This document shows positions 1-64,000 of a stretch of DNA of 64,000 bases, one piece after another. The stretch is from Thermoplasmatota archaeon. Its GTDB lineage: Archaea > Thermoplasmatota > Penumbrarchaeia > Penumbrarchaeales > Penumbrarchaeaceae. Under the pieces are notes generated by a model that was not told the DNA's origin, did no database searches, and was given only the letters and a program-made list of their open reading frames with translations. Both the position numbers and the translations under genes were made by a program. Location of the stretch: NCBI GenBank assembly GCA_046483845.1, contig JAWOCK010000027.1:11738-75737 (forward strand), written 5' to 3'. How positions within the stretch are numbered: position 1 is the stretch's first letter; each line of letters begins with the position of its first letter.

Positions 1-2343
1 TCCTATCATGGTGATGATAGGATGGAAACTGCACAGGTATTCTCCATCGATGCTGGAGACCTGCTCCCTGAATATCCCGGCGATGAACTGGTCGCTGTCG
101 ACGAGAACTATGCTGTTAATCTGATAAGACATGATGAGGATGTCGGATGGATTTCCGAAGAGATAATTGGTTGGCCTGTTACAGATGATTGGTTGTTCGA
201 AGTGGATATCGGTGAGCTCGAGGAGAACGGTGACCAGCTCGAGATCATAGTTGTCTCGGATTCAAGGAAAGGGACACTTGTGAAAAGGACCGATGATGGG
301 TGGACCGGAGAGGTCATATTTACGGACAAGGATTCTCTGGATGCCTGCTGGATAGCCGATATCCTTCCTGAGTATCAGGGTAACGAGATCGTATTTGGAG
401 GAGGGAGAGGGGCCGTATCAATTTCCTACAAGGATAACGACACGTGGAACAATATGGATGTCCAGATGCTCGGTGAATTCATCACTGATATTGTTGTTGC
501 AGATATCGACAAGGACATCCCTGGAAAAGAGATCTATGCATCCACCACCGCGGGGGATCTTTTCTCTATTTACAGGGATGAAGGATCATGGACCAGTGAT
601 AAAGTACATTCAGAAGGAAGAGTGATCTATGGACTGGAGACCGGCTCCGTAGGGGATAACGAGGTACTCTCCATAGCCACCTATGGACATAGGATCGTAC
701 TGGTCTGGAAGGATAATGACTGGTCCTACAAGCCAGTATATGCAGAGGAATACAATATAATGGGGACCGGTGTCTTTGACATAGATCCTACAAGGAAGGG
801 GGAGGAGGTCGTAGCCCTGAGTTATTTTGGAAGGGTCACCATTATCTTTGAATCCGTTCCAGGATCCGAGATAGTGCTTCCCTATGACCAAACACAAGCC
901 CTTCCCAACTCTTACTTTAATGTACCCATCATAATAGAAGGCAGAGGGGGTTACAAGGGTCAGGTGTCCTTATCATTATCCTCAGCTGGTATAAATGCTT
1001 CACTTGATGATGATACCATCAATGCAGATAATATCACTTATCTACATGTTGAGTGTCCCCAACAGCCTGGTACGTATACGATCGATATAGAATCTATCGA
1101 TCCTTACGGAAAAAGTAACGGATCAATTCAGATAGTAGTGAAAGACAGCATCGATCAATTCCACCTAGAACCCACGATCCTTGAGATGGATCTGAGCATA
1201 GATAGACAGATAGTGAAAAGGGCGACCATCTATTCGGAAGAAGGTATCAGTAAGGATATAGATATCAAAACGAGCGATGTTCCTTTTGGGATAGAGGCTG
1301 TGCCCGAAAAAGATCGAATAACATCCGGAACTACTGTTCCTATCAATTTTGACATCTCCTTTTCAGCACTTTCTGTGATCGAACCAGGTTCTTACCATTT
1401 CTTTTTGATCGCATCAAATAATGAAGGTCTATCAAGCTCCACAGGTATAATAGTCCATGTAAAGGAGAGATCATTGTCAGATTTCATCTTAGCAGTTGAA
1501 GAACCATCCATAAAAGCCCACGAGGGATCCAATTCTTCTGTTTCCATAGGGGTCATATCACTTCACGGTTTCTCCAATCGGGTCAACCTTTCTATTGCCG
1601 ATGTGCCTGAAGGATTGGAGATAGAGCTATTGGAAAGTTCTATTGTACCTTCGGGCGAGGTCGTATTGAATATCTCTGTCATTGAAGCAGTTGGCACATA
1701 TTTCATAACCATCGTAGGACAATGGGAAAAGATAATTAGAGAGGCATATATAAGAATTGATATAGAGCCTCCTGAACTGGGCCTTGAGGTAATATTTCCC
1801 GATGAACCGATCCTATTCGAGATCGAAGATCAGGATGAAAGTGTCTCGGAGGCAAATTTCATTATATCCCTCTCTCCAATAGGAGGCACAGTGGAAGGTA
1901 TTTCCGTTGAAGTTATTGGGGTGCCCGAAAATTTTTCCTTGACGATAATCCCCAATGATATAGAACGGTTGGTCTATTCGATCGATCTTGCAATTTCTAT
2001 CTCCGGTCCCGTAGAAGAGATACCTGGGTCCATATCGATCAATATATCAAGCAAAGAAGAGGGGATCTTTCGGGAAGGGGAGATATTGTTCAAGTTGAAC
2101 ACCACGGACGGGAACGAAAGTGGTGAGAACGGACCAACCATAGTCACCTTAGTTTTGATCGGATTGGGTATTATTATGATCATATCTATCGTAATTGCAT
2201 TGTTCGTTATAAGGGCGAACAGTTTAAATCACCATGAAGATGTTAAGAATCCACATGAGAACGGTTCTGAGAATAATAGCTTCAATGCGCCCACTGAACG
2301 CGGCCATCGCCATGTTGGCCTCCGTAACAGGTTCCATCGTTGA
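1..2343 (+). CDS. Cell-surface protein with FG-GAP/VCBS-like beta-propeller repeats, Ig-like region and C-terminal TM anchor; 5'-partial (reading frame open to window edge, no in-frame stop upstream of ATG at 22)
   Basis: Repeated motif hydrophobic-[AG]-D-[IL]-x-[PD]-x-x-G-x-E-[IV]-[VY] (e.g. DAGDLLPEYPGDELVAV, WIADILPEYQGNEIVFGG, VADIDKDIPGKEIYAST). C-terminal hydrophobic helix IVTLVLIGLGIIMIISIVIALFVI plus short cytoplasmic tail. No N-terminal signal peptide within the window, consistent with truncation. Paralog at 30686..33163. Confidence 0.6.
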   Translation, partial: SYHGDDRMETAQVFSIDAGDLLPEYPGDELVAVDENYAVNLIRHDEDVGWISEEIIGWPVTDDWLFEVDIGELEENGDQLEIIVVSDSRKGTLVKRTDDGWTGEVIFTDKDSLDACWIADILPEYQGNEIVFGGGRGAVSISYKDNDTWNNMDVQMLGEFITDIVVADIDKDIPGKEIYASTTAGDLFSIYRDEGSWTSDKVHSEGRVIYGLETGSVGDNEVLSIATYGHRIVLVWKDNDWSYKPVYAEEYNIMGTGVFDIDPTRKGEEVVALSYFGRVTIIFESVPGSEIVLPYDQTQALPNSYFNVPIIIEGRGGYKGQVSLSLSSAGINASLDDDTINADNITYLHVECPQQPGTYTIDIESIDPYGKSNGSIQIVVKDSIDQFHLEPTILEMDLSIDRQIVKRATIYSEEGISKDIDIKTSDVPFGIEAVPEKDRITSGTTVPINFDISFSALSVIEPGSYHFFLIASNNEGLSSSTGIIVHVKERSLSDFILAVEEPSIKAHEGSNSSVSIGVISLHGFSNRVNLSIADVPEGLEIELLESSIVPSGEVVLNISVIEAVGTYFITIVGQWEKIIREAYIRIDIEPPELGLEVIFPDEPILFEIEDQDESVSEANFIISLSPIGGTVEGISVEVIGVPENFSLTIIPNDIERLVYSIDLAISISGPVEEIPGSISINISSKEEGIFREGEILFKLNTTDGNESGENGPTIVTLVLIGLGIIMIISIVIALFVIRANSLNHHEDVKNPHENGSENNSFNAPTERGHRHVGLRNRFHR

Positions 2344-3097
2344 AATGGATTCCACCTATTCTTGTGGGACTTTCCTTGTTATTTTGCTCTCCATATCAAC
2401 TTTCATGACCTTTGGAGGAGCCAATGTCATAAATGACATAAACGACAGAGGGATAGATCAGATAAATCATCCAAGAAGGCAGATCTCATCGGGGAAGCTC
2501 AGTGAAGGAAAAGCATCAGCATCATTCATTTCATTATGGACGCTGTCCGTCATCCTTGCCGCTTTCATTTCATTTCTTATCATCGACCCACTACCTATCA
2601 TAATACTCACATTTGCCATGCTGTTGGATCTATCCTATGAAGTTTATTTCAAGAGAAGAGGATTCATCGGGAATCTTACCATTGGTCTTTTGACCGGTAT
2701 GATATTCATTTACGGGGCCTCCATTTTTGAACCCGGCCCTTTTGTAATATCATTGGCCGTACTTGCTTTTCTGAGTACTACATCGAGAGAGATAATTAAG
2801 GATGTGGAGGACCTGGAAGGAGAAAGATCAATAAGAAATACCCTGCCGAAAAGGATAGGAGAGGCCAGATCCCTCAAGATCGCATTTATCTTCATGATGG
2901 CAGCTGTTTCGTTCAGTCTACTACCGCCCTTCTTCATCGGCCCGGATCCCATCTATGTGATATTCATCGCCTTGGCCGATATCATGTTGATATTAGGGGC
3001 TATCAATTCATTCAATGACCCCAAAAGAGGACATTTGATGATAAAGTCCGGTATGTTGATAGCAGTTCTGGGTTTTCTCTTTTCATCCCTTTTCTGA
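2255..3097 (+). CDS. UbiA-family prenyltransferase, DGGGP-synthase-like (digeranylgeranylglyceryl phosphate synthase candidate)
   Basis: Asp-rich motif NDINDRGID (NDxxDxxxD of the UbiA superfamily). N-terminus MRTVLRIIASMRPLNAAIAMLASV resembles the archaeal DGGGPS N-terminal helix. Multiple TM helices, ~280 aa. Start could be 2234, 2240 or 2255; all overlap the 3' end of the upstream gene out of frame. Confidence 0.55.
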   Translation: MRTVLRIIASMRPLNAAIAMLASVTGSIVEMDSTYSCGTFLVILLSISTFMTFGGANVINDINDRGIDQINHPRRQISSGKLSEGKASASFISLWTLSVILAAFISFLIIDPLPIIILTFAMLLDLSYEVYFKRRGFIGNLTIGLLTGMIFIYGASIFEPGPFVISLAVLAFLSTTSREIIKDVEDLEGERSIRNTLPKRIGEARSLKIAFIFMMAAVSFSLLPPFFIGPDPIYVIFIALADIMLILGAINSFNDPKRGHLMIKSGMLIAVLGFLFSSLF

Positions 3098-3115
3098 ATG
3101 ATGCTCAATGTGGTA

Positions 3116-4135
3116 TCAAAAAAATGAATCCAGTGAAGATTGGGATGGGCAGTCATCTTCTACCTTCATGAGCCGTATGGAGCGCATCACGCCGGATCTG
3201 CCGAAGTCCATCTCCTCCACGAGATAATCAATGAGCTCTTCTTCCCTGGGGGCACTCCATGAGATCTCATAATCATCAGTGATGTCAGGGTCAAGAAAGA
3301 TATTCCTTACCTCGCTCCACTCAAGAAGAGGTATTCGGTCTGCCTTTGCAGCATTTTCAAGATCTCCATATTCCGAGATCAGCTTTAAAGCCTTCTTTGG
3401 TCCTATTCCCTTCACTCCTTCGTTGAAATCGGTTCCCATCAATATGGCCATGTCCACCAGCTGTTCCCTTGTCAGAGACAATGAGGTCAGAGTCTCCTCC
3501 AGGTCAATGATCTCTCTTTCTACATTGATCCATATCTTCCTACCTGGAAGTTTCCTCTTACCGGATATGGCAAGGTTTCTTATCAATAAAGGGCAACCGA
3601 AAAGAAGGGTATCAAAGTCCTGTGAAGATACGGCGTCGATGTTTTTTTTCCTGCACATATAGGAAGCTTGAGCCTCGCCTTCACCCGGGGATATGATATA
3701 TGGGATACCCATCAGGTCTAGCAACCTCTTTGAATCATCTATCATCTCATCAGTAAGTCTTGATGTTTGTTGTGCTTTTTTCTTTGCTACTTCCATATCG
3801 CCCTTTTCCAGGGCATCTTCCCATTCCTTCCTTGCCTTTTCTTTTCTCTCCTTTCTCAGGTCCAGGGTGCCCTTTTTTAATTCGTGTGGTTTTCCATCGA
3901 ATATGTATACCGGTCTGATACCTTCTTCTATCATATTGGATGTCCTTGTAAGGATCCCTTTAAGATGAGAAACGACCCTTCCTTCTTCGTTCGTCAAAAG
4001 ATGCCCTTCCCTTGTCCTTATCGAAGATACGAATTGATAGAATATGTTGTAGGCATCCAACCCGATGGTCCAACCTTTGAGCTCCCCTTCTGCGATGGAT
4101 CTCTTTTTCACGAGATCACCCAGTTTTACACCCAT
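3116..4135 (-). CDS. fen: Flap endonuclease 1 (FEN-1)
   Basis: N-terminus MGVKLGDL, XPG-N/XPG-I regions, H3TH motif (GIGPKKALKLI). C-terminal PCNA-interacting PIP box QSSLDSFF (QxxLxxFF). Track ORF begins at a TTG (4162); the ATG at 4135 gives the canonical MG start. Confidence 0.9.
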   Translation of the reverse strand: MGVKLGDLVKKRSIAEGELKGWTIGLDAYNIFYQFVSSIRTREGHLLTNEEGRVVSHLKGILTRTSNMIEEGIRPVYIFDGKPHELKKGTLDLRKERKEKARKEWEDALEKGDMEVAKKKAQQTSRLTDEMIDDSKRLLDLMGIPYIISPGEGEAQASYMCRKKNIDAVSSQDFDTLLFGCPLLIRNLAISGKRKLPGRKIWINVEREIIDLEETLTSLSLTREQLVDMAILMGTDFNEGVKGIGPKKALKLISEYGDLENAAKADRIPLLEWSEVRNIFLDPDITDDYEISWSAPREEELIDYLVEEMDFGRSGVMRSIRLMKVEDDCPSQSSLDSFF

Positions 4136-4208
4136 GAAGGGAACAGTGCTTTCAAACTTCAAAAATACTTTCCATGGTCTTATCTATGATAGTAACATTT
4201 CGATAATT

Positions 4209-5066
4209 ATGAAGAAGGTACTGATCTTGATCTTTCTGCTGGTCTTAACCCTGGTCGTGACCCCAAACTTTGATTGTAGAACATATTCCACAGGCTCGCA
4301 CTGGTTCCCCGAAAGGATTGAAACCGGCCAGACAACATACTTCCATACTGTTATCATTTCGAATGGGTCCAGCAGACCAAAGAACGTATACCTACGGATC
4401 AGCGACAACTATTCAGAGATGTACTCTGTTGAGAATATTTCGGATGAAACGATCTGGCGAGAAGGTGTTCTATATTCATGTACGAAGCAGTTAGAGGAAC
4501 CAGGATCCTTTGATCTCGAGATCATCATCGAACTGGAAAACGGTTCCAGGATTAAAGAGCCTATAGGTGCCATAGAAATAAAGGAGAAAGAAACAGAGAG
4601 TGAAGGCGATACAATCCTCGGTTTGCCGAAGCTATACTGCGGTCTATCGATCATCTTTTTGACATTCATAGTCATCCTTCTTACATGGTCCTACTTCAAA
4701 GGCAAAAGGATCCAGAACAAGAACATTGCTTCCACTGGTGCAATAAAGATAACCTGTTCAGCTTGTGGCACGGAGATCGGACCCGATGATGATACATGTT
4801 CAAAATGTGGAGCCGATCTTGAAGAAGAAGAGCATATTTGTGGTAAATGCGGGAATAATATTTCCCCGACAGATATGGAATGTCCTAAATGCGGATCCAG
4901 GTTGAAACCGGTAAAGAAAGGTAAGGATGATAAGAAGGATCAGGATATATTGAAATTAAGGGGTGGAGTGGACAAGAAGGGCAAGAAAACCTGTTCCAAC
5001 TGCGGTGCCGTATATATGGAAAGAGAAGGTAAATGTCCGGAGTGTGGTTCAAGAAAGATCACATAA
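4209..5066 (+). CDS. Membrane protein with N-terminal signal/TM, extracellular domain, one TM helix and cytoplasmic tail carrying three CxxC-type zinc-ribbon modules (double-zinc-ribbon-like) plus Lys-rich stretch
   Basis: ATG at 4209 gives MKKVLILIFLLVLTLVV (signal-like) and removes the overlap with fen. TM YCGLSIIFLTFIVILLTW. Zinc-ribbon modules CSACG..CSKCG, CGKCG..CPKCG and CSNCG..CPECG separated by K-rich linker. Confidence 0.55.
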   Translation: MKKVLILIFLLVLTLVVTPNFDCRTYSTGSHWFPERIETGQTTYFHTVIISNGSSRPKNVYLRISDNYSEMYSVENISDETIWREGVLYSCTKQLEEPGSFDLEIIIELENGSRIKEPIGAIEIKEKETESEGDTILGLPKLYCGLSIIFLTFIVILLTWSYFKGKRIQNKNIASTGAIKITCSACGTEIGPDDDTCSKCGADLEEEEHICGKCGNNISPTDMECPKCGSRLKPVKKGKDDKKDQDILKLRGGVDKKGKKTCSNCGAVYMEREGKCPECGSRKIT

Positions 5067-6888
5067 TGGTAAGTACAATGTCCCTCAGCATCTCAATGTC
5101 CGGTTCGGTCCCCGTCCATAATCTATTATCCCATGTGAGGGATCTGATCAGTATCTCCGATCCCTGAATGGGTCTTCCCCCTCTTGACTCCACGGAGGAT
5201 AAAAAAGGTGACCATTGGTGTGAACGGTTCAGGTCTATCCCCAGACCTGGTTCTATCCTTCTAACGAACTCCTCCGGAGCCGGTTGTTTTGCAGTAAACG
5301 CCCCTTCTCTGAAAGGTATGGAGTTAATGATAGCATCGAAACTGGACCTTGATCTTTTCAATCCTGTGAACGAAATGCCTTTAATCCCGTTGCCCAGATC
5401 CTCTGATGCTTTTTGAACCCTATCTTCCCCTGGCCCTGCAAGATAGGTTTTCATTCCAATTATAGAGGCGCCAAGTGCGGCAGCTCTTCCAGCAAGTCCT
5501 GTTCCAAGAACCAGAACAGAGGACCCTCGATCTATGATTCCAGTGGCAGAGATGGTGTCCGATATGGAATATATCTCAGTGTTATACCCGTTCAATCTAC
5601 CTTTTGAACATGATACCAGGTTCACCCCTCCTGAGGTCAATGAGATAGGGTCGCACCAATCGAGCTTGGGAACCATATTGGATCTGAAAGGTAGATCTAC
5701 GAACAATCCTTTCACATCCATGAACCTTATCCGTTCAAGCTCTTCATCCAATGTATCGTGTTTACATGGATATGGGATCATTATCCTGTCCATTCCCATT
5801 CTATTATTGATGATGTTATTTGCCTTCAAGGATATGTCATCATCAATAGGATTCCCCAAATGAAGCAATATATCGGTATCTTCTCCTATAAGATGTTTAG
5901 ATAAGGACCATTCAGTGGTCCTGAGTCCTTTTTCTATTCCGCATCTTCTATTGAACTCCATCAAGAAGGGGGAAGAAGAACCGGGGTCGGTGTTTTCCTC
6001 CAGAACACCCTGTATATCTATGAAGGACAGGTCCATTCCAAGGAGTCCAAGTATGCTTCGGGATATGGGTATGCTTCCAGGCAATGTTCTTATCACCTTT
6101 GTCTTTCCCTTTCCTATCTGTCTGATCTTTGAAGCTGTCCTTATGAGCCTCCTGAACGAAGGCCCTGAATCTACCTTTATGAAAACCATTATTCCCTGTG
6201 AGAGGTCGATCTTTTCCGGAGAAGGGGGTTTCCACTCCAGTTTATCCTCCATATACGAGGAAAGCATTATTTTTGTCCCTTTCTGCCCGGCTTGATCCGA
6301 CATCTCCTTGAATATTGCATCTGGAATCTCATCATCCAGTTCTATCCAGGAATAACCCTGTCCGGATATCTTCCTTAATAGCTCATACCGATATCTTTCT
6401 GGCAAGGATCTTTCATCAACGAGACCCCTGGTCCTTCCTGAAGGGGCTGATGCAATGGATCCTTTACTGCAAAACGAAGCTATCTGTTTAAGAAATACAT
6501 TTGTCCTTGCTTTTGATTCTGGGGAATCAATGGGACGCAGGGAATCCAATCTGATCTCTATGAGACCCTTGTCCTTTTTCTTTAAAATGGAATAGGATTT
6601 TCTTATATCCAGCACATTCCTGGAACATATGCTGAAACCTATCTGATGGTAGATGCCACCATCCATGGAGCTTACCTCATCTGACAATTCAGTGATATAT
6701 GTGCTTTTACTATAATATCCTTCATGATGGTCGGACAGCATTGATATGGTGGTCCCTATTGATCCTTCTTTCTTCGGATCTCCAATATAGCCAGCATACT
6801 GTAAGCTTATATTTTCGATCGACGGAACAACAGCTGAAAAGGAACTTTTCATCCCTTTTTTTGGTTCTCTTCTTGTTATATCGTCCAT
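5059..6888 (-). CDS. aroDE: Bifunctional 3-dehydroquinate dehydratase (type I-like) / shikimate dehydrogenase fusion
   Basis: C-terminal half carries shikimate dehydrogenase motifs: GNPI.., GLFVDLPFR (~GlnVTiPfK), LNGYNTEIY (GxNTD) and Rossmann motif VLVLGTGLAGRAAALG. N-terminal ~260 aa has an ELRLD-like (IEIRLDSL) DHQase-I signature. 609 aa. Confidence 0.55.
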   Translation of the reverse strand: MDDITRREPKKGMKSSFSAVVPSIENISLQYAGYIGDPKKEGSIGTTISMLSDHHEGYYSKSTYITELSDEVSSMDGGIYHQIGFSICSRNVLDIRKSYSILKKKDKGLIEIRLDSLRPIDSPESKARTNVFLKQIASFCSKGSIASAPSGRTRGLVDERSLPERYRYELLRKISGQGYSWIELDDEIPDAIFKEMSDQAGQKGTKIMLSSYMEDKLEWKPPSPEKIDLSQGIMVFIKVDSGPSFRRLIRTASKIRQIGKGKTKVIRTLPGSIPISRSILGLLGMDLSFIDIQGVLEENTDPGSSSPFLMEFNRRCGIEKGLRTTEWSLSKHLIGEDTDILLHLGNPIDDDISLKANNIINNRMGMDRIMIPYPCKHDTLDEELERIRFMDVKGLFVDLPFRSNMVPKLDWCDPISLTSGGVNLVSCSKGRLNGYNTEIYSISDTISATGIIDRGSSVLVLGTGLAGRAAALGASIIGMKTYLAGPGEDRVQKASEDLGNGIKGISFTGLKRSRSSFDAIINSIPFREGAFTAKQPAPEEFVRRIEPGLGIDLNRSHQWSPFLSSVESRGGRPIQGSEILIRSLTWDNRLWTGTEPDIEMLRDIVLTIM

Positions 6889-6958
6889 ATATGTTCATAT
6901 GGACAACTACAGCAATACTAAAAAGAAGTTCATGGGATAACCGGGGGGTGCCCCATAT

Positions 6959-7300
6959 TCAACCACCCATCAATCTAATAATGGCCTCGGCCGGTTCGCC
7001 GTTCGCCTCTTCCAAAGCTTTCTTGGCCTCATCTTCGGAAACGTCGGCCTGTTCCATGACCAATATGATATCCTCTTTTGGGATCTCTGCCTTCAGCAAC
7101 TTTTCAACAACCTTTCCCTGGACCTGGAAGTTCTTTTCTCCTTTGATGTTCATAACAGTGACCGATGCATTACTTATATGGATCTCTTTGGTATCTGTGT
7201 ATATCACTACCTCTTTTACATCTTCCAATTCCTCCATGTTCATCCCCATCTTCTTCATCATCCTCTCCATCTGACGGGGGTTCATTCTACCGGGCATCAT
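6959..7300 (-). CDS. nac: Nascent polypeptide-associated complex alpha subunit (NAC domain + C-terminal UBA)
   Basis: MMPGRMNPRQMERMMKKMGMNMEEL N-terminus typical of archaeal NAC. Central NAC beta-barrel region. C-terminal UBA-like segment (EDIILVMEQADVSEDEAKKALEEANGEPAEAII). Track start 7309 is GTG; ATGs at 7300/7297. Confidence 0.85.
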   Translation of the reverse strand: MMPGRMNPRQMERMMKKMGMNMEELEDVKEVVIYTDTKEIHISNASVTVMNIKGEKNFQVQGKVVEKLLKAEIPKEDIILVMEQADVSEDEAKKALEEANGEPAEAIIRLMGG

Positions 7301-7309
7301 TATATTCAC

Positions 7310-7727
7310 CTACAATTCCCTTATCAAAAGCCAGGATTGGTAACCGGTCATGTTACCAGTATTATCTGTCTCGAACTTTAGGTTTTTAAAAACCGATAAT
7401 TTATTATGAGTGTTAGAATCAGTATCGTAGAGCTCCACCACCACTTTGCTTACGCCCCTTTTTTTCATCTTTTTGAGAAAATATTTTATGAAGCCTTCGG
7501 GCATTCTCATATCATCCCACTCAGTGAAGGAGAAACCGTTCACACTGGCTTTACTGCCATCTATTTCATACTCCATGCTCCCCAATCTTTTAGAGGAATC
7601 ATAATCATACATGGTCAATGACCTCACCTCTCCTGTTGCCGTAGGTCTTACCAGCTTACTTTCATATCCTACGCTCTTACCGGAGAATAGGCCGGTCTTT
7701 ATCTTTCCATATTCGTAGTCTACCATT
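7310..7727 (-). CDS. Hypothetical protein (139 aa from ATG at 7727; track ORF extends to 7888 through a likely promoter)
   Basis: ATG at 7727 preceded by a GGGGG RBS-like motif. A TATA-like TTTTAATA lies ~50 bp upstream on the minus strand. No recognizable domain. Confidence 0.4.
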
Positions 7728-7960
7728 GAAAGAGGCCCCCAAGTCGTAAATCGATTGCAAACAGTGAAACAACAAATATCTATTAAAACTTTGCAATATT
7801 CGTGAGACCCGATGGGCCAAAGGTTATAATATAAGAGACACCCTCCTAGAATACCGGAGAGTTGGACCGACGCATGATGGTTCTCCAATGGAAATCATGG
7901 TACAATAATTTTAAATACATCATCAACCTTCTATGATTCGCTTTCGGGACGGGATGCATT

Positions 7961-8374
7961 ATGTCTATCTGCGGGGATCTCAATTGTAGTCAATGTTGTC
8001 ATGACAGAGAGGTCATTCTGACACACGAGGATATAGATCGGCTATTGACCATGGGGCATTATGAACAGACATTTGCCAGAATATCCAAATGGGGTTATAA
8101 TCTCAAAGAGCTTATCTTTGTAGATGGAAAATGCGTATTCCTGGAAAACGGTCAATGTTCTGTCTATCAAAACCGACCGACCGCCTGTAAGGTGTTTCCA
8201 TTGACTTCCAATGGAAATAGTGGTGTCATAGATCCTTCGTGTCCACATGCCTCAGGGTTCAAAACGGACAAGGTCTTTCTATCCGAAGCAAATACGGGGC
8301 TGAAACGGATAATAAAAGACATTGAAAGCACAATAAAGAGGGCAACAACAAAAGACATGGTTTCTAACCAGTGA
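7961..8374 (+). CDS. YkgJ/UPF0153-family putative zinc/iron-chelating Cys-cluster protein
   Basis: N-terminal Cys cluster CGDLNCSQCC. Second motif ENGQCSVYQNRPTACKVFP matches the GxCxxYxxRPxxCRxFP signature of the YkgJ family. TATA-like AATTTTAAATA ~45 bp upstream. Confidence 0.6.
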   Translation: MSICGDLNCSQCCHDREVILTHEDIDRLLTMGHYEQTFARISKWGYNLKELIFVDGKCVFLENGQCSVYQNRPTACKVFPLTSNGNSGVIDPSCPHASGFKTDKVFLSEANTGLKRIIKDIESTIKRATTKDMVSNQ

Positions 8375-9620
8375 TCCTTTTTGCTTTTCTTAAATAATGT
8401 CTCCTGGTGTTATACTCATTTCTTGCCCTTATAAGTAAGAAGATCAATATAATTGTGAATATGGTATTGATGTTCAGTATAAAACCGAACATTCCCCATG
8501 TAAGAAAACCCAATAAAGCGATCACCAGCACCAATGCCCAGGTCCCCCTCTTTCTGAAGATCAGGCCGCCAATGAAAATAATAACGGAAAGGATGATATA
8601 AGCTATCGAAACTGTATAATCAGATTTGATCGAATAGTGTTCAAATATTGATTCCTCAGTTGCCGGAATGAACTCCATATCAACGGTTTTTTTCTCAGAG
8701 TTGTTCAAATAGATCCAGCGATAACTTCGATCCCTAATGTGCCTGCCACTGATTTGTATCCGATATATTCCAGGTATAATGGTCATCTCGCAATCTTTAT
8801 CGTCGTTGGTGGTTATGTTCTCAGATATGATCAGTTCCCCGGCCTGGTTAAGCACTTCTATACTGCTTTCATATTCAGATTTCATTTCCGACCAATTAAT
8901 TGACAGAAATGCCGTTTCACCCTGGTAGAACTGATCCTTTTTGGAAACGAAAAGTGATCTTATATCTTCATTGATATCTATCACACTGCCCGGTGGATAT
9001 ATGCCATGAAGCGATGGCCCACTGGTGTCATTGTTTAACTTTGAGAAGGAGATCTCAAAGGTCCCATTCCCCTCAATGGTCAGGATGTTCTCCCCTCCCT
9101 CAAGAATATGATCCTTGTTCGATACTCCTTTGTAGAATATTTTCTTTCCCTCAAGGTCCGATCCATTTGGGAGGTCTATCCTCATACCAAGGGTATCATT
9201 GTACATTTTCATTATCTCTACTGTTTCCAACTCCCTCTGTAACTCTATATCGAAGGATGCGGAGATATCGTTTACAGAACCTTTGATCTCCTTTCCTACT
9301 TCGGAGATCGGGTAAACGAACCATTTGATGGAGGTTAGCACATATCCATCTTTGTATAAGTACAATTTAATCAATCCTTCATCGACCCCCTCCAATCTCC
9401 ATTCACCTCTATCATCAGAGGTCGTCTCCTTCTCCCTGTAGGAGATAACAACCCCCTCAATAGGTCTTTCCTCAATATCAACGACCTTTCCCATCACAAT
9501 TGAGGAACCTTCGAAATTGTCCATTTCGTAAGTTCGGTATAAAATCAAAGAACCCGATAGCAGTGTAGATGCCCCAAGTAAAAAAAACAGGACGAGTACC
9601 CCTTTCCACTTTTTCTTCAA
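8364..9620 (-). CDS. Secreted/membrane-anchored protein with carboxypeptidase-regulatory-like (transthyretin-like) domain and C-terminal TM helices
   Basis: TTG start preceded by GGAGGT SD-like motif. Signal peptide MKKKWKGVLVLFFLLGASTLLSG. Segment VMGKVVDIEERPIEGVVISYRE..DDRGEWRLEGV resembles the CarbopepD_reg fold. Two C-terminal TM helices. Confidence 0.5.
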   Translation of the reverse strand: MKKKWKGVLVLFFLLGASTLLSGSLILYRTYEMDNFEGSSIVMGKVVDIEERPIEGVVISYREKETTSDDRGEWRLEGVDEGLIKLYLYKDGYVLTSIKWFVYPISEVGKEIKGSVNDISASFDIELQRELETVEIMKMYNDTLGMRIDLPNGSDLEGKKIFYKGVSNKDHILEGGENILTIEGNGTFEISFSKLNNDTSGPSLHGIYPPGSVIDINEDIRSLFVSKKDQFYQGETAFLSINWSEMKSEYESSIEVLNQAGELIISENITTNDDKDCEMTIIPGIYRIQISGRHIRDRSYRWIYLNNSEKKTVDMEFIPATEESIFEHYSIKSDYTVSIAYIILSVIIFIGGLIFRKRGTWALVLVIALLGFLTWGMFGFILNINTIFTIILIFLLIRARNEYNTRRHYLRKAKRITG

Positions 9621-9679
9621 CTTAAGACCTCCAATCCCTCAGCTACTATTTATTATAGATACTTTTACTGGATCTGCTT

Positions 9680-10423
9680 CTATTGGGAAAAGGTAAATCC
9701 GAAGTTGACCGATGTGTTCGTACCTTTTCCACCATTATGACCGTTGTACCTCAGTTTCCCGTTCATTACTTTTTCTGCGATTTTTTTAACTTCCTTGAGA
9801 TGTATGATGTCCAGGCCGAATGGGGATAGATATTTTGACATGCCAGAGATATGACCTTCGCCCACCACTGCAAGTATATGCATATATTCCTTGGAGAGTT
9901 CAAGTATCTTCTTTGCCATATATCTGTCTCTGTAATCTACAATATCCTTTTTTAATTGGGGAAAGGCTTTTCCGAATTGCTCCATATAAGTGTCCGGATC
10001 TTCCCCGATCTGTTGTATCCCTGTTTCCAGGGTTTTTTGTGGCAGTATGGATGCTCCAAGGACGGATCCCACAAGTTTCATCTTTTGACCCACGGTAAGA
10101 TCCTTCAAGATCCCGGAAACAACAGGGGTAGCTTCTACATCGATGAAAAAGTGTGGAACACCTATCTCATCAGCAGCTTCAGCCGCACCTATCATCTCTT
10201 CACCCACTTCTGCACCCTGTGTCTTCGCCGCTTTCTCATATATTCTCCTTAACCTTCGGAAGATAAAGGGGGCATCAGCATCTGACAGTTCTCCATTTTC
10301 CAGTGCATCGAACCGTATCTGGTCCAATTCCAAACAGACTGCCTCAGGGGATCTGGTATGGATTATATATTTTACACCCTCCTTTATGGAGAAGACATGT
10401 CCTATACCCACAAGAGTTATCAT
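9680..10423 (-). CDS. TraB/GumN-family protein
   Basis: N-terminal ITLVGIGHVFSIKEG (GTAHVS-like motif of the TraB family). ~250 aa, typical length. Confidence 0.6.
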   Translation of the reverse strand: MITLVGIGHVFSIKEGVKYIIHTRSPEAVCLELDQIRFDALENGELSDADAPFIFRRLRRIYEKAAKTQGAEVGEEMIGAAEAADEIGVPHFFIDVEATPVVSGILKDLTVGQKMKLVGSVLGASILPQKTLETGIQQIGEDPDTYMEQFGKAFPQLKKDIVDYRDRYMAKKILELSKEYMHILAVVGEGHISGMSKYLSPFGLDIIHLKEVKKIAEKVMNGKLRYNGHNGGKGTNTSVNFGFTFSQ

Positions 10424-10484
10424 TTTTGCTCTCCGATCGAAAGTTGAGAGGCATATGGTACTAATTATTTTTTATCCTAAGTGA

Positions 10485-11531
10485 TCAAATTGCAAGGTCG
10501 TCTAGATCTTCACCTGATTCCAAAGCGAACTTTTTCAAAGCTTTCCTGCCCCCCTCTGATATTTTCTCAGGAGGATCTATATAGACCACAACGTACAGAT
10601 CTCCTTGATCACCGGAAACAGGATCTGGAAAACCTTCACCTTCTATGAGGAATTCGGTTTTGCTCCTTGTCCTTGGGGGGATCCTCAGAGTTCTCCTTCC
10701 TTCAAGGGTGTTGATCCTCTGTTTACCTCCGAAAACTGCCTTGGGAAAGGTTATCGAAGCTTCGATATAAAGGTCATTATCCACTCTTTTCATGTCTGGA
10801 AGTTCTTCGACCTGGACAGTAACAAGCAGGTCTCCTCTTGGACCGCTCCCCAAACCGTATCCGCCCTTTCCATTTAATTTGATGATAGCACCATCTTCTA
10901 CACCCGGAGGAAGAGAGATCTTAACGGTCTCATAACCATTTACAAGACCTATACCTGAGCAATTTGAACAGAATCTCTGCATAAGGATACCTCTTCCATT
11001 GCAGGTGGAACAGGTCACTCTTTGATTAACATACCCCTGAGGCGTCTGAACAGGTTGTAGAAGGGCTCCCGATCCCCTACATGTAGGGCAGGCTGAGACG
11101 GGGGTGTTGGGTTCTGCTCCGGAACCACCACAATAGCTACATCTGATAGGCATCTGAACATCTACATCTTTCTTCACACCGTTGAATGACTCTTGGAAAG
11201 ATATCTTGAGGTTCAATTTAGTATCAGAACCTTTTTGAGGAGCTATTTGGGGTCCGCTGTATACATAACCAGTTGACTGCTGAGGTTGTTGAGGGACACC
11301 ACCTCCTCCATTTCTTCTCATGAGTTCAAGGTCGTATTTTTCCCTTTTCAAAGGGTTTGAGAGGACTTCATAGGCATCTTTGACCTTTTTGAAATTAACA
11401 GCTGCATCATCATGGGTGTCCTTGTTAAGGTCTGGATGTAGGGTCTTTGCAAGTTTCCTGTAAGCCCTCTTTACCTCATCCTGAGTAGCGTCATCTTCTA
11501 TTCCCAGGATACTGTAATAATCATCGTCCAA
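10485..11531 (-). CDS. dnaJ: Chaperone DnaJ (Hsp40)
   Basis: J domain with HPD (DYYSILGI..AYRKLAKTLHPD), Gly-rich linker, four CxxCxGxG zinc-finger repeats, C-terminal substrate-binding domains. First start in frame is TTG. Confidence 0.92.
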   Translation of the reverse strand: MDDDYYSILGIEDDATQDEVKRAYRKLAKTLHPDLNKDTHDDAAVNFKKVKDAYEVLSNPLKREKYDLELMRRNGGGGVPQQPQQSTGYVYSGPQIAPQKGSDTKLNLKISFQESFNGVKKDVDVQMPIRCSYCGGSGAEPNTPVSACPTCRGSGALLQPVQTPQGYVNQRVTCSTCNGRGILMQRFCSNCSGIGLVNGYETVKISLPPGVEDGAIIKLNGKGGYGLGSGPRGDLLVTVQVEELPDMKRVDNDLYIEASITFPKAVFGGKQRINTLEGRRTLRIPPRTRSKTEFLIEGEGFPDPVSGDQGDLYVVVYIDPPEKISEGGRKALKKFALESGEDLDDLAI

Positions 11532-11639
11532 TCTATCACCTTTTGAACAGGAAGCATGTAAGCTTTCTTCCTATTTTATTGTATCCAAGTAGAAAATATA
11601 AAGGAAAGGGGGATCGAGATCCCCCTGATTTAATTTGCC

Positions 11640-13844
11640 TCATTCGGTTATCTTGAGCTTTGCCCCACAATCTGGACATTTTATCCTAAGAGGCCTCTCC
11701 GGAGAATCGATCTCGATCTCTTCACCACATTTCGGGCAATCAATGTACTCCGGTTCATATTCCTCTTCTTCCTCCTCAACCTCTTCTTCTTCCTTCTTCT
11801 TTGAGGTTTTTTTGGACTTTTTCTTTTTGGGTTTTTCCTTATCTTCTGATTTTGATTTCTTCTTCTTCTTTGGTTTTTCCCCTGTCTTTTCACCAGTTGA
11901 TTTGGATTTTTTCTTCTTTGGTTTTTCCTCTTCTTCCTCTTTTGGCTTGGATTTCTTCTTCTTCTTTGGAGAACCCTTGATGGTACCCTTGGCGCCACAA
12001 TGTGGGCAGGTGATCTTCAAAGGTCTCTTTGGGGAGGTGATCTTTATGGGTTTTTTACATTTCGGACATTTGATGGTGACGGGTTCGTAGCCCTCTTCAT
12101 CCTCCCCGGACACTCCTGAGTATGCATCAGCAAATAAGGATTGGGACCTTTCGGTGAGTTCATCGATGGCTTTCTTCAATTCCTTTACGTTCTTGCCTTC
12201 CATTTTTTCCTTTAGGTCCTTTAGAGCTTCCTTTGTTTCCTTAACCTTCTTCTTATCTAACTTCTCCTTAAGCTCTGCCATGGCCTTTTCTGTTGAATAG
12301 ACCAATGCATCAGCCTGGTTTCGAAGTTCGGCCAGCTTCTTCTTCTTCTTATCAAGCTTCTCATACTTCTCGGCATCATCTATCATCTTGGATACCTCAT
12401 CCTCTGTTACTCCAGAAGATGGCTGGATGGTGATCTTCTGCTCCTTTCCTGTTGCAAGGTCCTTGGCTGAAACATTGACAATACCATTTGCATCAATATC
12501 GAAAGTAACCTCTATCTGTGGTACACCCCGCGGTGCTGGAGGTATCCCTATCAAATGGAATTTACCTAATGATTTATTATCTGATGACATCTCCCTTTCT
12601 CCCTGCACGACATGGATCTCTACAGATGTTTGATTGTCCTGAGCAGTGGAGAATATCTGGTTCTTCCTGCAAGGTATGGTGGTATTCCGCGGTATCAGTT
12701 TCGAGGTCAGACCTCCTACTGTTTCAACACCAAGGGATAATGGTGTTACGTCCAATAGGAGTACATCTTTTACCTCACCTGTTAGAACACCACCCTGTAT
12801 TGCGGCACCTACAGCTACGCATTCATCGGGGTTTATCCCTTTGTTAGGAGCCTTCCCGAAGAATTCCTTGATAAAGTTCTGGACTGCGGGCATTCTTGTA
12901 GATCCACCCACCAATAGGATCTGATGGATGTCCTTTGGAGTGATGCCAGCATCCTTCAATGATCTTTTTGTAGGTCCCTTGGTCGCATCGATCAGGTCCT
13001 CTGTCAAAGATTCGAACTTGGCCCTTGTCAGAGTATAATCTATATGCTTGGGCCCATCCTCATCAGCAGCAATGTAGGGAAGATTAATGCTTGTATCAAG
13101 CCTAGATGATAGCTCTATCTTTGCTTTCTCAGACGCTTCCTTTAGTCTCTGCATTGCATTTTTGTCTTCTCTCAGACTGATATCCGTTTCATCCTCGAAT
13201 TTTTCTATCATCCAATCCATAATACGAGCATCAAAATCATCACCGCCCAATAGGTTGTTCCCTGAGGTTGCCTTCACCTCGAAAACACCTTCTCCTATAT
13301 CCAGGATAGATACATCGAAGGTACCTCCTCCTAGATCGAATACTAGGATGGTCTGTTCGATCTCCTGCTTATCCAGACCATATGCCAGCGAAGCAGCAGT
13401 TGGCTCATTTATTATCCTCAACACATCGAGACCGGATATTCTACCTGAATCCCTCGTAGCCTGACGTTGAGGATCCTCAAAATATGCTGGAACAGTGATG
13501 ACGGCCTTATCTATATCCTCACCCAGATATTCCTGGGCATCTTTTTTGAGCTTTCTTAAGATCATTGCTGATATCTCTTGAGGTGTGTAGATCTTTTCAT
13601 CTACTTTGACCTTGTATTTTGTACCCATTTTCCTTTTGATCGATGAAATCGTTCTTTCGGGATTGGTAACTGCTTGTCTTTTTGCCACATGACCAACAAG
13701 GACCTCACCATCTTCTGTAAATGCCACAACGGACGGCATAGTCCTAGTTCCCTCAGCCGTTGGAATAACGACAGGCTCACCACCCTCAAGGACTGCCATA
13801 GCTGAATAGGTAGTCCCCAGATCGATCCCTATTACCTTTGCCAT
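11640..13844 (-). CDS. dnaK: Chaperone DnaK (Hsp70) with ~130-aa C-terminal extension: two zinc-ribbon motifs flanking a poly-Lys/Glu low-complexity tract
   Basis: [14 protein letters not shown].. canonical Hsp70 NBD and SBD. Strong SD AAGGAGGAG upstream. C-terminal tail [27 protein letters not shown]...KKKKK...[27 protein letters not shown]. Confidence 0.95.
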
Positions 13845-14020
13845 ATTAGAACTCCTCCTTTCGCATTGGTCTATTTTGATACGAACATCACAGTAGCGCT
13901 ATTTCCGGTATAAGAAACTAGCATATTATAGCTGTCTGTTTCAACTCTAAATTAGTATTTATAAATTTCCCCACCTCTCAAAAATCAGGGTAAATATCGA
14001 GATGTCTGGACAATACCATG

Positions 14021-14887
14021 TCACTCCTCATCCAATTCATCTACCTCATCAAGAACTTCGTCGATCTCCTCTATTTCGTCGATCTCTTCTATTTCACCGA
14101 TCTCGTCGACTTCTTCATCTCTCTCCTTCTTTTTCGACTTTTTCTTTCTTGGTTTCCCTCCCTTGGAAACCACGACCTTTGCCGGTCTCAATACGATTCC
14201 ATCCAATAGATAACCTTTGGACTCAACTCTTATAACAGTATTATCTGGAACGTCCTTCCTGTCCTTTATTTCAATGGCTTCATGGAAAGTTGGGTCGAAT
14301 CTTTCTTCCATTGGATCGACGATCTCCACATCATTGACCTCAAGGAGCTTGATGAGGCCTTTCTTTATTGACCCCACACCTTCATAGATCTTTTTCGCCT
14401 CGGAAGTACTTAATCTTTCTGCTTCCATCATTGCCCTGTCAAAATTATCCAACACTTCGATCAATCCCAGGATCAAATTCTTTGAACCCTGTTTGATTCG
14501 GCGTTTTACTTCATTATCTGTTCTCTTTTTAAAATTTTCAAAATCTTTTTGATTTCTGTTCAGTTTCTTTTCGTAAGCATTTGCCAATGCTATCTGCTTA
14601 TTTATATCCTCTTCGAGTTTCTCTTTATTCGATCTGAGATTTTCTATTTCGTCCTCCAACATTTCCAATTCATGTTCGTAACTTTTCTTTTCATCTTGAT
14701 ATTCTTTGAGCTCCTCCTTCAGTTTGGATATCTTCCCAAGGTAAATGGCCATCCTCCTCTTGACCCCTTCAGGTATAGGCGTCATCTTTGCCTTTTTTCC
14801 CGATCCAGCTTCTTTTGAAGTTTTCCTGTCCTTATTCTCATCTTCATCTTCCAATTCGAATTCCAAGTCATCTTCATCGGGATTCAT
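14021..14887 (-). CDS. grpE: Nucleotide exchange factor GrpE with acidic N-terminus and K-rich/acidic-repeat C-terminal tail
   Basis: GrpE core FENFKKR..LILGLIEVLDNFDRA..GYLLDGIVLRPAKVVVSK. ATG at 14887 preceded by GGTGGT. Tail KGGKPRKKKSKKKERDEEVDEIGEIEEIDEIEEIDE. Operon order grpE-dnaK-dnaJ. Confidence 0.85.
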   Translation of the reverse strand: MNPDEDDLEFELEDEDENKDRKTSKEAGSGKKAKMTPIPEGVKRRMAIYLGKISKLKEELKEYQDEKKSYEHELEMLEDEIENLRSNKEKLEEDINKQIALANAYEKKLNRNQKDFENFKKRTDNEVKRRIKQGSKNLILGLIEVLDNFDRAMMEAERLSTSEAKKIYEGVGSIKKGLIKLLEVNDVEIVDPMEERFDPTFHEAIEIKDRKDVPDNTVIRVESKGYLLDGIVLRPAKVVVSKGGKPRKKKSKKKERDEEVDEIGEIEEIDEIEEIDEVLDEVDELDEE

Positions 14888-15399
14888 TTGTACCACCAGT
14901 ACAATAAACAGAAAGCTTGAATGAATAGTTAGTAAATAATGATTTTGCTTTTTATCAGTATTCCACTGGTTTTTCATTTGTGGTCCGCACACTGGCCAGC
15001 CGGTCTCCCCAGATAGTAGGGGCCACAGATCCTATGCCTCCTAAAGCGAAACGGTATAGCGCCCTAAGGAAAATAGAAGTGCATGGATCCTAATGCAGGC
15101 TCCCGCGAAAAAGATCAGAATAAGATTTCAGCCATCTTTCGCCTTGCCATAAATTTATCAGCGATCAATTCGGGCGGGAAGAAAACGATGATAAATTGAT
15201 TCCCACCAACTCCCATTAGGATTTGAAACAAAACGCTGGTGGGCCCGCCCGGATTTTCTTCTTTCAGGTGAGATATCGTTGTGAAAATCTGCCACCATTG
15301 GAAGCTGGGACCCTAGGGTGTCAGACATATCAAAATCGAATGATATCAAAATGGATCTGCGATTTTGATTGTCCGGTCGGGCCCATCTCTACAATTGGA

Positions 15400-15417
15400 A
15401 TATTATTAAAAACAAGA
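15400..15417 (-). terminator. Oligo-T tract immediately downstream of tRNA-Pro (archaeal-type terminator candidate)
   Basis: Minus-strand sequence after the tRNA 3' end reads TCTTGTTTTTAATAATATT. Confidence 0.35.
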
Positions 15418-15490
15418 TGGGCCCGCCCGGATTTGAACCGGAGTCTATGCGTCCCGAACGCACAAGTATACCAAGCTAACCCACGGGCCC
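15418..15490 (-). tRNA. tRNA-Pro (anticodon CGG), 73 nt, no encoded CCA
   Basis: Reverse complement folds as acceptor GGGCCCG/CGGGCCC (7 bp), T-arm UCCGG-UUCAAAU-CCGGG, anticodon stem GUGCG/CGCAU with loop UUCGGGA (anticodon CGG). D-stem has one U:U mismatch. Confidence 0.75.
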
Positions 15491-15605
15491 ACGGTATGTT
15501 GGCAAATGAAATGAGGTAATATGAGTGGAACGGAGAATATGTTCCTACCTGTGCACCTCAGGACATGGAATGGGAACTTATTTTTAAAACCTTTGAAGGA
15601 AAGCA

Positions 15606-17849
15606 CTATTTTCTTCCGTGGTACGATGAATATATTGCCGAAAGCAGATGGTGGTCAACATCAACATATGGCATCTCCTCTCTCAACACATCCCTGTTCG
15701 CCGTCGTGAGCTCCATTATCTTCTGGAAGTTATCTGTCGCCACCTGTATGGACCCATCCTCCGCCCTGGCTAGAGAGGAATCTATGTATTCCTTGAGCTT
15801 CTCCGGTAGCTCTTCATTGCTCTTTATTGCACCCAGGAAATCTTTATATGCTTCTGAAGCGGCCTCATGGTTACCCAATTTGTAAAGAAGGGAAGCCTTT
15901 GTGACCATAAAATAGTACCTCAATTTTTTAGGTATTTTCTCATCATCTATCCTCTCCAGGGCTTTCAAGGATTTCCCGGGTCCCTCTACCTTCTCCATTA
16001 GGTAGGGGGTCCAAAGTTTCACGCAATCAGCTATGGCGCGTGTAATATCATCCTTGGGTTCCTTTATATCTATCTTCCTGAACCTCTTCAGTGCAATTTC
16101 AAAATCATCATCCCGGATATCAATGAGAGAGTACATGAAATCCTTCATCATCCTATGTTTGGGATCAAGTCTGGAAACCAGTGCTTCTCCGATATTCCTC
16201 CCCATCTCCTTCAACAGATCCTTGGTGGGTATCTGCATATTCGCCTTGATCAGTGTCTCCATGGATTCCACCGCACTGCCGGACCCCAAGAGGTGGTATA
16301 TCTCCTCTGACACATAGAGCGGCACCGGCCCCAGACCGGATTCGTCCTCCTTTCCGAATGGAAATGGAGGGACATCACCCTGTATGTTCTCGTGGAACCC
16401 GAGTGATTCCAGTTTGTTGTGAAAGAGCTCGGCAAGGAGTCTATGCGCCTCTACACGGTCTTCCCTGGACAGGTTCGTGACCGAGTGGTCCTTGATCAGG
16501 TCATGTATAACATAACTCCCCGGGGTCCCGAATATGAGGTGATGGTCCATCAACGATTTCATCACCTCGGGGTCCACCTCCATGACCATCCTTATATCAT
16601 CCTCTCCCAGCTGGAGCCTGCACAGGGAAAGAAGACCCAGGACCTTCAGTTCCTCTCTGGTCAGATTGTTGAAGATCTCATCGGCCAGGAACTGGTCGAA
16701 ATCGGCGATATCGTAATTGTACCCCTCTCTCTCGACGAGTACAAGCGCAAGCGGGTGACCTCCTGTTCTATCTATGATGGTGTCTACCTCATCGTCTTTG
16801 AAACCTCTCTTCTGCAGGAATTTTTTTGAGGTTTCCCTGTCGAAGCCCAAAAGTTCCATCTCACCTATGAGGTTCTTTATCCTGACATCTCTGATATCAT
16901 AGAACGATGCCTTCTTCCTGGAAAGGACAAGCATGTTGAACTTTCTCAGGTTACCAATCCTTTCCTTGAAGGAGGTGAGGAACATCTCGATCTCCCCCGG
17001 TCCTCTGTGAAGGTCATCGATGATGAGCAGGTACGGAACCTCTGACGGAGCCTCACGGAGAAGGTCCGATACGGCCTCTATATCTATGTCCTGGGTGTTC
17101 TCCAAATAGGATCTGAGGGTCTCCCAACCTGACCTTGCAAGGAATCTACCCAATTCTTTGAAGAGGTAGTTTATGGAGGTCCATTCCTTGAGGTCAATAT
17201 AGAAAATGTTCATCTCTTTCTGGAACATCTGGGTTATCCTCCAACTCAAGGTGGTCTTGCCAACACCGGCTATACCGTATATGACATAGATCTTCTTCTT
17301 TGGGGATGAGAGGAACGATTTGATCTCCTCAATTTCCCTTTCTCTTCCCATGAACATGTCCGGTGGTGAAAGGGAATGTGTGTACAGGATATGTCCTTTC
17401 CTGTCCTCCTTGGTCTCCGGTGGTCTGTCCTTGTCGAGCTTTCCGGAGCTCACCACCTCCGAGACGTTCTTGAGGTTAACGCTCCCCTCTTCCAATAGCT
17501 CCCCTATACTCTTCGTGTCCCTCTTATCCTCATCTTTCACCTCAACGCTGATGGCTTTCAGTTCATCGAGCAGCTCCTTTGCCTCCATTACGCCCTTGTC
17601 CGTGAGCATGTATACCTTTCTTCTCCTGGTGAGCCCGTCTATGTGCGCGAGATGCTCTTCCACGAGCTCCTTGTTGATAAGGGAACCGACAGCCCTAGGT
17701 ACAGCGGACCTTATTATTCCGAGATTGTTGGCGATACCGTCCTGGGTTACGTCAAGTGGGGCTTGGAGTTCGCCCCTGAACCTTGTATAATCAAGGAGCA
17801 GGACCATTATCTTGTCCCCGACCGTCAACCTCTTTCCTTTCGATACCAT
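15606..17849 (-). CDS. STAND-type NTPase (archaeal ATPase family) with N-terminal winged-HTH and C-terminal helical/TPR-like repeats
   Basis: N-terminal wHTH (DGIANNLGIIRSAVPRAVGSLINKELVEE). Walker A VIYGIAGVGKTTL preceded by a FMGREREIEEI motif as in Arch_ATPase/NB-ARC-like proteins. Walker B-like LLIIDDLH. Long alpha-helical C-terminal region. Confidence 0.6.
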   Translation of the reverse strand: MVSKGKRLTVGDKIMVLLLDYTRFRGELQAPLDVTQDGIANNLGIIRSAVPRAVGSLINKELVEEHLAHIDGLTRRRKVYMLTDKGVMEAKELLDELKAISVEVKDEDKRDTKSIGELLEEGSVNLKNVSEVVSSGKLDKDRPPETKEDRKGHILYTHSLSPPDMFMGREREIEEIKSFLSSPKKKIYVIYGIAGVGKTTLSWRITQMFQKEMNIFYIDLKEWTSINYLFKELGRFLARSGWETLRSYLENTQDIDIEAVSDLLREAPSEVPYLLIIDDLHRGPGEIEMFLTSFKERIGNLRKFNMLVLSRKKASFYDIRDVRIKNLIGEMELLGFDRETSKKFLQKRGFKDDEVDTIIDRTGGHPLALVLVEREGYNYDIADFDQFLADEIFNNLTREELKVLGLLSLCRLQLGEDDIRMVMEVDPEVMKSLMDHHLIFGTPGSYVIHDLIKDHSVTNLSREDRVEAHRLLAELFHNKLESLGFHENIQGDVPPFPFGKEDESGLGPVPLYVSEEIYHLLGSGSAVESMETLIKANMQIPTKDLLKEMGRNIGEALVSRLDPKHRMMKDFMYSLIDIRDDDFEIALKRFRKIDIKEPKDDITRAIADCVKLWTPYLMEKVEGPGKSLKALERIDDEKIPKKLRYYFMVTKASLLYKLGNHEAASEAYKDFLGAIKSNEELPEKLKEYIDSSLARAEDGSIQVATDNFQKIMELTTANRDVLREEMPYVDVDHHLLSAIYSSYHGRK

Positions 17850-17957
17850 ACTGAACCCCTCCGCTCGCCTCTTCTACTCACATATAGTGGAACTTCGATA
17901 TAAATGGATTAGTGTTGACCTGAAAAATATATAATAACCAGGCCCGGTTCGGATCCC

Positions 17958-19088
17958 ATGCCAATCAGGTACACGAATGAACTGCTCGATTCTTCCATGG
18001 GAATACCTCCTCTTGGATGCAGATACTGCGACAGGGGAGCCAAGATGGTGCTTTACATAACGGGTATCTGCAAACAGGAATGTTTCTACTGCCCATTGTC
18101 TGAGAAGAAGAAGGATAAGGATGTCATCTACGCCAACGAGAGGAAGGTGGAAGGCGGGGACTGGTCGGACCGGATCCTGGACGAGGCAAAGAGGATGAAG
18201 GCGCTCGGGACAGGGATCACGGGAGGGGACCCGATGGTGGTACCCGAAAGAACCATGGAAATAATAAAGGTCCTAAAGAACGAGTTCGGGGTAAGACATC
18301 ACATCCATCTCTACACCACCGGTCCGTTCGATATGACCCTCCTACCTGACATGAAAGAATCGGGACTGGATGAGATAAGGTTCCATCCTCCGGTGAGTAC
18401 CTGGCCATCCTTCACTGACCCTGCAAATGGATCATCCGCTCCTTATCACGAACTGATAATGAAGGCCAAGGAAGCTGATCTGGTCACCGGGTTGGAGATA
18501 CCGGCGGTGGTGGATGTCCGGTGCCAAGGAGAATATTCAAAGGGTCTGGAGGAACTCTCTCAATATGCCATCAAGAACGGGTTGGAATTCGTCAACATCA
18601 ACGAACTGGAAGCTTCCCACACCAATATGAAGACATTCAAGGAGAGGGGATATGAACTTGTGGGGGACTCCATGGCGGTAAAGGGGTCGAGGGAACTTGC
18701 ACTATCAGTAATGGACAAGATGCAGAAGAAGTACCCTGAAAGCGGAACAGTCCTTCATCTCTGCACCTCTGTTTACAAGGATTCTGTTCAATTGAGGCAC
18801 AGGTTGAAACGAACCGCGGATAACATCAAGGGTCCATATGATACCGTGACAGATGATGGGACCCTTCTGAGAGGTATCATCGAGACCGATGTACCGGACA
18901 GACTTCGCAATTGGATAATTGAAACCTTCGAGGTTCCCGTTGAGCTGATGGACATACGGCGGAACAAGCTTCAGATCGCTGCCTGGGTTCTTGAGGAGAT
19001 AGGTCCAGAACTGGAGGAAGAATGCTACATCTCCGAGGTCTATCCGACCTGGGATTCACTGGAGGTGGAAAGGATGCCTGTCCGATGA
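17958..19088 (+). CDS. Radical SAM domain protein (PFL-activase-like, unknown function)
   Basis: CKQECFYC (CxxxCxxC) radical SAM cluster motif plus an upstream CRYCDRG pair. Region GITGGDPMV suggests glycine-rich SAM-binding. Confidence 0.7.
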   Translation: MPIRYTNELLDSSMGIPPLGCRYCDRGAKMVLYITGICKQECFYCPLSEKKKDKDVIYANERKVEGGDWSDRILDEAKRMKALGTGITGGDPMVVPERTMEIIKVLKNEFGVRHHIHLYTTGPFDMTLLPDMKESGLDEIRFHPPVSTWPSFTDPANGSSAPYHELIMKAKEADLVTGLEIPAVVDVRCQGEYSKGLEELSQYAIKNGLEFVNINELEASHTNMKTFKERGYELVGDSMAVKGSRELALSVMDKMQKKYPESGTVLHLCTSVYKDSVQLRHRLKRTADNIKGPYDTVTDDGTLLRGIIETDVPDRLRNWIIETFEVPVELMDIRRNKLQIAAWVLEEIGPELEEECYISEVYPTWDSLEVERMPVR

Positions 19089-19158
19089 TGCTCCAGGAGA
19101 TATTGCGGACCGACCTGAAATCAATTGGTTTATATGGAAATAATCTTTCACAGATACC

Positions 19159-19755
19159 ATGGATTCCTTAAAGGTCGCTGTGATAGGTCTGCAAGGGGAT
19201 GTCGAGGAACATATCAAAGCCTTTCAGAATGCTTTTTCAAAGCTTGGAATGAAAGGAGAGATCGTATGGGCCAGAAGGCCAGCGGACATGCTAGGCGTCG
19301 ATGGTGTCGTTCTTCCTGGCGGGGAATCAACGACCATATCCAAGCTGGTAACCCGTTTTGAACTCCGTGATATCATCAAGGCCATGGCATCGGAAGGCTC
19401 CCCCGTCCTGGGAACCTGCGCCGGCTGCGTTCTCCTTGCCAAAGAAGGTGATGAGCTTGTTCGGAGGACAGGGACGGAGCTCCTCGGCTTGATGGACATG
19501 GAGGTCAACAGGAACGCTTTCGGACCACAGAGGGAATCCTTCGAGGCCGATGTCAGAATAGAGAATATAGGAACCTATCCCGGCGTCTTCATTAGAGCAC
19601 CCTTGATAACGAAGGTGTGGGGATCCTGCAGGGCAATTGGCACATTGGGTGAGAAGATGGTCCTTGCGAGGCAGGATAACCTGCTTGCGGCAAGCTTCCA
19701 CCCGGAGCTTACCGAGGACATACGATTCCACGAGATGTTCATTGATATGTTCTAA
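19159..19755 (+). CDS. pdxT: Pyridoxal 5'-phosphate synthase glutaminase subunit PdxT
   Basis: VAVIGLQGDVEEH, LPGGESTT, catalytic GTCAGCV, FHPELT motifs of class I glutaminase PdxT/Pdx2. Confidence 0.9.
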   Translation: MDSLKVAVIGLQGDVEEHIKAFQNAFSKLGMKGEIVWARRPADMLGVDGVVLPGGESTTISKLVTRFELRDIIKAMASEGSPVLGTCAGCVLLAKEGDELVRRTGTELLGLMDMEVNRNAFGPQRESFEADVRIENIGTYPGVFIRAPLITKVWGSCRAIGTLGEKMVLARQDNLLAASFHPELTEDIRFHEMFIDMF

Positions 19756-22700
19756 CCCGTTGCGATAAGGGATATCCATCTGTTGGAGGACCCTGTATTT
19801 CTTGCCATATCCACCGCGTAGACCTCTATCTTCCACGGGACCGAGGTACTTGCCCATGCCGGGACGAGGAGATCGCCTTCGAAGAAGGATGTCTCGTTCC
19901 ATGACAGGGAGACGTTGACCGCCTCCGTCCTGTTCTCCATACACCTAAGGACCACGAAGACATCCGATATGGTCGGGAAAGCGGTCTGGTCCTCCAGTAC
20001 GTTGACGTGGACCGTATGGTATCTATCCACTTCCCAGTTCTCACCTTCGGCAGGACTGAGTATATCGATCTCAGGGCTCAACGTATCTATGACGGCTCCA
20101 AAAGAGGTCTCTCCCTCGTTGTGCAGATCGTCCACTATGATCGCGAGAATGGTAATGGGTCCCTCTGGTAATGGGTTGGCCAGGAGATCATACGTTCCTA
20201 TCCATTCATGCTCGTGTGTCCAGGGAGGCATCGGCTCGGCCATTTCCAAAGGCGTTACCCCACCATGATCGTCCAGTATCTCCACCATTATGGACACCGC
20301 AGTGGGATCCTCTGTCCAGACATAGACCTCGAAGTAATCATTGAAGAATGGGGGATCGCCGGTGGGGTCCGTCTCTATGACGAACTCCGGAGCGGTCCTG
20401 TCCACATCGATATCGAAGGTGAAATAGTCAGAGACCCTTCCATAGCTGTCCCGTGTTGAGATATTGAAATGCCATACATCCTCCGGAAGTTCGGAGAGGT
20501 TCAGATGCAGATCGTATATCTTCAGGTCCCCTTCGGTCCTGTTGAATATCGGATCGATGGTATACTCCTTCTGAGGTCCCGGCGGGATATCGTAATAGAT
20601 ATCAAAGAAAGAATCCACATGCATTGAACCGTTCACACCGATCTGGACCGTGGTGTTGGTGTTCCTCCTTTCCGGTATCGGAAGGAGGCTCTCGATGCTG
20701 GGGGGCACGGGATCCCAGAGTATATCGTCCCTGAACCACGGCCACGGTTCGAAATCATCGTAGACTATTCTGTAGAACAACTTATCATAGTCCCCCTTGG
20801 GGAGATCATCCAGAGAATGCCATTCTCCCAGAGGTATCTCGATGGTGCCTGTGGAATTGGTCGGTCCCTCTAACCTGATCTCTCCGTGTCCGTCACCTGG
20901 GTCAATGGTCGGTGGGACATCGATCCCTCCTATCCTCACACTCATTCCGGGATACAGCACCGCCCAGCTACCGGAGAAGTTCTCGTACCTCACAGGTTCC
21001 GGATCCCACATTATCTTCGGTCTGTCGAAGTTCCTCCAGACGGTGAAGTTCCAGGGATCTGTCCACGGAGTGTCGACCTCATCATTCTCCCATCTGTACC
21101 TGAGCTTCCACCACCAGGTACCGTTTGGAATGTCCTCCGGTATGGGCCAGGATGTGGTGTTCCACGGTAGCGTCCATTTATACCATGGATGAGCGAAGGT
21201 GGAGGTATTGTCGATCCAGAGTTCTATCCGCATCTCCTCTGTCAGGTTCTCCACCAACCATTCGATATATCTCGGGTCCGGGTCCCACATTATGTGTTCG
21301 TCGTCCGGGGGACCCATTGGTGTTATCACGGGTGGTTGCTTCATTGTGATCCTGAACCCTTCTGAGAATTTGAGGGACCCGTCGAGCCTCGTCTTTATAA
21401 TGATCACCTGCTGATATCCTTCCGGTATGTGGACCAGACCATCCTCACCCTTCTCCAGGGCAACGGTCTCGTATTCCCTGGAGCCGTCCTCCTTTATCTT
21501 GACGACAGTCAGCTGCCACCGCGATCTGTTGGTCTTTGGTTCGAAGGAGACCAAACCCGAGGTACCGTTCATTTCGTACTTGTTGATCCTCGAGCCATAC
21601 TGCTCGACCTGCTCGTCGTCGGTCACGGGATCATGACCGTTGAACTCGTGTTCGTTGTCGATGGCCGTGTTCTGGAAGTCCGGATCGCCCTTATACTGGG
21701 GGAACCTGTTCTCCAGCCTATAAAGGTTGAACTCGCTGAGAAGCTCCTCGAAGCTCATTCCCGTGGCCTCCTCGATCGCCTTTATTCCCGTGGTATCATT
21801 GCCGGTTCCCGGATTGTTTACAACTGCATTGTAGATATCCACCACGATATCCTCGCCGAACTTGTCGCTCAGGAACTTCATGAAAAGGAATGAGCCGGCG
21901 TAGTAGTGACCGGAATGCACGTAGGACCTGTTGTATGTACCGGGCCACTCCGTGAATATGTCATACCATGAATAATGATAGTAGTCATAGATGTTCAGAC
22001 TGCCTGCCGAATCCAGCTCTTCCTCAACTTCCTGCCATGTCTTGTTGAAGTTTTTCATGGCCGATATCCTGCCGATGTACTCAGCTGTTCCCTCGTCTAT
22101 GAAATTGTTCTTCCAGGGATTTATATGGGAGCTGCCATCGTCCCTTTTTGCGAACTGGAAGTTGTGGGTCATCTCGTGCTCGACGGTCTGTTTCGATGCA
22201 ACCTTGTTGGAACCAATGTCCACCTCTATCTCCCCGTTGGAATTGCATGCACCCGAATAGGTGCCGTTGGCGGTGATGGTGATCTTCACGAACGGGTCCC
22301 CGTTGCTGTCTGTGCCGGATGCCATTGCGTCCCCGAAGCCCATCTCCTTGAGAAGATTGTAGGTGAAGTTCAGGTATTCCTTTACATCATCGATAGTATC
22401 CTCATCCACTGAATGACCTGCCGGGATACCCACGGAGACATTTATATCGAGATATCTCCAGTCCTCACCCGTTTCGTTGACCTCTATCTTATTCTGCCTT
22501 CCGTTGACCAGATATGCATTCCAATCGTCATTGGGGCTCAGGTCCATCTTGATGATATTGTTCGACCCTGGTGATGAGGGACCAACGGTCCAGTAGGAAT
22601 GTTCATCATTATCAGTGCCCTGCAGAGAAATGCTTTCATTCTCTCCGGGTGCAGGAATATAATCATGTATGTTCCAGCCATCCCTTGGGGTGTCACCATT

Positions 22701-23426
22701 GCCGGTCCCCCATCCGACGAAGTCGATGAGATTGTCGCTCTTGTCGAAGATGGCAAGTTCGTCTCCGTCATCGGAAAGAACATCCTCGCCCATATCAAGG
22801 TAGACCTCGGCATTTCCATCCGAGCCATCCAGGTCGTCCGTACCATTTCCAGTATGGAACAGAATGAAACCGAACATCTCCAGACCGGTTACGGTAGGGA
22901 TCGTGAAGAGCGGTTCGTCGAATGTGGTGACCCTCCATCCCTCGGTGGTCCCGGGTCCGGTGCCGCGTATATAGACCTCGAACCATTCACCGGAAGGGTT
23001 CACCTCGGAGATAGAGGCCTGCAGCGGATTGGTGGATATCATGTCGTTACCGAGTCCATCGTAAGGGTCTATTTCCTCATCACCGATGTCATCTTTCTTT
23101 GAGTCATCCTCCTGGAGCATGATCACTATGCCGATACCAATGACCGATAGGATCATCAATGCCACTATTCCAATTGTGATGAGTTTCCTGCCCGGCTCTT
23201 CTTCATTGGATGGTCTGGAAAGTTCATCCTCTATTTCCTCTTCCGACTCCTCGTCCTCTAATTCTTCTTCCTCGAGGTCCTCCTCTTCCTCGTAGTCCTC
23301 ATCATCTTCTAGCTCTTCGTCCTCGAGGTCCTCTTCTTCCTCGATATCATATTCATCCTCATCAAGCTCTTCTTCTTCCAGTTCATCTTCTTTTTTCTTT
23401 TTCCCTTTCCTGGATTCCCCGGACAT
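19752..23426 (-). CDS. Type II membrane-anchored giant protein: acidic cytoplasmic N-tail, signal-anchor TM, lamin-tail-like domain, HExxH zinc-metallopeptidase-like domain, Trp-rich repeats
   Basis: N-terminus KGKKKKEDELEEEELDEDEYDIEEEED... (about 100 aa, >60% D/E). TM LITIGIVALMILSVIGIGIVIML. ISEVNPSGEWFEVYIRGTG resembles a lamin-tail domain. HEMTHNFQ....EGTAEY (HExxH + downstream Glu). W-rich segment WYKWTLPWNTTSWP..WWWKLRYRW. Convergent 4-bp overlap with pdxT. Confidence 0.6.
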   Translation of the reverse strand: MSGESRKGKKKKEDELEEEELDEDEYDIEEEEDLEDEELEDDEDYEEEEDLEEEELEDEESEEEIEDELSRPSNEEEPGRKLITIGIVALMILSVIGIGIVIMLQEDDSKKDDIGDEEIDPYDGLGNDMISTNPLQASISEVNPSGEWFEVYIRGTGPGTTEGWRVTTFDEPLFTIPTVTGLEMFGFILFHTGNGTDDLDGSDGNAEVYLDMGEDVLSDDGDELAIFDKSDNLIDFVGWGTGNGDTPRDGWNIHDYIPAPGENESISLQGTDNDEHSYWTVGPSSPGSNNIIKMDLSPNDDWNAYLVNGRQNKIEVNETGEDWRYLDINVSVGIPAGHSVDEDTIDDVKEYLNFTYNLLKEMGFGDAMASGTDSNGDPFVKITITANGTYSGACNSNGEIEVDIGSNKVASKQTVEHEMTHNFQFAKRDDGSSHINPWKNNFIDEGTAEYIGRISAMKNFNKTWQEVEEELDSAGSLNIYDYYHYSWYDIFTEWPGTYNRSYVHSGHYYAGSFLFMKFLSDKFGEDIVVDIYNAVVNNPGTGNDTTGIKAIEEATGMSFEELLSEFNLYRLENRFPQYKGDPDFQNTAIDNEHEFNGHDPVTDDEQVEQYGSRINKYEMNGTSGLVSFEPKTNRSRWQLTVVKIKEDGSREYETVALEKGEDGLVHIPEGYQQVIIIKTRLDGSLKFSEGFRITMKQPPVITPMGPPDDEHIMWDPDPRYIEWLVENLTEEMRIELWIDNTSTFAHPWYKWTLPWNTTSWPIPEDIPNGTWWWKLRYRWENDEVDTPWTDPWNFTVWRNFDRPKIMWDPEPVRYENFSGSWAVLYPGMSVRIGGIDVPPTIDPGDGHGEIRLEGPTNSTGTIEIPLGEWHSLDDLPKGDYDKLFYRIVYDDFEPWPWFRDDILWDPVPPSIESLLPIPERRNTNTTVQIGVNGSMHVDSFFDIYYDIPPGPQKEYTIDPIFNRTEGDLKIYDLHLNLSELPEDVWHFNISTRDSYGRVSDYFTFDIDVDRTAPEFVIETDPTGDPPFFNDYFEVYVWTEDPTAVSIMVEILDDHGGVTPLEMAEPMPPWTHEHEWIGTYDLLANPLPEGPITILAIIVDDLHNEGETSFGAVIDTLSPEIDILSPAEGENWEVDRYHTVHVNVLEDQTAFPTISDVFVVLRCMENRTEAVNVSLSWNETSFFEGDLLVPAWASTSVPWKIEVYAVDMARNTGSSNRWISLIATG

Positions 23427-23533
23427 AAAAGTACCCCCATTCCGTATCCTATGGACCTTGAAAGAACAAACTATTTTGTATATAATAATTTACCTGCTTT
23501 GATAATGCATATTTGTCAAATAACTGGTGACTT

Positions 23534-24229
23534 CTATCTGTTCGCACCTCTCTCCTTACCCATCATTATCCAATAGCATAACAGTCCGAAGATGAGCCCG
23601 GCACTGCCGAAGATAGTCCAGAATATTACCCTGTTTTTGATATTGTCCGGTCCTTCCTCCATGCCAGGCGGGGTTTTCATCGAGACAACGAACTCCTTTG
23701 TCTCATTCGCACCGTGAGGATCGCTTACCCTGACCCGTAATATCTTGGTCCCGGGATAGACCCATCTCCGGAAGGTCCGGCTGACTACCACAGGATCCTC
23801 TTCATCCTGGAGGAACCATTCCACGGTAATTTCATCCCCTTCCACATCCTCGGCTACCACGGTCATTACAAGCGGGTTCTCCGCATCGGTGAGGTTCTCG
23901 GGGCCGATCACCTCCAGAATAACAGGGGCATCGTTCACGGGAATTACCTCCACATCAATGGTGAACTCGGCGCTTCCATTGGAGAGGGTCACATTGGAGG
24001 CCCCGTTCCAGTTCTCACTCGATGAGATGTTCAATGCTCCCCCCTCCAGAAGTTCGACTTCAAGGCCTTCTCCCGGTTCGAAGCTAATGTTATCGGGTGT
24101 GTCCCGGGGGAAGAGAACGGAGAGATCAAGGTCATAGGACGCGGATGTATCCTCATCAAAGGTGACCAGTCCTTCGACCGATCCGATACATGCCATAAGG
24201 GCGACCATGAACAAGAACCTGTTCCCCAT
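23534..24229 (-). CDS. Secreted Ig/cadherin-like domain protein with C-terminal TM anchor
   Basis: Signal peptide MGNRFLFMVALMACIGSVEG. VIPVNDAPVILEV motif typical of bacterial cadherin-like/Ig domains. C-terminal TM VIFWTIFGSAGLIFGLLCYWIMM. Confidence 0.5.
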   Translation of the reverse strand: MGNRFLFMVALMACIGSVEGLVTFDEDTSASYDLDLSVLFPRDTPDNISFEPGEGLEVELLEGGALNISSSENWNGASNVTLSNGSAEFTIDVEVIPVNDAPVILEVIGPENLTDAENPLVMTVVAEDVEGDEITVEWFLQDEEDPVVVSRTFRRWVYPGTKILRVRVSDPHGANETKEFVVSMKTPPGMEEGPDNIKNRVIFWTIFGSAGLIFGLLCYWIMMGKERGANR

Positions 24230-24313
24230 GAAGGTCCATCGGGCAATAGATATTAAACGGTTTCAGCCTGCCAGGGACAAATATGAAATAACCTGTTCCC
24301 TCATTCAACCTGT

Positions 24314-24829
24314 ATGAGGGGTATCTTCATAGGACGCTTCCAACCGTTCCATAAAGGCCATCTTTCCATAATCGAGGAAGCCCTGGGAGTGGTCGACGAG
24401 CTTGTCATCGGCATCGGTTCGGCAGAGAGTTCTTTCACGGAAAAGGACCCTTTCACGGCCGGAGAGCGTATTGAGATGCTCCGGGCCGTGATAAGGAAGA
24501 GGTACTGGCAGGACAGGATCATCCTTGTTCCGATCAGGGACGTAAACAGGTATTCGATCTGGGTCTCCCATGTGGTCTCGTTAAGCCCCAGAATAGATGT
24601 GGTCTTCTCCAACAATCCGCTTACCGTGACGCTCTTCAAGGAGGCCGGCTACAAGGTCACTTCGACCAAGCTCGTGGAAAGGGAGAACTACTCCGGGATC
24701 GGGATTAGGAAAAGGATAGCAGAGGGTGTGGAATGGGAACACCTGGTACCCGAACCGGTCAGCAGCGTTATCTTATCATTAGAGGGAGATAAGAGGATCA
24801 AGAACCTGATGAAGAGGGGAGGGATATGA
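24314..24829 (+). CDS. nadM: Nicotinamide-nucleotide adenylyltransferase, archaeal type
   Basis: GIFIGRFQPFHKGH (HxGH nucleotidyltransferase motif in archaeal NMNAT context), ~170 aa. Confidence 0.85.
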   Translation: MRGIFIGRFQPFHKGHLSIIEEALGVVDELVIGIGSAESSFTEKDPFTAGERIEMLRAVIRKRYWQDRIILVPIRDVNRYSIWVSHVVSLSPRIDVVFSNNPLTVTLFKEAGYKVTSTKLVERENYSGIGIRKRIAEGVEWEHLVPEPVSSVILSLEGDKRIKNLMKRGGI

Positions 24830-25305
24830 GAGAGAATTGGAAGATGCTGATAGACACAGCAGTAAAGAAGAAGATATGGCTGTCCACCGCCGAATCATGC
24901 ACCGGTGGACTGATATCCTCCAGGATCACCGATGTCCCCGGTGCATCGGAATGTTTCAAAGGAGGTGTGGTATCCTATTCCAACTGGGTAAAGATCGAGG
25001 TCCTGGGTGTGCAAGAGAGCACACTGAGGGAGTATGGAGCTGTCAGCAGGGAGTGCGCCAGGGAAATGTCCCGGGGAGCTATGAGGGTTCTTGGTTCGGA
25101 CCTATCCGTTGCTGTAACCGGGATCGCCGGACCCGGAGGAGGCACGAGAGAAAAACCGGTGGGAACCGTTTACATATCGGTCCGAAGCAGGGATGGATAT
25201 GATGATACTAGGCTCTTCCATCTCGAGGACCTCTCAAGGGATCGGTTCAAGGTGGAGACGGCATCGAGGTCCCTACGAATGCTGATAGACGCACTCGAAG
25301 CTTAG
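24826..25305 (+). CDS. pncC: CinA C-terminal domain protein / NMN deamidase (PncC-like)
   Basis: STAESCTGGLISSRITDVPGAS and VAVTGIAGPGGGT motifs of the CinA C-terminal domain. ATGA start/stop coupling with nadM. Confidence 0.8.
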   Translation: MRENWKMLIDTAVKKKIWLSTAESCTGGLISSRITDVPGASECFKGGVVSYSNWVKIEVLGVQESTLREYGAVSRECAREMSRGAMRVLGSDLSVAVTGIAGPGGGTREKPVGTVYISVRSRDGYDDTRLFHLEDLSRDRFKVETASRSLRMLIDALEA

Positions 25306-25346
25306 CAGATAATGTTTTTACCCTATGAGCCGATACCAGGAAGGTG

Positions 25347-26702
25347 ATGCAAATGGACCCTGTCTGTGCCCTGGATTATCGATATGGAAGAAAGGAGATG
25401 AAGGACCTCATGTCGTATAGAGCGAGGGTGGAGAGATGCCTGGAGGTCGAAGCCGCACTGGCCAGGGCACATGCCGGTATAGGCAACATCCCGGAGGAGG
25501 CGGCGAAGGAGATATCCAGAAAAGCCTCGCTCGAACATGTGGACCTGGAAAGGGTGGAGGAGATCGAATCCTCCATCCGTCATGATGTGATGGCCATAGT
25601 CAATGCTCTTACCGAGCAGTGTAATGGCGAAGCGGGCAGGTATGTCCATCTGGGAGCCACATCCTATGACATCGTCGATACCGCACTGGCCATGCAGATG
25701 AGGGATGCCCTTAAGATCATCGACGATGACCTCGGGCGGCTTGAGACGGTACTGATAAGCAGATCAAAGGAGCACAGGGACCTGGTCATGCTCGGCAGGA
25801 CCCATGGACAGTATGCTGTACCGATAACCCTCGGTCTGAAGATGGTGGTATGGTTGGCCGAGTTCCATCGACACAGAACCAGGTTGAAGGAGATGCTTCC
25901 GAGACTTCTCGTGGGAAAGATGTCCGGTGCAGTGGGCACCGGAGCCGCCCTGGGAGAGAATGCATTCAGGATTGAGAAGATGGTCATGGATGAACTCGGT
26001 CTGGGAAGGGAGGAAGCTGCGACACAGATAGTACAAAGGGACAGGATGATCGAGATGCTCTCTCATCTGTCGAACATATCCGTTTCCGTGGAAAAGGTCG
26101 CAACCGAGATCAGGACGCTCCAGAGACCCGAGATAGCGGAACTTTCCGAACCCTTCGACCAGAAGAATCAGGTGGGTTCCTCAACAATGTCCCACAAGAG
26201 AAATCCAATAATCTGCGAGAACGTCACTGGGCTTGCAAGGACCCTTCGTGGTTTCCTGAACCCCGCCTTCGAAAGTGCTGTCCAGTGGAATGAGAGGGAC
26301 CTGTCCAACTCATCCTCCGAACGCCTTATACTGCCCCATGTAATGGTTTTAATGGATGAGATCCTGTACAAGATAACAAAGGTACTGGATGGTCTTCAGG
26401 TGAATAAGAAGAGTATCTCCGATAACCTGAGGAATGCGGGAGACGTCATCATGGCCGAATCGGTGATCATGACCCTGGTGAAGAGGGGAATGGGTAGACA
26501 AGATGCACATGAGGTGACAAGGAAGGCTGCAATGAGGTCCTATTCCGGGACACCCTACAAAACGGCACTACTTCAGGAAAAAAAGGTATCGGAACTCCTT
26601 TCCTCGGAGGAGCTTGAGAAGGCACTGGACCCCGCCCGATATACCGGCGTGGCGGGTGAACGGGTGGATAAGGTCATAGAGATGGTGAAAGATTCACCAT
26701 AA
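25347..26702 (+). CDS. purB: Adenylosuccinate lyase
   Basis: LDYRYG N-terminal motif, fumarate-lyase family signature GSSTMSHKRNP, ~450 aa. Track start 25344 is GTG; ATG at 25347. Confidence 0.9.
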   Translation: MQMDPVCALDYRYGRKEMKDLMSYRARVERCLEVEAALARAHAGIGNIPEEAAKEISRKASLEHVDLERVEEIESSIRHDVMAIVNALTEQCNGEAGRYVHLGATSYDIVDTALAMQMRDALKIIDDDLGRLETVLISRSKEHRDLVMLGRTHGQYAVPITLGLKMVVWLAEFHRHRTRLKEMLPRLLVGKMSGAVGTGAALGENAFRIEKMVMDELGLGREEAATQIVQRDRMIEMLSHLSNISVSVEKVATEIRTLQRPEIAELSEPFDQKNQVGSSTMSHKRNPIICENVTGLARTLRGFLNPAFESAVQWNERDLSNSSSERLILPHVMVLMDEILYKITKVLDGLQVNKKSISDNLRNAGDVIMAESVIMTLVKRGMGRQDAHEVTRKAAMRSYSGTPYKTALLQEKKVSELLSSEELEKALDPARYTGVAGERVDKVIEMVKDSP

Positions 26703-29572
26703 CAAAGTAGGCATTTCAATGGCCGAGGAAGACCAACCCTTTTCATCCAGAAGGAACCTTCCGCTGCTTTCCTCGTAGGAGAACACGTTCAGCATTTCAT
26801 TATCATGTACGATATCCTTGACCTCCGAGACATGGTGCGATACGAACATGAGCTCCCTGGACGAGAATTCCGTAGGCACCGATGTGACCCAGGAGGGAAC
26901 GGACTCGGCCATGATGATGTCGATCCTCTCTTCTTCATGCAGTGATATGTCAGATAAGATATGCGGACCCGCTCCCCATATGGTACCCCTTACAATATCG
27001 ATCAGTGCCCCCGATGATAACAGCCGCAGTATAATATCCATATCGTTGACCTTTATCAAAAGGTCCCTGGCGACAGGATGGGCCATATCAGTTCCCTTGA
27101 GGGCGACGGAAATACCGAACCAGAGGTCCTTCTGAACTGCATGATCCGCGATCTCGTGGAGATGGTCCAGACAGTTTGCTTCCCCCAGTTTATCGGGGGC
27201 TTCGAGCCGGGAAGATGCTTCCAGTACTATGGGTCCCGCCTCCTGATCGTTCCTTCCCGCAAGTACGAAGGACATGGTGAGTTTGTTATCCTTCTGTGAG
27301 CTGTCGGTTTCCAGATATTGACCGGGCACCGACCAGGTCCTGATATTGAAGGACGGACCTCTTGCTATCCATCCGGACCTGATGAAGAGGTCCCCTACCT
27401 GGTCCGAAGCTGTTTTCGGGTCCAACGGTCCGTCATCTATGTAACGGCCGCCAAGTGTTCCCCTAATGGAGAACTCTTCACTCTCCGGTCTGAGGTCGAC
27501 CCGGAGCCCTGATCCGGTCTCCAATCCCGCCTCCACCTTGTTCTCCCCGGACCTAGGGCCGAAAAAGGAGATCCTTATCTCTCCTACCGGCAGCTTGGAT
27601 GTCAGGTCCATCCTGTCCTTGATATCGGAGTAGCTGAACTTGAACATATGCCCCTCGACCATAACGGTCCCTAGGTCCTCCACATGTATCCCGGGTTTTT
27701 CTATGTGATCTCTCCAGAACAAATCTAGATCCGACCAGATGTTCGGGTCCGCTGACCAGGCACCGAGATGCTTGACCAGGGTCATTGCCTGGGTCTGGAA
27801 AATCTTTCTCAGGGTGATATCATCGATGATTCCCATTTCCATGTTCCACTGCATGTTCCTGAGCTGGGATGTGAGTAGTCCTACTCCCTGTTTTATTTCC
27901 CTGTACAATTTGTCCTCGAATATCTCCGTGGCGTTGGACTCCTCGGTGATGTACCAACCGGTCATCAGATCGGTCCAGTACATTCTGCCCTGGTTGATGT
28001 TCTCGAAGAGGAAACCATCATTGTTGGGCCGCTCGTCGAACCAGGTATGTATCCTCAGGGGAAGATCGAACGATATGGTACTTTTGGTCCTGTTCCGGTT
28101 CAGGACGTTACCCCCGTATCCTTCGTTTTCACCGTTCAGGTCCATCTCGCCCGTTATCCTGAGGTCCCACTGGACCCTGTAGTTGTGCCCAGGGGGTTTT
28201 TGCGGCGGTGGAATTGCACCGCATCTTTCACCAGGTAGTCCACCCACCGCGACCAGTTCGGAGGCATCAAGGTCAGGGTTGGAGTCGGTGAACCATGCTC
28301 TCGGTTCATCCAGCCCCTTGACCTGAAGGTCCCTGCCCAGTATCATATAGCTTTGATCAGGTTCAATCCTTGGTAGGATGCGGTGGACCGTTCCGTTCTC
28401 CACCTCGTCAAAGCGATCCCGGGGGGAGACCCCTATGCCTTCGGGGTCCGGAAATGAGGTATGATGCTCCAATGCAAAGGCATCGGTTTTGTCCGATGGT
28501 TCTCTCTCGCTCAACAGGTTTTTGTCCTCCAGTGGTGATGAAATGTCCAGCATGTTCAGGTCCTCATTGCGTCCCCATTTATCCAGGAACAGGTACCTTG
28601 CGAATATGTCAGCCGGGTCGCCGTGACCCGCCTGTAGAGCCGAGGATATCAGGTCCGGAAGATATCTCCTGAGCCGGGTCCCGGCCTTTCTCCAAGTTTC
28701 CCTATAATTCTCCTTCTCCGCTTCCCCCCATATCCTTAGCCCCGTCGGGTTGGTAACGACTTCTATGTCCTGGTCCAGGAAGAAAGCATCGATGTCGTTT
28801 ACAAGGTTCTCCGGCATCTGTCCTGTCCACCTGGATATCCTCAGGGCCAGGGCGATGTTGAAGGCCAGCTCCACGTCCCCATCGTTAAGCACGTTCAGGT
28901 CCGATTGTCCCGCGCCGGATCCCCAATCGTTCTTGGTCCTGGTCCTTGCCAGGGTGTTCAGCATGTATTCCATGTCCCTTGACATTCCGGAACTCCAGCC
29001 GTTCATGTCCTTCTCTATGATCCCGATCAGTTCGAGCAAACCCCTCTCAGGGTCCACGACCTCGTTCTCATAGGATATGATGTCTTCAAAGGACCTTTCA
29101 TCCCCTTCAAGAAGTACACGGATCTGCGTTCTGGTCCTCACAGCCGGTAGAAGGGGCAAGGCACCGGAACCACCGTACATCATCGAATTCCTTAGTAACA
29201 CCTCCGAATCACCATAAAGGTTCCCAGGGGGCACTGGTACGTCCAGGTATAATTCTGTCTCCGCAGCCTCCACATCCACCGAGAGAACGGTCATGATATG
29301 ATCTTTGACCATGACCCTATTGGATGATATCCACTCCTTGCTCTTTATCTCGATCTGTCTTTCTATCTCCTCCATGTCCATGCTCTCCATGGTGGAGAGT
29401 GTTGAATGCGTAAGGGAGATGAGCTGCTGTCTCGCGGTTCCCGTTTCAGCACCTGACCGGGTCTTTTCCTCCTTTCCTTCCAGGTAGCTGAAGATGTATA
29501 CCCCACCCATTGTAGAGATAATGAGAGTGGCTATCACGATCACTGCTCCGATCTTTCCGCTCGTTTTCATTC
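26694..29572 (-). CDS. Large secreted/membrane-anchored protein of unknown function (~959 aa)
   Basis: ATG at 29570 (MKTSGKIGAVIVIATLIISTMGG signal-anchor) preceded by GGAGGGG. ATGA-type coupling to the upstream ORF. No confident domain assignment. Confidence 0.5.
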
Positions 29573-30154
29573 CGACCCCTCCGCCTGGATTTCCAATGAG
29601 ATGAATATGGTTCTGTCCGCCCCCACCGACACCTCTCTTGTCAGTGTCAATGGCTCCCCGGTCATATTTCCCCACTGCTTTTCGTATTCGCCGGCTCCTT
29701 CTCCCCAACCCTGACCGGTGCGTGAATGGAAACCGAACGAGGAGGGGACATTGAAAACGAACTCTATCAGGTCGAAGAGCTGTGCGTCGATGACCTTGAT
29801 GTGTTCCTCATCGAACCCCTCGGAGAAGAGAAGCTCGAAGGTTATTGGAAGAGGAACGTTCTGATATGTTCCTTCATCTGTATGTACTGTATCCAGTGTG
29901 GAGGATAATAATATGTCCATCTTCCGGTCCTTAATATCTCCTTCTTCTGCCGCTTCCTCGCCTGTAAGAAAACCCGGAAGAACACCTCCTATGAACAATG
30001 CTGCGGCAAACATTATCGCGAATGAGGCTGCTGCGGCGGACATGGGTATCTCGAACCTTCTTTTCCGGGAACCCTCTTCACTGAGGATATCAGGTCCTTC
30101 GGTTTCATTCACGGAGCACCACCTCCAACCTGGCCGGCAGGAGGCTCCCGTCAT
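29567..30154 (-). CDS. Small membrane/secreted protein (195 aa), co-oriented and translationally coupled with 26694..29572
   Basis: TM segment AAAASFAIMFAAALFIGGVL. Stop overlaps the downstream start. Confidence 0.4.
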   Translation of the reverse strand: MTGASCRPGWRWCSVNETEGPDILSEEGSRKRRFEIPMSAAAASFAIMFAAALFIGGVLPGFLTGEEAAEEGDIKDRKMDILLSSTLDTVHTDEGTYQNVPLPITFELLFSEGFDEEHIKVIDAQLFDLIEFVFNVPSSFGFHSRTGQGWGEGAGEYEKQWGNMTGEPLTLTREVSVGADRTIFISLEIQAEGSE

Positions 30155-30530
30155 TCATGTCTGCCAATACTATCCTGCTGGAGCTTTTCTCACTAGCATT
30201 CGGTCTGGAATCGAAATCCTCCCTGTCCGGCAGGAATATAGTGACGTTCTTTCCACGCATGGGAGCCAATTCGATACATGCGGCACGCCCGGATATTATT
30301 TCGCTTTCATTCAGGCCTAAGCTGGACAGCGACGATATCGAGATCGCGCCTTCCCTTTCCAGGATGTCGATGAGCTCAATGCAGTCCTTTTCAAGGTCGC
30401 TGGTCCTCTGCTCATCCCCTGTCCTGTCCATGGCTATGGCTCCTCCTGCCGCAAGTGCAGCCATACCCAGGACGATCAATACCACAGGGATAACCCTTTT
30501 TGGTGGCCTTGTTGTGTCATGTCCTTCCAT
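30105..30530 (-). CDS. Small membrane protein (141 aa)
   Basis: N-terminal TM VIPVVLIVLGMAALAAGGAIAM. Overlaps the next gene by 50 bp in a different frame. Confidence 0.35.
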   Translation of the reverse strand: MEGHDTTRPPKRVIPVVLIVLGMAALAAGGAIAMDRTGDEQRTSDLEKDCIELIDILEREGAISISSLSSLGLNESEIISGRAACIELAPMRGKNVTIFLPDREDFDSRPNASEKSSSRIVLADMNDGSLLPARLEVVLRE

Positions 30531-30685
30531 ACCGGGATCAGACCTCCGTTGACCTGAATGGTATCAATAATCAATACGAATGTGATTTTAAACTTCCGGT
30601 ACAGATGCGTCACATATATCTGAAAGGTAAAACGGGGAACAGAAGGTTTAATATCCCAAAACGTTCAATCATTACGAAATGAGGT

Positions 30686-33163
30686 ATGGATATGCTGTTC
30701 GTTGACAATTTCGTCCGCACATTCTCCGTGGTTGCCCTGCTTATCATGCTGATAGCCCCCATGTCATCTTCCGGTGACGAGATGAGAAGTGGGGCAGGGG
30801 GTTTCTTTTCGGATGAGGAGATATACAGCTCCAGAAGGTCGCTCACAGGGGGAATGGATTCCGGAGATCCGGACCATGATGGCGATCTCGAGGTGGCCTT
30901 CTGTGATTTTGAGGGTAATGTCATGCTTCTGGAACCAACAGGATCCGGGGGCTTCGAGCCGAACTTCATATGGCAGGTGGAGGGAACTCAAGGTTCCAAC
31001 CGCACTCTCTTCGATCTGGTGATCCATGATCTTGACCCCGACAGACCCGGAGTTGAGATAGTAACCGCCGGAGATGTCGGACCGGAAGGCGAAAAGGATG
31101 TCTTTCTGCTGAGCTATGATGGCTCAAAATGGACCACGGATATCATTTACTCCAGTCCTTTCAAGACATTTGATATTGAGATAGGGGACATCGATCCAGC
31201 CCAGGGTGACGAGATCATCCTGTCTTCCTTCCAACATGAGGAGGATCTGGCCATCCGTTATCTCTGCCGATCGGATGATGGTTGGATCGCGAAAGAGATC
31301 CCCACAATCGAAGCACCGAAGGCAGTGACGGTGGCGGATGCTGACCCGAACATACCAGGAAAAGAGGTCTATGCCACCCTTGCCGGATGGAGTGACGAAG
31401 GGATTGAATCCCATCTAGCACAATACTTCAATGTGGGAGACCAATGGGAGGAGAATATCATCTATACACATCCTTCCGAACTGATAGCAAATGTGAAGGC
31501 TGGAGACCTCTGGAGCGGTCATGACGGGAATGAATTGATCATAACGGAATTGTCCGGATGGTGCAGATATTTCTATTACGATGGCACCGAATTCCAGATG
31601 GAGAATATATTCCAGGCGGATACGATATCGGGCTCCCCTTCGGGACTTGAAGGCCTTACAATTGGTGATTTCAATCCGCTCCACGATGGTGACGAGGCGA
31701 TGGTCACCGGATATTACAATAAAGTCACTCAGATCATCGAATCAGATGGTGAGCTCATTGCCGATCTTGCATGGGAAAAAGAAGTGGACAATCCAAGGAT
31801 GGAGATCAACGGTGTGGAAGTATGTGACGTTTTAAGCGATCATGAGGGGAATGAGGTACTTGTCGCATCACTGCAGGGCTGGATACAGCTTCTTGCGTAT
31901 GAGGAGGACGGCATCGTCCTGGAAGCCACGAAGAATGAGATCGATCTCTTTGTGGGGGGAACCGCCGAGATAGACCTCACCATAAGATCGAGAGGCATGT
32001 ACACGGGACCAGTAATGCTATCGGCGGAGCCGTATCCGGGACTGTCCATCGATATCCCGATACTTGATGATCTCGAGCAGCAGGAGACCCGGGAATTCAC
32101 AGTGGACATCGAGGCACTTGAGGATTTCGAGGGCCCATCGGAAGTGGAGCTCACGTTCACCGCTGTCTCCGGCTCTCATTCGTCCTCCGTGGATATAATG
32201 GTCAATGTAAATGCGGACGTTCAACTGATCATAACTCCCCAGGTCGGAACCCTTTACAAGGAAGGGGGGGTGACCCATATCTCCAAATTATCGCTTCTGA
32301 ATGCTTACCAATACGATTATCTGGAGATCTCCACAGGAGAAGTGGAAGGTATGGAGGTCCATGCCAATACCCCGATCTCCCCGGGTCAGGAACAGGAGAT
32401 AACCATCAACGTTCGGGGTGATCCGAAAATAGGTTCCTATTCAATACCGATCACTGCATCCTACAGCGGTATTACCGTCTCCCAGGGGTCCATCGTGATC
32501 GAGATGGTCTCCTTGGCAGAAAGCTTCGAGAGTTCCGTGAGGGAGGTGACAGGTGAGAAGAACATGTACCTAGCCGAGGTATCCTTCCACGGACCAAGGG
32601 AAATAAATATGGTCAACGTGGATATCTGGGTAGGCGATCACAAGGTCTATTCGGACGGCTTGGACTTCTCTGTCGGGGAGACCTTTACCCAGATCTTCTC
32701 CCTTGATGAGTATACGGAAGGGTTGGTCAGGATAGAGCTCTCCACCCTTGCAGGATCCAATATCCGTTCGGATTCCTTCATGGAGCTGGAGTATGTACCC
32801 GATGAAAAGCAGGAGGACAGTCCTGCACTGGTCTTCATTGCCGCTTCCATCGTCGTTGTTCTGATCATTGTTCTTCTGCTTCTGCTCATATTCTACAAAC
32901 CCACACCCGAGGACAAAAAGGACGGTGAACTCCAGGATATCGGTTCCCCGAGCAGATATAAAGCCGGAAAGGGGCCCCTCGGGCCGCGAAAGGTTCCCAT
33001 CACCGGGAAATTGGACAGACCGAGGAGCGGAAAGGTATTCCATGACATCGATGAGAGAGAGAAGAATAGAAGGGGCAATGTCAGAAGAGCTCCGCCGCGA
33101 CCCAGGAGCATGGGGGAACCCCCGAGGGATGTCAGGAGAGCTCCCCCGAGGAGAAGGTTTTAG
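30686..33163 (+). CDS. Cell-surface beta-propeller (FG-GAP/VCBS-like) protein, paralog of the window-start ORF; signal peptide, Ig-like region, C-terminal TM and Arg/Pro-rich cytoplasmic tail
   Basis: Signal peptide MDMLFVDNFVRTFSVVALLIMLIAPMSSSG. Repeats DLDPDRPGVEIVTAGD, IGDIDPAQGDEIILSSF, VADADPNIPGKEVYATLAG (the last nearly identical to VADIDKDIPGKEIYAST in ORF 1..2343). TM IAASIVVVLIIVLLLLLIFY. Tail RRAPPRPRSMGEPPRDVRRAPPRRRF. Confidence 0.6.
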   Translation: MDMLFVDNFVRTFSVVALLIMLIAPMSSSGDEMRSGAGGFFSDEEIYSSRRSLTGGMDSGDPDHDGDLEVAFCDFEGNVMLLEPTGSGGFEPNFIWQVEGTQGSNRTLFDLVIHDLDPDRPGVEIVTAGDVGPEGEKDVFLLSYDGSKWTTDIIYSSPFKTFDIEIGDIDPAQGDEIILSSFQHEEDLAIRYLCRSDDGWIAKEIPTIEAPKAVTVADADPNIPGKEVYATLAGWSDEGIESHLAQYFNVGDQWEENIIYTHPSELIANVKAGDLWSGHDGNELIITELSGWCRYFYYDGTEFQMENIFQADTISGSPSGLEGLTIGDFNPLHDGDEAMVTGYYNKVTQIIESDGELIADLAWEKEVDNPRMEINGVEVCDVLSDHEGNEVLVASLQGWIQLLAYEEDGIVLEATKNEIDLFVGGTAEIDLTIRSRGMYTGPVMLSAEPYPGLSIDIPILDDLEQQETREFTVDIEALEDFEGPSEVELTFTAVSGSHSSSVDIMVNVNADVQLIITPQVGTLYKEGGVTHISKLSLLNAYQYDYLEISTGEVEGMEVHANTPISPGQEQEITINVRGDPKIGSYSIPITASYSGITVSQGSIVIEMVSLAESFESSVREVTGEKNMYLAEVSFHGPREINMVNVDIWVGDHKVYSDGLDFSVGETFTQIFSLDEYTEGLVRIELSTLAGSNIRSDSFMELEYVPDEKQEDSPALVFIAASIVVVLIIVLLLLLIFYKPTPEDKKDGELQDIGSPSRYKAGKGPLGPRKVPITGKLDRPRSGKVFHDIDEREKNRRGNVRRAPPRPRSMGEPPRDVRRAPPRRRF

Positions 33164-33231
33164 TTAAAAACCTTTAAGTAAAAATAGCACTTTGCCCCCA
33201 TTCCTGAGTGACCTGAGCTTTGATTTTTTCT

Positions 33232-33351
33232 GTCGGGGTGGCTCAGCCTGGTGGAGCGCCGGACTCATAGGGGCCCTCGTGGCAATTCTTATTGCTCCCA
33301 GGATCCGGAGATATCCGGAGGTCGCGGGTTCAAACCCCGTCCCCGACACCA
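33232..33351 (+). tRNA. tRNA-Met or tRNA-Ile2 (anticodon CAU) with ~43-nt intron at canonical 37/38 position; CCA encoded
   Basis: Acceptor GTCGGGG/CCCCGAC, D-arm GCTC-AGCCTGGTG-GAGC, anticodon stem CCGGA/TCCGG with loop CUCAUA|intron|A (anticodon CAT at ~33266-33268). Intron ~33270..33312, containing TCCGGAG complementary to exon sequence (BHB-like). T-arm GCGGG-TTCAAAC-CCCGT, discriminator A, CCA. G1:C72 suggests elongator or Ile2 rather than initiator. Confidence 0.75.
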
Positions 33352-33418
33352 TGCATGGTTGCGACTGCGTCGCAATCATGCTTCGGTAGCTGTCAGTGAC
33401 GTAGGGGTTTGAACCTCA
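33330..33418 (+). repeat. 89-bp direct repeat copy 1 (starts inside the tRNA 3' end; 11-12 nt terminal inverted repeats)
   Basis: tcaaaccccgtccccgacaccatgcatggttgcgactgcgtcgcaatcatgcttcggtagctGtcagtgacgtaggggtttgaacctca. Termini GGTTCAAACCCC / GGGGTTTGAACC are inverted. Internal palindrome TTGCGACTGCGTCGCAA. Confidence 0.8.
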
Positions 33419-33542
33419 TTCAGCATCCTGCCAGCAGTTCAGGTCTTGGAAGTTTGCGCTAGAAGAATTGACGATATGCAAACTTGCAAGTGCGCACCAT
33501 TCCGTCTCGTCAACGATATGGGATCGAGGAATTGCTGCTGCA

Positions 33543-33631
33543 TCAAACCCCGTCCCCGACACCATGCATGGTTGCGACTGCGTCGCAATCATGCTTCGGT
33601 AGCTTTCAGTGACGTAGGGGTTTGAACCTCA
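33543..33631 (+). repeat. 89-bp direct repeat copy 2 (88/89 identical to copy 1)
   Basis: Identical to 33330..33418 except one G/T difference; lacks the 5' half of the tRNA. Confidence 0.8.
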
Positions 33632-33640
33632 GTTATTGAT

Positions 33641-33883
33641 GTGAAATTGGTCCAGGTGGTTGAGCATTTGAAATTATTTCAAGGAGAACAAGGAGAGGAT
33701 GATATACGATTTTTTTGGAGCAAGAAACTCCCAATTGGAAGTGGGCCAATGGAAAGCGGAATAAGACAGGTTGTGAATATGAGGTTGAAAAGTGCTGGGA
33801 TGTTCTGGAAGAAGGAAAATTCGGAAGGGACACATAGACCCAACAGATCTCAATCCCATCATCAGGTAGATGGGAAAAAGTGA
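33641..33883 (+). pseudogene. Remnant of a DDE transposase C-terminus (ISLre2-like motif by recollection)
   Basis: LPIGSGPMESGIRQVVNMRLKSAGMFWKKENSEG matches the conserved C-terminal IGSGxxESxxRxVxxxRLKxxGMxW signature of a DDE transposase family. Only ~50 aa of transposase-like sequence with no upstream catalytic domain, so a fragment. Confidence 0.5.
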
Positions 33884-33960
33884 TACATGATCCATAGGGA
33901 CATCTGTGGTCATATCATGGTGGCATATATTACCGTATAGCAGATATTACGATAGACTTA

Positions 33961-33977
33961 ACGATATCGTTAAATAT
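33961..33977 (+). promoter_or_regulatory. TATA-like box (TTAAATAT) with adjacent perfect 10-bp palindrome ACGATATCGT, ~25 bp upstream of the 34000 ATG (leaderless-type arrangement)
   Basis: acgatatcgttaaatatccc immediately upstream of the start at 34000. Confidence 0.3.
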
Positions 33978-33999
33978 CCCATAACATTTATGTTATGAT

Positions 34000-35268
34000 A
34001 TGAAGATGGCGGATCTCCTTAGGATGTTGCAAAACGGTGAAAGCGATCGCCTGGAGTTCAAATCCAAGGTGACAGGTTACATTGGCGAGGAGATAATCGC
34101 CCTGGCAAATGCATTCGGTGGAACCATTCTGGTGGGAGTGAGCGACGATGGCAGGATAAAGGGTGTTAATGCCAGGAGAGCAAAGGAAAAGGCAACCCGG
34201 TACACCACCAACATCGTTCCTCCGATAAAGATATCGTTTGATATGGTCGATGTGGATGAGAAAGAGATACTTATCATCGATGTCCCACGTGTCAATAACA
34301 TCTGTTCGATCGGTGGAGTTGCCTATGTGAGAATAGGAACATCCAAGAGGCCTCTGTCGATCCAGGAGATCTTCACCATGGGGACGGAAAACCTTCTCTA
34401 TGAGATTGACAGGACCCCGACAGAGGAAAAGGAATTTGACAGAGACCTTGTTGATGATATTCTGGGATCCACCGATGAGAACAGAATGGAGGTTCTGAAA
34501 AGGATAGGTGCCATCGATAAGGATGGTTTCCTTACCCTAGCAGGTTTGCTGTTCTTTCACGAGGATCCCCAATCGATGCTCCCCCATTCATCGGTCAGGG
34601 TGATGATGGAGGGAGAAAGGTGGAAGAGGTATTCGGGTCCCATGGTCAAGGTGATAAGGGAGATAGAGAAGGACCTGGAACAACATATGGGCAGGATATC
34701 GATTCAGGTAGGTTTCAGAAGGATCGATATTCCGGAATTTCCAATGAAGGCTCTCAGGGAAGGGATAGTCAATTCCATAACACATCGAAACTATGCGATA
34801 AAATCCGAGGTGTTCATCGAGATCGGCAAGGACCATATCGAAATTCGGAATCCGGGATCGTTCCCACCTGGAACATCACCAGAGGAACCCATGCCTGTTC
34901 CAAGGAATCCAGTGCTGTACGAATTGATGTTCAGGGCGGGATATGTTGAAAGGCAGGGAAGAGGGATAGATCTCATATCGAAGGAATGTGAGGATCATCC
35001 CCTGGCCGAATTCAGGTACATTCTTACTGCCAATGCGACCAGATTGAGATTTGAAAGGTCCGACAAGGGACTTTCGGATGAACACAGGCATCTTCTGAAT
35101 TTCATTGGAGAAGAGGAAATGTCATCCACAAGGATCGCAGAAGAACTGGGTATCAGCAAACCTACGGTGCTTAGAAAGCTGAACGATCTCATTGAGATGA
35201 ACCTTGTAAGGAAGAAGGGGAATGGACCCGGGACAAGATATGAACTGACCGGAAAACTCAGAAAATAG
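34000..35268 (+). CDS. AlbA_2 (Schlafen-like putative DNA-binding) + HATPase_c_4-like + C-terminal wHTH regulator
   Basis: ESDRLEFKSKVTGYIGEEIIALANAFGGTILVGVSDDGRIKGV is the AlbA_2 (PF04326) signature. C-terminal HTH MSSTRIAEELGISKPTVLRKLNDLIEMNLV. Confidence 0.65.
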   Translation: MKMADLLRMLQNGESDRLEFKSKVTGYIGEEIIALANAFGGTILVGVSDDGRIKGVNARRAKEKATRYTTNIVPPIKISFDMVDVDEKEILIIDVPRVNNICSIGGVAYVRIGTSKRPLSIQEIFTMGTENLLYEIDRTPTEEKEFDRDLVDDILGSTDENRMEVLKRIGAIDKDGFLTLAGLLFFHEDPQSMLPHSSVRVMMEGERWKRYSGPMVKVIREIEKDLEQHMGRISIQVGFRRIDIPEFPMKALREGIVNSITHRNYAIKSEVFIEIGKDHIEIRNPGSFPPGTSPEEPMPVPRNPVLYELMFRAGYVERQGRGIDLISKECEDHPLAEFRYILTANATRLRFERSDKGLSDEHRHLLNFIGEEEMSSTRIAEELGISKPTVLRKLNDLIEMNLVRKKGNGPGTRYELTGKLRK

Positions 35269-35534
35269 ATGTTCATATAAAGGTCCTTTCCCACGATCCT
35301 CTGAGGGCCATCTACTCCAATTATTATCTAATATCAGCTTGGAGATATTTTCTTGAAAAGGAGTTTTTCCGTCTGACCCTGTTTTTCCTGATTCAATGTC
35401 CGCCCTCTTTTGATCTGAGAAATTCTTATTGTCCATTTTGATTGAAGGCAGCATATGTGTTGTGATTGTCACAATAGAAAATGGCAAGGAACAGTAACTT
35501 ATAGATGAATCGATTATAGGACCGGGGGTCAAGC

Positions 35535-37736
35535 ATGGAGGATATAAAGGGAACGATGATGGGATTCTTTATTGCAATGATAATAATGGTAGCGCCATTG
35601 ATGGTCATTTCCGCCGATTCGGTACCGCATTCGGGTTGGGGAATTGACGAACTCATAGAAACCGGAGATTCCGGAGATGCCATGTATCCACAGGTTGACC
35701 TTGACGCATCGGGGAATGCCGTGGCCGTGTGGCAACATTACGACGGCACCCGTTACAATCTCTATTCCAATAGATACAATGCGGATATTGGTTGGGGCAC
35801 CGAGGAATTGATCGAGACGGACGATTTAGGACATGCTCAATATCCTCAAATTGCGATGGATGGATCTGGCAATGCGGTGGCGGTATGGTATCAACATGAT
35901 GGCACCAGGAACAATATCTGGTCCAATCGGTACACGGTGGGTGTCGGATGGAATGAGGCGGAACTGATCGAGAGCGATGATTTAGGACATGCTCAATATC
36001 CTCAAATTGCGATGGATGGATCTGGCAATGCGGTGGCGGTATGGTATCAACATGATGGCACCAGGAACAATATCTGGTCCAATCGGTACACGGTGGGTGT
36101 CGGATGGGGCACGGCGGAACTGATCGAGACTGATAATACCGGATATGCTTTGAGTCCACAGGTTGAAATGGACCCATCAGGGAATGCCGTGGCCGTGTGG
36201 CAACATTACGACGGCACCCGTTACAATCTCTATTCCAATAGATACACTAAAGGAACAGGGTGGGGCTCGGCGGAAATAATTGAAGATGAGCAAGGTACTG
36301 TGTCCGGTTCGCAGGTTGCCCTTGACGGATCAGGTAATGCGGTGGCGGTATGGTCTCAATCCGATGGCCTCCGAAACAACATCTGGTCAAATCGGTATGC
36401 GGCAGATAGCGGTTGGGGCGAGGCGGAACTGATCGAGACGGACAATTCCGGATCTGCTTACAATCCGCAGATTGTAATGGACGGATCAGGAAATGCTATG
36501 GTGGTGTGGAGGCAGCCGAGCGGTGGGCGGAACAGCATCTGGTCCAATCGGTACACTGTGGGTGCCGGATGGGGCACGGCGGAACTTATAGAGACTGATA
36601 ATTCCGGACATGCTCAATATCCTCAAATTGCAATGGACGGATCTGGCAATGCGGTGGCGGTATGGTCTCAATCAGACGGGACCCGTTACAACATCTTGTC
36701 CAATAGGTACACGGAGGGTGCCGGATGGGATGAGGTGGAACTGATCGAGACGGTCAACTCCGGAGATGCTTTCAGGCCACAGATTGCCATTGAAGGATCT
36801 GGCAATGCGATGGCGGTATGGCACCAACATGATGGCACATTTTTGAATATCCGGGCGAACAGGTTCGTGATGCCCGATACAACTCCCCCGACCCTTGCGG
36901 TATCCTCTCCCGAGGATGGATCGGATACCGATGTTCCGGTTGTTACGGTTCATGGCACCACCGAGCCGGGATCCATCCTGAGCATAAACGGAATAATCGC
37001 AGAGGTGAGATCTGACGGGTCCTTTTCCTGCAACATTTCTCTTATGGATGGAGAAAATGCGATCGTGATAACTTCAATGGACGAATGGGAGAACAGAGAG
37101 ACAATAACAAGGACCGTGACATACAACGACCCCATCCCATCCATCCAATCTGATATCATAACTGCTTTCAATACCCTGGCTTCTTTGGGGTCCGACATCG
37201 ATTCGATCCTGGACCAGCTGGACTCGGTCACTGACAGATTGGATTCGATGGAAGATGATCTGAACTCATCGGAAGATGAGATCGCTTCCCTGCGTGAGAA
37301 CCTGACGGGATTGATATCGAAATTGAATGTTACCGAAAATGAACTTGATTCCATCAGGTATAACCTCACGATTCTCGGGTCGGACCTCTTATCCAACGAG
37401 GAAGAGATCGATTCATTATCTTCGAATCTGGGGTCATTGATATTGGAGATAGAGGCCATAAACGGTTCACTGCCGTCGATGATGTCTGATGTGGAAGCGG
37501 CGAAAGACAGGATCGATACGCTGTCCTCAGATCTTGCTTCGTTGGAAACTGACATGGAATCCATGGATGATCTGAGCTCGGAGATGGATTCCGCTAATGA
37601 GGATATCGAGGGTTTGAGGATGATGAACATCATTCTGATGGTGGCCCTTGCCATCCTGATCATTGTGATGGTCGCCGGTTTCATGATAATGATGAAGAGA
37701 ACCTCACCGAAGAAGGAAGATGATCCATTCGAATGA
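35535..37736 (+). CDS. Secreted tandem-repeat protein (about nine ~52-aa repeats, likely propeller-like) with C-terminal coiled-coil-like Ser/Asp/Leu repeats and TM anchor
   Basis: Signal peptide MMGFFIAMIIMVAPLMVISADS. Repeat unit GWGxAELIETDxxGxAxxPQIAMDGSGNAVAVWxQxDGTRxNIWSNRYTxGx. C-terminal LDSVTDRLDSMEDDLNSSEDEIASLRENLT.. heptad-like. TM MMNIILMVALAILIIVMVAGFMIMM. Confidence 0.6.
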   Translation: MEDIKGTMMGFFIAMIIMVAPLMVISADSVPHSGWGIDELIETGDSGDAMYPQVDLDASGNAVAVWQHYDGTRYNLYSNRYNADIGWGTEELIETDDLGHAQYPQIAMDGSGNAVAVWYQHDGTRNNIWSNRYTVGVGWNEAELIESDDLGHAQYPQIAMDGSGNAVAVWYQHDGTRNNIWSNRYTVGVGWGTAELIETDNTGYALSPQVEMDPSGNAVAVWQHYDGTRYNLYSNRYTKGTGWGSAEIIEDEQGTVSGSQVALDGSGNAVAVWSQSDGLRNNIWSNRYAADSGWGEAELIETDNSGSAYNPQIVMDGSGNAMVVWRQPSGGRNSIWSNRYTVGAGWGTAELIETDNSGHAQYPQIAMDGSGNAVAVWSQSDGTRYNILSNRYTEGAGWDEVELIETVNSGDAFRPQIAIEGSGNAMAVWHQHDGTFLNIRANRFVMPDTTPPTLAVSSPEDGSDTDVPVVTVHGTTEPGSILSINGIIAEVRSDGSFSCNISLMDGENAIVITSMDEWENRETITRTVTYNDPIPSIQSDIITAFNTLASLGSDIDSILDQLDSVTDRLDSMEDDLNSSEDEIASLRENLTGLISKLNVTENELDSIRYNLTILGSDLLSNEEEIDSLSSNLGSLILEIEAINGSLPSMMSDVEAAKDRIDTLSSDLASLETDMESMDDLSSEMDSANEDIEGLRMMNIILMVALAILIIVMVAGFMIMMKRTSPKKEDDPFE
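35823..36107 (+). repeat. Tandem DNA repeat: two copies of a 129-bp segment (period 156 bp) inside the repeat-protein gene
   Basis: Copy 1 ~35823..35951 and copy 2 ~35979..36107 (gatttaggacatgctcaatatcctcaaattgcgatggatggatctggcaatgcggtggcggtatggtatcaacatgatggcaccaggaacaatatctggtccaatcggtacacggtgggtgtcggatgg). More diverged copies follow to ~36900. Confidence 0.8.
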
Positions 37737-37828
37737 GGTTTGAGCAGTTGACAGAAAATGGCCTTCGATGACGTGTCGGGACCGCTTCCATGGAGATGGA
37801 CATCTCTCAAATTTGATTCATTCCACGG

Positions 37829-39277
37829 TCAATCCCGATTTTCCCAATCAAGAAGTCTCCTGTTTCCCTCAAGACCCCTGATATGGGTCACATCCTGGGA
37901 GACCTCAAGAGTTCCGAGAAACTCCCCATTTGCCTTTCTTACAGCGAAATATCTGATGTGTATGAACTTGCCATGAAGCTGGATCCAGAACTCTGCAACA
38001 TCCTTGTTACCAGCTTTGAATTCGGATAGTATTCTCTCGACAACATGGACGCTCTTGGGGGGATGGCAATTCTTCACTTCCCTGCCGATTACCGCGGGGC
38101 TTCTCGGGAAGATCCTCTCATCTGTCGCTGAATAGTAAGCGACCTTGCTATCCGCATCCACGAAGGATATATCGATGGGAAGGTTCTTGAGCATGAGGTT
38201 CAACTGTTCAAGGGTCAGATATCCTTCATCCAGACTCAGTTTCCCCTGGACCCCGGTGTCCGTTCCTGGCTCCTCTCCGGCATCCCAGCCTTTATCGGGT
38301 TTTATCCAGGCATAACCGATCTCTTCTTCCCCTCTTCTCACAGTCTTCCATTCATCTTCGCTCAGATTGTCGAGTGCCATCGGGAACAGGACCTTCTCCT
38401 CCTTGTATATCATATCCTTCATGGTCCTGATCATAAGTTCAAGTTGTTCGACCAGTGGCTCGAAGGTGTTCATCTGTAGATCCACTCTCGTCTCCTTCAT
38501 CATACCTCTGATATCATCATGGAGCGCCCACATGACCTGACTCGGTCCCGACACTTGATGTCTTTCAAGAAGCGGGAACAATTGGTTCTCCTTTCTGAGA
38601 TAGTGAAGGTCAACTCTTGAGATGCTCTCCATCATCTTTTCGATGTTTGTCTTTTTTTCATCGAAAGAAAATTTTCCTTCCTTGATACCTCCGATCAGTC
38701 CGGAAAGAGCAGCTATATACCCTTCTAGAACCTCATTTTCTTTCATGAAAGTGTGGATCGGATGTCCGGGTGGGACACCCAGTTCTTCCTTTTTATCAAG
38801 TGATTCCCTGAACACCTCCACATGAACATCGCATAGTTTCTTGATCTCCTCTTCAGGAAGTCCTTCATCGATGAGTTCCTGCTCCATCCTGGCGATCTCG
38901 GAAGAATCAACTTCCGTGGCCAGGGCAAGGAATCTCTTTTTCACTTCCTCGACCGTCTTTCCCGAATGAAGGTCCTTGATGATGGATTTGAGGGATTCCA
39001 GTTTTTCTTCGGATGCTTTCTCATTCTCCCAAAGATCTCCCTCGAGTTTCTCCCCCGTCACACGTTCTATCTCATTTCCCAGGGCCACGATCAGATCATG
39101 GAGTTCGATACCGCCCATCTTAGATACCATCTCCAGAGTGGCTATCTTTCCCATCTGTTCTCTCATTTCAGGTTCCTGCAATTCTTTGTAGACAGGTGAT
39201 AGCTTTGGTAGGTATCCATGAATAAATGGATACTTCTCGATGATGTCTCCTATCAGGGTCGAGCCTTCCAACTTCAT
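37829..39277 (-). CDS. DUF1858-hemerythrin-like-DUF438-PAS multidomain protein (putative O2/NO/redox sensor)
   Basis: N-terminal MKLEGSTLIGDIIEKYP (DUF1858-like). Hemerythrin-like HHE region (H..E / HxxxE motifs: LCDVHVEVF, MWALHDDI). C-terminal PAS-like region (YYSATDERIFPRSPAVIGREVKNCHPPKS). Track start 39304 is TTG; ATG at 39277. Confidence 0.6.
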   Translation of the reverse strand: MKLEGSTLIGDIIEKYPFIHGYLPKLSPVYKELQEPEMREQMGKIATLEMVSKMGGIELHDLIVALGNEIERVTGEKLEGDLWENEKASEEKLESLKSIIKDLHSGKTVEEVKKRFLALATEVDSSEIARMEQELIDEGLPEEEIKKLCDVHVEVFRESLDKKEELGVPPGHPIHTFMKENEVLEGYIAALSGLIGGIKEGKFSFDEKKTNIEKMMESISRVDLHYLRKENQLFPLLERHQVSGPSQVMWALHDDIRGMMKETRVDLQMNTFEPLVEQLELMIRTMKDMIYKEEKVLFPMALDNLSEDEWKTVRRGEEEIGYAWIKPDKGWDAGEEPGTDTGVQGKLSLDEGYLTLEQLNLMLKNLPIDISFVDADSKVAYYSATDERIFPRSPAVIGREVKNCHPPKSVHVVERILSEFKAGNKDVAEFWIQLHGKFIHIRYFAVRKANGEFLGTLEVSQDVTHIRGLEGNRRLLDWENRD

Positions 39278-39452
39278 TTCTTTCCCTTTTGAATGTACAT
39301 ACAATTAAAATCTTAATCTTTTGGGTACAAGAACGATATCACATCATATCAGGAAAGATACCATGTATCCGCACAGTAACTTCTCAGGTTAAGTAGATGG
39401 AGAGATATCATCCTCTGTATACAAAGGATACCAGGTATCGGGGGTCATAGAA

Positions 39453-39767
39453 ATGGTTGAACCGTTAATGTCCAGGGTCGAAGAACTCATCCAGTATCAG
39501 GATGGAGCTGTGGTCAGCAGAACTTTGATCGACAAAAAGGAAGGTAATATCACCATCTTCTCATTGGATGGAGACCAGGGAATTTCGGAACATACCACTC
39601 CCTATGATGCAATGGTTCAGATCCTCGATGGGAAAGCGTCAATTGTTATCTCGGGTGAGGAATATATCCTTGAAAAAGGTGAGATGATAATAATGCCCGC
39701 GAATGAGCCTCATGCTCTCAAAGCGATCTTACCTTTCAAGATGATGCTCTCCATGATCAGGGCATAG
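39453..39767 (+). CDS. Cupin domain protein
   Basis: Small beta-barrel protein with GEMIIMPANEPHALKA (cupin_2 motif). GGGGGT RBS-like upstream. Confidence 0.55.
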   Translation: MVEPLMSRVEELIQYQDGAVVSRTLIDKKEGNITIFSLDGDQGISEHTTPYDAMVQILDGKASIVISGEEYILEKGEMIIMPANEPHALKAILPFKMMLSMIRA

Positions 39768-39782
39768 GTCTAAGGACAAGAA

Positions 39783-40964
39783 ATGGAGGATGATATCATA
39801 GAAGAAAATGATAAGAACTATCAGATGGAGAAGGAATATGATGTTATCGTAGTTGGTGGGGGTCCGGCAGGATTGACAGCCTCGATAAGGTGCAGGAACC
39901 ATCATCTCTCCACAATGCTCGTCGAGGGCAGGAAGCTGGGAGGTCAGATCAATCAATTGTACCCCACGAAATATATCCTTGATTATTCATCCTATCCGGA
40001 GATAAGGGCCGGATATCTGGCAGACCTCATGATCCATCATGCGAGGTACAAGGGTGTTCCAATGGTTGAAGAGACCATTGTCGAATCGATCGACAAGGAT
40101 GGTAAATTCTTCCATGTCAAAACGAATAGGGGAGAGGTGAAGGCCAAAGCGATGATCCTAGCCATAGGAATGGGTTTGTTCGAACCCATGGCCCTTGGCA
40201 TCCCAGGAGAGAAAGAGTTCAGGGACAGAGGTGTTTACTATGCCGTACCGAACATGGATATATACAGAGGGCAGAATCTCCTGGTGGTAGGCGGAGGCGA
40301 TACGGCGGTAGAGAATGCCATTGGTCTGAGCAGGGTTGCCAAGGTTACCCTAATTCATCGGAAAGAAAAACTGAGGGCGATAGAATCCAATCTGGAGATA
40401 CTTGAAAGATCCCTTATTGAGGTTGTGACCAGTACAGAATTGAAAGAGATCAAGGGAGATGATCAGCTTCGAAGTGTTATCATTCACAACAATAAGAATG
40501 GCACTGACCAGGAGTTGGAATTCGATGGCGTTGTCATAAATATCGGCTTCTCACCGGACCTTTCATTGGTGGAAAATGCAGGTGTGAAGAATGATGGCGG
40601 CCACATCATTGTGACAGGTCCGAACATGCATACGAATGTTCCCGGCATCTTTGCCTGCGGAGATATCGTGGAATACGAGGGAAAAAATAGACAGGTTCAC
40701 CCGGCCGCAGGTGAAGGTGTGATCGCATCGGAAGAGGCCTACAAGTTCATCAAGTCTCCTTACTGGATCGAAAAGGCAGATGGCGGAGTTGAAGTTGACA
40801 AGGAGAATTGTGTTTCCTGCGGGGCATGTATGGCGATATGTCCCGATGTGTTCGGAGCAGGGCCTGACAGGAAGTCCGTGGTCAAGGAAGAAGCGGACCT
40901 CTCGCTTCCGTGTGTCGATAAGGCAATAGAAGCCTGCCCCCGAAAAGCGATAGAGAGAACTTGA
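39783..40964 (+). CDS. TrxR-like FAD/NAD(P) flavoprotein lacking the redox-active CxxC (FNR-like) fused to a C-terminal single-cluster ferredoxin domain
   Basis: VIVVGGGPAGLTAS (FAD GxGxxG), LLVVGGGDTAVENA (NAD(P) GxGxxA), FACGDIV. Position of the TrxR redox CxxC reads YYAVPNMD. C-terminal CVSCGACMAICPDVF...CP ferredoxin motif. Confidence 0.7.
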   Translation: MEDDIIEENDKNYQMEKEYDVIVVGGGPAGLTASIRCRNHHLSTMLVEGRKLGGQINQLYPTKYILDYSSYPEIRAGYLADLMIHHARYKGVPMVEETIVESIDKDGKFFHVKTNRGEVKAKAMILAIGMGLFEPMALGIPGEKEFRDRGVYYAVPNMDIYRGQNLLVVGGGDTAVENAIGLSRVAKVTLIHRKEKLRAIESNLEILERSLIEVVTSTELKEIKGDDQLRSVIIHNNKNGTDQELEFDGVVINIGFSPDLSLVENAGVKNDGGHIIVTGPNMHTNVPGIFACGDIVEYEGKNRQVHPAAGEGVIASEEAYKFIKSPYWIEKADGGVEVDKENCVSCGACMAICPDVFGAGPDRKSVVKEEADLSLPCVDKAIEACPRKAIERT

Positions 40965-41010
40965 CAGTTCTTCGAAGAATGGAAAATAATCCTTTATATT
41001 TTATCTATTT

Positions 41011-41349
41011 CTACAGTACCTTCGATGGCGTGGTGGGCCTCGGAGCCTTTACAACAAGGACCTTGAAGTCATCTTCGAAGGGGTTGATCAGGGAGTGAAT
41101 TGTATCCTTGGGACTCTCAACGAGCATCCCCGCCGATACTTCCTCTGTTTCATCACCGACCCTTACCTGCCCCTTTCCTGAATGTATGAAGAAGAACACA
41201 TCGACAGGGGTAATATGGGGAAGCAGGGATTCTCCCCCTTTGAGGGTGATCAACATCACCTGGGCGTTCTCATGATCGTACAGTGGTCTGACATCCACCT
41301 TGTGAGGTGTTTCCTTGATCTTCACTTCATCCGGGTCAATTATCTTCAT
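41011..41349 (-). CDS. Cupin domain protein
   Basis: ~112 aa with cupin_2-like core (LPHITPVDVFFFIHSGKGQVRV). Confidence 0.55.
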   Translation of the reverse strand: MKIIDPDEVKIKETPHKVDVRPLYDHENAQVMLITLKGGESLLPHITPVDVFFFIHSGKGQVRVGDETEEVSAGMLVESPKDTIHSLINPFEDDFKVLVVKAPRPTTPSKVL

Positions 41350-41355
41350 TGAACA

Positions 41356-42132
41356 TCATCTCCTATTATTTGAGTAATCCAGTGCATCGAATTTGCATGC
41401 ATCATTGCATCGGGTGCACACATAGCATTCCATCTTCTTATCATTGGCCCCTGCCTCATCCGCTGGACAAGCCCTCTCGCACATCCCGCAGTCTACACAT
41501 TTATCGTTCCTCTGGTATCGATAACCTCGGATGAGTCCAAACAGTGCCATTAACGCACCTATGGGACAGAATATTCTGCAGAAAGGGCGGTAGAAGAAAA
41601 CAGATATCAACATCAGGGCGGCAAATACAACAAAAGTCCAGGTTCCGACATTCAGACCGAAAAATGAACCTACCCCGGTGAAGTTCATAAGTGATATCCC
41701 GGCGAGCACTCCTGCAATTATCATGGCAAGAAGGAATGCCCACCTGATCCCCATGAACAGCCATTTGTTTACCTTTTTTATCTTGGGAAGCGGTATCTTG
41801 TACAGAAGTTCCTGGACCGCGCCGATCGGACAGGAATACCCGCAGAATATCCTCCCGATAAATGCAGATGACACGATGATGAGCAGGAATCCCACTATCG
41901 GCAGTATCAGCATGGGTCCTTTTCCCGAGGGGCCGTTGGATATAAAGTCCTGGAACTGAAGCGGGATCATCGGGGAGAATATCAGGAATCCAAGTATCGT
42001 CGAGACGACCAGAAATCCCAGCCCCATCCATCTGTTCATGCGATTTTTCCTTAGCAAAATGAAAATGATTGAAATGGACAGTATCGCCCATATCATTCCG
42101 ACCAGGTTCATAACATTCGACATTTCGACCAT
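41356..42132 (-). CDS. NapH/MauN-like membrane polyferredoxin (4Fe-4S binding integral membrane protein)
   Basis: Four TM helices. Two FCxxxCPxG motifs (FCGYSCPIGA, FCRIFCPIGA). C-terminal ferredoxin CVDCGMCERACP..CYVCTRCNDAC. ATG at 42132 preceded by GGGTGGAG SD-like. Confidence 0.65.
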   Translation of the reverse strand: MVEMSNVMNLVGMIWAILSISIIFILLRKNRMNRWMGLGFLVVSTILGFLIFSPMIPLQFQDFISNGPSGKGPMLILPIVGFLLIIVSSAFIGRIFCGYSCPIGAVQELLYKIPLPKIKKVNKWLFMGIRWAFLLAMIIAGVLAGISLMNFTGVGSFFGLNVGTWTFVVFAALMLISVFFYRPFCRIFCPIGALMALFGLIRGYRYQRNDKCVDCGMCERACPADEAGANDKKMECYVCTRCNDACKFDALDYSNNRR

Positions 42133-42523
42133 TCTTCTCCACCCTTTATTCCAAGATATCCACCTACCGATCCGGTTCAAAGTATAATAATCATTGAGTT
42201 ACCGTCCGGAAACCTTCCTTTTCATTATTCTCTGGATCTTTATCCTGTCAATTGAAATGGTCAATGGGGGCAGGACAATGAACGAAAGGACCAGTCTGAG
42301 AATGACATCCGTTACAACCACCATACCGATTGCCGGATGAAGGAATAGGATGGCATCACAAGCGCGGCAAATCCGCCAATGGTGGTTAATCTACTTTTTT
42401 TAAGAGTTGGATGATCATCTCTTTTGAAGACATGTAAGATGAATTCTATCATCGTTGAAGTTTTCATTGAAAGTCTTCCACTGGATTATTATATTCCAAA
42501 TGGCTACCTCATCCTACCAAATG

Positions 42524-42538
42524 GGACAGGTACTGTCC
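42524..42538 (+). promoter_or_regulatory. 15-bp palindrome GGACAGgtaCTGTCC between a TATA-like TTATTATATT (~42486) and the ACC start codon; candidate operator
   Basis: 6-bp perfect inverted arms with 3-nt spacer, followed by a tandem TGTCC. Confidence 0.3.
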
Positions 42539-42564
42539 TGTCCACCGTGGAAGTGTGATGAGCT

Positions 42565-45500
42565 ATGGCATCCATGGAACCTGCCGACCCCCGAACATGT
42601 GAACCCGAACCCGCTCAATCATATCAGTCGCGAGATTCAAATGACACCCTCTTCTCCGAAGAATTGTACAATCAGAATCTATCTGATGTTTCCGCTTGGG
42701 TCGAGCAGGCGGGAGGAGATTCTCAAAAGGCCTTTGCACGTGTTCTGATCGTCAACAACGGTCTATCGGCATTGCGTATCATTCAGGGGATCACATCCCT
42801 ATCCAACCTGATCTCCCAGGGTAAAGATGCTAACCTCATTCAAGCTGTGGCCATCGCCTCTGACGCAGATTGGGTTGGTGATTGTCCGGAAGATGCTATG
42901 CAGCGACCCAACTATTTAAAAGAACCCGATACAATAGTTGCCCGAATTCCCGGATCACGACCCAAGGACACCTATCAAAACCAGGATGAGGTAATTGCTA
43001 TCGCCCGAGAATACAGGTGCGATGCCATTGCTGTGGGTTGGGGGCACCTTGCTGAGAATTCCACCTTTGCCTCCCGCGTGGAGAAGGAGGGATTGATCTT
43101 CATCGGGCCACATGCAGAGGCGATGAGCCTGATGGGTGACAAGATCATGTCAAAGCTCATCATGGATAAGGCAGGGGTCCCGATGCTTCCCTGGAACGGA
43201 TCAAACATATCCCTCTCTGAGATCAGATCGGATGCAAAGGACCTGATCAAAGCCCGGGAAGAAGAGGAGGGCCCTCTTTCGGATACTGACAGATACGGCA
43301 TACTATTTGATCTGGCCTATGAACGGGTGGGAATAAAAAGCATTGAAACGGCCCGTTCAGTTATAAACTCAATAGACCTGCCCGTTGTCATCAAGGCCAC
43401 TGCAGGCGGAGGCGGTCGCGGTATTCGTTTCATCACAAATGACAAAGACCTAGAATCAGGATTGAATGCTGCTGTCTCCGAGGCATCAGCTGCATTCGGG
43501 AACGATACGGTCTTCATAGAAAAAGCAGCAGACCCTGGCTCGCGGCATGTGGAGGTCCAGATCCTGGCGGATACTTCTGGGACAGTGATAGCCCTCGGTG
43601 AGCGTGAATGTTCTATCCAGCGTCACAATCAGAAACTGATCGAGGAAAGCGGTGATGACATTCCCATAAGCGATGGGACCCGGCAGATCCTCAGAAGATC
43701 TGCCGTAGCTGCGGCAAAAGCTGCCAAATATGTGAATGCCGGAACCGTGGAATTCCTTGTTGATAAAGAGGGCAACCCATATTTCATGGAGATGAACACC
43801 AGGCTGCAGGTGGAACACATTGCCACGGAGGCAGTGTATCCCGGACTCGATCTTGTGGTAGAGCAGCTGAAAATTGCCATGGGGATCCCACTTGACCATG
43901 AATTGATATCATTAAGTGATTCCCTCACGACGGGAAAGCACAGTATTTCCGTTCGAATAACTGCTGAAAATCCCAATGCAGGTTTCAGTTCTCAAACCGG
44001 CACCATCGAATCACTCGACATTCCAAATCTGGGCCCAAACACACCTCGAGCATATTTCAGTTTCTCTCAGGGAGGAACCGTTCATTCCTTTGCGGACAGT
44101 CAGATCGGGCATGTGGTGAGCAGTGCACCAACCCGTGAGGTAGCAAGACAACATATGGTGGCATTTCTGAACAAATTACGCATCAAAGGTATCCTTACAA
44201 CCCTTCAATTCTCGTCTGCGATAATGCAGGATGCAGAGTATATTGACGGCACCGGCATCCATGTTAACTGGCTCAAGCAGAGGCTCGATGACGCTCGATC
44301 GAAGGTGGGCGCATACCTTGGGGGCTCAACCGTTAAACCCGAGCTGGGACTGGCGGCGGTTGCCATACTCGATTATCTCTTCGGGAAGGCAGAATCACAG
44401 AACAAGTTCCATGCCAATCTCTTATCCTCAAGGTCGATCCCTCCCAAACTCCTTGCGAACACAGGACTGACCCGTGTGAGATTCGGTGAACATCATTACA
44501 CTGTCATCGTTCGTGAGATAGCTGATGAGCGTTTTGAACTGATCCTTGGCAATGACCGGATCGTTGTCCGGTTCTGGGAACGTTTAGGTCCATCCCGTTT
44601 CATGATGGAGTACGCTGGTATGGTATACCAGATCCACCGGATAGATGAAACCTCCAGAACCCATATTGAAGTGGGCGGGCACACCTTCACCTTCGAGCGA
44701 GACCTTGACCCAGATGTATTTCGGGCACCTATGGCAGGAATTATTTCCTCTGTCGAGGTCGAGTCCGGGCAAACAGTTGGCTTGAAGGATACCTTATTTA
44801 CCATGGAAGCCATGAAAATGATCTCTTCCCTTGATTCTCCAAGGAATGCAACCATTGCAGAAGTTTATGTAAGTGCAGGTTCCGTTGTTGAAGTGGGAAC
44901 TCCGCTGCTCAAATTTTCAGAATCAGAGACTTCAGAATCGAAGAAGGGATCACCCTCCTCCGGAGCTGATACGGAAAAGAAAGGAACCCGTCTACATTTC
45001 AAGCATGATGTGACAGATCTGTCTTCCAGGCTTGAGAGAAAGTGGGCTGAGAATGGTGATCTCAAGATCTCCATAAATAATGACGATATCAGGACCTTGA
45101 TTGGAAATATCATGCGTGGTTATCAATATTCAAACCACTTTCTATACCTGCTGACAAAAGAGCTCACCGATATGAACGAACGGCTGGGTGACGAACAGTG
45201 GATATCTCTTGTCCGAGATACGATAGAAGCATTTTACAAGGATGAGCAATATTTCAAAGGGTCCACAACTCTAACAGAGGGACTATCCATTGCAGAAATG
45301 GAAGCTGGCATAACAGATGGTGATAAGTATGATATCGCCCGCTCCCACGGGAATTTACGTTCCAAGAAGATAGTGCTGCTAGAGTTACTTGAGCCCATTT
45401 CCTCAATGGATTTCGAATCCATTGTGCCCTATCTGAAAAAGCTGACAGAGCTGGGTTATTCATATAATTACCGCGATCTATCCACCCGTGCGGAGGAACT

Positions 45501-48500
45501 CATACATCTGATCCACCCACTCCACGAGAAACCCCTCGACCTTCATCAAGTAATGGATGATATAGTTGCAGCACACGAGTCGGGAGATACCTCTCTTCAG
45601 AATGGATTGATGAAAAATGTCATGGCGGCAACGGAATCAATGCTCTCTCAACTGATCGATTATCTTTTAACCGGTTCGGGATTTGCACGAAAGATAGCTG
45701 GAAAGCTGATCATCTTGCGTGCCTATAGACGCCATAGGAATCTGAGCTGTGAATATGAACATAAAAAGGACGGGAAACGGCTCTATGTATGGCGTTTCAA
45801 TGATGCTGATAATGGTAAGGACCGTATGGGTATAGTCAGCCTGGTTGAACATGGAGAGAATGTGATCCAGAGCCTGACCCGGATGTATGAGCGCCTTCAA
45901 CAGCTCTGGGTGGAATCTCCAGAACGTGCGGATCATTCGGGAGATGTTCTGGAACTGCTCATCCAATGGCCCCCTGATATAAAGAGCAGTGACGAACTGG
46001 CTCAATACTTGAGAGATATAGTGAACAAGGTCCTTGCAAATGAAGAACTAAGGCGCGTAACATTCGTTGTTCAAACCCCTCATGACCACATACCCGGTTT
46101 CTTCACATTCAGGCCTGATGGGGAGGAAAGCTGCTTGTATATTGAGGATGCGCTGAGCAGGAACCTTCATCCTTCCCTGGCTTACCTGCTTGATCTGAAA
46201 CAGCTTGAATCACTCAGATCGAACATTGTTAAACTACCATCTGCAGATCCTTTGATACATATCTTCCATCATCGTATACCGAATCCGCGGGGGGCGGAGC
46301 TGCCGGATATCGAGAACCGGATATTTGTTAGATGCGTGATAAGGAACTCCGAGATCACCATGGGTCCTGAAGGTTCTTCCTTCCCGGCGGCAGAAGAGGC
46401 GTTTGCCAGCTCGCTACGGCATCTGCGGGTCTCATATTCTGCAACTGGAGCCCGATCCCATAGTAATCAGATCTACCTGGCATTTGCAAAACCGATCAAA
46501 CTATCTTTTGAGGAGTATCAGAAGATCGTAAAACGAATGAACCGCCACGTGAGTGATTACGCTGATGTTGACCTGACCAGAACGGAGATACGCGGCCGTC
46601 TTGATTCCTGGCAGGCAACCGGTAAGAGCATCGATATGCTCCTGGTGGTGAATAATCCAACAGGATTGCTCACGGAGATGAAAGAATACGTTATAGACAC
46701 TTCTGTTATGAGCGGTGCCAAAAAGGTACAAATGCTCCTACCCTACAGTGAGTTTGTCAAGCAGCATGAAAAACAGGAATATACACCTTCTGAAGATCAA
46801 TGGATACCTTTCAGCGAGCTGATCAAACCGATGACCGCAGTGGACAAGAAGCGTGTTATCCGTCGTCAAAAAGGTAAGGTATACGTTTACGACAGACTCT
46901 CACTTCTTCGAAATGAGCTGGAATACATATGGTCCTCATCTGGAAAGGATAAACCTGATGATATACTGACCGTTCAGGAGCTGATAACCGACCCGGAAGG
47001 AGCTGTAGTTACCGTCGAACGGCCGCCGGGTAAGAATGATCTGTCAATTGTGGCATGGCGTGTCCGTATCAAGTCACCCGAGGCGGGATCTGGCCGGGAT
47101 CTGATCGTGGTTTCCGGGGATATGACACTCAAAGGCGGTTCGGTCTCCATGGAGGAGGACATTCTTTTTGCGGGAGCAGCCAGGATCGCCCGTGATGAAG
47201 GCATTCCGTTCGTATATTTCGCTGAAGGGAGCGGTGCTCGTATAGGCCTATCGACGATAGTTACCCAAAGGTTATCGTATGATGATGAAAAAGATGTGTT
47301 CTATGTTGACCGGAAAACATATTCTCTTTTGGAACCACTGGTAATCGGACATCGGGACGCGGAGAACACCTCGCGGTATATCATTACCTCGATCCTCGGA
47401 GGTTTGCCGGGTATAAGCATAGCAGAAGAGGATGAATATCTCTATGTTTCCGAAGCAACCTACAATCGGTTCAAAGATCGAATGACCGCACATCCGATCA
47501 CCGTCATGGTCGGCTCTGAAGAAAAGACACGTTGGGTGATCGATTCGATCGAAAAACAGTACCCTCTGATCAATTTCGAGAACCTCTCCGGTTCGGCGAT
47601 GATGGCAAGGGCTTGTTCGTTGACCTATCACAGTGTCCCCACGATGGCCGTCGTAACCGATACATGCACAGGTATCATCGCATATAATGTCCGTCTGTTG
47701 AAACGTATCATTCAAACCAGGAACTCGGAGATCATATTGACCGGATACAGAGCCTTGAACTCCCTCTATGGCGGCGATGATGTTTATTCCAGCAATCGTG
47801 AGCTTGGAGGGCCACATATCATGGGCCCGAATGGGCTGTCTCATCACATAGTAGACGATGAAGGTCAAGCATGTAAAACCGTTCTTTCCTGGCTTTCGGG
47901 CGTTCCGGTCAAGCGTGGATCTCCATCTCCCAAACTGGAAACGGAAGACCCGATCGAGCGGGACATTTCCGTTACACTCATAGGACCGGGCGGTCTTATC
48001 GAATCACCTCGTCCCGAGGCTGAACGACCTGTCCCCTATGATTCAATGGAGCTGGTCCGTACCATTTTCGATGAAGGTTCAACTCAGGAGGCCATGGAAG
48101 AATGGGGGAGCACCGTTCATGTGGGACGTGCAACCATTGGGGGTTATCCCATAGGTTTTATTTCAGTGGAGACCAGAACAGTCGAGAAGGTTGTGCCGGC
48201 CGATCCTTCAATTGAAGGGTCAGCACCTGTTGGGATCAACCAGTTTGGACAGGTATGGTATCCTGATTCTGCCTTCAAGACCTCCCAGTGGATACAGTTT
48301 ATGAAAAATGAACGCCGACCCCTTATCATCCTCCCCAACTGGCGTGGTTTTGCAGGTGGTAAGATCGATCTGTACGAGGAGATTGTTAAGTTCGGTGCCA
48401 TGATCGTTGATGAACTGGTATATTTCGACCTACCTGTTATCCTGTACATCCCTCCATATGCTGAACTGCGGGGAGGAGCCTGGGTGGTTATCGATCCGCA

Positions 48501-48894
48501 GATCAATCCTGACAAGATCGTCCTAATTGCTGATGAGCATGCGACCGGATCCATCCTTGAACCGTCTGGAATGGAGTCTGTTCCACTTATCCGGAGGCAG
48601 ATCAAGCGCGACATGATACAGCAGGATCCAACCCTGTCAAGATTATACGGAAACCGGACAAGATATGCCACGCAGATGGACCGTATCAAACAGATCGATC
48701 AGCAGATAGAGGAACGAGAGGCAGAGATCTGGCCGGAATATGTTAAAAAATGGACAAAGATCTTCCGGTTGCACAATACTGCAGAGCGGATGGGTGCTCT
48801 TGGGATCGCAGGGGAAGTAGTAGAGACGTCAAAGGCCCGTGAGGCGATCTTCAGAAATCTCATGAGTGGTCTGGAAAGGATCGACAATAGCTGA
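42565..48894 (+). CDS. acc: Eukaryote-type single-chain multidomain acetyl-CoA carboxylase (biotin carboxylase + BCCP + central region + carboxyltransferase), 2109 aa
   Basis: BC domain: ARVLIVNNGLSALRII, WGHLAENSTF, ATAGGGGRGIRF, HVEVQILADTSGTVIALGERECSIQRHNQKLIEE, NTRLQVEHIATE. BCCP: biotinyl-Lys motif EAMKM. CT domain: GGSVSMEEDILFAGAARIARDEGIPFVYFAEGSGARIGLS and GGAWVVIDPQINP. Domain order and length match eukaryotic ACC, not the bacterial multi-subunit type. Confidence 0.85.
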   Translation: MASMEPADPRTCEPEPAQSYQSRDSNDTLFSEELYNQNLSDVSAWVEQAGGDSQKAFARVLIVNNGLSALRIIQGITSLSNLISQGKDANLIQAVAIASDADWVGDCPEDAMQRPNYLKEPDTIVARIPGSRPKDTYQNQDEVIAIAREYRCDAIAVGWGHLAENSTFASRVEKEGLIFIGPHAEAMSLMGDKIMSKLIMDKAGVPMLPWNGSNISLSEIRSDAKDLIKAREEEEGPLSDTDRYGILFDLAYERVGIKSIETARSVINSIDLPVVIKATAGGGGRGIRFITNDKDLESGLNAAVSEASAAFGNDTVFIEKAADPGSRHVEVQILADTSGTVIALGERECSIQRHNQKLIEESGDDIPISDGTRQILRRSAVAAAKAAKYVNAGTVEFLVDKEGNPYFMEMNTRLQVEHIATEAVYPGLDLVVEQLKIAMGIPLDHELISLSDSLTTGKHSISVRITAENPNAGFSSQTGTIESLDIPNLGPNTPRAYFSFSQGGTVHSFADSQIGHVVSSAPTREVARQHMVAFLNKLRIKGILTTLQFSSAIMQDAEYIDGTGIHVNWLKQRLDDARSKVGAYLGGSTVKPELGLAAVAILDYLFGKAESQNKFHANLLSSRSIPPKLLANTGLTRVRFGEHHYTVIVREIADERFELILGNDRIVVRFWERLGPSRFMMEYAGMVYQIHRIDETSRTHIEVGGHTFTFERDLDPDVFRAPMAGIISSVEVESGQTVGLKDTLFTMEAMKMISSLDSPRNATIAEVYVSAGSVVEVGTPLLKFSESETSESKKGSPSSGADTEKKGTRLHFKHDVTDLSSRLERKWAENGDLKISINNDDIRTLIGNIMRGYQYSNHFLYLLTKELTDMNERLGDEQWISLVRDTIEAFYKDEQYFKGSTTLTEGLSIAEMEAGITDGDKYDIARSHGNLRSKKIVLLELLEPISSMDFESIVPYLKKLTELGYSYNYRDLSTRAEELIHLIHPLHEKPLDLHQVMDDIVAAHESGDTSLQNGLMKNVMAATESMLSQLIDYLLTGSGFARKIAGKLIILRAYRRHRNLSCEYEHKKDGKRLYVWRFNDADNGKDRMGIVSLVEHGENVIQSLTRMYERLQQLWVESPERADHSGDVLELLIQWPPDIKSSDELAQYLRDIVNKVLANEELRRVTFVVQTPHDHIPGFFTFRPDGEESCLYIEDALSRNLHPSLAYLLDLKQLESLRSNIVKLPSADPLIHIFHHRIPNPRGAELPDIENRIFVRCVIRNSEITMGPEGSSFPAAEEAFASSLRHLRVSYSATGARSHSNQIYLAFAKPIKLSFEEYQKIVKRMNRHVSDYADVDLTRTEIRGRLDSWQATGKSIDMLLVVNNPTGLLTEMKEYVIDTSVMSGAKKVQMLLPYSEFVKQHEKQEYTPSEDQWIPFSELIKPMTAVDKKRVIRRQKGKVYVYDRLSLLRNELEYIWSSSGKDKPDDILTVQELITDPEGAVVTVERPPGKNDLSIVAWRVRIKSPEAGSGRDLIVVSGDMTLKGGSVSMEEDILFAGAARIARDEGIPFVYFAEGSGARIGLSTIVTQRLSYDDEKDVFYVDRKTYSLLEPLVIGHRDAENTSRYIITSILGGLPGISIAEEDEYLYVSEATYNRFKDRMTAHPITVMVGSEEKTRWVIDSIEKQYPLINFENLSGSAMMARACSLTYHSVPTMAVVTDTCTGIIAYNVRLLKRIIQTRNSEIILTGYRALNSLYGGDDVYSSNRELGGPHIMGPNGLSHHIVDDEGQACKTVLSWLSGVPVKRGSPSPKLETEDPIERDISVTLIGPGGLIESPRPEAERPVPYDSMELVRTIFDEGSTQEAMEEWGSTVHVGRATIGGYPIGFISVETRTVEKVVPADPSIEGSAPVGINQFGQVWYPDSAFKTSQWIQFMKNERRPLIILPNWRGFAGGKIDLYEEIVKFGAMIVDELVYFDLPVILYIPPYAELRGGAWVVIDPQINPDKIVLIADEHATGSILEPSGMESVPLIRRQIKRDMIQQDPTLSRLYGNRTRYATQMDRIKQIDQQIEEREAEIWPEYVKKWTKIFRLHNTAERMGALGIAGEVVETSKAREAIFRNLMSGLERIDNS

Positions 48895-49139
48895 TCCCAA
48901 CAACTCTGGGCTGGGGATATTATCAGATGCAAGTGAATGATATCACATTCTCATCGGAAGGAGATTCAAGGATCATGTCCGTGGGAACCGACGTAGACCT
49001 TGTCAATTGTCAGTTCAGGAATTTCCTTTCTGCATGTTCCATCACCCAACAGATGGGTGAATTTGGTGTAAGGAACCCAAGGGTATTAATATATGGCAAA
49101 TAAATATTATTCAATTGACCATTCGCGGAGTTTTTTAAA

Positions 49140-50618
49140 ATGAGAATTCTAATGGTATATCCGAGCTACCCGGATACTTTCTGGAGTTTCAAGTACGCAA
49201 TGAAGTTCATCCACAGGAAAGCCTCCTTTCCACCACTGGGGCTGCTCACGGTCGCTTCGATTATGCCCGATAAATACGAACTTAGACTTGTGGATATGAA
49301 CATAAAGAAACTGAAGGACGAAGACATTGAATGGTCCGACATGGTCTTCATAAGCGCCATGGAGGTCCAGAAAGAGAGCGTCAAGGAGGTGGTATCAAGG
49401 TGCAGGACCATGGGGAAGAAGATAGTTGCCGGGGGCCCGCTGTTTACCACACAGCCAGAAGAGATCCAGGGCATCGACCATCTGGTTCTCGATGAGGCCG
49501 AGACAACACTTCCTGCTTTTCTGAACGACATGGACTCCAACGATCTGAAAAGGATATATTCATCCAAGCAGAGGCCTGATGTCAAAAAAGTCCCGGTACC
49601 TTCCTGGGACCTGATGGACCATGATGACTATGCAACCATGCTGGTACAGTACTCCAGGGGATGCCCGTACAACTGCGAGTTCTGCGACATACCGTTCTTG
49701 AACGGCAGGGTCCCGAGGACCAAAGAGCCGAAGCAGATGATACGGGAACTGCAGAGCCTCTATGACATGGGCTGGAGAAAATCTGTCTTCTTCGTCGATG
49801 ACAATTTCATCGGGAACAGGAAAGAGGTAAAGAGAATGCTTCCTGAACTCATCAAGTGGCAGAAGGAACATGGATATCCCTTCACGTTCCTAACCGAGGC
49901 CAGCATGGACCTTTCAGATGACGACGAGCTAATGGAGCTGATGGTCGAAGCAAATTTCAATAAGGTATTTTTGGGAATAGAGACCCCCGACCCGGAAGGT
50001 CTGAAGGAATGTAAGAAGTTCCAGAACATAAAGAGGGATATGGTGGAGTCGGTGAGGACCATACAAGAAAAGGGAATGGAGGTAATGGGCGGTTTCATAC
50101 TCGGCTTCGATAGCGACACCAACAGTATCTTTCAGAGTCAGATCGATTTCATACAGAACAGCGGTATAGTAACCGCCATGGTGGGGCTGCTAAACGCGAT
50201 CCCCGAGACACCTCTCTGGGAGCGGCTTTCCCGGGAAGGTCGGATCAGAGGTGAATCCTCCGGCTCCAATACGGACGGCACCATCAATTTCGTAACAAAG
50301 ATGGACCGGAACGAACTACTGAAGGGATACAAGGAGGTTATATCCACAATATATTCCCCCAAGGAATACTACCGCAGGATAGACACATTCCTGAAGAATT
50401 ACAGGCCAAAGGGCAAACAGAGAATAAACTTGGAGGATGTAAGAGCCTTCCTCAGGAGTTTGTGGAGGATAGGTGTCTTTTCGAGGACGAGCCCCCATTA
50501 TTGGAAGCTCATAATAAAGACCCTGGCCTTTAGGCGGAGGTCCTTTCCAAAGGCCATGGAACTCGTTATCATCGGGCACCATTTCCAGAAGGTGGCAAGG
50601 ATGGTCAGCAGGCCATGA
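49140..50618 (+). CDS. B12-binding-domain radical SAM protein with C-terminal DUF4070-like region
   Basis: N-terminal cobalamin-binding Rossmann-like domain (MRILMVYPSYP..GLLTVASIM). CPYNCEFCD (CxxxCxxC). TATA-like AATAAATATTAT ~35 bp upstream. Confidence 0.8.
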   Translation: MRILMVYPSYPDTFWSFKYAMKFIHRKASFPPLGLLTVASIMPDKYELRLVDMNIKKLKDEDIEWSDMVFISAMEVQKESVKEVVSRCRTMGKKIVAGGPLFTTQPEEIQGIDHLVLDEAETTLPAFLNDMDSNDLKRIYSSKQRPDVKKVPVPSWDLMDHDDYATMLVQYSRGCPYNCEFCDIPFLNGRVPRTKEPKQMIRELQSLYDMGWRKSVFFVDDNFIGNRKEVKRMLPELIKWQKEHGYPFTFLTEASMDLSDDDELMELMVEANFNKVFLGIETPDPEGLKECKKFQNIKRDMVESVRTIQEKGMEVMGGFILGFDSDTNSIFQSQIDFIQNSGIVTAMVGLLNAIPETPLWERLSREGRIRGESSGSNTDGTINFVTKMDRNELLKGYKEVISTIYSPKEYYRRIDTFLKNYRPKGKQRINLEDVRAFLRSLWRIGVFSRTSPHYWKLIIKTLAFRRRSFPKAMELVIIGHHFQKVARMVSRP

Positions 50619-50624
50619 TGCCAC

Positions 50625-51149
50625 TCACCGGTCCATCGCCTTGAGCTCCGCGAGCTTTCTCTCCAGTATTGATATTACCATCTTTCTATAGGACCTCTGG
50701 TCCGGATATTCGTAGGACCACTTCTTCCAGTAGGGTCTCCTGTGGCCGACCTTGAACTTGGAACCGTACATTACCGTCTCGTAGCTGTCCTTGTCCACCT
50801 TCCTTGCTCTCTGGTCCGCGATTATATACCAGTGGTACCTAGAACCCTCGCCCGCACCGGAATCGGATGGCGCCGGGTCGTGCCTTCTCTTTCGGGCACT
50901 GAACTCGAAGCTCCACAGGTCGGGGGCCTCCTTTTTCTCCTTCCATACCGAATCACGGTAATCCCAGAGATGGGAGCCACCTACAGGCATCCCTGAATAT
51001 TTTCTGCCTTTGTATTCCTTCAGATCGTCATAGGACATATCATCAACCCTGTTATACGGCTTCACTCCTCCTGGGAGCGGTTCGATATCATAACATACAG
51101 AGTTCATGCCTCTTTGCACAGGGGGTGAGCGAAAGAAAGTGCTGATCAA
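50625..51149 (-). CDS. Hypothetical basic protein, translationally coupled downstream of fbp (start codon uncertain: TTG at 51149 or an internal ATG)
   Basis: No recognizable domain; W/Y/K/R-rich. Confidence 0.35.
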   Translation of the reverse strand: MISTFFRSPPVQRGMNSVCYDIEPLPGGVKPYNRVDDMSYDDLKEYKGRKYSGMPVGGSHLWDYRDSVWKEKKEAPDLWSFEFSARKRRHDPAPSDSGAGEGSRYHWYIIADQRARKVDKDSYETVMYGSKFKVGHRRPYWKKWSYEYPDQRSYRKMVISILERKLAELKAMDR

Positions 51150-52027
51150 TCCATTTCCTCAATCATCTCGATCTCCTTCTTTCCGCCTATGTAGATCGGT
51201 ACCCTGATATCGAGCCTGTGAGGGACGATCTCCAGTATGTCCTCTTCTCCATTTGAGACCCTGCCGCCTGCCTGCTGGACCAGATATCCCATAGGCACCG
51301 CCTCGAAGAGAAGTCTAAGTTTCCCCTCTGGCTTATCTTCAAGGGCAGGATAGGTGAAAACGCCTCCCTTGTGCAGTATCTGGTGAGCGTCAGCGGCGAA
51401 ACATCCGGAGTACCTGAGCTTGTAACCGTTCCCTTCGAGCTCCCGGATGTACCTTCTGTGCTTCTCGGTCCAGTCACCTCTCTTTCCACCGGGAGAGTAT
51501 ATCTTGCCCTCGGGTATTTCCATATTCTCTTCCAAAAGGAGGTATTCCTCTGTCTTGCCGAGTATGAAGGAGTGCACACCCTCACCGACAGTGTAGACAA
51601 GATAGTTCATGGGTCCGTAGAGGACATACATGGCGCAGGCAAGGTCCGTTCCTTTTCTGTATGGATCCTTGCCTTTGTGGATGCCTATGATGGTTCCCAC
51701 CGTAAGGTCGATATCCAGGAGAGATGAGCCATCCAGAGGATCCATCATTACTGAATATCTCCCGTTCGGGTCCGCCTCTATCAGATCCGGTCTTTCTTCT
51801 GATGAGATCGATGCTACGGAATCTATCTCCTTCAGATTGTCCACCAGTAGCTCATCTGCCCATTTATCCATCTCGGCCTGTTCCTCGCCGTAGACGTTCT
51901 CTGAACCTGCCTTGCCTCTTTTGGTGGGAAAACCCGTTCTTATTATCTTGGATTTCTCCGCTATGTCCATTATTATTTTCTTTAGGCCTGGCTCCACTTC
52001 CTTGATATGTTCTTCCAGTGTGATCAT
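51146..52027 (-). CDS. fbp: Fructose-1,6-bisphosphatase class 1
   Basis: ENVYGEEQAEMD, YSVMMDPLDGSSLLDIDLTVGTIIGI (DPLDGSSN metal-binding motif), GKLRLLFEAVPMGYLVQQAGG. Confidence 0.88.
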   Translation of the reverse strand: MITLEEHIKEVEPGLKKIIMDIAEKSKIIRTGFPTKRGKAGSENVYGEEQAEMDKWADELLVDNLKEIDSVASISSEERPDLIEADPNGRYSVMMDPLDGSSLLDIDLTVGTIIGIHKGKDPYRKGTDLACAMYVLYGPMNYLVYTVGEGVHSFILGKTEEYLLLEENMEIPEGKIYSPGGKRGDWTEKHRRYIRELEGNGYKLRYSGCFAADAHQILHKGGVFTYPALEDKPEGKLRLLFEAVPMGYLVQQAGGRVSNGEEDILEIVPHRLDIRVPIYIGGKKEIEMIEEMD

Positions 52028-52136
52028 CTTACCACTTTCTTGAAACGGTTCAGGCGGCCTTGATGCAGGTCACCGGACCCCTTTATTGATATCTTTGATT
52101 GATGTGTTATATTATTTTTCATCCGTCTCGGGAATA

Positions 52137-52352
52137 TCAGTCGAGGGTAATGACATCCACCGGACATACCTGGGCCGCTTTCTCAGCACAATCCTGCACC
52201 TCCGCCGGTATGTTCGCACTGGTGGGATTTCCTTGAGCGAACTGCTCGGTTATTGCCGCTTTGCCGTCGACATCCATCTTGAACACATCCGGACACGTTT
52301 CGGCACAGCTCCCGCATGATATGCATCCGTTCTTATCTATCGTTACCTTCAT
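52137..52352 (-). CDS. fdx: Ferredoxin (single-cluster CxxCxxC...CP type)
   Basis: MKVTIDKNGCISCGSCAETCPDVF...CPVDVITLD. Confidence 0.7.
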   Translation of the reverse strand: MKVTIDKNGCISCGSCAETCPDVFKMDVDGKAAITEQFAQGNPTSANIPAEVQDCAEKAAQVCPVDVITLD

Positions 52353-52477
52353 TTCTATCTCCAATATTACCTTGTTCCGGGAGTATATAAAACTGCTCCC
52401 CGAGGTTCAATAGCATACTGATAGGAATAGAAACCTTTATCAATGTTTCAAAACCAGACATCAACATAGGTGACATC

Positions 52478-52840
52478 ATGGACCCTCTAAAGGATAGGAT
52501 ACTTGCGACAAAAGATGAGGTAGAGAAACAATATGAAGATATCAAGGATAAAGCACTGGGGGATAAGGCCTCCGAGAAAACCAGCAGATCCCTGGAAAGG
52601 ATCGAGGAGTCTTTGGGTGTTCTCAAGGACAAGATCGAGGAAGGAAGATTGGACATATCCACAACAATGAAGGTCAGGTCGGATAGGTTCATGGAGGACT
52701 TGGAGGAGCTCAGAGAGACCATTGAGGAACAAAAAGAGGACATCAAGGAGAACGGTCTCAAGGATAAGTCAGAAAATGTGATTGAAAATGTGAAGAACAG
52801 GTACAATGAGATCGTGGAAAGATATCTGAAGGTCCGTTAA
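52478..52840 (+). CDS. Hypothetical coiled-coil protein (paralog of 54024..54422)
   Basis: Charged helical protein. Shares architecture ERIEESLGVLKDKIEEG...LEELRETIEEQKEDIKENGLKDK with its paralog (DRIEETLNELRSTIREG...LDQLEKMVRDQKMDLERNGLRGR). Confidence 0.4.
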   Translation: MDPLKDRILATKDEVEKQYEDIKDKALGDKASEKTSRSLERIEESLGVLKDKIEEGRLDISTTMKVRSDRFMEDLEELRETIEEQKEDIKENGLKDKSENVIENVKNRYNEIVERYLKVR

Positions 52841-52938
52841 TGAAATCTTGAATACGATCCCGACGGGAACTTTAGGAAACCCAAGGATATCTATCATCAC
52901 TTTCAACTGGTCATGGAGCTTGATGTTCCAGATTAATA

Positions 52939-53457
52939 TCAGGTCCTATCCTTCAACATCGAGATCGTTGCATCTATGAATGCGGGTATATCCGATGGGT
53001 GCCTGCTGCTGATCAGGTTCACGTCGACCACGACCTCCTGGTCCTTGAGGTCCGCACCGGCGTTCTTTATGTCCTGGTGAATGGACCTCCATCCCGTCAC
53101 TTCTCTATCCCTGAGAACATCTGCGGTTATCAGCAGCTGGGCCCCATGGCATATTAAGAAAACCGGTTTTCCGCTCTTTACGAATTCCTCAACGAACTTC
53201 ACTGGTCCTTCATGGGCCCGTAGTTTGTCCGGCGAATAACCACCCGGAATGAAGAGTGCGTCGAAATCATCGGGGGAGGCCTCCTCCACGCTCTCTTCCA
53301 CCTTGGTCTCGGAGTTCCCTCTCTTTCCCTTTAGGGATCTTCCTTTCTCCAGTCCGATGTTGGTCACTCGGTGTCCGGCATTCCTGTAGGCATCGACCGG
53401 GTCCTCGTATTCAACATCTTCGTACATGTCATCGATGATGACCGCAATGTTCGACAT
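52939..53457 (-). CDS. pfpI: DJ-1/PfpI family protein (intracellular protease/deglycase)
   Basis: FDALFIPGGYSP, nucleophile elbow ICHGAQLL, VVVDVNLISSRHPSDIPAF; high similarity to Pyrococcus PfpI. GGAGGG RBS upstream of ATG at 53457. Confidence 0.8.
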   Translation of the reverse strand: MSNIAVIIDDMYEDVEYEDPVDAYRNAGHRVTNIGLEKGRSLKGKRGNSETKVEESVEEASPDDFDALFIPGGYSPDKLRAHEGPVKFVEEFVKSGKPVFLICHGAQLLITADVLRDREVTGWRSIHQDIKNAGADLKDQEVVVDVNLISSRHPSDIPAFIDATISMLKDRT

Positions 53458-54023
53458 CCTTGTTCCCTCCGAAGGGGCCCACAAGACCTCATTTTCTCCT
53501 GTGGTTTTTCAGCTGTAGTAGAACCTTCAACTCCGCCTAGAAATAGATTTCGGTAGATGGGTTCTTCTTCTGCAACTTCTTTCAAGAACAACCCGTCCAA
53601 ACGCAGAATGGAGGAACACTAACTTTCAGGGAAAAATGTCTGGTCATATCACAAGGGCCCTCTTTACAAAAAGCTATGATCTAAATATCATATTGGAAAA
53701 TACAGGATATAGATGTATTGTTCCAAGGATTCCCCGAGATATCCCATCTCCAGATAATTATAAATAGCCGTCAGTTCAGGATTATTAACAAGCAACGGAC
53801 CATGCTCAACAATGGAGGAGGCCGAACTCTCTACAATCCCCACTATCTTAGAACATGACCCCCTCCTCCCCCGCAGGGAGCAGTCCCTTTTACACACCAT
53901 GCTCCCTGCATTCTTCCTTCACAATATCTCCCCATCACGATCATCTGTATAGGTTGTGATAAGAACCATGTACATGAGAATGACGATGCCCGGGAAAAAA
54001 ATGTACAGCTCTGCGAAAACTTT

Positions 54024-54422
54024 ATGAGCTCGCTGATCAAGGTTCTATCATCAGGTGATGAGATGGAAGCCATGAGGGACAACGTTCTTGGGACCAGACA
54101 CACGATAAACTACGAATACGACCGGGCAAGGGGAGCCAACTTCGGAGAAAGGGCACCGGACCTTACCGATGAATCCCTGGACCGGATCGAGGAGACACTC
54201 AATGAACTGAGGTCCACCATCCGGGAAGGAGCCTTCTTCATAACCCTGGATAACAGGTTCAGGATCAGGAAGTTCAGCGAGGAGCTGGACCAACTGGAGA
54301 AGATGGTAAGGGACCAGAAGATGGACCTGGAGAGGAACGGTCTCCGGGGAAGGTACGAGGACATATTGTGCGATGTGAGGAACATCTACAATTCCATGGT
54401 GGACAGTCTGATGGAGAAGTGA
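54024..54422 (+). CDS. Hypothetical coiled-coil protein (paralog of 52478..52840)
   Basis: See paralog. Confidence 0.4.
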   Translation: MSSLIKVLSSGDEMEAMRDNVLGTRHTINYEYDRARGANFGERAPDLTDESLDRIEETLNELRSTIREGAFFITLDNRFRIRKFSEELDQLEKMVRDQKMDLERNGLRGRYEDILCDVRNIYNSMVDSLMEK

Positions 54423-54715
54423 TGACGATGGCGACCTACATAATACTCAGCAGGATCCTTCCCTGCGCACTGGATGAGCCCTCCAATATCAAGTCCATGG
54501 CAAAGAAGGTGAACTCATTGATAAAGAAGGAATGTCCGGGTATAACATGGAAGGAGAGCTACGCAGTCAAGGGAAGCTGGGACATAGTTGACATAATCGA
54601 GACCGAGAACGAAGGAGAGGTGGACCGGGCTGCTTTGATCATCCGGTCCGTCGGCAGCGCCCAGACCGAGACCATGACAACCACCCCCTGGCACGAATTC
54701 CTGGAGCGGTTGTGA
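54422..54715 (+). CDS. GYD domain protein
   Basis: MTMATYIILSRI...YAVKGSWDIVDIIETENE matches the GYD family (~98 aa). TGATG overlap with the upstream gene. Confidence 0.55.
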   Translation: MTMATYIILSRILPCALDEPSNIKSMAKKVNSLIKKECPGITWKESYAVKGSWDIVDIIETENEGEVDRAALIIRSVGSAQTETMTTTPWHEFLERL

Positions 54716-54716
54716 A

Positions 54717-55493
54717 ATGCCGGAGCTCCCCGATGTGGAGGTCTTCAAGAGATACATCGATTCAACCTCCCTTCACAAGGAGCTGATAGGTGTCGACGTG
54801 GAGGATGACAGGGTGCTCGACGAGAGCACCACCGTGAAGGACCTTGAGAAATTGAAGGGGTCCGAGTTCATGGAGACAAAGAGAATAGGAAAACACTGTC
54901 TCATCAAAACCGGAAAGAGATGGCTCGCACTCCATTTCGGTATGACCGGCCTGGTGGAGTACCACAAGAGAGGGGAGCCCGAACATGTGAAGGTGAGGTT
55001 CAGGTTCCCCGACGGATACGAACTGAATTATATTTGTACAAGGGTTCTGGGGAAGCTGACTATCACCGATGACCCTGGGATCTACGCAGAGAACAACGAT
55101 CTTGGGCCCGACATATACGATATGGAAAAAGAAGAGTTCGTGAAAAGACTGTCCTCCAAGAGAGGGCAGATCAAATCCGCTCTTATGGACCAGTCCCTGA
55201 TGTCAGGTCTTGGCAACATATACACCGACGAGGTCCTGTTCCATGCCAGCATCCATCCCAAGACCAGGGTATCCGAACTGAACGAGGAGGACCTTGAAGG
55301 TATCCATGATATCGTCCGGGAGGTCATCGAAACCACGGTAAAGGCGGGGGCGGACCCCGGTAAGATGCCTGATGATTACCTCATACCATTGATGGGAAAG
55401 GAGGATAGATGCCCCCTTGACGGAGGGAAGATAGAGAATATCAAGGTCAACGGGCGGACCACCTACTTCTGCAGCATGCATCAATCGTCATGA
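54717..55493 (+). CDS. fpg: Formamidopyrimidine-DNA glycosylase / endonuclease VIII family (Fpg/Nei)
   Basis: N-terminal MPELPDVEV (catalytic Pro2/Glu3), H2TH region LMDQSLMSGLGNIYTDEVLFHASIHP, C-terminal zinc finger CPLDGGKIENIKVNGRTTYFCSMHQ. Confidence 0.75.
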   Translation: MPELPDVEVFKRYIDSTSLHKELIGVDVEDDRVLDESTTVKDLEKLKGSEFMETKRIGKHCLIKTGKRWLALHFGMTGLVEYHKRGEPEHVKVRFRFPDGYELNYICTRVLGKLTITDDPGIYAENNDLGPDIYDMEKEEFVKRLSSKRGQIKSALMDQSLMSGLGNIYTDEVLFHASIHPKTRVSELNEEDLEGIHDIVREVIETTVKAGADPGKMPDDYLIPLMGKEDRCPLDGGKIENIKVNGRTTYFCSMHQSS

Positions 55494-57844
55494 TCGGCGG
55501 TGGACCGGATGACCTGCACCAGGGAATCCGGGTTCACCGATATCGAATCTATTCCAGCATCCACTAAGAAGGAGGCGAAATCAGGATCGTCGCTTGGAGC
55601 CTGCCCGCAGAAAGATACCTTACGGTCCTTCTCATGCGCTCGTTGGATCAACAGCTCTATCATCCTCTTCACAGCAGGATCGTTCTCGTCGAACACATCC
55701 GATAACCTCTCCGAATCCCTGTCGGTGCCCAGTACCAGCTGGGTCAGATCGTTGGAGCCTATGGAAAAGCCGTCGAACCTTTCCGAGAACTCCTCGGCCA
55801 GTATCACGTTGGAAGGTATCTCGGCCATAACGTAGATCTTCATGCCGCCTTCTCGCAGTCCTTTTTCATGAAGCAGCTCAAGTATGCCATCGGCTTCTTT
55901 CAGTGTTCTGCAGAAAGGGATCATCATTATCACGTTCTCGAAACCCATTTCCTCCCTGACCCTTCTGACCGCTTCCATCTCCAGCTCGAATGCGGGGCCG
56001 TATTCCTCGCTGTTGTACCTCACAGCTCCCCTGAAACCGAGCATGGGGTTGTCCTCCTCGAACTCGAAATCATTTCCCCCGAGCAGGTCCGCGTACTCGT
56101 TGGTCTTGAAGTCGCTCATCCTGACGATTACGGGATCGGGATATCTGGAAGAGGCCATCTTGCCTATTCCCATCGCCAGCTTCTCCACGAAATATTCTTT
56201 CCTGTCCTCGTAAGCAGAGGTGAGCCTTTCGATATCCCGTCTATCGTTTCTGTCCTTCACTTTATCGAAGCGGATCAGGGCCATGGGATGCACCTTGATC
56301 ATGTTGTTTATAATAAACTCCATCCTGGCAAGACCGATCCCTTGTGCCGGGACCTTCCACCACCTGTAGGCCGATGAAGGTGATGATAGGTTCATCATGA
56401 TCCGCGCTTTTGTATCGGGAAGGTCCGAGACATCCATCTCCTCCTCCGAATATTCCAGTTTGCCCGAATAAACGAAGCCCTTGTCCCCCTCGGAGCAGGA
56501 GACAGTGACCACCTTTTTGTTCTCCAGCGTGCTGGTCGCATCGCCGCATCCGACGACGGCCGTGATATCGAACTCCCTTGATACGATGGCGGCGTGGGAG
56601 GTCCTCCCCCCATGGTCTGTGACTATCGCCGCTGCCTTTTTCATGATGGGTACCCAGTCCGGATCGGTCATTCCGGTGACAAGGACGTTTCCTTCTTTGA
56701 ACTGCTCGATATCGTCGGCGCTCTCAATTATTTGTACTTTCCCAGAAGATATCTTTTCTCCTATGGCTACCCCTTCCACCAGCCTCTCGGACCTATCCTT
56801 GAGCTCGTAGGTCTTGAAAACGGATGTGATCCTGGATGACTGGACCGTCTCCGGTCTCGCCTGTAGTATGTACAGCTCCCCGGTCCTGCCGTCCTTTCCC
56901 CACTCGATGTCCATGGGCCTGTCGAAGTGGTCCTCGATGGAGCACCCCCACTTCGCCAGCTGTATTATTTCATCATTGTCAAGTACATGGTTCCTCCTCT
57001 CTTTCCGGGAGGTGTCCACCGTCTTCGTCTTCCTGCTCCCCCCTTCCGAATATATCATCTTCTTCTCCTTTGCACCGATCTCCTTCTGCACGATGGGTTT
57101 CTTACCTTCCTTTAGAAGGGGTTTATGGACCATGTACTCGTCCGGATTGACGGAGCCCTGCACAACCGTCTCGCCGAGTCCCCATGCCGCATTTATAACC
57201 ACCACATCGGGGAAGCCTGTCTCCGTATCCAACGTGAACATGACACCCGAGCCCCAGAGATCGCTCCTTACCATCTTCTGGACTCCCACCGATAATGCCA
57301 CTTTCATGTGGTCGAAACCGTTCTCCTCCCTGTAGGATATCGCCCGGTCGGTGAACAGGGAGGCAAAGCATTTCCTCACCGCTTCCATCAGCTCTTCATC
57401 TCCTTTGACGTTCAGGTAGGTTTCCTGCTGTCCGGCAAAGCTCGCCTCGGGAAGGTCCTCGGCGGTTGCACTGCTCCTTACCGCGACATCGATATGGTCC
57501 TCACCGCTTCTCTCCGAGAGCTTTGCATATCTTTCCTTCAGCTCATCTTCAAGGTCCTTGGGAAATGATGATTCCAAAAAGAGGGACCGTATCCTCCTTC
57601 CTGCCCTCGAGAGCTCCTTTCTTCCTTCCCTCTGGTTCTCTATGAGCGAGGAGATCCTCTCCTTCAGATCGTTGTGCTCCAGGAAGTTCCAGTAGGCATG
57701 GGAGGTGGTTGCGAAACCCACGGGTACATTTATTCCAAGTTCCTTGAGGTTCGATATCATCTCGCCCAAGGAGGCGTTCTTTCCACCTACGGACGCGACA
57801 TCCCCGCTGTTCACATCCTCCAACCAGTAAACGAGCTCGGTCAT
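55481..57844 (-). CDS. ppsA: Phosphoenolpyruvate synthase
   Basis: VGGKNASLGEMISNL N-terminal motif, phosphohistidine domain (GGRTSHAAIVSRE), C-terminal PEP-utilizing TIM barrel. Confidence 0.9.
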   Translation of the reverse strand: MTELVYWLEDVNSGDVASVGGKNASLGEMISNLKELGINVPVGFATTSHAYWNFLEHNDLKERISSLIENQREGRKELSRAGRRIRSLFLESSFPKDLEDELKERYAKLSERSGEDHIDVAVRSSATAEDLPEASFAGQQETYLNVKGDEELMEAVRKCFASLFTDRAISYREENGFDHMKVALSVGVQKMVRSDLWGSGVMFTLDTETGFPDVVVINAAWGLGETVVQGSVNPDEYMVHKPLLKEGKKPIVQKEIGAKEKKMIYSEGGSRKTKTVDTSRKERRNHVLDNDEIIQLAKWGCSIEDHFDRPMDIEWGKDGRTGELYILQARPETVQSSRITSVFKTYELKDRSERLVEGVAIGEKISSGKVQIIESADDIEQFKEGNVLVTGMTDPDWVPIMKKAAAIVTDHGGRTSHAAIVSREFDITAVVGCGDATSTLENKKVVTVSCSEGDKGFVYSGKLEYSEEEMDVSDLPDTKARIMMNLSSPSSAYRWWKVPAQGIGLARMEFIINNMIKVHPMALIRFDKVKDRNDRRDIERLTSAYEDRKEYFVEKLAMGIGKMASSRYPDPVIVRMSDFKTNEYADLLGGNDFEFEEDNPMLGFRGAVRYNSEEYGPAFELEMEAVRRVREEMGFENVIMMIPFCRTLKEADGILELLHEKGLREGGMKIYVMAEIPSNVILAEEFSERFDGFSIGSNDLTQLVLGTDRDSERLSDVFDENDPAVKRMIELLIQRAHEKDRKVSFCGQAPSDDPDFASFLVDAGIDSISVNPDSLVQVIRSTADHDD

Positions 57845-58058
57845 GTTATCATCGGAAAGACCTCGTTCTGGAGGATTAAGAAACCTTTGCAGAAAATTAA
57901 AATAACATTGCTTTGACCCGGCATATCCTTTTGAGATCAGAGAGGCGCACGGTCAAGTATGGTTTGATCCGATGTCTGGCACACCAACCAGATGAAGATA
58001 TTTTCCGTCTTGATAGCCTGATGGTATGCAAGGTTCGGGACCGGAACTTGATATCGTA

Positions 58059-59954
58059 TCACATATCAAGCATCGACAGGTAAAAGAAAGAGGGGGCTTC
58101 ACTGTTCTTTTTTACCAGAGAGGCTGTTAGGAGGAATTCGGTACTGTCTCCGTCATCATGGTCTATCCTTTTCCTCATTCTCCTCTTTCCGTTATTGTTA
58201 TGGACATCCCTTATCATCTTCCTAATATCATCCTGATCCTTCTCATTGAACATGTGGACCATGGGGCTGTCGAGAAGATGGTTCCTTGGTTTTCTCAGAA
58301 GATCGGCACCGGTCTCGTTCACATCCATAATTATCCCATATTCGTCCAGCTTGAACAGACCAATTGGTGAATGGTCGAACATATCCGAATATTCATTCCT
58401 TGATTCCTCAAGCTCCTTCTGACTTCTCATGAGCTCTCGGTTCTGCTGCTCCAGCTCATTCCTATGCATGTCAAGCTCCTGCTTCGTCCTCCTCAATTCG
58501 GTGATGTCCCAGAAGATGCCGACCGACTGGACTATATTTCCATACTTGTCCTTTATGGGTCGAGCATTTGCCATGACAGGGATCTTCGTTCCATCGGAGC
58601 GAGATATCAGGACCTCTTCGTTCTCCACGGTCTCACCTTTCAACAGGGCACGGCTTGCTGGAAGTTCCTCGGGAGGATAGGATTCTCCTCCCGGCCTGTA
58701 CAAGCCGAATCTATGCGAGTGCTTCTCTATCGGTGCTCTCAGTTCGGACAGCCCGTAGAGTTCCTCTGCTCTGCTGTTCATGAAGCTTACCTTTCCATCC
58801 GGTGCATCCAGGAAGACGATCCCAACCGGAGTGGAGCTTGCAAGGGCCCTGAGGTTCTCCTCTTTGATGTTCCGCTCCCTTTGTGCTCTTTTGATGCCGT
58901 TCTCCAACCCTCTGAGCTCGGTGAGGTCGATACCGGTCAGATAGATGTTGCGGGTCTGATCATCGGGTTCGGTCAGCAACCTGCCGGAGATGAAGGAGAT
59001 GTTCTTTTTCGACCCGTCTTTGGAGAGGATGTTGAGTTCCATTATCTCCTTGTGAAGTTTTTCCTTCTTGATCCTGCCGAACATCCTCATGAACCTCTTG
59101 CTTTCATCGGCATCGGGGATCAGTTCCCGGATGTTCTTCTTCGTCTCCTTGCCGCTGTAACCCAGGACCTCCCGGCAAATCTTGTTCATTTCCAATATGT
59201 GGCCCTTGTCGTCCAGTATAATATTGATGGATGGGGCATCATCAAAGAGGAAACGATACCTCTCCATGGTCTTCCTCAGCTTCTCCTCTACTTTCCTCTG
59301 TCGGGAATCGTCCCTCAACATCAGAACCTGGCCGATAATATCGCCTTTTTTGTTCTCTATCGGATCCATGGTAAGGCTCACGTCTATTTGCTTTCCGGAG
59401 CTATGGGTCATCCGGACCCTCATGTTTCCGATGCCCTTCTTTTTCCCGGACCTTTCAAGGATATAGGAGATGGTGGTTCTGTTCATCAGCCGATCGGCAC
59501 CGGAACCGATCAGCTTTGAGGAGTCGTAACCCAGCAGTTTCTCCGCACTCCTGTTGGTGAAGAACACTTTTTGCTCACGGTCGATTATCATCATGCCTTC
59601 ATTTGACCGTTTGACGATCCTGGTGAAGAAACCAAGGCTGTTGGTGGCAGAGGTAAGTTCCTCCTGCTCCTCAAAACGGCTGATTATATCGTTCAGGACC
59701 TCTCTTTCATCATCATCGATGTCGAGACAATAGGTCTCTCCGTATCCGAACTCCTTTTTCTCTCTCAGGACGATCCCGTTCTTTTCCAGCAGGTCAACAT
59801 GATGCTGAACGGTCCTGTAGTTGAGACCCAGGTGAGTTGCCATCTGGTTTATGTTCAGTTCATGCTCTTCCAGCAGTTTGATTATCTTAACCCTGTTGGA
59901 TCCTCCCCTGCTGCCGAGGATCAAATATGATATGTTCTTCTCATCCAGGCCCAA
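58059..59954 (-). CDS. Transcriptional regulator: N-terminal winged HTH followed by multiple PAS domains
   Basis: TTG start preceded by GGTGGGG. NISYLILGSRGGSNRVKIIKLLEEHELNINQMATHLGLNYRTVQHHVDLLEKNGIV HTH; at least three PAS-like repeats; no kinase domain. Confidence 0.65.
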   Translation of the reverse strand: MGLDEKNISYLILGSRGGSNRVKIIKLLEEHELNINQMATHLGLNYRTVQHHVDLLEKNGIVLREKKEFGYGETYCLDIDDDEREVLNDIISRFEEQEELTSATNSLGFFTRIVKRSNEGMMIIDREQKVFFTNRSAEKLLGYDSSKLIGSGADRLMNRTTISYILERSGKKKGIGNMRVRMTHSSGKQIDVSLTMDPIENKKGDIIGQVLMLRDDSRQRKVEEKLRKTMERYRFLFDDAPSINIILDDKGHILEMNKICREVLGYSGKETKKNIRELIPDADESKRFMRMFGRIKKEKLHKEIMELNILSKDGSKKNISFISGRLLTEPDDQTRNIYLTGIDLTELRGLENGIKRAQRERNIKEENLRALASSTPVGIVFLDAPDGKVSFMNSRAEELYGLSELRAPIEKHSHRFGLYRPGGESYPPEELPASRALLKGETVENEEVLISRSDGTKIPVMANARPIKDKYGNIVQSVGIFWDITELRRTKQELDMHRNELEQQNRELMRSQKELEESRNEYSDMFDHSPIGLFKLDEYGIIMDVNETGADLLRKPRNHLLDSPMVHMFNEKDQDDIRKMIRDVHNNNGKRRMRKRIDHDDGDSTEFLLTASLVKKNSEAPSFFYLSMLDM

Positions 59955-60211
59955 TATTCCCCACCTTGTTATACGGGGATGATTTGAAACTTATAAAAAA
60001 CTACCTGCTCTTACAGATCTATACAATGAGGTGAACATCAATGCTGGCCGTCAAAAGAACCCTTCTTTCTAGATATGTACACGATAAAAATAATTCACAT
60101 TAGCTAGCCCAAGGGTTCTTTTTTCGGTTTCATGCACTTATCTTTCGGTTTAATGATCATGGAAAGTTGTGACGAAAAACGGGAAATATGCAGGAACAAA
60201 AAGGTTATATG

Positions 60212-60220
60212 CTTTTGTTT
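60212..60220 (+). promoter_or_regulatory. TATA-like box GGTTATATG ~28 bp upstream of the ATG at 60248 (leaderless-type) for the HTH-PAS-kinase gene
   Basis: aaaggttatatgctttt. Confidence 0.3.
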
Positions 60221-60247
60221 AGATTCTTTTTTAGACCAACAAAGAAT

Positions 60248-61660
60248 ATGGAAGGGCATGGGGAAAGCAACAAGATGTCGGCATCAAGAAGGATCGAGCA
60301 TGAGGCACTGCGCCAGGACCTGTCCTATCTCATTCTTGGAAAAAGAGGAGGCGGGAAGAAGGTTCGGATACTGGAACTTTTAAAGGAGAGGCCCTACAAT
60401 ATCAACCAGCTCGCCAAGGAACTGGATGTCAACTACAGAACAGCCATGCATCACGTGAACGTACTGGAAGAGCATAAACTCATAAGCAGGTCGAGACCGC
60501 CGCTCGGTAAAGGCCATGTATTCAACCTTAAACTTAGGTCCGATGATGAACAGGAGATATTGAGCGAGATAATGTCTAAGTTCAAACTCTCGGAGAAGGT
60601 TTTGGATTTCTCTTATTCTCCCGAATTCTTTCAGAGGGTCGTGGAGCAGACCAATGATGCAGTGGTCATCATCGACGATAGGAAACAATTGTTCTTCCTG
60701 AACGAGAGTGCCGAGAGATTGTTCGGTTTGGAAAGAAAGGAAGGGATCGGGAACCCGATAAAGATGTTCCCCGAAGGTCTGGATGAGTTTCTGGACATAT
60801 CGAAGAGTGGAGGGATTGTGAGAGATCTCGAGACCCGGGCCAGACACCGTTCAGGGACCTCCGTTGACGTCACCGTCACCATGGACCCCATAAAGGACAA
60901 TGAAGATAAGATCGTCGGTTATTCCATGATCGTCAGGGATATAACCGAACGAAAACAGCTGGAAAGAGAGAGGGTGCGTACGGAGAGACTCAGGATGATC
61001 GGTAAACTTGCCGGGGGTGTTGGACAGGAGCTGCACAATCCACTTGCTTCCATTAAGAACGCGATTTACTTCCTGAGGATTGCCCTTGAGAGCTCCGACC
61101 CCGAGGTGGAGGAGGTTCTTGACATCCTGGAAGCGGAAACATCCACCTCCGAGCATATCATCCGCGAACTACTTGATCTGGCATGGCCAAGCACCAGGAA
61201 CCTGATGGAAGTGGACATAAAGGAGACCCTGGAAAAAGCATTATCGGAATCAGAGGTCCCGGACAATATAGAGGTCCGTTTCAGACCAGAAGGTGGACCG
61301 AACGTGGTAATATCCCATCCCGAGAAGCTTTTCATAGTCTTTTTTAATATCATAAGTAACGCTTTGGAGGCAATGCCCCACGGCGGCACCCTTACGATCT
61401 TATCCAGGTGTACCGATAGCGATTCGGTCTCCATCGAGTTCAAGGACACGGGAAAGGGCATTCCGGATGAGATGATAGGGAAGGTCTTCGATCCTTTGTT
61501 CACCACCAAGGCGAAGGGGATAGGACTGGGTCTCTATCTATCGAAAAGTATAATAGAGGGTCAGGGTGGAATTATAAAGGTTCAAAACAACAGAAAGGAT
61601 GGGTGCGATCTGACCATCACCCTTCCGACAGTTTTTCAGGGAGTTGGGATCGATGGATGA
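60248..61660 (+). CDS. Histidine kinase with N-terminal winged HTH (paralogous to 58059..59954 N-terminus), PAS domain, HisKA and HATPase_c
   Basis: HTH LSYLILGKRGGGKKVRILELLKERPYNINQLAKELDVNYRTAMHHVNVLEEHKLI; PAS; H-box ELHNPLASIKNAIYFL; G-box GIGLGLYLSKSII. Alternative starts at 60188 and 60275. Confidence 0.7.
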   Translation: MEGHGESNKMSASRRIEHEALRQDLSYLILGKRGGGKKVRILELLKERPYNINQLAKELDVNYRTAMHHVNVLEEHKLISRSRPPLGKGHVFNLKLRSDDEQEILSEIMSKFKLSEKVLDFSYSPEFFQRVVEQTNDAVVIIDDRKQLFFLNESAERLFGLERKEGIGNPIKMFPEGLDEFLDISKSGGIVRDLETRARHRSGTSVDVTVTMDPIKDNEDKIVGYSMIVRDITERKQLERERVRTERLRMIGKLAGGVGQELHNPLASIKNAIYFLRIALESSDPEVEEVLDILEAETSTSEHIIRELLDLAWPSTRNLMEVDIKETLEKALSESEVPDNIEVRFRPEGGPNVVISHPEKLFIVFFNIISNALEAMPHGGTLTILSRCTDSDSVSIEFKDTGKGIPDEMIGKVFDPLFTTKAKGIGLGLYLSKSIIEGQGGIIKVQNNRKDGCDLTITLPTVFQGVGIDG

Positions 61661-62060
61661 AGAAAAAAAGAAGGTACTATGCGTGGATGACAATATAAAT
61701 CTCTGCAGGACGATCTCACTGGTCCTGGGGCGGAAGGGGTTTCGGGCCGACATGGCAAGGGATGGTGAAGAGGCACTGGAGAAGGTGGAACGGGAGAACT
61801 ATGATATCATCCTTCTGGACATAAAGCTGCCGGGGATCGACGGGGTGGAGACCCTGAAGAGGATCAGGGACGTTAGAAAGGATGCGAATGTGATCATGAT
61901 GACCGCGTATGCGGTTGAGGACATGGTACATGAGGCACTGGAAGAGGGAGCAAAAGGGGTCTTCTATAAGCCGATGGATATGGACGAAGTGATAACCGGG
62001 ATAGAGGAGAACCTAGAATGCGACCTCTCTCCTGAGGATGCCAGGGAGGCTTTCCAATGA
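61653..62060 (+). CDS. Response regulator receiver domain protein (CheY-like, stand-alone)
   Basis: KVLCVDDNINLCRTI..DIILLDIKLPGIDGVETLKRIR..VIMMTAY (D-D-K receiver signature). Overlaps the kinase stop by 8 bp. Confidence 0.8.
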   Translation: MDEEKKKVLCVDDNINLCRTISLVLGRKGFRADMARDGEEALEKVERENYDIILLDIKLPGIDGVETLKRIRDVRKDANVIMMTAYAVEDMVHEALEEGAKGVFYKPMDMDEVITGIEENLECDLSPEDAREAFQ

Positions 62061-62458
62061 CACCGAGGGAAAAGCTCAGTTCCCCGGGCATATCCGGTCT
62101 GGACACCATATTCAATGGTGGGCTCCCGAGTGACCGGACATATCTTGTATGCGGCCCTGGAAAGACCACCTTTGATCTGCAGTTCCTTCTGGAAGGATCC
62201 CGGCATGGAGGGAAAGCGCCCCATATAGTAACCTCCGAAACGAGGTTCGAGATAGAATCCATCGCCCACTCCCACGGGTGGGATATCTCCGGAGTTACTG
62301 TTCATCAAAACGACAGGACACAATTGGCAGAGAGTCCTATGGAACTATCCCCTGGACGGATATCCCTGGGTGGATCCATGGATCGGCTCATGGGGATGAG
62401 CGACGGGTTTCAGAAACCTCAATCTTACCCCACAAAGAAGGAAAGGGAGAACAGTTGA
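62057..62458 (+). CDS. Truncated/degenerate KaiC-like (RecA-superfamily) fragment, possible pseudogene
   Basis: SPGISGLDTIFNGGLPSDRTYLVCGPGKTTFDLQFL resembles the KaiC N-terminal GIPGLDELLGGGLP...GPPGTGKTTFALQF, but the Walker A is shortened (GPGKTT) and the ORF is only 133 aa. Confidence 0.4.
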   Translation: MTPREKLSSPGISGLDTIFNGGLPSDRTYLVCGPGKTTFDLQFLLEGSRHGGKAPHIVTSETRFEIESIAHSHGWDISGVTVHQNDRTQLAESPMELSPGRISLGGSMDRLMGMSDGFQKPQSYPTKKERENS

Positions 62459-62502
62459 GTTCGGAAGAGAACGACGATCTGGGAATAGCTGTACTCGCTC
62501 CA

Positions 62503-64000
62503 ATGGAGCGTGATGCGGAGACAGTCGCATCGACGATCCAAGGTACAGGGATACCGGTCGAAACATTCGGATCGGTATCCGCTCTATGCAGGAAAATAGA
62601 GAAGGGGGTGGGTGCCGTTATTCTGGCCAGTGAAGTGTTTTCGGGAGAGGGGGTCGTCGAGCTCGACGCCATCCTCTCCCGTCAGCCCGAGTGGTCCGAT
62701 ATTCCCTTCATCCTGATGGCCAACAGAGACCGGGAGAACGAACCGAACTGGAATTTCCTTCTGGATGAGGATGCTCCGGCCCATACTCTGGTCCTGGAAC
62801 GTCCCGTTTATTCGAAGACCCTTATCAGCGCCGTAAGGTCAGCCCTCCGTTCAAGGAGAAAACAGTATCAGATAAGGGAAGAGCTCAGGGAAATAAGGAG
62901 GATCAAGGCAGAGCTCCTGGAGAACCAGGAGCGGATGAGGCTTGCTTCCCGGGCCGCCAGGTTCGGCACATATGACTCGGACCTCTTGAACAGATCATTT
63001 TACTGGTCCCCGGAGATGAAGGATATCCTCGGCCTGCCCGACCAGAGAGCGACACCAACCCTGGAACTGTTGGCGGACATGGTGCATCCCGATGAAGAGT
63101 ACCGCGTCCGGAAGATGCTGGAAAATGCATATGATCCCTCCGGTCCGGGATCGGTCGAGCAGGATTACCGGATCATACGACCGGACGGCACCCCGAGGTG
63201 GGTGCATGTGAAAGGTCAGGTCAGCTTCATGAAGGTCGGGGACAGGATAAGACCGGTCCGATCCACTGGAATGGTAATGGACATCACGGAGAGAAAGATG
63301 ATCCGGGAAGAACTCGACAAGGAGCGCAGGTTATTGGCCACCATCATGAACTCCATTCCGGTCATGATAACGATATACGACCCTAAGATCGAGAATATCT
63401 CCACCAATGACGCTGTTCACCGGATAACCGGTTGGACCAGGGAGGACCTCGAAGATAACGACCTCATGGAACTGGTCTATCCCGATCCCGAATACAGGGA
63501 AGAGGTCCGGATCTACATGGAAAACCTCGAAAAAGGATTCCGGGATCTCCGTATGGTGGCAAAGGACGGTTCTATAATAGAGTCGAGCTGGGCAAACATA
63601 AGGCTTCCCGATGGCCGCCGGGCAGGTGTGGGACTGGACCTGACCGATCGCAGAAAGGCAGAAGAGAAACTGGAGGCGGCAAAGGTCAAACTGATGCGCC
63701 AGGAGAAATTGGCAGCGGTCGGTACTCTGGCAGGAGGTGTGGCCCATGATCTGCGGAATCCACTTGCTGCAATCAAGAGCGCGGCCTATCTCCTCGACAT
63801 GGTTCTCGAAGGGTCGGATCCCGATGTGAAAAAAACCTTGCAGATCATCAACGATGAGGTGGTGGCCTCCGACAGGATAATCTCCGATCTGCTTGATTTT
63901 GCCAGACCTAAACCACCTGTCCGGAAAAGATTGGATTTGAGGAAATTGGTGAATGGAGCGATCTCGAGGATCCAGATCCCCGAAAAGATACAGGTGAACG
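62503..64000 (+). CDS. Sensor histidine kinase with N-terminal degenerate receiver-like domain and PAS domains; 3'-partial (open to window end)
   Basis: Not in the ORF track because no stop occurs before position 64000. Frame verified open from TTG 62455 / ATG 62503 to the end. REC-like GIAVLAP..GAVILASEVF..DIPFILMANRD (phospho-acceptor Asp position not obvious). PAS-like repeats. H-box VAHDLRNPLAAIKSAAYLL. Confidence 0.6.
   Translation, partial: MERDAETVASTIQGTGIPVETFGSVSALCRKIEKGVGAVILASEVFSGEGVVELDAILSRQPEWSDIPFILMANRDRENEPNWNFLLDEDAPAHTLVLERPVYSKTLISAVRSALRSRRKQYQIREELREIRRIKAELLENQERMRLASRAARFGTYDSDLLNRSFYWSPEMKDILGLPDQRATPTLELLADMVHPDEEYRVRKMLENAYDPSGPGSVEQDYRIIRPDGTPRWVHVKGQVSFMKVGDRIRPVRSTGMVMDITERKMIREELDKERRLLATIMNSIPVMITIYDPKIENISTNDAVHRITGWTREDLEDNDLMELVYPDPEYREEVRIYMENLEKGFRDLRMVAKDGSIIESSWANIRLPDGRRAGVGLDLTDRRKAEEKLEAAKVKLMRQEKLAAVGTLAGGVAHDLRNPLAAIKSAAYLLDMVLEGSDPDVKKTLQIINDEVVASDRIISDLLDFARPKPPVRKRLDLRKLVNGAISRIQIPEKIQVN

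Follow-up and report, generated by a model that had tools for sequence, protein, structure and literature searches.

A DnaK with a C-terminal tail of two predicted zinc ribbons in a Thermoplasmatota archaeon

Why does an archaeal DnaK continue far beyond the normal end of an Hsp70 into a cysteine-containing, highly charged tail? This question is raised by the dnaK gene in a stretch of 64,000 nucleotides (the window) from an uncultured Thermoplasmatota archaeon. An earlier reading, made from the letters of the window without database searches (the sequence-only reading), had noticed the tail and had regarded a missed stop codon or a frameshift as what could undo it. Here, we examined the gene, its relatives, and the wider occurrence of the modules that compose the tail.

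The dnaK gene and the architecture of its tail

According to the ORF list, the dnaK ORF runs through 734 codons uninterrupted, without a stop or a change of frame, and the identical protein (P0003) is found in the NCBI assembly GCA_964459425.1. The protein had been taken for a DnaK, and this was borne out by three profiles: the full-length Hsp70 profile PF00012 (789.3 bits; cutoff 20.6) and the equivalog models NF001413 (924.3 bits; cutoff 648) and TIGR02350 (908.0 bits; cutoff 822.55). The Pfam and NCBIfam matches span residues 1 to 575/579. In the full-length AF2 model, which was read for domain boundaries only, the nucleotide-binding domain (NBD) and the beta substrate-binding domain (SBD) are folded and the lid helices occupy residues 481–578. 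The features of the locus are as follows.

14021..14887, minus strand: grpE, 288 aa from the ATG, upstream of dnaK (PF01025, E 1.4e-38)
11640..13844, minus strand: dnaK coding sequence, 734 aa, with the stop codon at 11640–11642 (PF00012, E 2.5e-237)
12120..13844, minus strand: canonical Hsp70 core, aa 1–575 (nucleotide-binding domain, substrate-binding domain and helical lid; Pfam/NCBIfam and AF2)
12081..12119, minus strand: short acidic spacer, aa 576–588, aligned with bacterial C-termini; vestige of the VVDADYEV motif
11976..12080, minus strand: predicted zinc ribbon 1 (ZnR1), aa 589–623, CPKC...CPHC, net charge +10, profile i-E 3e-19
11760..11975, minus strand: linker, aa 624–695, a disordered polyampholyte of 72 aa, net charge +12, pLDDT 25–29
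11643..11759, minus strand: predicted zinc ribbon 2 (ZnR2), aa 696–734, CPKC...CPDC, net charge −4, profile i-E 1.2e-20, the end of the protein
10485..11531, minus strand: dnaJ, 348 aa, downstream of dnaK (PF00226, PF00684 and PF01556)

The core resembles the canonical bacterial-type DnaKs, which occur in Firmicutes/Clostridia and, by transfer, in other archaea: the NBD–SBD–lid order is the same, the identity to Firmicutes/Clostridia DnaKs (approximately 610 aa) is 66–69%, and the gene lies in a grpE–dnaK–dnaJ operon on one strand. This synteny is kept in five related loci, and dnaJ adjoins dnaK in every related locus compared. DnaJ itself is ordinary, with a J domain, a CXXCXGXG zinc centre and a C-terminal domain. 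GrpE carries charged extensions of its own at both termini; all close relatives share a conserved K-block with an acidic E/D/I/L tail after it, as well as an acidic N-terminal motif. A NAC gene lies approximately 4 kb downstream of dnaK in conserved synteny, outside the operon. A traB-like gene is also found in the neighbourhood.

Canonical DnaKs, of approximately 600–620 aa, end in a G/Q/A-rich disordered stretch and a (D/E)A(D/E)(Y/F)E(V) motif, and have no further folded domains. In the DnaK of the window, in contrast, the disordered stretch is deleted, and the ORF continues for 146 aa past residue 588 (approximately 130 aa had been estimated): residues 589–734 consist of a Cys4 ribbon, a linker and a second Cys4 ribbon, the two ribbons being predicted to fold. 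The tail had been said to start past the normal Hsp70 end, and the alignment agrees with this: the C-termini of the closest bacterial DnaKs (...VVDADYEVKDDxK) align with the archaeal EEGYEP or DFDFELIDEEE. The G/Q/A-rich segment is absent from the spacer region, whose residues 577–587 have pLDDT values below 50. Each DnaK module carries an acidic Y-x-P prefix in which a remnant of the canonical C-terminal motif survives, a point that the sequence-only reading had not seen. The boundary that it had placed at 12060 cuts the first CxxC; the tail occupies 11640–12080.

Both ribbons are four-stranded in the AF2 model, with pLDDT values of approximately 70–80 for ZnR1 and approximately 80 for ZnR2, and are separated by the disordered linker. 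Four strands were also predicted by AF2 at a pLDDT of 82.6, and the top fold matches were all zinc ribbons. The two CxxC knuckles are approximately 16 residues apart at beta-hairpin turns, as in zinc ribbons; among 43 module sequences the four Cys are invariant and R-P is nearly so. We infer that both ribbons bind zinc at these predicted sites. The two modules are clearly homologous in sequence, and that part of the earlier description stands, whereas "near-identical" was too strong, since 24 of 40 positions are identical. As had been described, they flank a K/E tract, the 72-aa linker: 72% of its residues are K, E or D in blocks (32 K and 20 D/E), encoded by AAG (18), AAA (14), GAA (13) and GAG (6), and its DNA contains an imperfect tandem repeat of 45–48 nt in 2.2–2.6 copies (11847–11969; TRF). 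The net charge of the entire tail is +18.

Charged low-complexity runs were found in 3 of the 66 long ORFs of the window, namely in DnaK, GrpE and one large protein, and the idea that K/E runs are a genome-wide habit was rejected on this count. Two overlapping ORFs, one of 151 aa at 11635–12090 (plus strand) and one in an alternative frame at 11681–11998 (minus strand), were set aside as by-products of low-complexity coding: the constraint on this region is at the protein level, with dS saturated.

Conservation of the tail among related DnaKs

Relatives were located by searching with the full-length DnaK. A word-indexed search with the tail alone gave two weak matches, K/E low-complexity words swamping the candidates, and the same kind of search with the module alignment gave seven very short proteins only. 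A scan of a genome collection with the full-length DnaK gave at least 80 loci, and all those listed were tail-less bacterial DnaKs of 55–67% identity.

In total, 41 DnaK clusters, from independent assemblies in NCBI, JGI, ENA and Logan, carry two or three modules each, at core identities of 60–95%; their tails reach approximately 350 aa. These clusters are monophyletic when the Hsp70 core alone is used, a pattern that points to one ancient fusion, retained since. The extension is lineage-wide, as the sequence-only reading had proposed to check by ortholog alignment, and the structure prediction that it had likewise proposed gave the two ribbons and the linker described above.

The constraint differs among the parts of the tail. 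In ZnR1, the amino acid identity among relatives is 95–100% and dN is 0–0.06 with dS saturated, so that it is as constrained as the Hsp70 core (dN 0.04–0.08); one pair is 100% identical at the protein level at a dS of 1.7. The dN values are 0.08–0.37 for ZnR2 and 0.30–0.63 for the linker, which also has in-frame indels; across the subclade of the window, the linker nevertheless keeps a length of 52–74 aa and a proportion of charged residues of 63–78%. The tail is genuine: it is translated, it is under selection, and it is appended to an otherwise canonical DnaK.

These data bear on the doubt stated at the outset, that the fusion is an artefact in which a missed stop, a frameshift or a chimeric assembly makes dnaK run into a separate small gene for a zinc ribbon. 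In favour of an artefact, some tail-like genes do stand alone, and the repeats in the DNA of the linker could lead to mis-assembly. Against this, the uninterrupted fusion recurs in approximately 40 independent clusters, drawn from four data sources, with indels in frame only, the tailed clade is monophyletic on the core, the second assembly holds the identical protein, and ZnR1, under strong purifying selection, begins in frame 13 residues past the lid. An artefact is hardly credible.

The charges of the modules follow the subclades. The subclade of the window comprises 16 clusters, and in every one of them the net charge is +8/+9 for ZnR1 and −6 to 0 for ZnR2, and the C-terminal residue of ZnR2 is Glu; in other subclades, every one of the two or three modules is basic and the C-terminal residue is Lys. 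The first module has a net charge of +7 or more in 33 of the 41 clusters. The opposite charges in the window's subclade would suit a coupling device, in which the basic ZnR1 binds either the acidic ZnR2, within one molecule or between molecules, or the acidic tail at the C-terminus of GrpE, and thereby controls DnaK oligomerisation or the recruitment of the nucleotide-exchange factor. The conserved charged segments of the co-encoded GrpE, and the near restriction of charged runs in the window to DnaK and GrpE, apart from one large protein, are consistent with this idea. Nevertheless, we think it improbable: with all modules basic in other subclades the charge complementarity is not general, and the idea gives no reason why hundreds of unrelated proteins carry the module.

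The module family and known zinc ribbons

From alignment A1 we defined a module family with the consensus I-x-C-P-x-C-x3-I-x-V-x-S-x2-R-P-x2-I-x-C-P-x-C-G-x-K-G-T-L-K, and its profile was searched against a representative protein library. The two modules of the window score 66–71 bits (i-E 1e-19 to 1e-20), and with this profile no other copy better than E 0.1 was found in the 64-kb window. The tail has the arrangement typical of the family: at least two copies, low-complexity linkers between them, and the last copy at the C-terminus. The profile matched 1688 representative proteins, 165 of them at E ≤ 1e-10. The best 150 of the 1688 were inspected, a selection in which the summed scores favour multi-module proteins.

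Three features were found among these best-scoring carriers. One is the position of the modules: in 84% of 146 carriers no more than 10 residues separate the last module from the C-terminus, and most carriers have two or three modules. Another is their charge, which is net positive in 298 of 370 modules (mean +3.8). The last is the nature of the proteins: by a simple hydropathy scan, 80 of the 102 carriers of at least 250 aa have predicted TM helices, which in 77 of the 102 lie solely upstream of the modules, and the N-terminal parts of the membrane carriers are PKD, Ig-like, fn3 or FixG_C-type ectodomains. Response-regulator and STAND proteins also occur, and nucleic-acid enzymes are rare among the inspected carriers (one Mrr-like/STAND protein and one HhH membrane protein). 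The carriers are archaeal, being encoded in named Thermoplasmata and Euryarchaeota MAGs or in archaeal contexts. There is also a free-standing tail-like gene (P0001), the DNA upstream of which is non-coding; the existence of this gene indicates that the module tail is an autonomous unit. On the evidence of these profile matches, the module is a widespread and promiscuous family of lineage-specific archaeal C-terminal tandem zinc ribbons, which had gone unseen in the sequence-only reading. The modules on membrane proteins are variable, while ZnR1 of DnaK is near-invariant.

Known ribbon families, among them the MJ0042-type zinc finger and Zn_ribbon_4 (PF13717), match the tail in part. With the tail alone, TIGR02098 scored 29.3 bits (cutoff 20.9), its best stretch covering model positions 1–15 of 38 only, and PF13717 scored 31.0 bits with the tail alone and 23.9 with the whole protein (cutoff 30.3), several generic ribbon families scoring alike. 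The zinc centre of DnaJ, in which four CXXCXGXG repeats make up two interleaved zinc sites, was discarded as a model: no knuckle of the tail fits it (e.g., CPDCGAKL).

The top solved-structure matches are LysW/ArgW: 5k2m_E by sequence (E 8e-7), and 3wwn/3wwl by fold (TM 0.73, rmsd 1.2–1.3 Å), which share a two-knuckle, four-strand ribbon of approximately 35 residues. Together with the terminal Glu in all 16 proteins of the subclade, this resemblance suggests an amino-group carrier domain at the end of DnaK. We regard such a function as very improbable. LysW stands alone as a protein of approximately 54 aa, bears an EDWGE carrier tail and belongs to gene clusters for lysine/arginine biosynthesis, whereas the tail of DnaK lacks the EDWGE motif and ends in KITE, its neighbours are grpE, dnaJ and a traB-like gene with no lysX/Z/Y/J genes nearby, and other subclades end in Lys. 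The scores also stay below the family cutoffs: 21.7–26.1 bits against 53.2 for TIGR01206 and 20.6–25.2 against 75 for NF041070.

Another comparison is with Ruc (Rv0991c) of M. tuberculosis, which consists of a zinc ribbon and a disordered tail, becomes a holdase once oxidised and passes its clients to DnaK; it also forms a physical association with DnaK and is found alongside proteostasis genes (PMC7448276). Ruc and Hsp33, both redox-activated holdases that feed DnaK, have a Cys4 zinc centre beside a long disordered hydrophilic region and are linked to DnaK functionally and physically (PMC7448276), and the tail has the same layout. By analogy, loss of zinc under oxidative or metal stress might unfold the ribbons and expose a client- or self-binding segment that is part of the foldase itself; the strands IKIT and LKIT with their flanking K/R would, if unfolded, resemble DnaK-binding peptides. 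The likelihood of such a switch is low. In Ruc, which is bacterial and a protein in its own right, the ribbon is N-terminal, whereas the element in the window is fused to DnaK, and homology to Ruc/FmdB is undetectable (PF09723, 20.9–23.6 bits against 34.4; TIGR02605, 12.2 against 31.3). Moreover, the linker is charged throughout, with none of the hydrophobic patches that a holdase would be expected to present on its surface, and the module, unlike Ruc and Hsp33, decorates many non-chaperone proteins, including surface-protein tails and response-regulator and STAND proteins, which is unexpected for a chaperone-specific switch.

A further comparison is with the MJ0042-type / Zn_ribbon_4-5 ribbons of bitopic membrane proteins, e.g., those of ZitP (Caulobacter, PDB 2NB9) and AgmX/GltJ (Myxococcus, PDB 7ZOK): these are small Cys4 CPxCG ribbons on the cytoplasmic side of membrane proteins, near low-complexity linkers. 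In AgmX/GltJ, which is bitopic, the ribbon serves for protein docking. Likewise, the zinc finger of ZitP binds the polar scaffold PopZ (PMC5182065). Such ribbons provide a precedent for a docking function. The bacterial ribbons are N-terminal and single, whereas those of the present family stand at the C-termini of archaeal proteins, occur in tandem, and are set apart by their S-x-x-R-P loop and G-x-K-G-T-L-K end; the matches to 2NB9 and 7ZOK in fold and sequence are weak and not significant (E 0.03–0.9).

Neither zinc nor an extension of DnaK is mentioned in two surveys of archaeal KJE systems, and no zinc-ribbon or extended DnaK was found in the literature searched. The DnaK with a zinc-ribbon tail appears to be an undescribed variant, and its function is inferred.

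Possible roles of the tail

The modules of the family reside mostly on the cytoplasmic tails of single-pass surface proteins with ectodomains and hardly on nucleic-acid enzymes, and therefore docking near the membrane is favoured over a ribosome- or DNA-specific role. We tentatively propose, at somewhat less than an even chance, that the tail is a docking or tethering device, the most likely target being the cytoplasmic face of the membrane. Two independently folding Cys4 beads would be strung on a disordered K/E leash of approximately 70 residues directly after the vestigial motif, apart from the ATPase and substrate cycle. The invariant basic ribbon beside the lid and the polycationic leash could hold DnaK at the target of the module. 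At the membrane, this target might consist of anionic head-groups, of surface-protein tails homologous to that of DnaK, or of a receptor common to both. The outcome would be a raised local concentration of the chaperone where very large secreted and membrane proteins are made and handled.

The same charges can be read differently. The sequence-only reading had suggested that the tail could tether the chaperone to nucleic acid or ribosomes, or act as a zinc-dependent regulatory element, and the present results neither bear out nor contradict these suggestions. The membrane bias of the carriers gives the usual location of the module, not its ligand, and the strong positive charge is equally suited to RNA or DNA binding. 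Yeast Ssb sits on the ribosome via basic C-terminal residues, and in a similar manner the basic ribbon and the poly-lysine leash might bind rRNA, ribosomes or DNA and make DnaK a ribosome- or nucleoid-associated Hsp70. The net charges of the tail, ZnR1 and the linker, the basic first module in most tailed clusters, the weak partial matches to the zinc ribbons of eS27 (ribosome) and Rpo12 (RNA polymerase) (E 3e-4 to 2e-3), and the syntenic NAC gene point in this direction, and the scant variation of ZnR1 would suit a partner that is itself very conserved, for instance rRNA. Yet the ribosomal ribbon matches cover one knuckle only, ZnR2 is non-basic in the window's subclade, NAC is outside the operon, and approximately 75% of the inspected larger carriers are membrane proteins with ectodomains; we consider such a polyanion tether possible, though rather unlikely. 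If true, a ribosome-tethered DnaK would be useful in archaea without trigger factor. The contrast between ZnR1 and the variable membrane modules could also reflect a different conserved partner: the ribosome, GrpE/DnaJ, or the lid of DnaK itself.

A more specific form of the docking proposal is that the module serves as the address tag of an unrecognised targeting system of the Thermoplasmatota type, which would mark the cytoplasmic tails of many, often giant, surface proteins as well as the lineage's only DnaK; the tagged DnaK would be recruited to surface-protein tails or to a common receptor, perhaps with a further layer of metal or redox control at the zinc sites. This form seems to us distinctly unlikely, though if it is true, a dedicated membrane-coupled Hsp70 for the biogenesis or quality control of archaeal envelope proteins would exist.

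Hsp70s usually reach their sites of action via separate J-proteins or short terminal motifs. The EEVD motif of eukaryotic Hsp70s recruits TPR co-chaperones, and Ssb is ribosome-bound; in both, as may be the case here, a C-terminal add-on positions or partners a generic Hsp70, but the chemistry is different (folded metal-binding domains in the present case), as is the lineage, and the sequences are unrelated. A prokaryotic DnaK with fused C-terminal metal-binding domains, strongly selected through a deep archaeal radiation, would represent a distinct solution to chaperone targeting. With approximately 35 aa and an autonomous nature, the module would be biochemically easy to test. Since zinc-ribbon tails of the same large and uncharacterised family occur on archaeal surface proteins, this link offers a handle on the organisation of the envelope of these uncultured archaea at its cytoplasmic side, and on what archaeal DnaK, a horizontally acquired system, was recruited for.

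Architecture and conservation of the DnaK tail

The dnaK gene occupies 11640..13844 on the minus strand as a single ORF of 734 codons without interruption (ORF listing). Its residues 1–575 form the DnaK core (Pfam HSP70, 789 bits), and the protein passed the NCBIfam equivalogs for DnaK, NF001413 (924 bits; cutoff, 648) and TIGR02350 (908 bits; cutoff, 822.55). The flanking genes and the segments beyond the core are listed below, where ZnR1 and ZnR2 denote the predicted Cys4 zinc ribbons.

14021–14887 (−): grpE (PF01025), flanking dnaK on the same strand
10485–11531 (−): dnaJ, with a J domain, CXXCXGXG centre and C-terminal domain, flanking dnaK
Residues 576–588: acidic spacer, directly after the lid helices and before ZnR1
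Residues 589–623: ZnR1, net charge +10
Residues 624–695: linker of 72 residues (32 K and 20 D/E, in blocks), net charge +12
Residues 696–734: ZnR2, net charge −4

The sequence-only reading of this protein as a DnaK with a zinc-ribbon extension was right, and only small corrections are needed: the extension measures 146 aa rather than about 130 aa, the feature ends at 12080 and not at 12060, and the two modules, taken as near-identical, are homologous with an identity of 24/40. The DNA encoding the linker contains an imperfect tandem repeat of 45–48 nt. In the AlphaFold2 model of full-length DnaK, the ribbons are folded at 589–622 and 699–732 (pLDDT about 70–85), and disorder is predicted for residues 625–695 (pLDDT 25–29) and for the spacer at 577–587.

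An assembly error or a missed stop as the source of the tail is next to impossible and was effectively excluded: the identical protein occurs in another NCBI assembly (GCA_964459425.1, contig CAYWLX010000004.1), and a full-length search found about 40 further DnaK clusters with the same modules in NCBI, JGI, ENA and Logan assemblies. These clusters are 690–956 aa long with core identities of 60–95%, every complete one carries 2 or 3 module copies, and the named sources are Thermoplasmatota, Thermoplasmata or Euryarchaeota archaeon. The next matches listed are tail-less DnaKs of Firmicutes/Clostridia (~610 aa, 66–69% identity). When a neighbour-joining tree was built from core residues 1–575 only, all 41 ribbon-bearing DnaKs formed one clade, in which the sole ribbon-less leaf is a truncated partial sequence. 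The ortholog comparison confirmed that the extension is lineage-wide, and the monophyly of its bearers on the core tree indicates one ancient ribbon–DnaK fusion, kept since.

The dnaK–dnaJ spacer (11532–11639) holds a perfect 8-bp G+C-rich hairpin at 11607–11626, AGGGGGAT CGAG ATCCCCCT, which lies 14 nt beyond the stop codon of dnaK, with a T-rich run after it on the coding strand. This hairpin may be a terminator or attenuator fixing the DnaK:DnaJ ratio.

Origin of the fusion and selection on the tail

The closest bacterial DnaKs carry a G/Q/A-rich stretch and then a terminal ...VVDADYEVKDDxK. The VVDADYEV motif aligns with archaeal DEEGYE-P, and with DFDFELIDEEE in a more distant subclade; the ribbon was therefore joined exactly at the canonical DnaK end, with loss of the G/Q/A stretch. 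In DnaK tails, an E-E-Y-x-P prefix precedes each module (Y in 72% of the copies), which the module lacks in non-DnaK proteins. Since the prefix is DnaK-specific, the later copies most likely arose within the DnaK tail, where motif and ribbon were duplicated together.

A codon alignment of the window dnaK with four relatives (loci L082, L089, L090 and L091), in which synonymous sites are saturated throughout, gave the following nonsynonymous rates.

Hsp70 core: dN 0.04–0.08
ZnR1: dN 0–0.06; amino acid identity 95–100%, with one pair 100% identical at dS 1.7
ZnR2: dN 0.08–0.37
Linker: dN 0.30–0.63; indels in-frame only

ZnR1 is therefore constrained as much as the ATPase. Judged from these codon comparisons, the constraint on the tail is on the protein and not on an overlapping nucleotide feature. 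Long opposite-strand and alternative-frame ORFs over the tail were rejected as by-products of low-complexity sequence. Among the 16 clusters of the window's subclade, the linker keeps a length of 52–74 aa and a charged fraction of 63–78%, and in all 16 the net charge is +8/+9 for ZnR1 and −6 to 0 for ZnR2 and the last residue is Glu.

In the window, this last codon lies at 11643–11645, and the clusters P0003–P0018 end in KITE, KVLE, KIKE, KIEE or KVVE. The C-terminal Glu is common to this two-module subclade and the LysW carrier proteins, whereas other DnaK subclades end in GTLK(K); the likeness to LysW is probably a coincidence.

The three-module DnaKs P0024, P0028–P0034 and P0038, and the free-standing module protein P0001 (locus L092, 232–972), share a conserved motif in the long second linker, E-(E/I)-(V/L/I)-(F/Y)-HEPR-(K/Q)-GIW-(Q/A/E)-PSDKE-(F/L/M)-(K/S)-F, within drifting low-complexity surroundings. 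The window DnaK lacks this motif, for which a role as a binding peptide or as an SBD pseudo-substrate is possible.

The zinc-ribbon module family

From the module alignment, AlphaFold2 predicted a four-stranded, two-knuckle zinc ribbon (mean pLDDT 82.6). Foldseek against the PDB returned generic zinc ribbons only, none significant: LysW (TM 0.73), the ZitP zinc finger 2NB9 and HVO_2753. In the PDB profile search, the best sequence match was LysW of T. kodakarensis (E 8e-7), followed by one-knuckle matches to eS27 and Rpo12 and then by AgmX/GltJ (E 0.03) and ZitP (E 0.3), two proteins with comparable modes of action. A LysW-like carrier role is extremely improbable and was effectively excluded. 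In Pfam and NCBIfam, the tail scores near the thresholds of Zn_ribbon_4, Zn_ribbon_3, DUF7560, LysW-like and MJ0042-type; membership of the LysW equivalog, FmdB/Ruc-type and DnaJ-type families was rejected at their specific thresholds.

The profile of 43 module sequences was run against 1.84 billion representative proteins and matched 1688 of them at E ≤ 1e-3 and 165 at E ≤ 1e-10 (69 to 3418 aa). Among the best 150 of the 1688, carriers have mostly 2–3 copies (maximum, 7), joined by P/A/E/K-rich linkers; the last copy lies within 10 residues of the C-terminus in 84% (median, 0), and 298 of 370 modules are net positive. By hydropathy, 80 of the 102 carriers of at least 250 aa in this set have predicted TM helices, which in 77 lie solely upstream of the ribbons. 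Cluster representatives carry PKD, Ig-like (Big_5, Big_7, FixG_C) or fn3 ectodomains, or polytopic membrane cores (Pfam), and the usual layout is a signal peptide, an ectodomain, a TM helix and a cytoplasmic tail with tandem ribbons. Cytosolic carriers, such as a response-regulator receiver and an Mrr-nuclease/STAND/pentapeptide protein, are a minority. Small proteins of modules and charged linkers only were also found; among these, P0001 is very similar to the long DnaK tails, and the DNA upstream of its gene is non-coding. The carriers with names or readable contexts are archaeal.

The profile search detected no module outside DnaK within the 64-kb window or the fetched DnaK loci. The window's 333-aa multi-zinc-ribbon protein (4065–5066, +; DZR, Zn_Ribbon_1 and a C-terminal ChsH2-type ribbon), syntenic in relatives, is not of the DnaK-tail type (profile E 0.14). 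Two very large ORFs, 19752–23426 (−; 1224 aa, weak lamin-tail-domain match) and 42565–48894 (+; 2109 aa), lack the module, which similar giant proteins bear in related genomes; K/E low-complexity runs occur in the window only in DnaK, GrpE and the 1224-aa ORF. In locus L093 (Euryarchaeota MAG GCA_016874675.1), adjacent paralogous membrane proteins (6915–8798 and 10001–12763) have 3–4 C-terminal modules each, and several copies have G-(A/P)-G-P in place of the S-x-x-R-P loop, a high-GC variant of the family.

Possible roles of the tail

The tail would serve for docking or tethering, outside the ATPase/substrate cycle, because the core shows no alteration, the ribbons form autonomous beads along a disordered leash that evolves like a spacer, and hundreds of unrelated proteins carry the same beads at the C-terminus. 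Our tentative preference is that the tail brings DnaK to the cytoplasmic side of the membrane, since most carriers expose the module to the cytoplasm close to the membrane and the tail of DnaK has a strong positive charge. Lipid head-groups, homologous tails or a shared receptor could be its target at that site. For docking by a cytoplasmic zinc ribbon, the bitopic membrane protein ZitP offers a functional precedent, as its ribbon docks onto PopZ (PMC5182065). The charge and the invariance of ZnR1 would agree with a tether to RNA, the ribosome or DNA, which the spectrum of carriers disfavours and which we regard as fairly unlikely. A zinc or redox switch of the Ruc/Hsp33 kind is quite improbable: the layout is strikingly like that of M. 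tuberculosis Ruc, a zinc ribbon with a disordered tail that acts as a holdase binding DnaK (PMC7448276), but there is no homology to Ruc, and the use of the module is not confined to chaperones.

Self-association or coupling to GrpE is similarly doubtful. In the window's subclade, basic ZnR1 stands beside a zero or negative ZnR2, and GrpE from this operon bears a conserved K-block and an acidic tail of its own; however, other subclades have basic modules only. These GrpE appendages are kept in the window (14021–14887, −), L082 (8723–9799), L089 (8814–9782), L090 (8629–9867) and L091 (8863–9825). They comprise an N-terminal acidic motif (M-x-PDEDDLEFELE...), after which comes a K-rich stretch that varies, and a C-terminal extension with the K-block GGKPRKKKSKKKE and then the acidic amphipathic tail EIEEIDEIEEIDEVLDEVDELDEE. 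Electrostatic pairing with DnaK's basic ribbon and linker is possible. A gene for NAC (nascent-polypeptide-associated complex) lies ~4 kb downstream of dnaJ (6959–7300, −), and also in these four loci; the order radical-SAM, grpE, dnaK, dnaJ, TraB-like, CarboxypepD_reg membrane protein, CxxCxxCC protein, 138-aa protein and NAC is kept in all close relatives.

Literature searches on DnaK/Hsp70 together with zinc ribbons, archaea or Thermoplasmatota found no account of a DnaK that is extended or bears a zinc ribbon, and surveys of archaeal DnaK–DnaJ–GrpE (PMC3564930, PMC12874294) nowhere mention zinc or an extension; in databases, the tailed proteins are named plainly 'molecular chaperone DnaK'. 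In this protein, a canonical DnaK carries a C-terminal architecture that is new and found across the lineage, made from an uncharacterised family of zinc-ribbon tails. The architecture of the tail, its conservation and selection, the spread of the module family and the bias of its carriers towards membranes are documented here; zinc binding, a role in docking and the partner are inferred. This architecture and its link to the tails of surface proteins are surprising and testable.

Follow-up and report, generated by a model that had tools for sequence, protein, structure and literature searches.

The window, a 64,000-nt stretch of DNA from a Thermoplasmatota archaeon, contains a tRNA gene whose 3′ end, together with its flank, occurs a second time further downstream, which raises the question of how the second copy arose and what the two copies enclose. 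An earlier note had described an 89-bp direct repeat at a distance of 213 bp with 88/89 identity, and a repeat finder, shuffles and blastn bore this out. The two copies (33330-33418 and 33543-33631) start 213 nt apart, leave a spacer of 124 nt between them and are 99% identical, the sole mismatch being G/T at unit position 63. Each half of the unit occurs exactly twice in the window and had no match in 100 dinucleotide-preserving shuffles, and sensitive blastn found no third copy within the 64 kb. The features of the region are listed below; L numbers denote loci and contigs of other assemblies.

33164-33191, + strand: AT-rich box TTAAAAACCTTTAAGTAAAAATAGCAC, ~40-70 nt upstream of the tRNA, read from the sequence
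33232-33351, + strand: tRNA(CAU), Rfam RF00005 with 54.1 bits over 33232-33348, exons and intron parsed by hand, CCA encoded
33330-33351, + strand: 22-mer TCAAACCCCGTCCCCGACACCA, tRNA U55 to CCA, smallest repeated sequence, resembling an att core
33330-33418, + strand: unit A, copy 1, made up of the 22-mer, hairpin H1 and the box; a long imperfect palindrome
33353-33381, + strand: hairpin H1, 13-bp stem and 3-nt loop, immediately 3′ of CCA
33391-33415, + strand: box TGTCAGTGACGTAGGGGTTTGAACC, an imperfect inverted copy of the tRNA 3′ end
33419-33542, + strand: core S (type 1), ORF-less, from alignments A3, A4 and A7, RNAalifold and pair counts
33543-33631, + strand: unit A′, copy 2, which closes the first module and opens a truncated second one
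33632-33674, + strand: second core (S type 4), a remnant that breaks off in the H2 loop
34000-35268, + strand: lineage-specific gene with Schlafen/AlbA_2, HATPase_c_4 and winged HTH domains (Pfam)
35535-37736: conserved Glucodextran_B-domain gene with an orthologue in L015

The host tRNA gene and the fold of the repeated unit

The tRNA gene contains a 43-nt intron (33270-33312, position 37/38 by hand parse), because of which it was missed by ARAGORN, and orthologues with the same intron position were found in 10 relatives. The tRNA is of the elongator Met or Ile2 type; its G1-C72 pair means that it is not an initiator. The AT-rich box upstream, a putative archaeal BRE/TATA promoter of the gene, has a near-identical counterpart in the syntenic L015 at 6596-6622. 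The repeat starts at U55 in the T-loop and leaves the tRNA gene whole. The tRNA 3′ end plus 67 nt of flank had been assigned to the unit, correctly, with a tRNA share of 19 nt plus CCA, which together make 22 nt.

Unit A as a whole folds as one long imperfect hairpin (-28.2 kcal/mol with DNA parameters, z = -6.6, 0/200 shuffles as good), and across six lineages it measures 89-92 nt with fold z values of -2.8 to -9.1. Its ends, as read from the sequence, are GTTCAAAC and GTTTGAAC (or GTTCGAAC). The terminal inverted repeats GGTTCAAACCCC / GGGGTTTGAACC described earlier hold at 12/12 positions in copy 1 but at merely 9 nt in copy 2, since the GGT is part of the tRNA body, and the internal palindrome proved longer than had been claimed (GCATGGTTGCGAC-TGC-GTCGCAATCATGC, 13 bp including one G.T). 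The sequence of H1 varies by lineage with the hairpin retained, double changes being present at all predicted pairs (6/6 in alignment A4, 7/7 in A7). Within the box, GGGGTTTGA is the exact complement of TCAAACCCC. The box lies 50-55 nt past GACAC in every clade locus (chance rate 3.2%) and covaries with the T-loop of the tRNA in three variants. The architecture of unit A is present in 9/9 relatives whose tRNA has no other element directly 3′.

The module M in the window and in related genomes

No ORF of at least 70 aa lies wholly within core S, the 124-nt spacer being without an ORF. Its predicted helices are P2 (33413-33416 with 33441-33444), H2 (33445-33457 with 33478-33490) and the P4 hairpin (33491-33503 with 33528-33542), and the H2 loop contains a conserved 20-nt sequence, GCTAGnnGRATTGACGATAT. 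The inverted repeat AAGTTTGC/GCAAACTT that had been seen in the spacer is real and sits in the 13-bp hairpin H2. For the module M consisting of A and S, 44 pairs were predicted, and compensatory changes were seen at 24; of the alignment cells, 88.9% were paired, with 0/500 shuffles as good, and the covariation score was 0.415 compared to at most 0.144 for slid controls. The + strand gave the better consensus fold, with -42.8 kcal/mol as against -30.9 kcal/mol for the − strand. In its degree of conservation, S is close to the tRNA intron. In an Rfam search at a permissive E-value the tRNA alone was matched, the next best entry being SNORD94 with 13 bits and E = 2.4.

In the window, a complete M (33330-33542 and the 22-mer that closes it) thus precedes a truncated M (33543-33674), the latter matched by an nhmmer module profile at 33548-33673 (profile positions 6-139, E = 5e-20). 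The S type 4 remnant includes GATGTGAAATTGGTCCA (17/17) and GGTGGTTGAGCATTTGAAAT (20/20), both identical to the L028 module at 6934-7024. This 37/37 identity contrasts with neighbour proteins that are only ~36% identical. Conversely, L015 and L017 have a 98% identical neighbour protein and an identical intron, yet their P4 loops are wholly different, the L017 loop resembling that of L020. Both cases look like signs of exchange between lineages.

The same layout was found directly after the orthologous tRNA in eight related MAGs or metagenome contigs. It consists of the tRNA 22-mer, a variable H1, the box, a ~95-180-nt ORF-less S with three hairpins and a second 22-mer, and the members of the family are collinear in H1, box, P2, H2, P4 and 22-mer. 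The second 22-mer lies 175-265 nt past the orthologous tRNA in the window and in L015, L018, L020, L023, L025 and L029, and is truncated in L017; in L015, L020, L023 and L029 the 22-mer is the sole repeated part. Copies of M far from the tRNA occur within arrays (L028 6849-7123; L017 9376-9531), and tandem second copies are present in the window and in L018. Every M copy in the 10 genomes is located at tRNA(CAU) or in its array, in lineages whose neighbouring protein is merely 35-50% identical. The word “scar” in the earlier note therefore does not fit this conserved family, in which 24/44 base pairs were kept by compensatory change, with no decay.

These independent occurrences bear on the idea of an assembly artefact or a biologically meaningless, one-off local tandem duplication by slippage. 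The window does come from a metagenome-assembled genome, and its exact sequence is absent from the genome, viral and JGI metagenome contig collections, as judged by an exact search with the hairpin 21-mer of the 89-nt unit. However, A-S-A′ recurs in independent assemblies of different species (L018 and L025) and A-S-22-mer in five more, and a simple tandem duplication predicts A-S-A-S, whereas A′ is followed by a different S type. In addition, the Logan contig L002 (run SRR31818007) begins exactly 30 nt, that is, k−1 nt, before the end of copy 2. This start point matches the behaviour of a k=31 graph where a repeat runs out into two alternative continuations and so appears to lend the repeat independent support. 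We consider an artefact or a chance duplication very improbable.

Just as little probability attaches to a MITE with terminal inverted repeats, mobilised by a transposase and landed by chance near the tRNA. M does resemble MITEs in being small, non-coding, non-autonomous and hairpin-forming; it has no ORF, a perfect 12-bp inverted repeat and imperfectly inverted spacer ends (CAGCAGTTC / GAATTGCTG). Unlike in MITEs, however, it is the repeated unit and not the insert that the inverted repeat delimits, with the tRNA itself as left arm. The sequence duplicated at the flanks measures 22-89 nt and always comes from the tRNA 3′ end, making it an att-type repeat and not the short fixed target-site duplication of a transposase. 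There are no dispersed copies in the 64 kb or, in the 10 genomes, away from this tRNA and its array, and a Pfam search of the large ORFs found no transposase in the window. The label MITE, in its transposase sense, is accordingly not supported.

Syntenic loci, in which the earlier note had proposed to look for an empty site, provided one in related genomes, not in the window's species. L024 and L025 have 80% identical neighbour proteins and the same genes on either side, and differ by a 193-bp A+S block: L024 has a single unit A, including the box, without S and without a second copy, and L025 has A-S-A′. In H1, the single L024 unit is nearly equidistant from the two L025 copies (24/44 vs 26/44), so that neither stands out as its orthologue. 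M is also absent from L021. A second empty/filled pair, L028/L020, was rejected, the shared flank being just ~17 nt with a score of 20 vs a shuffle mean of 17. The A and A′ copies agree at 88/89 positions in the window and at 83/88 aligned positions in L018, and the S following each differs.

Integrase, gene cassettes and the origin of M

The boundary between T54 and U55 is used by more than one kind of insert, namely by M in 8 loci and by unrelated inserts in L004, L010, L011 and L028, where the left flanks of the non-tRNA 22-mer copies are very different and the start point is identical. The cassettes bounded by the 22-mer include a MTase with a RE fragment (L017), ParE toxin-antitoxin modules (L028), AbiEi/AbiEii (L011) and PDC-S01 (L021). 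The cassettes of these arrays are 0.2-2 kb long, with toxin-antitoxin, Abi or RM cargo, and are mostly without an integrase. To the eye, a degenerate box had seemed to follow every 22-mer, but a strict search (≤1 mismatch in 9) did not find it after the 22-mers bounding AbiE or ParE cassettes in L004, L010, L011 and L028; our claim for the box is therefore limited to M-linked units.

An intact tyrosine recombinase (Phage_integrase) in L021 (contig JAFGLL010000024.1) ends 62 nt from the tRNA 3′ end. Its best NCBIfam match is the XerA-type “site-specific tyrosine recombinase/integron integrase” with 186 bits, below the cut-off of 220, and it scored 97 bits against the integron-integrase model, the cut-off of which is 265. 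In L015, copy 2 is directly followed by what is left of a homologue (53% identity), its final 32 codons, in the order tRNA, M, 22-mer, integrase remnant. A search for relatives of the L021 integrase returned 9 proteins, none traceable to the MAG from which the window comes. The sequences around the L021 integrase and the L015 remnant show no likeness to S or H1, so that M is not just the L021 element shortened by deletion. Neither Pfam searches of all large ORFs nor tblastn with the L021 integrase detected an integrase in the 64-kb window, and the action of one at this locus is for this reason something that we infer. Likewise, no free or virus-borne copy was found when the 22-mer (in both T-loop variants) and two S motifs were compared with viral and plasmid-like contigs.

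Downstream of the truncated M, the AlbA_2 gene lies in a variable stretch between the tRNA and the Glucodextran_B gene; L015 is without it, and there the tRNA region leads straight to the orthologous Glucodextran_B gene. The AlbA_2 gene is a probable cargo of the array. Neither a 22-mer nor a box-like sequence is present to its right in 35269-35534, and a further diverged repeat copy, sought with ≤6 mismatches as the boundary of a larger element including this gene, was not found. The low-GC region 1-15000 near tRNA-Pro was rejected as a genomic island, as it contains FEN1, UbiA and DnaK/DnaJ/GrpE and no integrase.

Taken together, we think it probable that the 89-nt copies are the boundary sites of M as a miniature ORF-less integrative cassette (A + S, 213 bp) that is moved in trans and lies in a tRNA-anchored array. 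A tyrosine recombinase would recognise the T-arm of tRNA(CAU) and exchange strands in the T-loop. The insert would bring its own copy of U55 to CCA, leaving the tRNA intact for that reason, and the second 22-mer would stand at its distal boundary. Each further event at this site would push earlier inserts downstream, giving in the window a complete M, then a truncated M, then the lineage-specific gene. Because M is without a recombinase of its own, it would have to be moved, now or formerly, by one acting in trans. We likewise attribute the junctions to a recombinase, and A and A′ were presumably homogenised after insertion. The tRNA 3′-end duplication had been read in the earlier note as an integrase footprint, and this part gained from the 22-mer also bounding other inserts and adjoining an integrase (L021) or its remnant (L015), and from the presence or absence of M in sister loci. 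The alternative offered there, a miniature element mimicking the T-arm, stood in so far as the insert is miniature and ORF-less and its end mimics the T-arm in inverse, so that both alternatives appear to combine.

Several observations run against this cassette reading. No recombinase is tied to M. The near-identity of A and A′, next to differing S and lineage-specific H1, is not predicted by plain integration of a foreign circle; to account for it, one must also invoke gene conversion or some process by which A is duplicated. The box in the M-free L024 and its covariation with the T-loop are not required by a simple core-site model, and excision of M would involve a circle of 213 bp, which is a stiff substrate. 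The compensatory hairpins, the better + strand fold and the lack of oligo-T to 33710 fit a transcribed RNA at least as well.

The main rival is indeed a structured, co-transcribed RNA. M would then be a structured non-coding RNA or a 3′ trailer transcribed together with tRNA(CAU), in which the box pairs with the T-loop sequence, either that of the tRNA or that in the second 22-mer, to form a helix P1 that encloses the three hairpins. The repeated tRNA end would serve as a tRNA-like ...ACCA 3′ end or as a processing signal, and copy number would change by unequal crossing-over, without an integrase. The 24/44 compensatory pairs, the covariation score (0.415 vs ≤0.144), the strand difference in folding energy (-42.8 vs -30.9 kcal/mol), the three box/T-loop variants and the intron-like conservation of S are consistent with such an RNA. 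Read-through from the tRNA is likely, since no oligo-T run occurs between tRNA(CAU) and 33710-33716, in contrast to the T5 run right after the 3′ end of tRNA-Pro in the same window. However, the hairpins are near-perfect palindromes, and their compensatory changes therefore cannot tell RNA from single-stranded DNA or symmetric protein sites, and a tRNA-like domain is precluded, since the second 22-mer has no 5′ strands of T-stem and acceptor to pair with. No Rfam family matched; T5/T6 runs within M of L015 and L029 would terminate archaeal transcription; M occurs as truncated copies and deep in arrays far from the tRNA promoter (L028 and the second copy in L017); and it is missing in L024 and L021. 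The RNA also leaves unexplained the gene cassettes and the integrase element bounded by the same 22-mer. We regard it as unlikely in this form, though it is compatible with a mobile cassette, which can carry an RNA gene. A BHB motif, a C/D-box sRNA, a tmRNA- or tRNA-like domain and an IS110 bridge RNA were each considered for M and rejected, as motifs or partner strands were missing or no matching recombinase was nearby.

Implications and likeness to known systems

Partial tRNA copies near tRNA genes are usually read as dead scars, and here they bracket a conserved, structured module of ~0.2 kb. If M is a cassette mobilised in trans, it is among the smallest integrative elements known to us, and archaeal tRNA islands can be built of mini-cassettes that have no integrase. 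If it is an RNA instead, it belongs to a family not described so far and linked to tRNA(CAU). In both cases, a palindromic site that co-evolves with a T-loop offers a testable substrate for work on archaeal tyrosine recombinases in a phylum without genetic tools.

Among known systems, CIMEs of streptococci are flanked by attL and attR, lack recombination genes and undergo site-specific accretion with ICEs; they are kilobases long, bear genes and clearly derive from a related ICE. Like a CIME, M is att-flanked, has no recombination or transfer genes and may provide a second att site for an integrase-bearing element in tandem, a case represented by L015 with M followed by an integrase remnant only. 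Unlike a CIME, M is ~0.2 kb long, non-coding, in an archaeal host and unrelated to the sole integrase element seen at the site.

In archaeal elements whose integrases target tRNA genes (the SNJ2-type in tRNA-Met and the non-split pNOB8-type), the insert likewise lies between direct copies of the 3′ part of a tRNA gene, and the gene is restored. The SNJ2-type target is also a tRNA with a CAU anticodon. In SNJ2-type elements, the integrase gene has its 3′ end within tens of nucleotides of the att core (PMC5861418), and in layout the L021 integrase gene is similar. M differs from SNJ2-type elements in being 213 bp long without any ORF, in having an 89-nt repeat, itself a long palindrome, where theirs is 14 nt, and in the absence of an integrase or accessory genes from the window. 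In tycheposons of Prochlorococcus, newcomers integrate at a tRNA and push older elements into an island that holds scattered partial tRNA copies, integrase fragments and adaptive or defence cargo, with integrase and replication modules (10.1101/2020.12.28.424599). In contrast, the cassettes at the present tRNA are mostly integrase-less and very small, and one recurrent member is ORF-less and structured.

The attC sites of integrons, including those of ORF-less cassettes, CALINs and archaeal integrons (PMC9668308), are imperfect palindromes of 57-141 nt with conserved inverse ends and a variable centre, a description that unit A fits. By this analogy, unit A might be a recombination site folded from a single strand, like attC or the attP hairpin of the CTX phage. 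Its 22-mer and box would form a T-arm-like duplex for a XerA-like recombinase and the tRNA end would act as attI, with an integron-like array downstream in which some cassettes are ORF-less. In every lineage the unit is a ~90-nt imperfect palindrome with conserved ends, 50-55-nt spacing and a freely varying centre, its ends covary with the T-loop, and the arrays consist of small toxin-antitoxin, Abi or RM cassettes, often with no integrase nearby, as in integrons; the best model for the L021 recombinase also names integron integrases. Set against this, the consensus RYYYAAC ... GTTRRRY is absent, the ends being GTTCRAAC / GTTYGAAC; the box is confined to M-linked units under the strict search; at 186 bits, the L021 score falls short of the 220 bits set for the family; and the L021 integrase is placed within the array instead of diverging from a neighbouring attI. 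The 64-kb window is without an IntI-type integrase and adjoining attI, and the word tRNA has 0 occurrences in the archaeal integron paper (PMC9668308). We regard this attC-like reading as quite improbable. The primary site here is a tRNA gene and not an attI beside intI, and the left arm of the palindrome is functional tRNA sequence. It is conceivable, if doubtful, that this uncultured Thermoplasmatota clade possesses an integron-like cassette platform separate from integrons. Such a platform would be anchored at the 3′ end of tRNA(CAU) through a ~90-nt hairpin site, formed by the T-loop/acceptor strand and its co-evolving inverted copy, at which a XerA-like recombinase acting in trans would shuffle defence cassettes and M, the latter perhaps encoding an RNA or assisting recombination.

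An intron-containing tRNA(CAU) gene and the repeat at its 3′ end

The repeat consists of two 89-nt copies (33330-33418 and 33543-33631), which are identical at 88 of 89 positions with their starts 213 nt apart, and it begins at U55 in the T-loop of a tRNA(CAU) gene. The tRNA upstream of the repeat is genuine, as judged by an Rfam match at 33232-33348 (54.1 bits).

Parts of the tRNA(CAU) gene, parsed by hand
33232-33269: 5′ exon
33270-33312: intron, 43 nt, at position 37/38
33313-33351: 3′ exon with the encoded CCA

The CAU anticodon together with G1-C72 identified the tRNA as elongator Met or Ile2 type. The gene (33232-33351) was missed by ARAGORN in default mode because of its intron and was found by Rfam only; annotation pipelines may therefore overlook it, and with it the nature of the repeat.

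The 64-kb window contains exactly two instances of each half of the 89-nt unit (0 in 100 shuffles), and a sensitive blastn search of it detected no third copy. The MITE proposed in the earlier note was rejected: no other copies occur in these 64 kb, the inverted repeat delimits the repeat unit and not the insert, and the flanking duplication is tRNA sequence. The inverted sequences described there were all recovered: the 12-bp inverted termini are present, the internal palindrome is actually a 13-bp hairpin (H1), and the inverted repeat in the spacer belongs to another 13-bp hairpin (H2). The complete unit forms a single long imperfect hairpin (z = −6.6). An assembly artefact was rejected as the explanation of the repeat, and the suggested scar gave way to a real and conserved feature. 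In SRR31818007 (L002 1-30 compared with window 33602-33631), the single-mismatch position beside the right flank carries G, like the first window copy, and not T; the two copies are probably identical in that population.

Layout and conserved structure of the module in relatives

The exact 22-nt tRNA 3′ end (U55 through CCA, the 22-mer) was found at ten loci in Thermoplasmatota and related archaeal MAGs. In the window, the protein encoded upstream of the tRNA shows 100% identity to R6V01_03230 from an NCBI MAG labelled Thermoplasmatota archaeon. Syntenic loci, reached via homologues of this protein, carried a second tRNA 3′ end, which is truncated in L017.

Distance of the second tRNA 3′ end from the first
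L015: 214 nt
L018: 191 nt
L020: 209 nt
L023: 265 nt
L025: 193 nt
L029: 175 nt

All syntenic loci also share a four-gene block upstream of the tRNA (window 26694-33163), to which no function is assigned. It comes after adenylosuccinate lyase, encodes a ~950-1000-aa protein, ~180-aa and ~130-aa proteins on the minus strand and a ~800-850-aa FG-GAP-like protein, and is kept across all relatives despite 35-50% protein identity.

We refer to the 22-mer, H1 and a box (TGTCAGYGACSYAGGGGTTYGAACC) as unit A, to its second copy as A′, to the ORF-less core (P2, H2 and P4) as S, and to A plus S as module M. In alignments of the modules (A3 and A7) the order was collinear in all loci: CCA, H1, box, P2, H2, P4, GCA and 22-mer, with a lineage-specific H1 sequence, a short P2 helix and a conserved 20-nt loop in H2. 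The box repeats the tRNA 3′ end imperfectly and in inverted orientation, and lies 50-55 nt past GACAC in 9/9 clade loci without another element directly after the tRNA (3.2% expected by chance); it recurs after the second copy in the window, L018 and L025, whereas tRNAs outside the clade lack it. Box and T-loop covary: TTCAAACCCC / GGGGTTTGAA in the window, L020 and L029; TTCGAACCCC / GGGGTTCGAA in L015, L017, L023, L024 and L025; and TTCGAAGCCC / GGGCTTCGAA in L018. In all lineages tested, unit A folds into one long hairpin (z = −2.8 to −9.1).

RNAalifold predicted 44 pairs in eight modules, with compensatory changes in 24; in six modules 88.9% of cells were paired with double changes in 21 pairs, none of 500 shuffles was as good, and the covariation score reached 0.415 compared to ≤0.144 with the partners slid, all these statistics being drawn from 6-8 sequences of about four types. 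The helices are H1, P1, P2, H2 and P4, where P1 pairs the box with nucleotides 1-9 of the second 22-mer; no Rfam family matched M. Because the hairpins are near-perfect palindromes, the compensatory changes cannot separate RNA from DNA. The predicted consensus energy of the tRNA-sense strand (−42.8 kcal/mol, versus −30.9 kcal/mol for the opposite strand) weakly favours a plus-strand RNA or single strand.

Module M as probable inserted DNA, and integrases at the same site in relatives

L024 and L025 are sisters with an 80% identical neighbour protein and the same genes on both flanks; L024 carries the tRNA and one unit A, and L025 the tRNA followed by A, S and A′. M was also found away from the tRNA inside arrays: in L028 (6849-7123), with a degenerate 22-mer on each side, and in L017 (9376-9531). 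L018 (4161-4308) and the window each have a second copy of M in tandem; the window copy was matched by a nine-module profile at 33548-33673 (E = 5e-20). The bases past A′ in the window, GATGTGAAATTGGTCCA and GGTGGTTGAGCATTTGAAAT, equal those of the L028 S (17/17 and 20/20), and the second S ends abruptly in the H2 loop; the window thus reads tRNA-[A-S1]-[A′-S4 remnant], S1 and S4 being S types 1 and 4. This dead remnant and L028 are identical over 37 nt at ~36% identity of the neighbour proteins. L015 and L017 share the same tRNA intron, and their neighbour proteins are 98% identical, but the P4 loops of their S are unrelated. S is therefore mosaic, because the L017 loop resembles that of distant L020 (neighbour protein 43-44% identical) and not that of L015.

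The main rival reading, in which M would be transcribed together with the tRNA as a structured RNA, appears unlikely, though it would be compatible with a cassette. It is supported by the lack of oligo-T ahead of 33710-33716 in the window, while tRNA-Pro has T5 directly past its end; T5 or T6 runs inside M in L015 and L029, the internal array positions and the truncated copies of M argue against it. The tRNA-Pro(CGG) gene (15416-15491, minus strand) has neither an encoded CCA nor a palindromic flank.

In L021, 62 nt separate the tRNA 3′ end from the end of an intact tyrosine recombinase gene (Phage_integrase and SAM_4 domains), and this gap contains CCGAACCCCGAC-type repeats; among NCBIfam models, the recombinase scores highest against the archaeal XerA type (186 bits, under the cut-off of 220). 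In L015 the second 22-mer is followed by the 3′-terminal 32 codons of a gene homologous to this integrase (53% identity, E = 5e-6). The tRNA-less 22-mers in L004, L010, L011 and L028 start at the same T54/U55 position and are preceded, in different MAGs, by a conserved ~70-110-nt arm (CTCTCTTGAAGGCATCCAGAAGAGAT..TTTTGACA..TTTTGAG).

Arm with tRNA-less 22-mer
L004 7837-7968, minus strand
L010
L011 4167-4271 and 6052-6156
L028 6700-6870

Cargo between 22-mer copies comprises AbiEi/AbiEii in L011, the toxin-antitoxin pair DUF7557+ParE in L028 and, in L017, a methyltransferase plus part of a restriction enzyme. The L021 tRNA adjoins a PDC-S01 ATPase, and L029 DNA after copy 2 is homologous to L010 DNA after the 22-mer. 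An AlbA_2/HATPase_c_4/HTH gene (window 34000-35268) is missing in L015, where the tRNA region leads into the orthologous Glucodextran_B-domain gene. By Pfam, all large window ORFs are ordinary chromosomal genes with no integrase or transposase, and a related integrase used as tblastn query had no match in the window.

Several further features were recorded. In L017 (7970-9531) the methyltransferase and TdeIII-like restriction-enzyme fragment (8128-9133) have a truncated unit on each side (TCGAACCCCG, short loop, box); past the second unit, a type-1 S runs into a glyoxalase gene. A type I-G/U-like Cas3 adjoins the L011 cassettes. In L006 (2803-3031; Thermoplasmata archaeon AUK251) the initial 23 nt of the tRNA, reaching from its 5′ end to the D-loop, recur twice ahead of the complete gene, at 188 and 102 nt upstream, a 5′-side counterpart of the 3′-end repeats. 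The window encodes a 2109-aa single-chain acetyl-CoA carboxylase (42565-48894, plus strand; biotin carboxylase, BCCP, ACC_central (PF08326) and carboxyltransferase), a eukaryote/actinobacterial-type multidomain enzyme in an archaeal (Thermoplasmatota) MAG. GC content is 0.40-0.45 at 1-15000 and >0.50 past 16000; the former stretch was rejected as an integrated element, containing FEN1, UbiA and a DnaK/DnaJ/GrpE operon.

A putative gene-less cassette and known integration systems

We consider it reasonably probable that the 89-nt repeat delimits a miniature, ORF-less integrative cassette belonging to an array anchored at the tRNA. The cassette junctions would arise by site-specific recombination in the T-loop, and a putative recombinase supplied in trans would move the cassette, which may still be active. 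A plain integration model leaves two findings unexplained. The first is the near-identity of A and A′ in the window and L018, despite differing S parts and a lineage-specific H1; it calls for gene conversion or for some way of duplicating unit A. The second is that L024 keeps the box without having M, and that the box changes in step with the T-loop: either the two pair, as RNA or single-stranded DNA, or the overlap sequence must be common to all partner sites of a genome. The palindrome architecture would also fit a folded-site system of the attC kind, which we regard as improbable, since attC consensus ends, the IntI integrase and attI do not fit (archaeal integrons: PMC9668308).

The arrangement of cassettes and integrases at this site matches the serial integration pattern of bacterial islands anchored at tRNAs (10.1101/2020.12.28.424599) and that of archaeal SNJ2-type elements, which target tRNA-Met (PMC5861418). 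Site-specific integration at tRNAs is known; what is unusual here is the small size, gene-less content and conserved structure of the cassette, together with the co-evolution of its palindromic site and the tRNA.

Follow-up and report, generated by a model that had tools for sequence, protein, structure and literature searches.

The open reading frame at 33641-33883 (forward strand) of the window, by which we mean the whole 64,000-nucleotide stretch of DNA analysed here, from an uncultured Thermoplasmatota archaeon, runs for 80 codons from a GTG at 33641 to a TGA at 33883. It stands downstream of a tRNA-Met gene and upstream of a regulator gene, among the following features:

33232 to 33351, forward strand: tRNA-Met gene (anticodon CAT) with an encoded CCA and an intron at about 33270-33312, found with Rfam RF00005 and ARAGORN
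33330 to 33418, forward strand: copy 1 of a direct repeat, comprising the last 22 nt of the tRNA gene (T-loop to CCA) and a 67-nt module
33419 to 33542, forward strand: 124-nt spacer between the repeat copies, homologous in the related loci L104 and L108
33543 to 33631, forward strand: copy 2 of the direct repeat, comprising a partial tRNA 3' end (33543-33564) and a second module
33632 to 33668, forward strand: linker of uncertain origin from repeat copy 2 to the insertion sequence (IS) fragment, with weak IS similarity
33641 to 33883, forward strand: chimeric 80-codon open reading frame over the IS fragment, recognised by frame analysis and present in NCBI as protein P0001
33669 to 33828, forward strand: internal fragment of an ISKra4-like transposase gene, delimited with blastn and NCBIfam NF033572
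33829 to 33886, forward strand: possible further remnant of the transposase, degenerate and out of frame (SGRWEKVI where the family has KSRRWDIIE or KSGRWAVVE)
34000 to 35268, forward strand: gene for an AlbA_2 (Schlafen-type)/HATPase_c_4/winged-helix regulator, assigned with Pfam

The tRNA-Met gene, which scores 54.1 bits against Rfam RF00005 (E = 4.6e-10), is called by ARAGORN when introns are allowed (here 43-45 nt) and is missed by ARAGORN at its default settings; orthologues are present in the related loci L103, L104, L106 and L108. It is the target of an att-like duplication, in which the tRNA 3' end is repeated directly, with one copy completing the tRNA gene and the other left as a partial copy. 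The first-pass annotation had placed tRNA-associated direct repeats beside the fragment, and these are indeed present, in the form of an 89-nt repeat that starts in the T-loop. Its two copies agree at 88 of 89 positions, the sole mismatch being G at 33392 against T at 33605, where no such repeat is expected by chance. Partial tRNA 3' copies start at the same T-loop position in five other loci (L104, L108 and, from further Thermoplasmatota MAGs, L004, L010 and L011). NCBI assigns a protein identical to one encoded near the fragment to a Thermoplasmatota archaeon, and the 22-mer of the tRNA 3' end was found only in metagenome-assembled genomes named as Thermoplasmata, Thermoplasmatota or Thermoplasmatales, in one named 'Methanobacteriota archaeon' and in one Aenigmatarchaeota.

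The sequence between and beyond the tRNA ends has a structure of its own. The 67-nt module contains a 13-bp hairpin (33353-33381), in which pairing is kept through six compensatory pairs among the window, L104 and L108. It also contains the T-arm in reverse complement (GGGGTTTGAACC), which tracks an A/G difference of the tRNA. The spacer holds a second hairpin at 33450-33485, with the stem AAGTTTGC/GCAAACTT and a conserved loop, GCTAG..G.ATTGACGATAT; in L104 the stem is a different one (GGTATTTCC/GGAAATACC) and the loop is unchanged. Neither strand of the module or the spacer yields a second tRNA or tRNA-like gene (Rfam at E <= 1, ARAGORN -i). Exact patterns for the hairpin, the spacer and the spacer loop gave no match in viral contigs, and a pattern joining the tRNA end to the hairpin gave none in metagenome contigs. 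Pfam scans found no match and no integrase remnant in the spacer reading frames, and neither a transposase nor an integrase in the large reading frames of the window.

The translation of 33641-33883 agrees with the 80-residue reading given in the first-pass annotation, and the motif that it had recognised there is that of a transposase, as witnessed both by an NCBIfam match and by DNA identity to intact IS copies. As called, the open reading frame has a single NCBIfam match, the ISKra4 family transposase model NF033572 (E = 1.5e-8, 34.1 bits, profile positions 373-406 of 422), which rises to 54.6 bits (E = 9.7e-15, profile positions 357-407 of 422) when the peptide is corrected for frame. Pfam returns nothing for the 80 residues, even at E = 10. 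A protein search with the 80-residue sequence likewise recovers six short fragments alone, and the family becomes visible by exhaustive profile search: a profile of the C-terminal fragments found 7057 cluster representatives, among which the full-length proteins measure 465-510 aa and match at their extreme C-terminus (P0007, for example, at residues 400-479 of 484). In a near-identical NCBI assembly the same frame is annotated as the hypothetical protein P0001.

Secure homology is limited to the roughly 160 bp at 33669-33828, which correspond to about residues 406-460 of a 489-residue transposase and carry the LPIGSGxxES...R...RLK...GMFW block. The glutamate of LPIGSGxxES is presumably the DDE glutamate, an assignment that we take from knowledge of the family. 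Descent from intact, multi-copy ISKra4-like elements is evident at the nucleotide level, with 88.8% identity (161 nt aligned) to the intact L015 element (blastn, E about 1e-53), 85.7% to L017 and L095-L100, and 84-87% to L016, L001, L094 and L101; the aligned lengths are 158-161 nt and the borders of homology are sharp at both 33669 and 33828. Relative to the intact copies the fragment has gained one nucleotide near 33669-33676 and lost one in the T-run at 33710-33716. Between these indels the called frame departs from the ancestral one for about 13 codons (LFQGEQGEDDIRFF; a three-frame translation gives NYFKENKERMIYDFF for the ancestral frame), and on either side the two agree. The transposase contributed neither the last 17 residues of the open reading frame (THRPNRSQSHHQVDGKK) nor its stop codon. 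Family sequence (FLHLRCYLKS.RW...) no longer follows ...KKENSEG, and the true C-terminal residues, about 30 of them, are missing together with the right end of the IS. The possible degenerate continuation at 33829-33886 has no statistical support, since the NCBIfam alignment stops short of it and blastn finds nothing there. On the other side, the linker at 33632-33668 is possibly very degenerate transposase sequence (VVEHLK against VVKREMK).

The first-pass description of a decayed C-terminal remnant with no upstream catalytic domain is accurate as to decay and as to the missing domain; the C-terminus, however, is not intact, and what survives is an internal piece of 160 bp, truncated on both sides and carrying compensating frameshifts. 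Searches of the 64-kb window by tblastn with the full-length relatives P0007 and P0010 and with pieces of L001 revealed no other part of a transposase, and the terminal inverted repeats of the IS are absent from the window with three mismatches allowed. Only the C-terminal region with the glutamate motif is present, both aspartate regions being missing. Judged as a functional IS, the window copy falls below the model cut-off and lacks the catalytic core and the inverted repeats; descent is all that it retains. Because the IS ends, two catalytic aspartates and the remainder of the gene are missing, and because of the indels, the annotated 80-residue protein is a pseudogene fragment, a chimeric frame laid over an internal scrap.

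The parent IS, by comparison, can be described from metagenomic, archaeal sequences. It measures about 1.63 kb, has a single transposase reading frame of 485-489 aa and ends in GGGTGCAATCCC... and ...GGGGAATGCACCC. The inverted repeats (IRL GGGTGCAATCCCATTT... and IRR ...CCTAGTTTTGGGGAATGCACCC) were defined from seven loci with at least five distinct insertion sites, and no target-site duplication was evident by eye at the insertion sites examined. In L015 an intact gene for a 489-aa transposase lies between the two inverted repeats. An identical 485-aa transposase, P0155, is encoded on eight contigs, with at least four distinct flanking contexts among the six shown, which is the signature of a recently active IS. 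Decay is also on record, with L001 a frameshifted full-length copy and L002 a truncated remnant beside an IS66 element. The proximity of the window fragment to a tRNA gene is not a general property of these elements. A preference of the IS for tRNA(CAT) genes was considered and rejected as a general rule: L015 has the same tRNA-Met 155 nt from its right IS end, L001 has another tRNA-Met and L094 a tRNA-Lys nearby, and there is no tRNA near the IS in L016, L017 or L095-L101; over 90 IS-bearing loci (236 kb), ARAGORN with introns allowed reported two complete tRNAs, a density of about background.

With regard to family, the first-pass annotation was right that the fragment originates from a DDE transposase and wrong in calling it ISLre2-like, ISKra4 being the family that scores best. 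The prokaryotic Mutator-like superfamily of DDE transposases includes both ISKra4 (p-MULT 4) and ISLre2/TnGBS (p-MULT 3), which are sister families within it (Guerillot et al. 2014, PMC3942029), so that the ISLre2 motif was a fair lead. The two families are alike in the general C-terminal motif, and the intact relatives do give weak secondary matches to ISLre2: its model NF033529 reaches 40.1 bits on L015 (E = 2.7e-10) and 30-48 bits on P0007, P0010 and P0011, Pfam UPF0236 comes to 23.2 bits, just below its cut-off of 24.3 bits, and fragmentary relatives match the ISLre2 model and UPF0236 in the same region at E = 1e-4 to 0.03. An origin of the window fragment from an ISLre2-family element is nonetheless very unlikely. 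ISKra4 is the best family for L015 (170.7 bits) and for P0007, P0010 and P0011 (151.7-170.0 bits), the relatives overall score 52-171 bits against ISKra4 and 13.6-48 bits against ISLre2, and the window fragment matches ISKra4 only, with no match to NF033529 or UPF0236. All intact relatives fall below the curated NF033572 cut-off of 205 bits, and they therefore represent a divergent branch of ISKra4-like elements. With the ISKra4 family they share the C-terminal block, the single reading frame of about 485 aa, the terminal inverted repeats and the occurrence of copies in different contexts. They depart from it in their archaeal settings, namely the genome of the window and a relative named from a Lokiarchaeota MAG, whereas p-MULT 4 is listed from seven bacterial phyla only (PMC3942029); the window copy departs further, as an internal piece without ends or two catalytic aspartates. 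We did not find this intact archaeal ISKra4-like group named in the literature consulted on the family, and it appears to be undescribed.

Related loci, reached through the 825-aa surface protein encoded upstream, place the fragment in a wider context. The tRNA, the module, the spacer and the second tRNA 3' copy are common to at least three related species, L104/L105 and L108 included, with 76% identity between L104 and the window over 422 nt (tRNA included) and 80% between L108 and the window over 344 nt. In L104 and L108 the repeated part is the 20-22-nt tRNA end only. Their homology to the window spans 33164-33565 and ends at 33562-33565, so that synteny breaks at the att-like site, and the DNA beyond differs from genome to genome: in the window the IS fragment and the AlbA_2 gene follow a second module, L104 carries a reverse-transcriptase fragment (RVT_1, E = 6e-6) along with CCGACAC-type repeats, and L108 has AT-rich DNA. 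The first-pass annotation had seen a former insertion or excision site here, a view that comparison with the relatives supports, as lineage-specific DNA begins right after the second att-like copy. By tblastn, neither the IS fragment nor the AlbA_2 gene is present in the syntenic loci L104, L106 and L108; the AlbA_2 gene is lineage-specific and lies outside the IS in the same variable segment. On the right, synteny resumes with the Glucodextran_B surface-protein gene at 35535-37736, which is shared with L104 at 54% amino acid identity and upstream of which no homology was found; in L104 the tRNA region reaches the Glucodextran_B gene within about 690 nt. The variable segment is thus bounded, at about 33565-35500, by the att-like second tRNA 3' copy on the left and a conserved surface-protein gene on the right, and the site is a tRNA-linked integration hotspot.

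The closest relative, L103, has a surface protein 61% identical in amino acid sequence to that of the window, and a single module with GGGTGGTTGAGCATTTGAA immediately after it, a sequence found at 33654-33672 of the window (GGTGGTTGAGCATTTGAA); its contig ends exactly where homology to the IS would begin. On this evidence the left junction probably formed before L103 and the window species diverged. Recombination between the repeats may have cost L103 a 213-bp unit, a loss with which its single module is compatible; alternatively, the window lineage may have gained such a unit back. A linker that seems to be shared across this distance also means that the scrap may be old and yet well preserved, a point against its being mere decaying DNA.

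Could the junctions around the fragment instead have arisen by chimeric assembly, with IS reads from other copies threaded into the contig? Logan contigs do break nearby, L102 inside the tRNA intron and L103 at the start of IS homology. A second, independent assembly (CAYWLX010000004.1), on the other hand, is 99.94-99.96% identical to the window overall; the differences comprise nine SNPs, a 1-nt indel and, in the surface-protein gene, a 156-nt repeat unit, and throughout 31429-35381 the two are identical. Since the two assemblies agree there and differ elsewhere, the region of the fragment is not an assembly artefact; both flanks are in addition syntenic anchors, also found in L104, and the indels of the fragment are private, absent from every intact copy. 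We regard misassembly as extremely improbable. A second alternative is that the 80-codon frame is a small protein domesticated from the transposase C-terminus, perhaps with a DNA-binding or regulatory role, and kept by selection. The frame reads thirteen internal codons in a phase other than the ancestral one and ends in 17 residues unrelated to the family, features that weigh against selection on the protein even though the +1 and -1 indels, 37 nt apart, restore the frame and leave all 80 codons open. It was called by a gene caller, but open frames of 60-100 codons are common in the non-coding frames of the window. The LPIGSG...GMFW block is identical in protein to L015 at 34 of 37 positions (three differ), yet synonymous changes make up six of the 11 nucleotide differences in it, which fits divergence that arose mostly in active IS lineages. 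The left junction does recur in L103, against which stand the absence of the fragment from the syntenic L104, L106 and L108 and of any Pfam domain from the frame, and each of the short homologues P0002-P0006 comes from an IS copy that is itself decayed or truncated (as in L001 and L002). Domestication is accordingly a highly unlikely reading, and we take the 80-codon frame to be an accidental open frame that cannot transpose and almost certainly encodes nothing useful.

A more serious alternative concerns the 89-nt repeat, which might be unrelated to integration and reflect a local duplication or a structured RNA or tRNA trailer, the IS then lying in ordinary intergenic DNA. The 89-nt identity between the copies, 67 nt of it beyond the tRNA, would make a long att core, but in L104 and L108 the repeat is confined to the tRNA end. 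Conservation of the module and spacer between species, with compensatory changes in the hairpins, is what a functional RNA would show; at the same time, the A-B-A arrangement is the product of integration and not of a single tandem duplication, and the T-loop start is shared with the partial tRNA copies in the five other loci. There is no viral-contig match and no site-specific recombinase in the window, where neither the large nor the spacer reading frames encode an integrase. In L106, however, a gene for a 372-aa tyrosine recombinase (Phage_integrase) begins 64 nt past the same tRNA, although this protein is XerA/XerCD-like, with an XerA-like model as its best NCBIfam match (186.5 bits against a cut-off of 220), and could be a host gene rather than the integrase of an element. 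Synteny breaks exactly past the second copy and different mobile-element debris follows in each genome. On balance we consider an origin unrelated to integration improbable.

CIMEs of Streptococcus are cargo-less, att-flanked remnants. In archaea, integrating elements are known to produce partial tRNA genes (van der Gulik et al. 2023, PMC9897764). The locus resembles both the archaeal att partial tRNAs (PMC9897764) and the CIMEs in that the repeat begins within the T-loop, one end has the complete tRNA and the other a partial copy, variable DNA lies beyond, and a tyrosine recombinase gene stands beside the same tRNA in the relative L106. It differs from them in having only 191 nt between the copies and no recombinase in the window, in that the repeat runs 67 nt past the tRNA in this genome, and in that the 191-nt unit, with its covarying hairpins, is found in at least three Thermoplasmatota species, which would not be expected of a plain scar. 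A rather unlikely possibility is that the 191-nt unit is itself a cargo-less miniature integrative element made up of att arms alone, moved or maintained by a recombinase acting in trans, or else a structured RNA co-transcribed with the tRNA; covariation of the hairpins, observed across three sequences, is no more than suggestive. As a miniature element, it would provide a second att site at which further elements could pile up, and the IS scrap and the AlbA_2 gene would be one later arrival.

Overall, we believe that the fragment is very probably a dead, non-autonomous IS scrap in a variable, tRNA-linked segment, and a general history for it can be proposed. An element encoding a tyrosine recombinase would have integrated at the tRNA 3' end and produced the att-like repeat, and the 191 nt between the copies (module and spacer) would be a cargo-less remnant of that element, or a miniature one. 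A further element may then have integrated at the second att copy, in tandem with the first, and have later lost its distal end and att site, leaving behind the second module, the IS scrap and the AlbA_2 gene. We infer this tandem history for a window that holds neither an integrase nor a third att copy. Within it, an ISKra4-like IS would once have stood downstream of the tRNA-Met gene; deletions may then have removed the left 80% of the IS and its right end, and the remaining 160 bp, from the 3' part of the transposase gene, would have gained the +1 and the -1 indel.

Taken alone, the finding matters little. The fragment is a genomic scar of an ordinary sort and shows nothing to suggest a function, and the annotation of an 80-residue hypothetical protein should be dropped in favour of a pseudogene fragment. 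Its value lies in what it points to. Through the fragment, an ISKra4-like IS came to light in archaeal metagenomes that is intact and multi-copy and the ends of which are now defined. The att-flanked 191-nt unit with its covarying hairpins is the one feature of the locus that is not routine, and it may deserve follow-up. Finally, the scrap indicates which flank of a tRNA-Met integration hotspot is variable in a Thermoplasmatota clade, and the AlbA_2/Schlafen-type regulator encoded there belongs to the accessory and not to the core gene content of the organism.

At least three species keep the arrangement in which the two copies of the tRNA-Met 3' end are separated by a 67-nt module and a 124-nt spacer, and what lies beyond it can differ from one relative to the next.

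Window 33352-33542: the unit of module plus spacer, with counterparts in relatives at L104:8796-8986 and L108:6819-7060
L104:9071-9339, minus strand: reverse-transcriptase fragment carrying GTPQGGVISPLLANLYLH and YADD (RVT_1 E = 6e-6)

Within the module, six compensatory pairs preserve the stem of the hairpin at 33353-33381, and a TTCAAAC/TTCGAAC difference in the tRNA is mirrored by the T-arm complement. In the hairpin at 33450-33485, the loop GCTAG..G.ATTGACGATAT is unchanged in L104, where the stem is different. The L104 reverse-transcriptase fragment sits where the window has the transposase remnant and the AlbA_2 gene.

Partial copies of tRNA-Met recur in other MAGs. At L011:4238-6145, two partial 3' copies with the same T-loop start flank a cassette of two genes whose products, of 307 aa and 213 aa, are putatively AbiEii/AbiEi-like as judged by eye; a 1011-aa ORF, again by eye putatively Cas3-like, adjoins it. 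Two other Thermoplasmatota MAGs, L004 and L010, group with L011 for such 3' copies, and L010 has a two-gene cassette with a similar partial tRNA. In another Thermoplasmata MAG (L006:2803-3121), the first 23 nt of tRNA-Met occur three times, at spacings of 86 and 102 nt, and the real tRNA begins at the third; these 5'-end repeats are the 5'-side counterpart of the window's 3' repeats.

The parent IS is intact, with a 489-aa transposase, at L015:98-1925, where it ends 155 nt upstream of an intron-containing tRNA-Met that is the same tRNA as the window's (41/42 identity to 33231-33272). In L001 the copy is decayed, and a different tRNA-Met is found at a distance of 680 nt; taken over 90 IS loci, tRNAs are not generally enriched.

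Other features of the window also deserve mention.

35535-37736, plus strand: Glucodextran_B surface-protein gene, compared with L003:12165-12500 of the near-identical second assembly
42565-48894, plus strand: 2109-aa ORF with biotin carboxylase, biotinyl carrier, ACC_central and carboxyltransferase domains

In the surface-protein gene, a segment of about 52 aa (156 nt; pattern ...GNAVAVW.Q.DGTR.NI.SNRY...) is repeated in tandem, and one of the two assemblies has exactly one unit of 156 nt more there than the other. The 2109-aa ORF has a single-chain, fused acetyl-CoA-carboxylase-like architecture, which is unusual in archaea. Positions 1-15500, which include the GrpE-DnaK-DnaJ genes and end at a tRNA-Pro (15416-15491, minus strand), have a G+C content of 40-45%, versus about 50% elsewhere in the window; a search there for an integrase or transposase found none.

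Two further loci have both a tRNA and a recombinase gene.

L094:1712-7478: IS copy to tRNA-Lys; the contig, 64 kb long, comes from an ENA assembly that is in NCBI as well
L106:8054-9353: tRNA-Met and tyrosine recombinase locus of a related Thermoplasmatota MAG (GCA_016928095.1, JAFGLL010000024.1)

In L094, the IS transposase is frameshifted (410 + 67 aa) and the tRNA-Lys lies 4.2 kb away; the DNA separating the two includes a gene for a large serine recombinase of 695 aa, which suggests that the contig carries an integrated element. In L106, a gene for a tyrosine recombinase of 372 aa (Phage_integrase; XerA-like at 186.5 bits, under that model's cut-off) begins 64 nt past the orthologous tRNA-Met, and GAACCCC and CCGACA motifs recur in the intervening DNA. 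This locus is probably an intact integrated element, occupying the site that corresponds to the window's.
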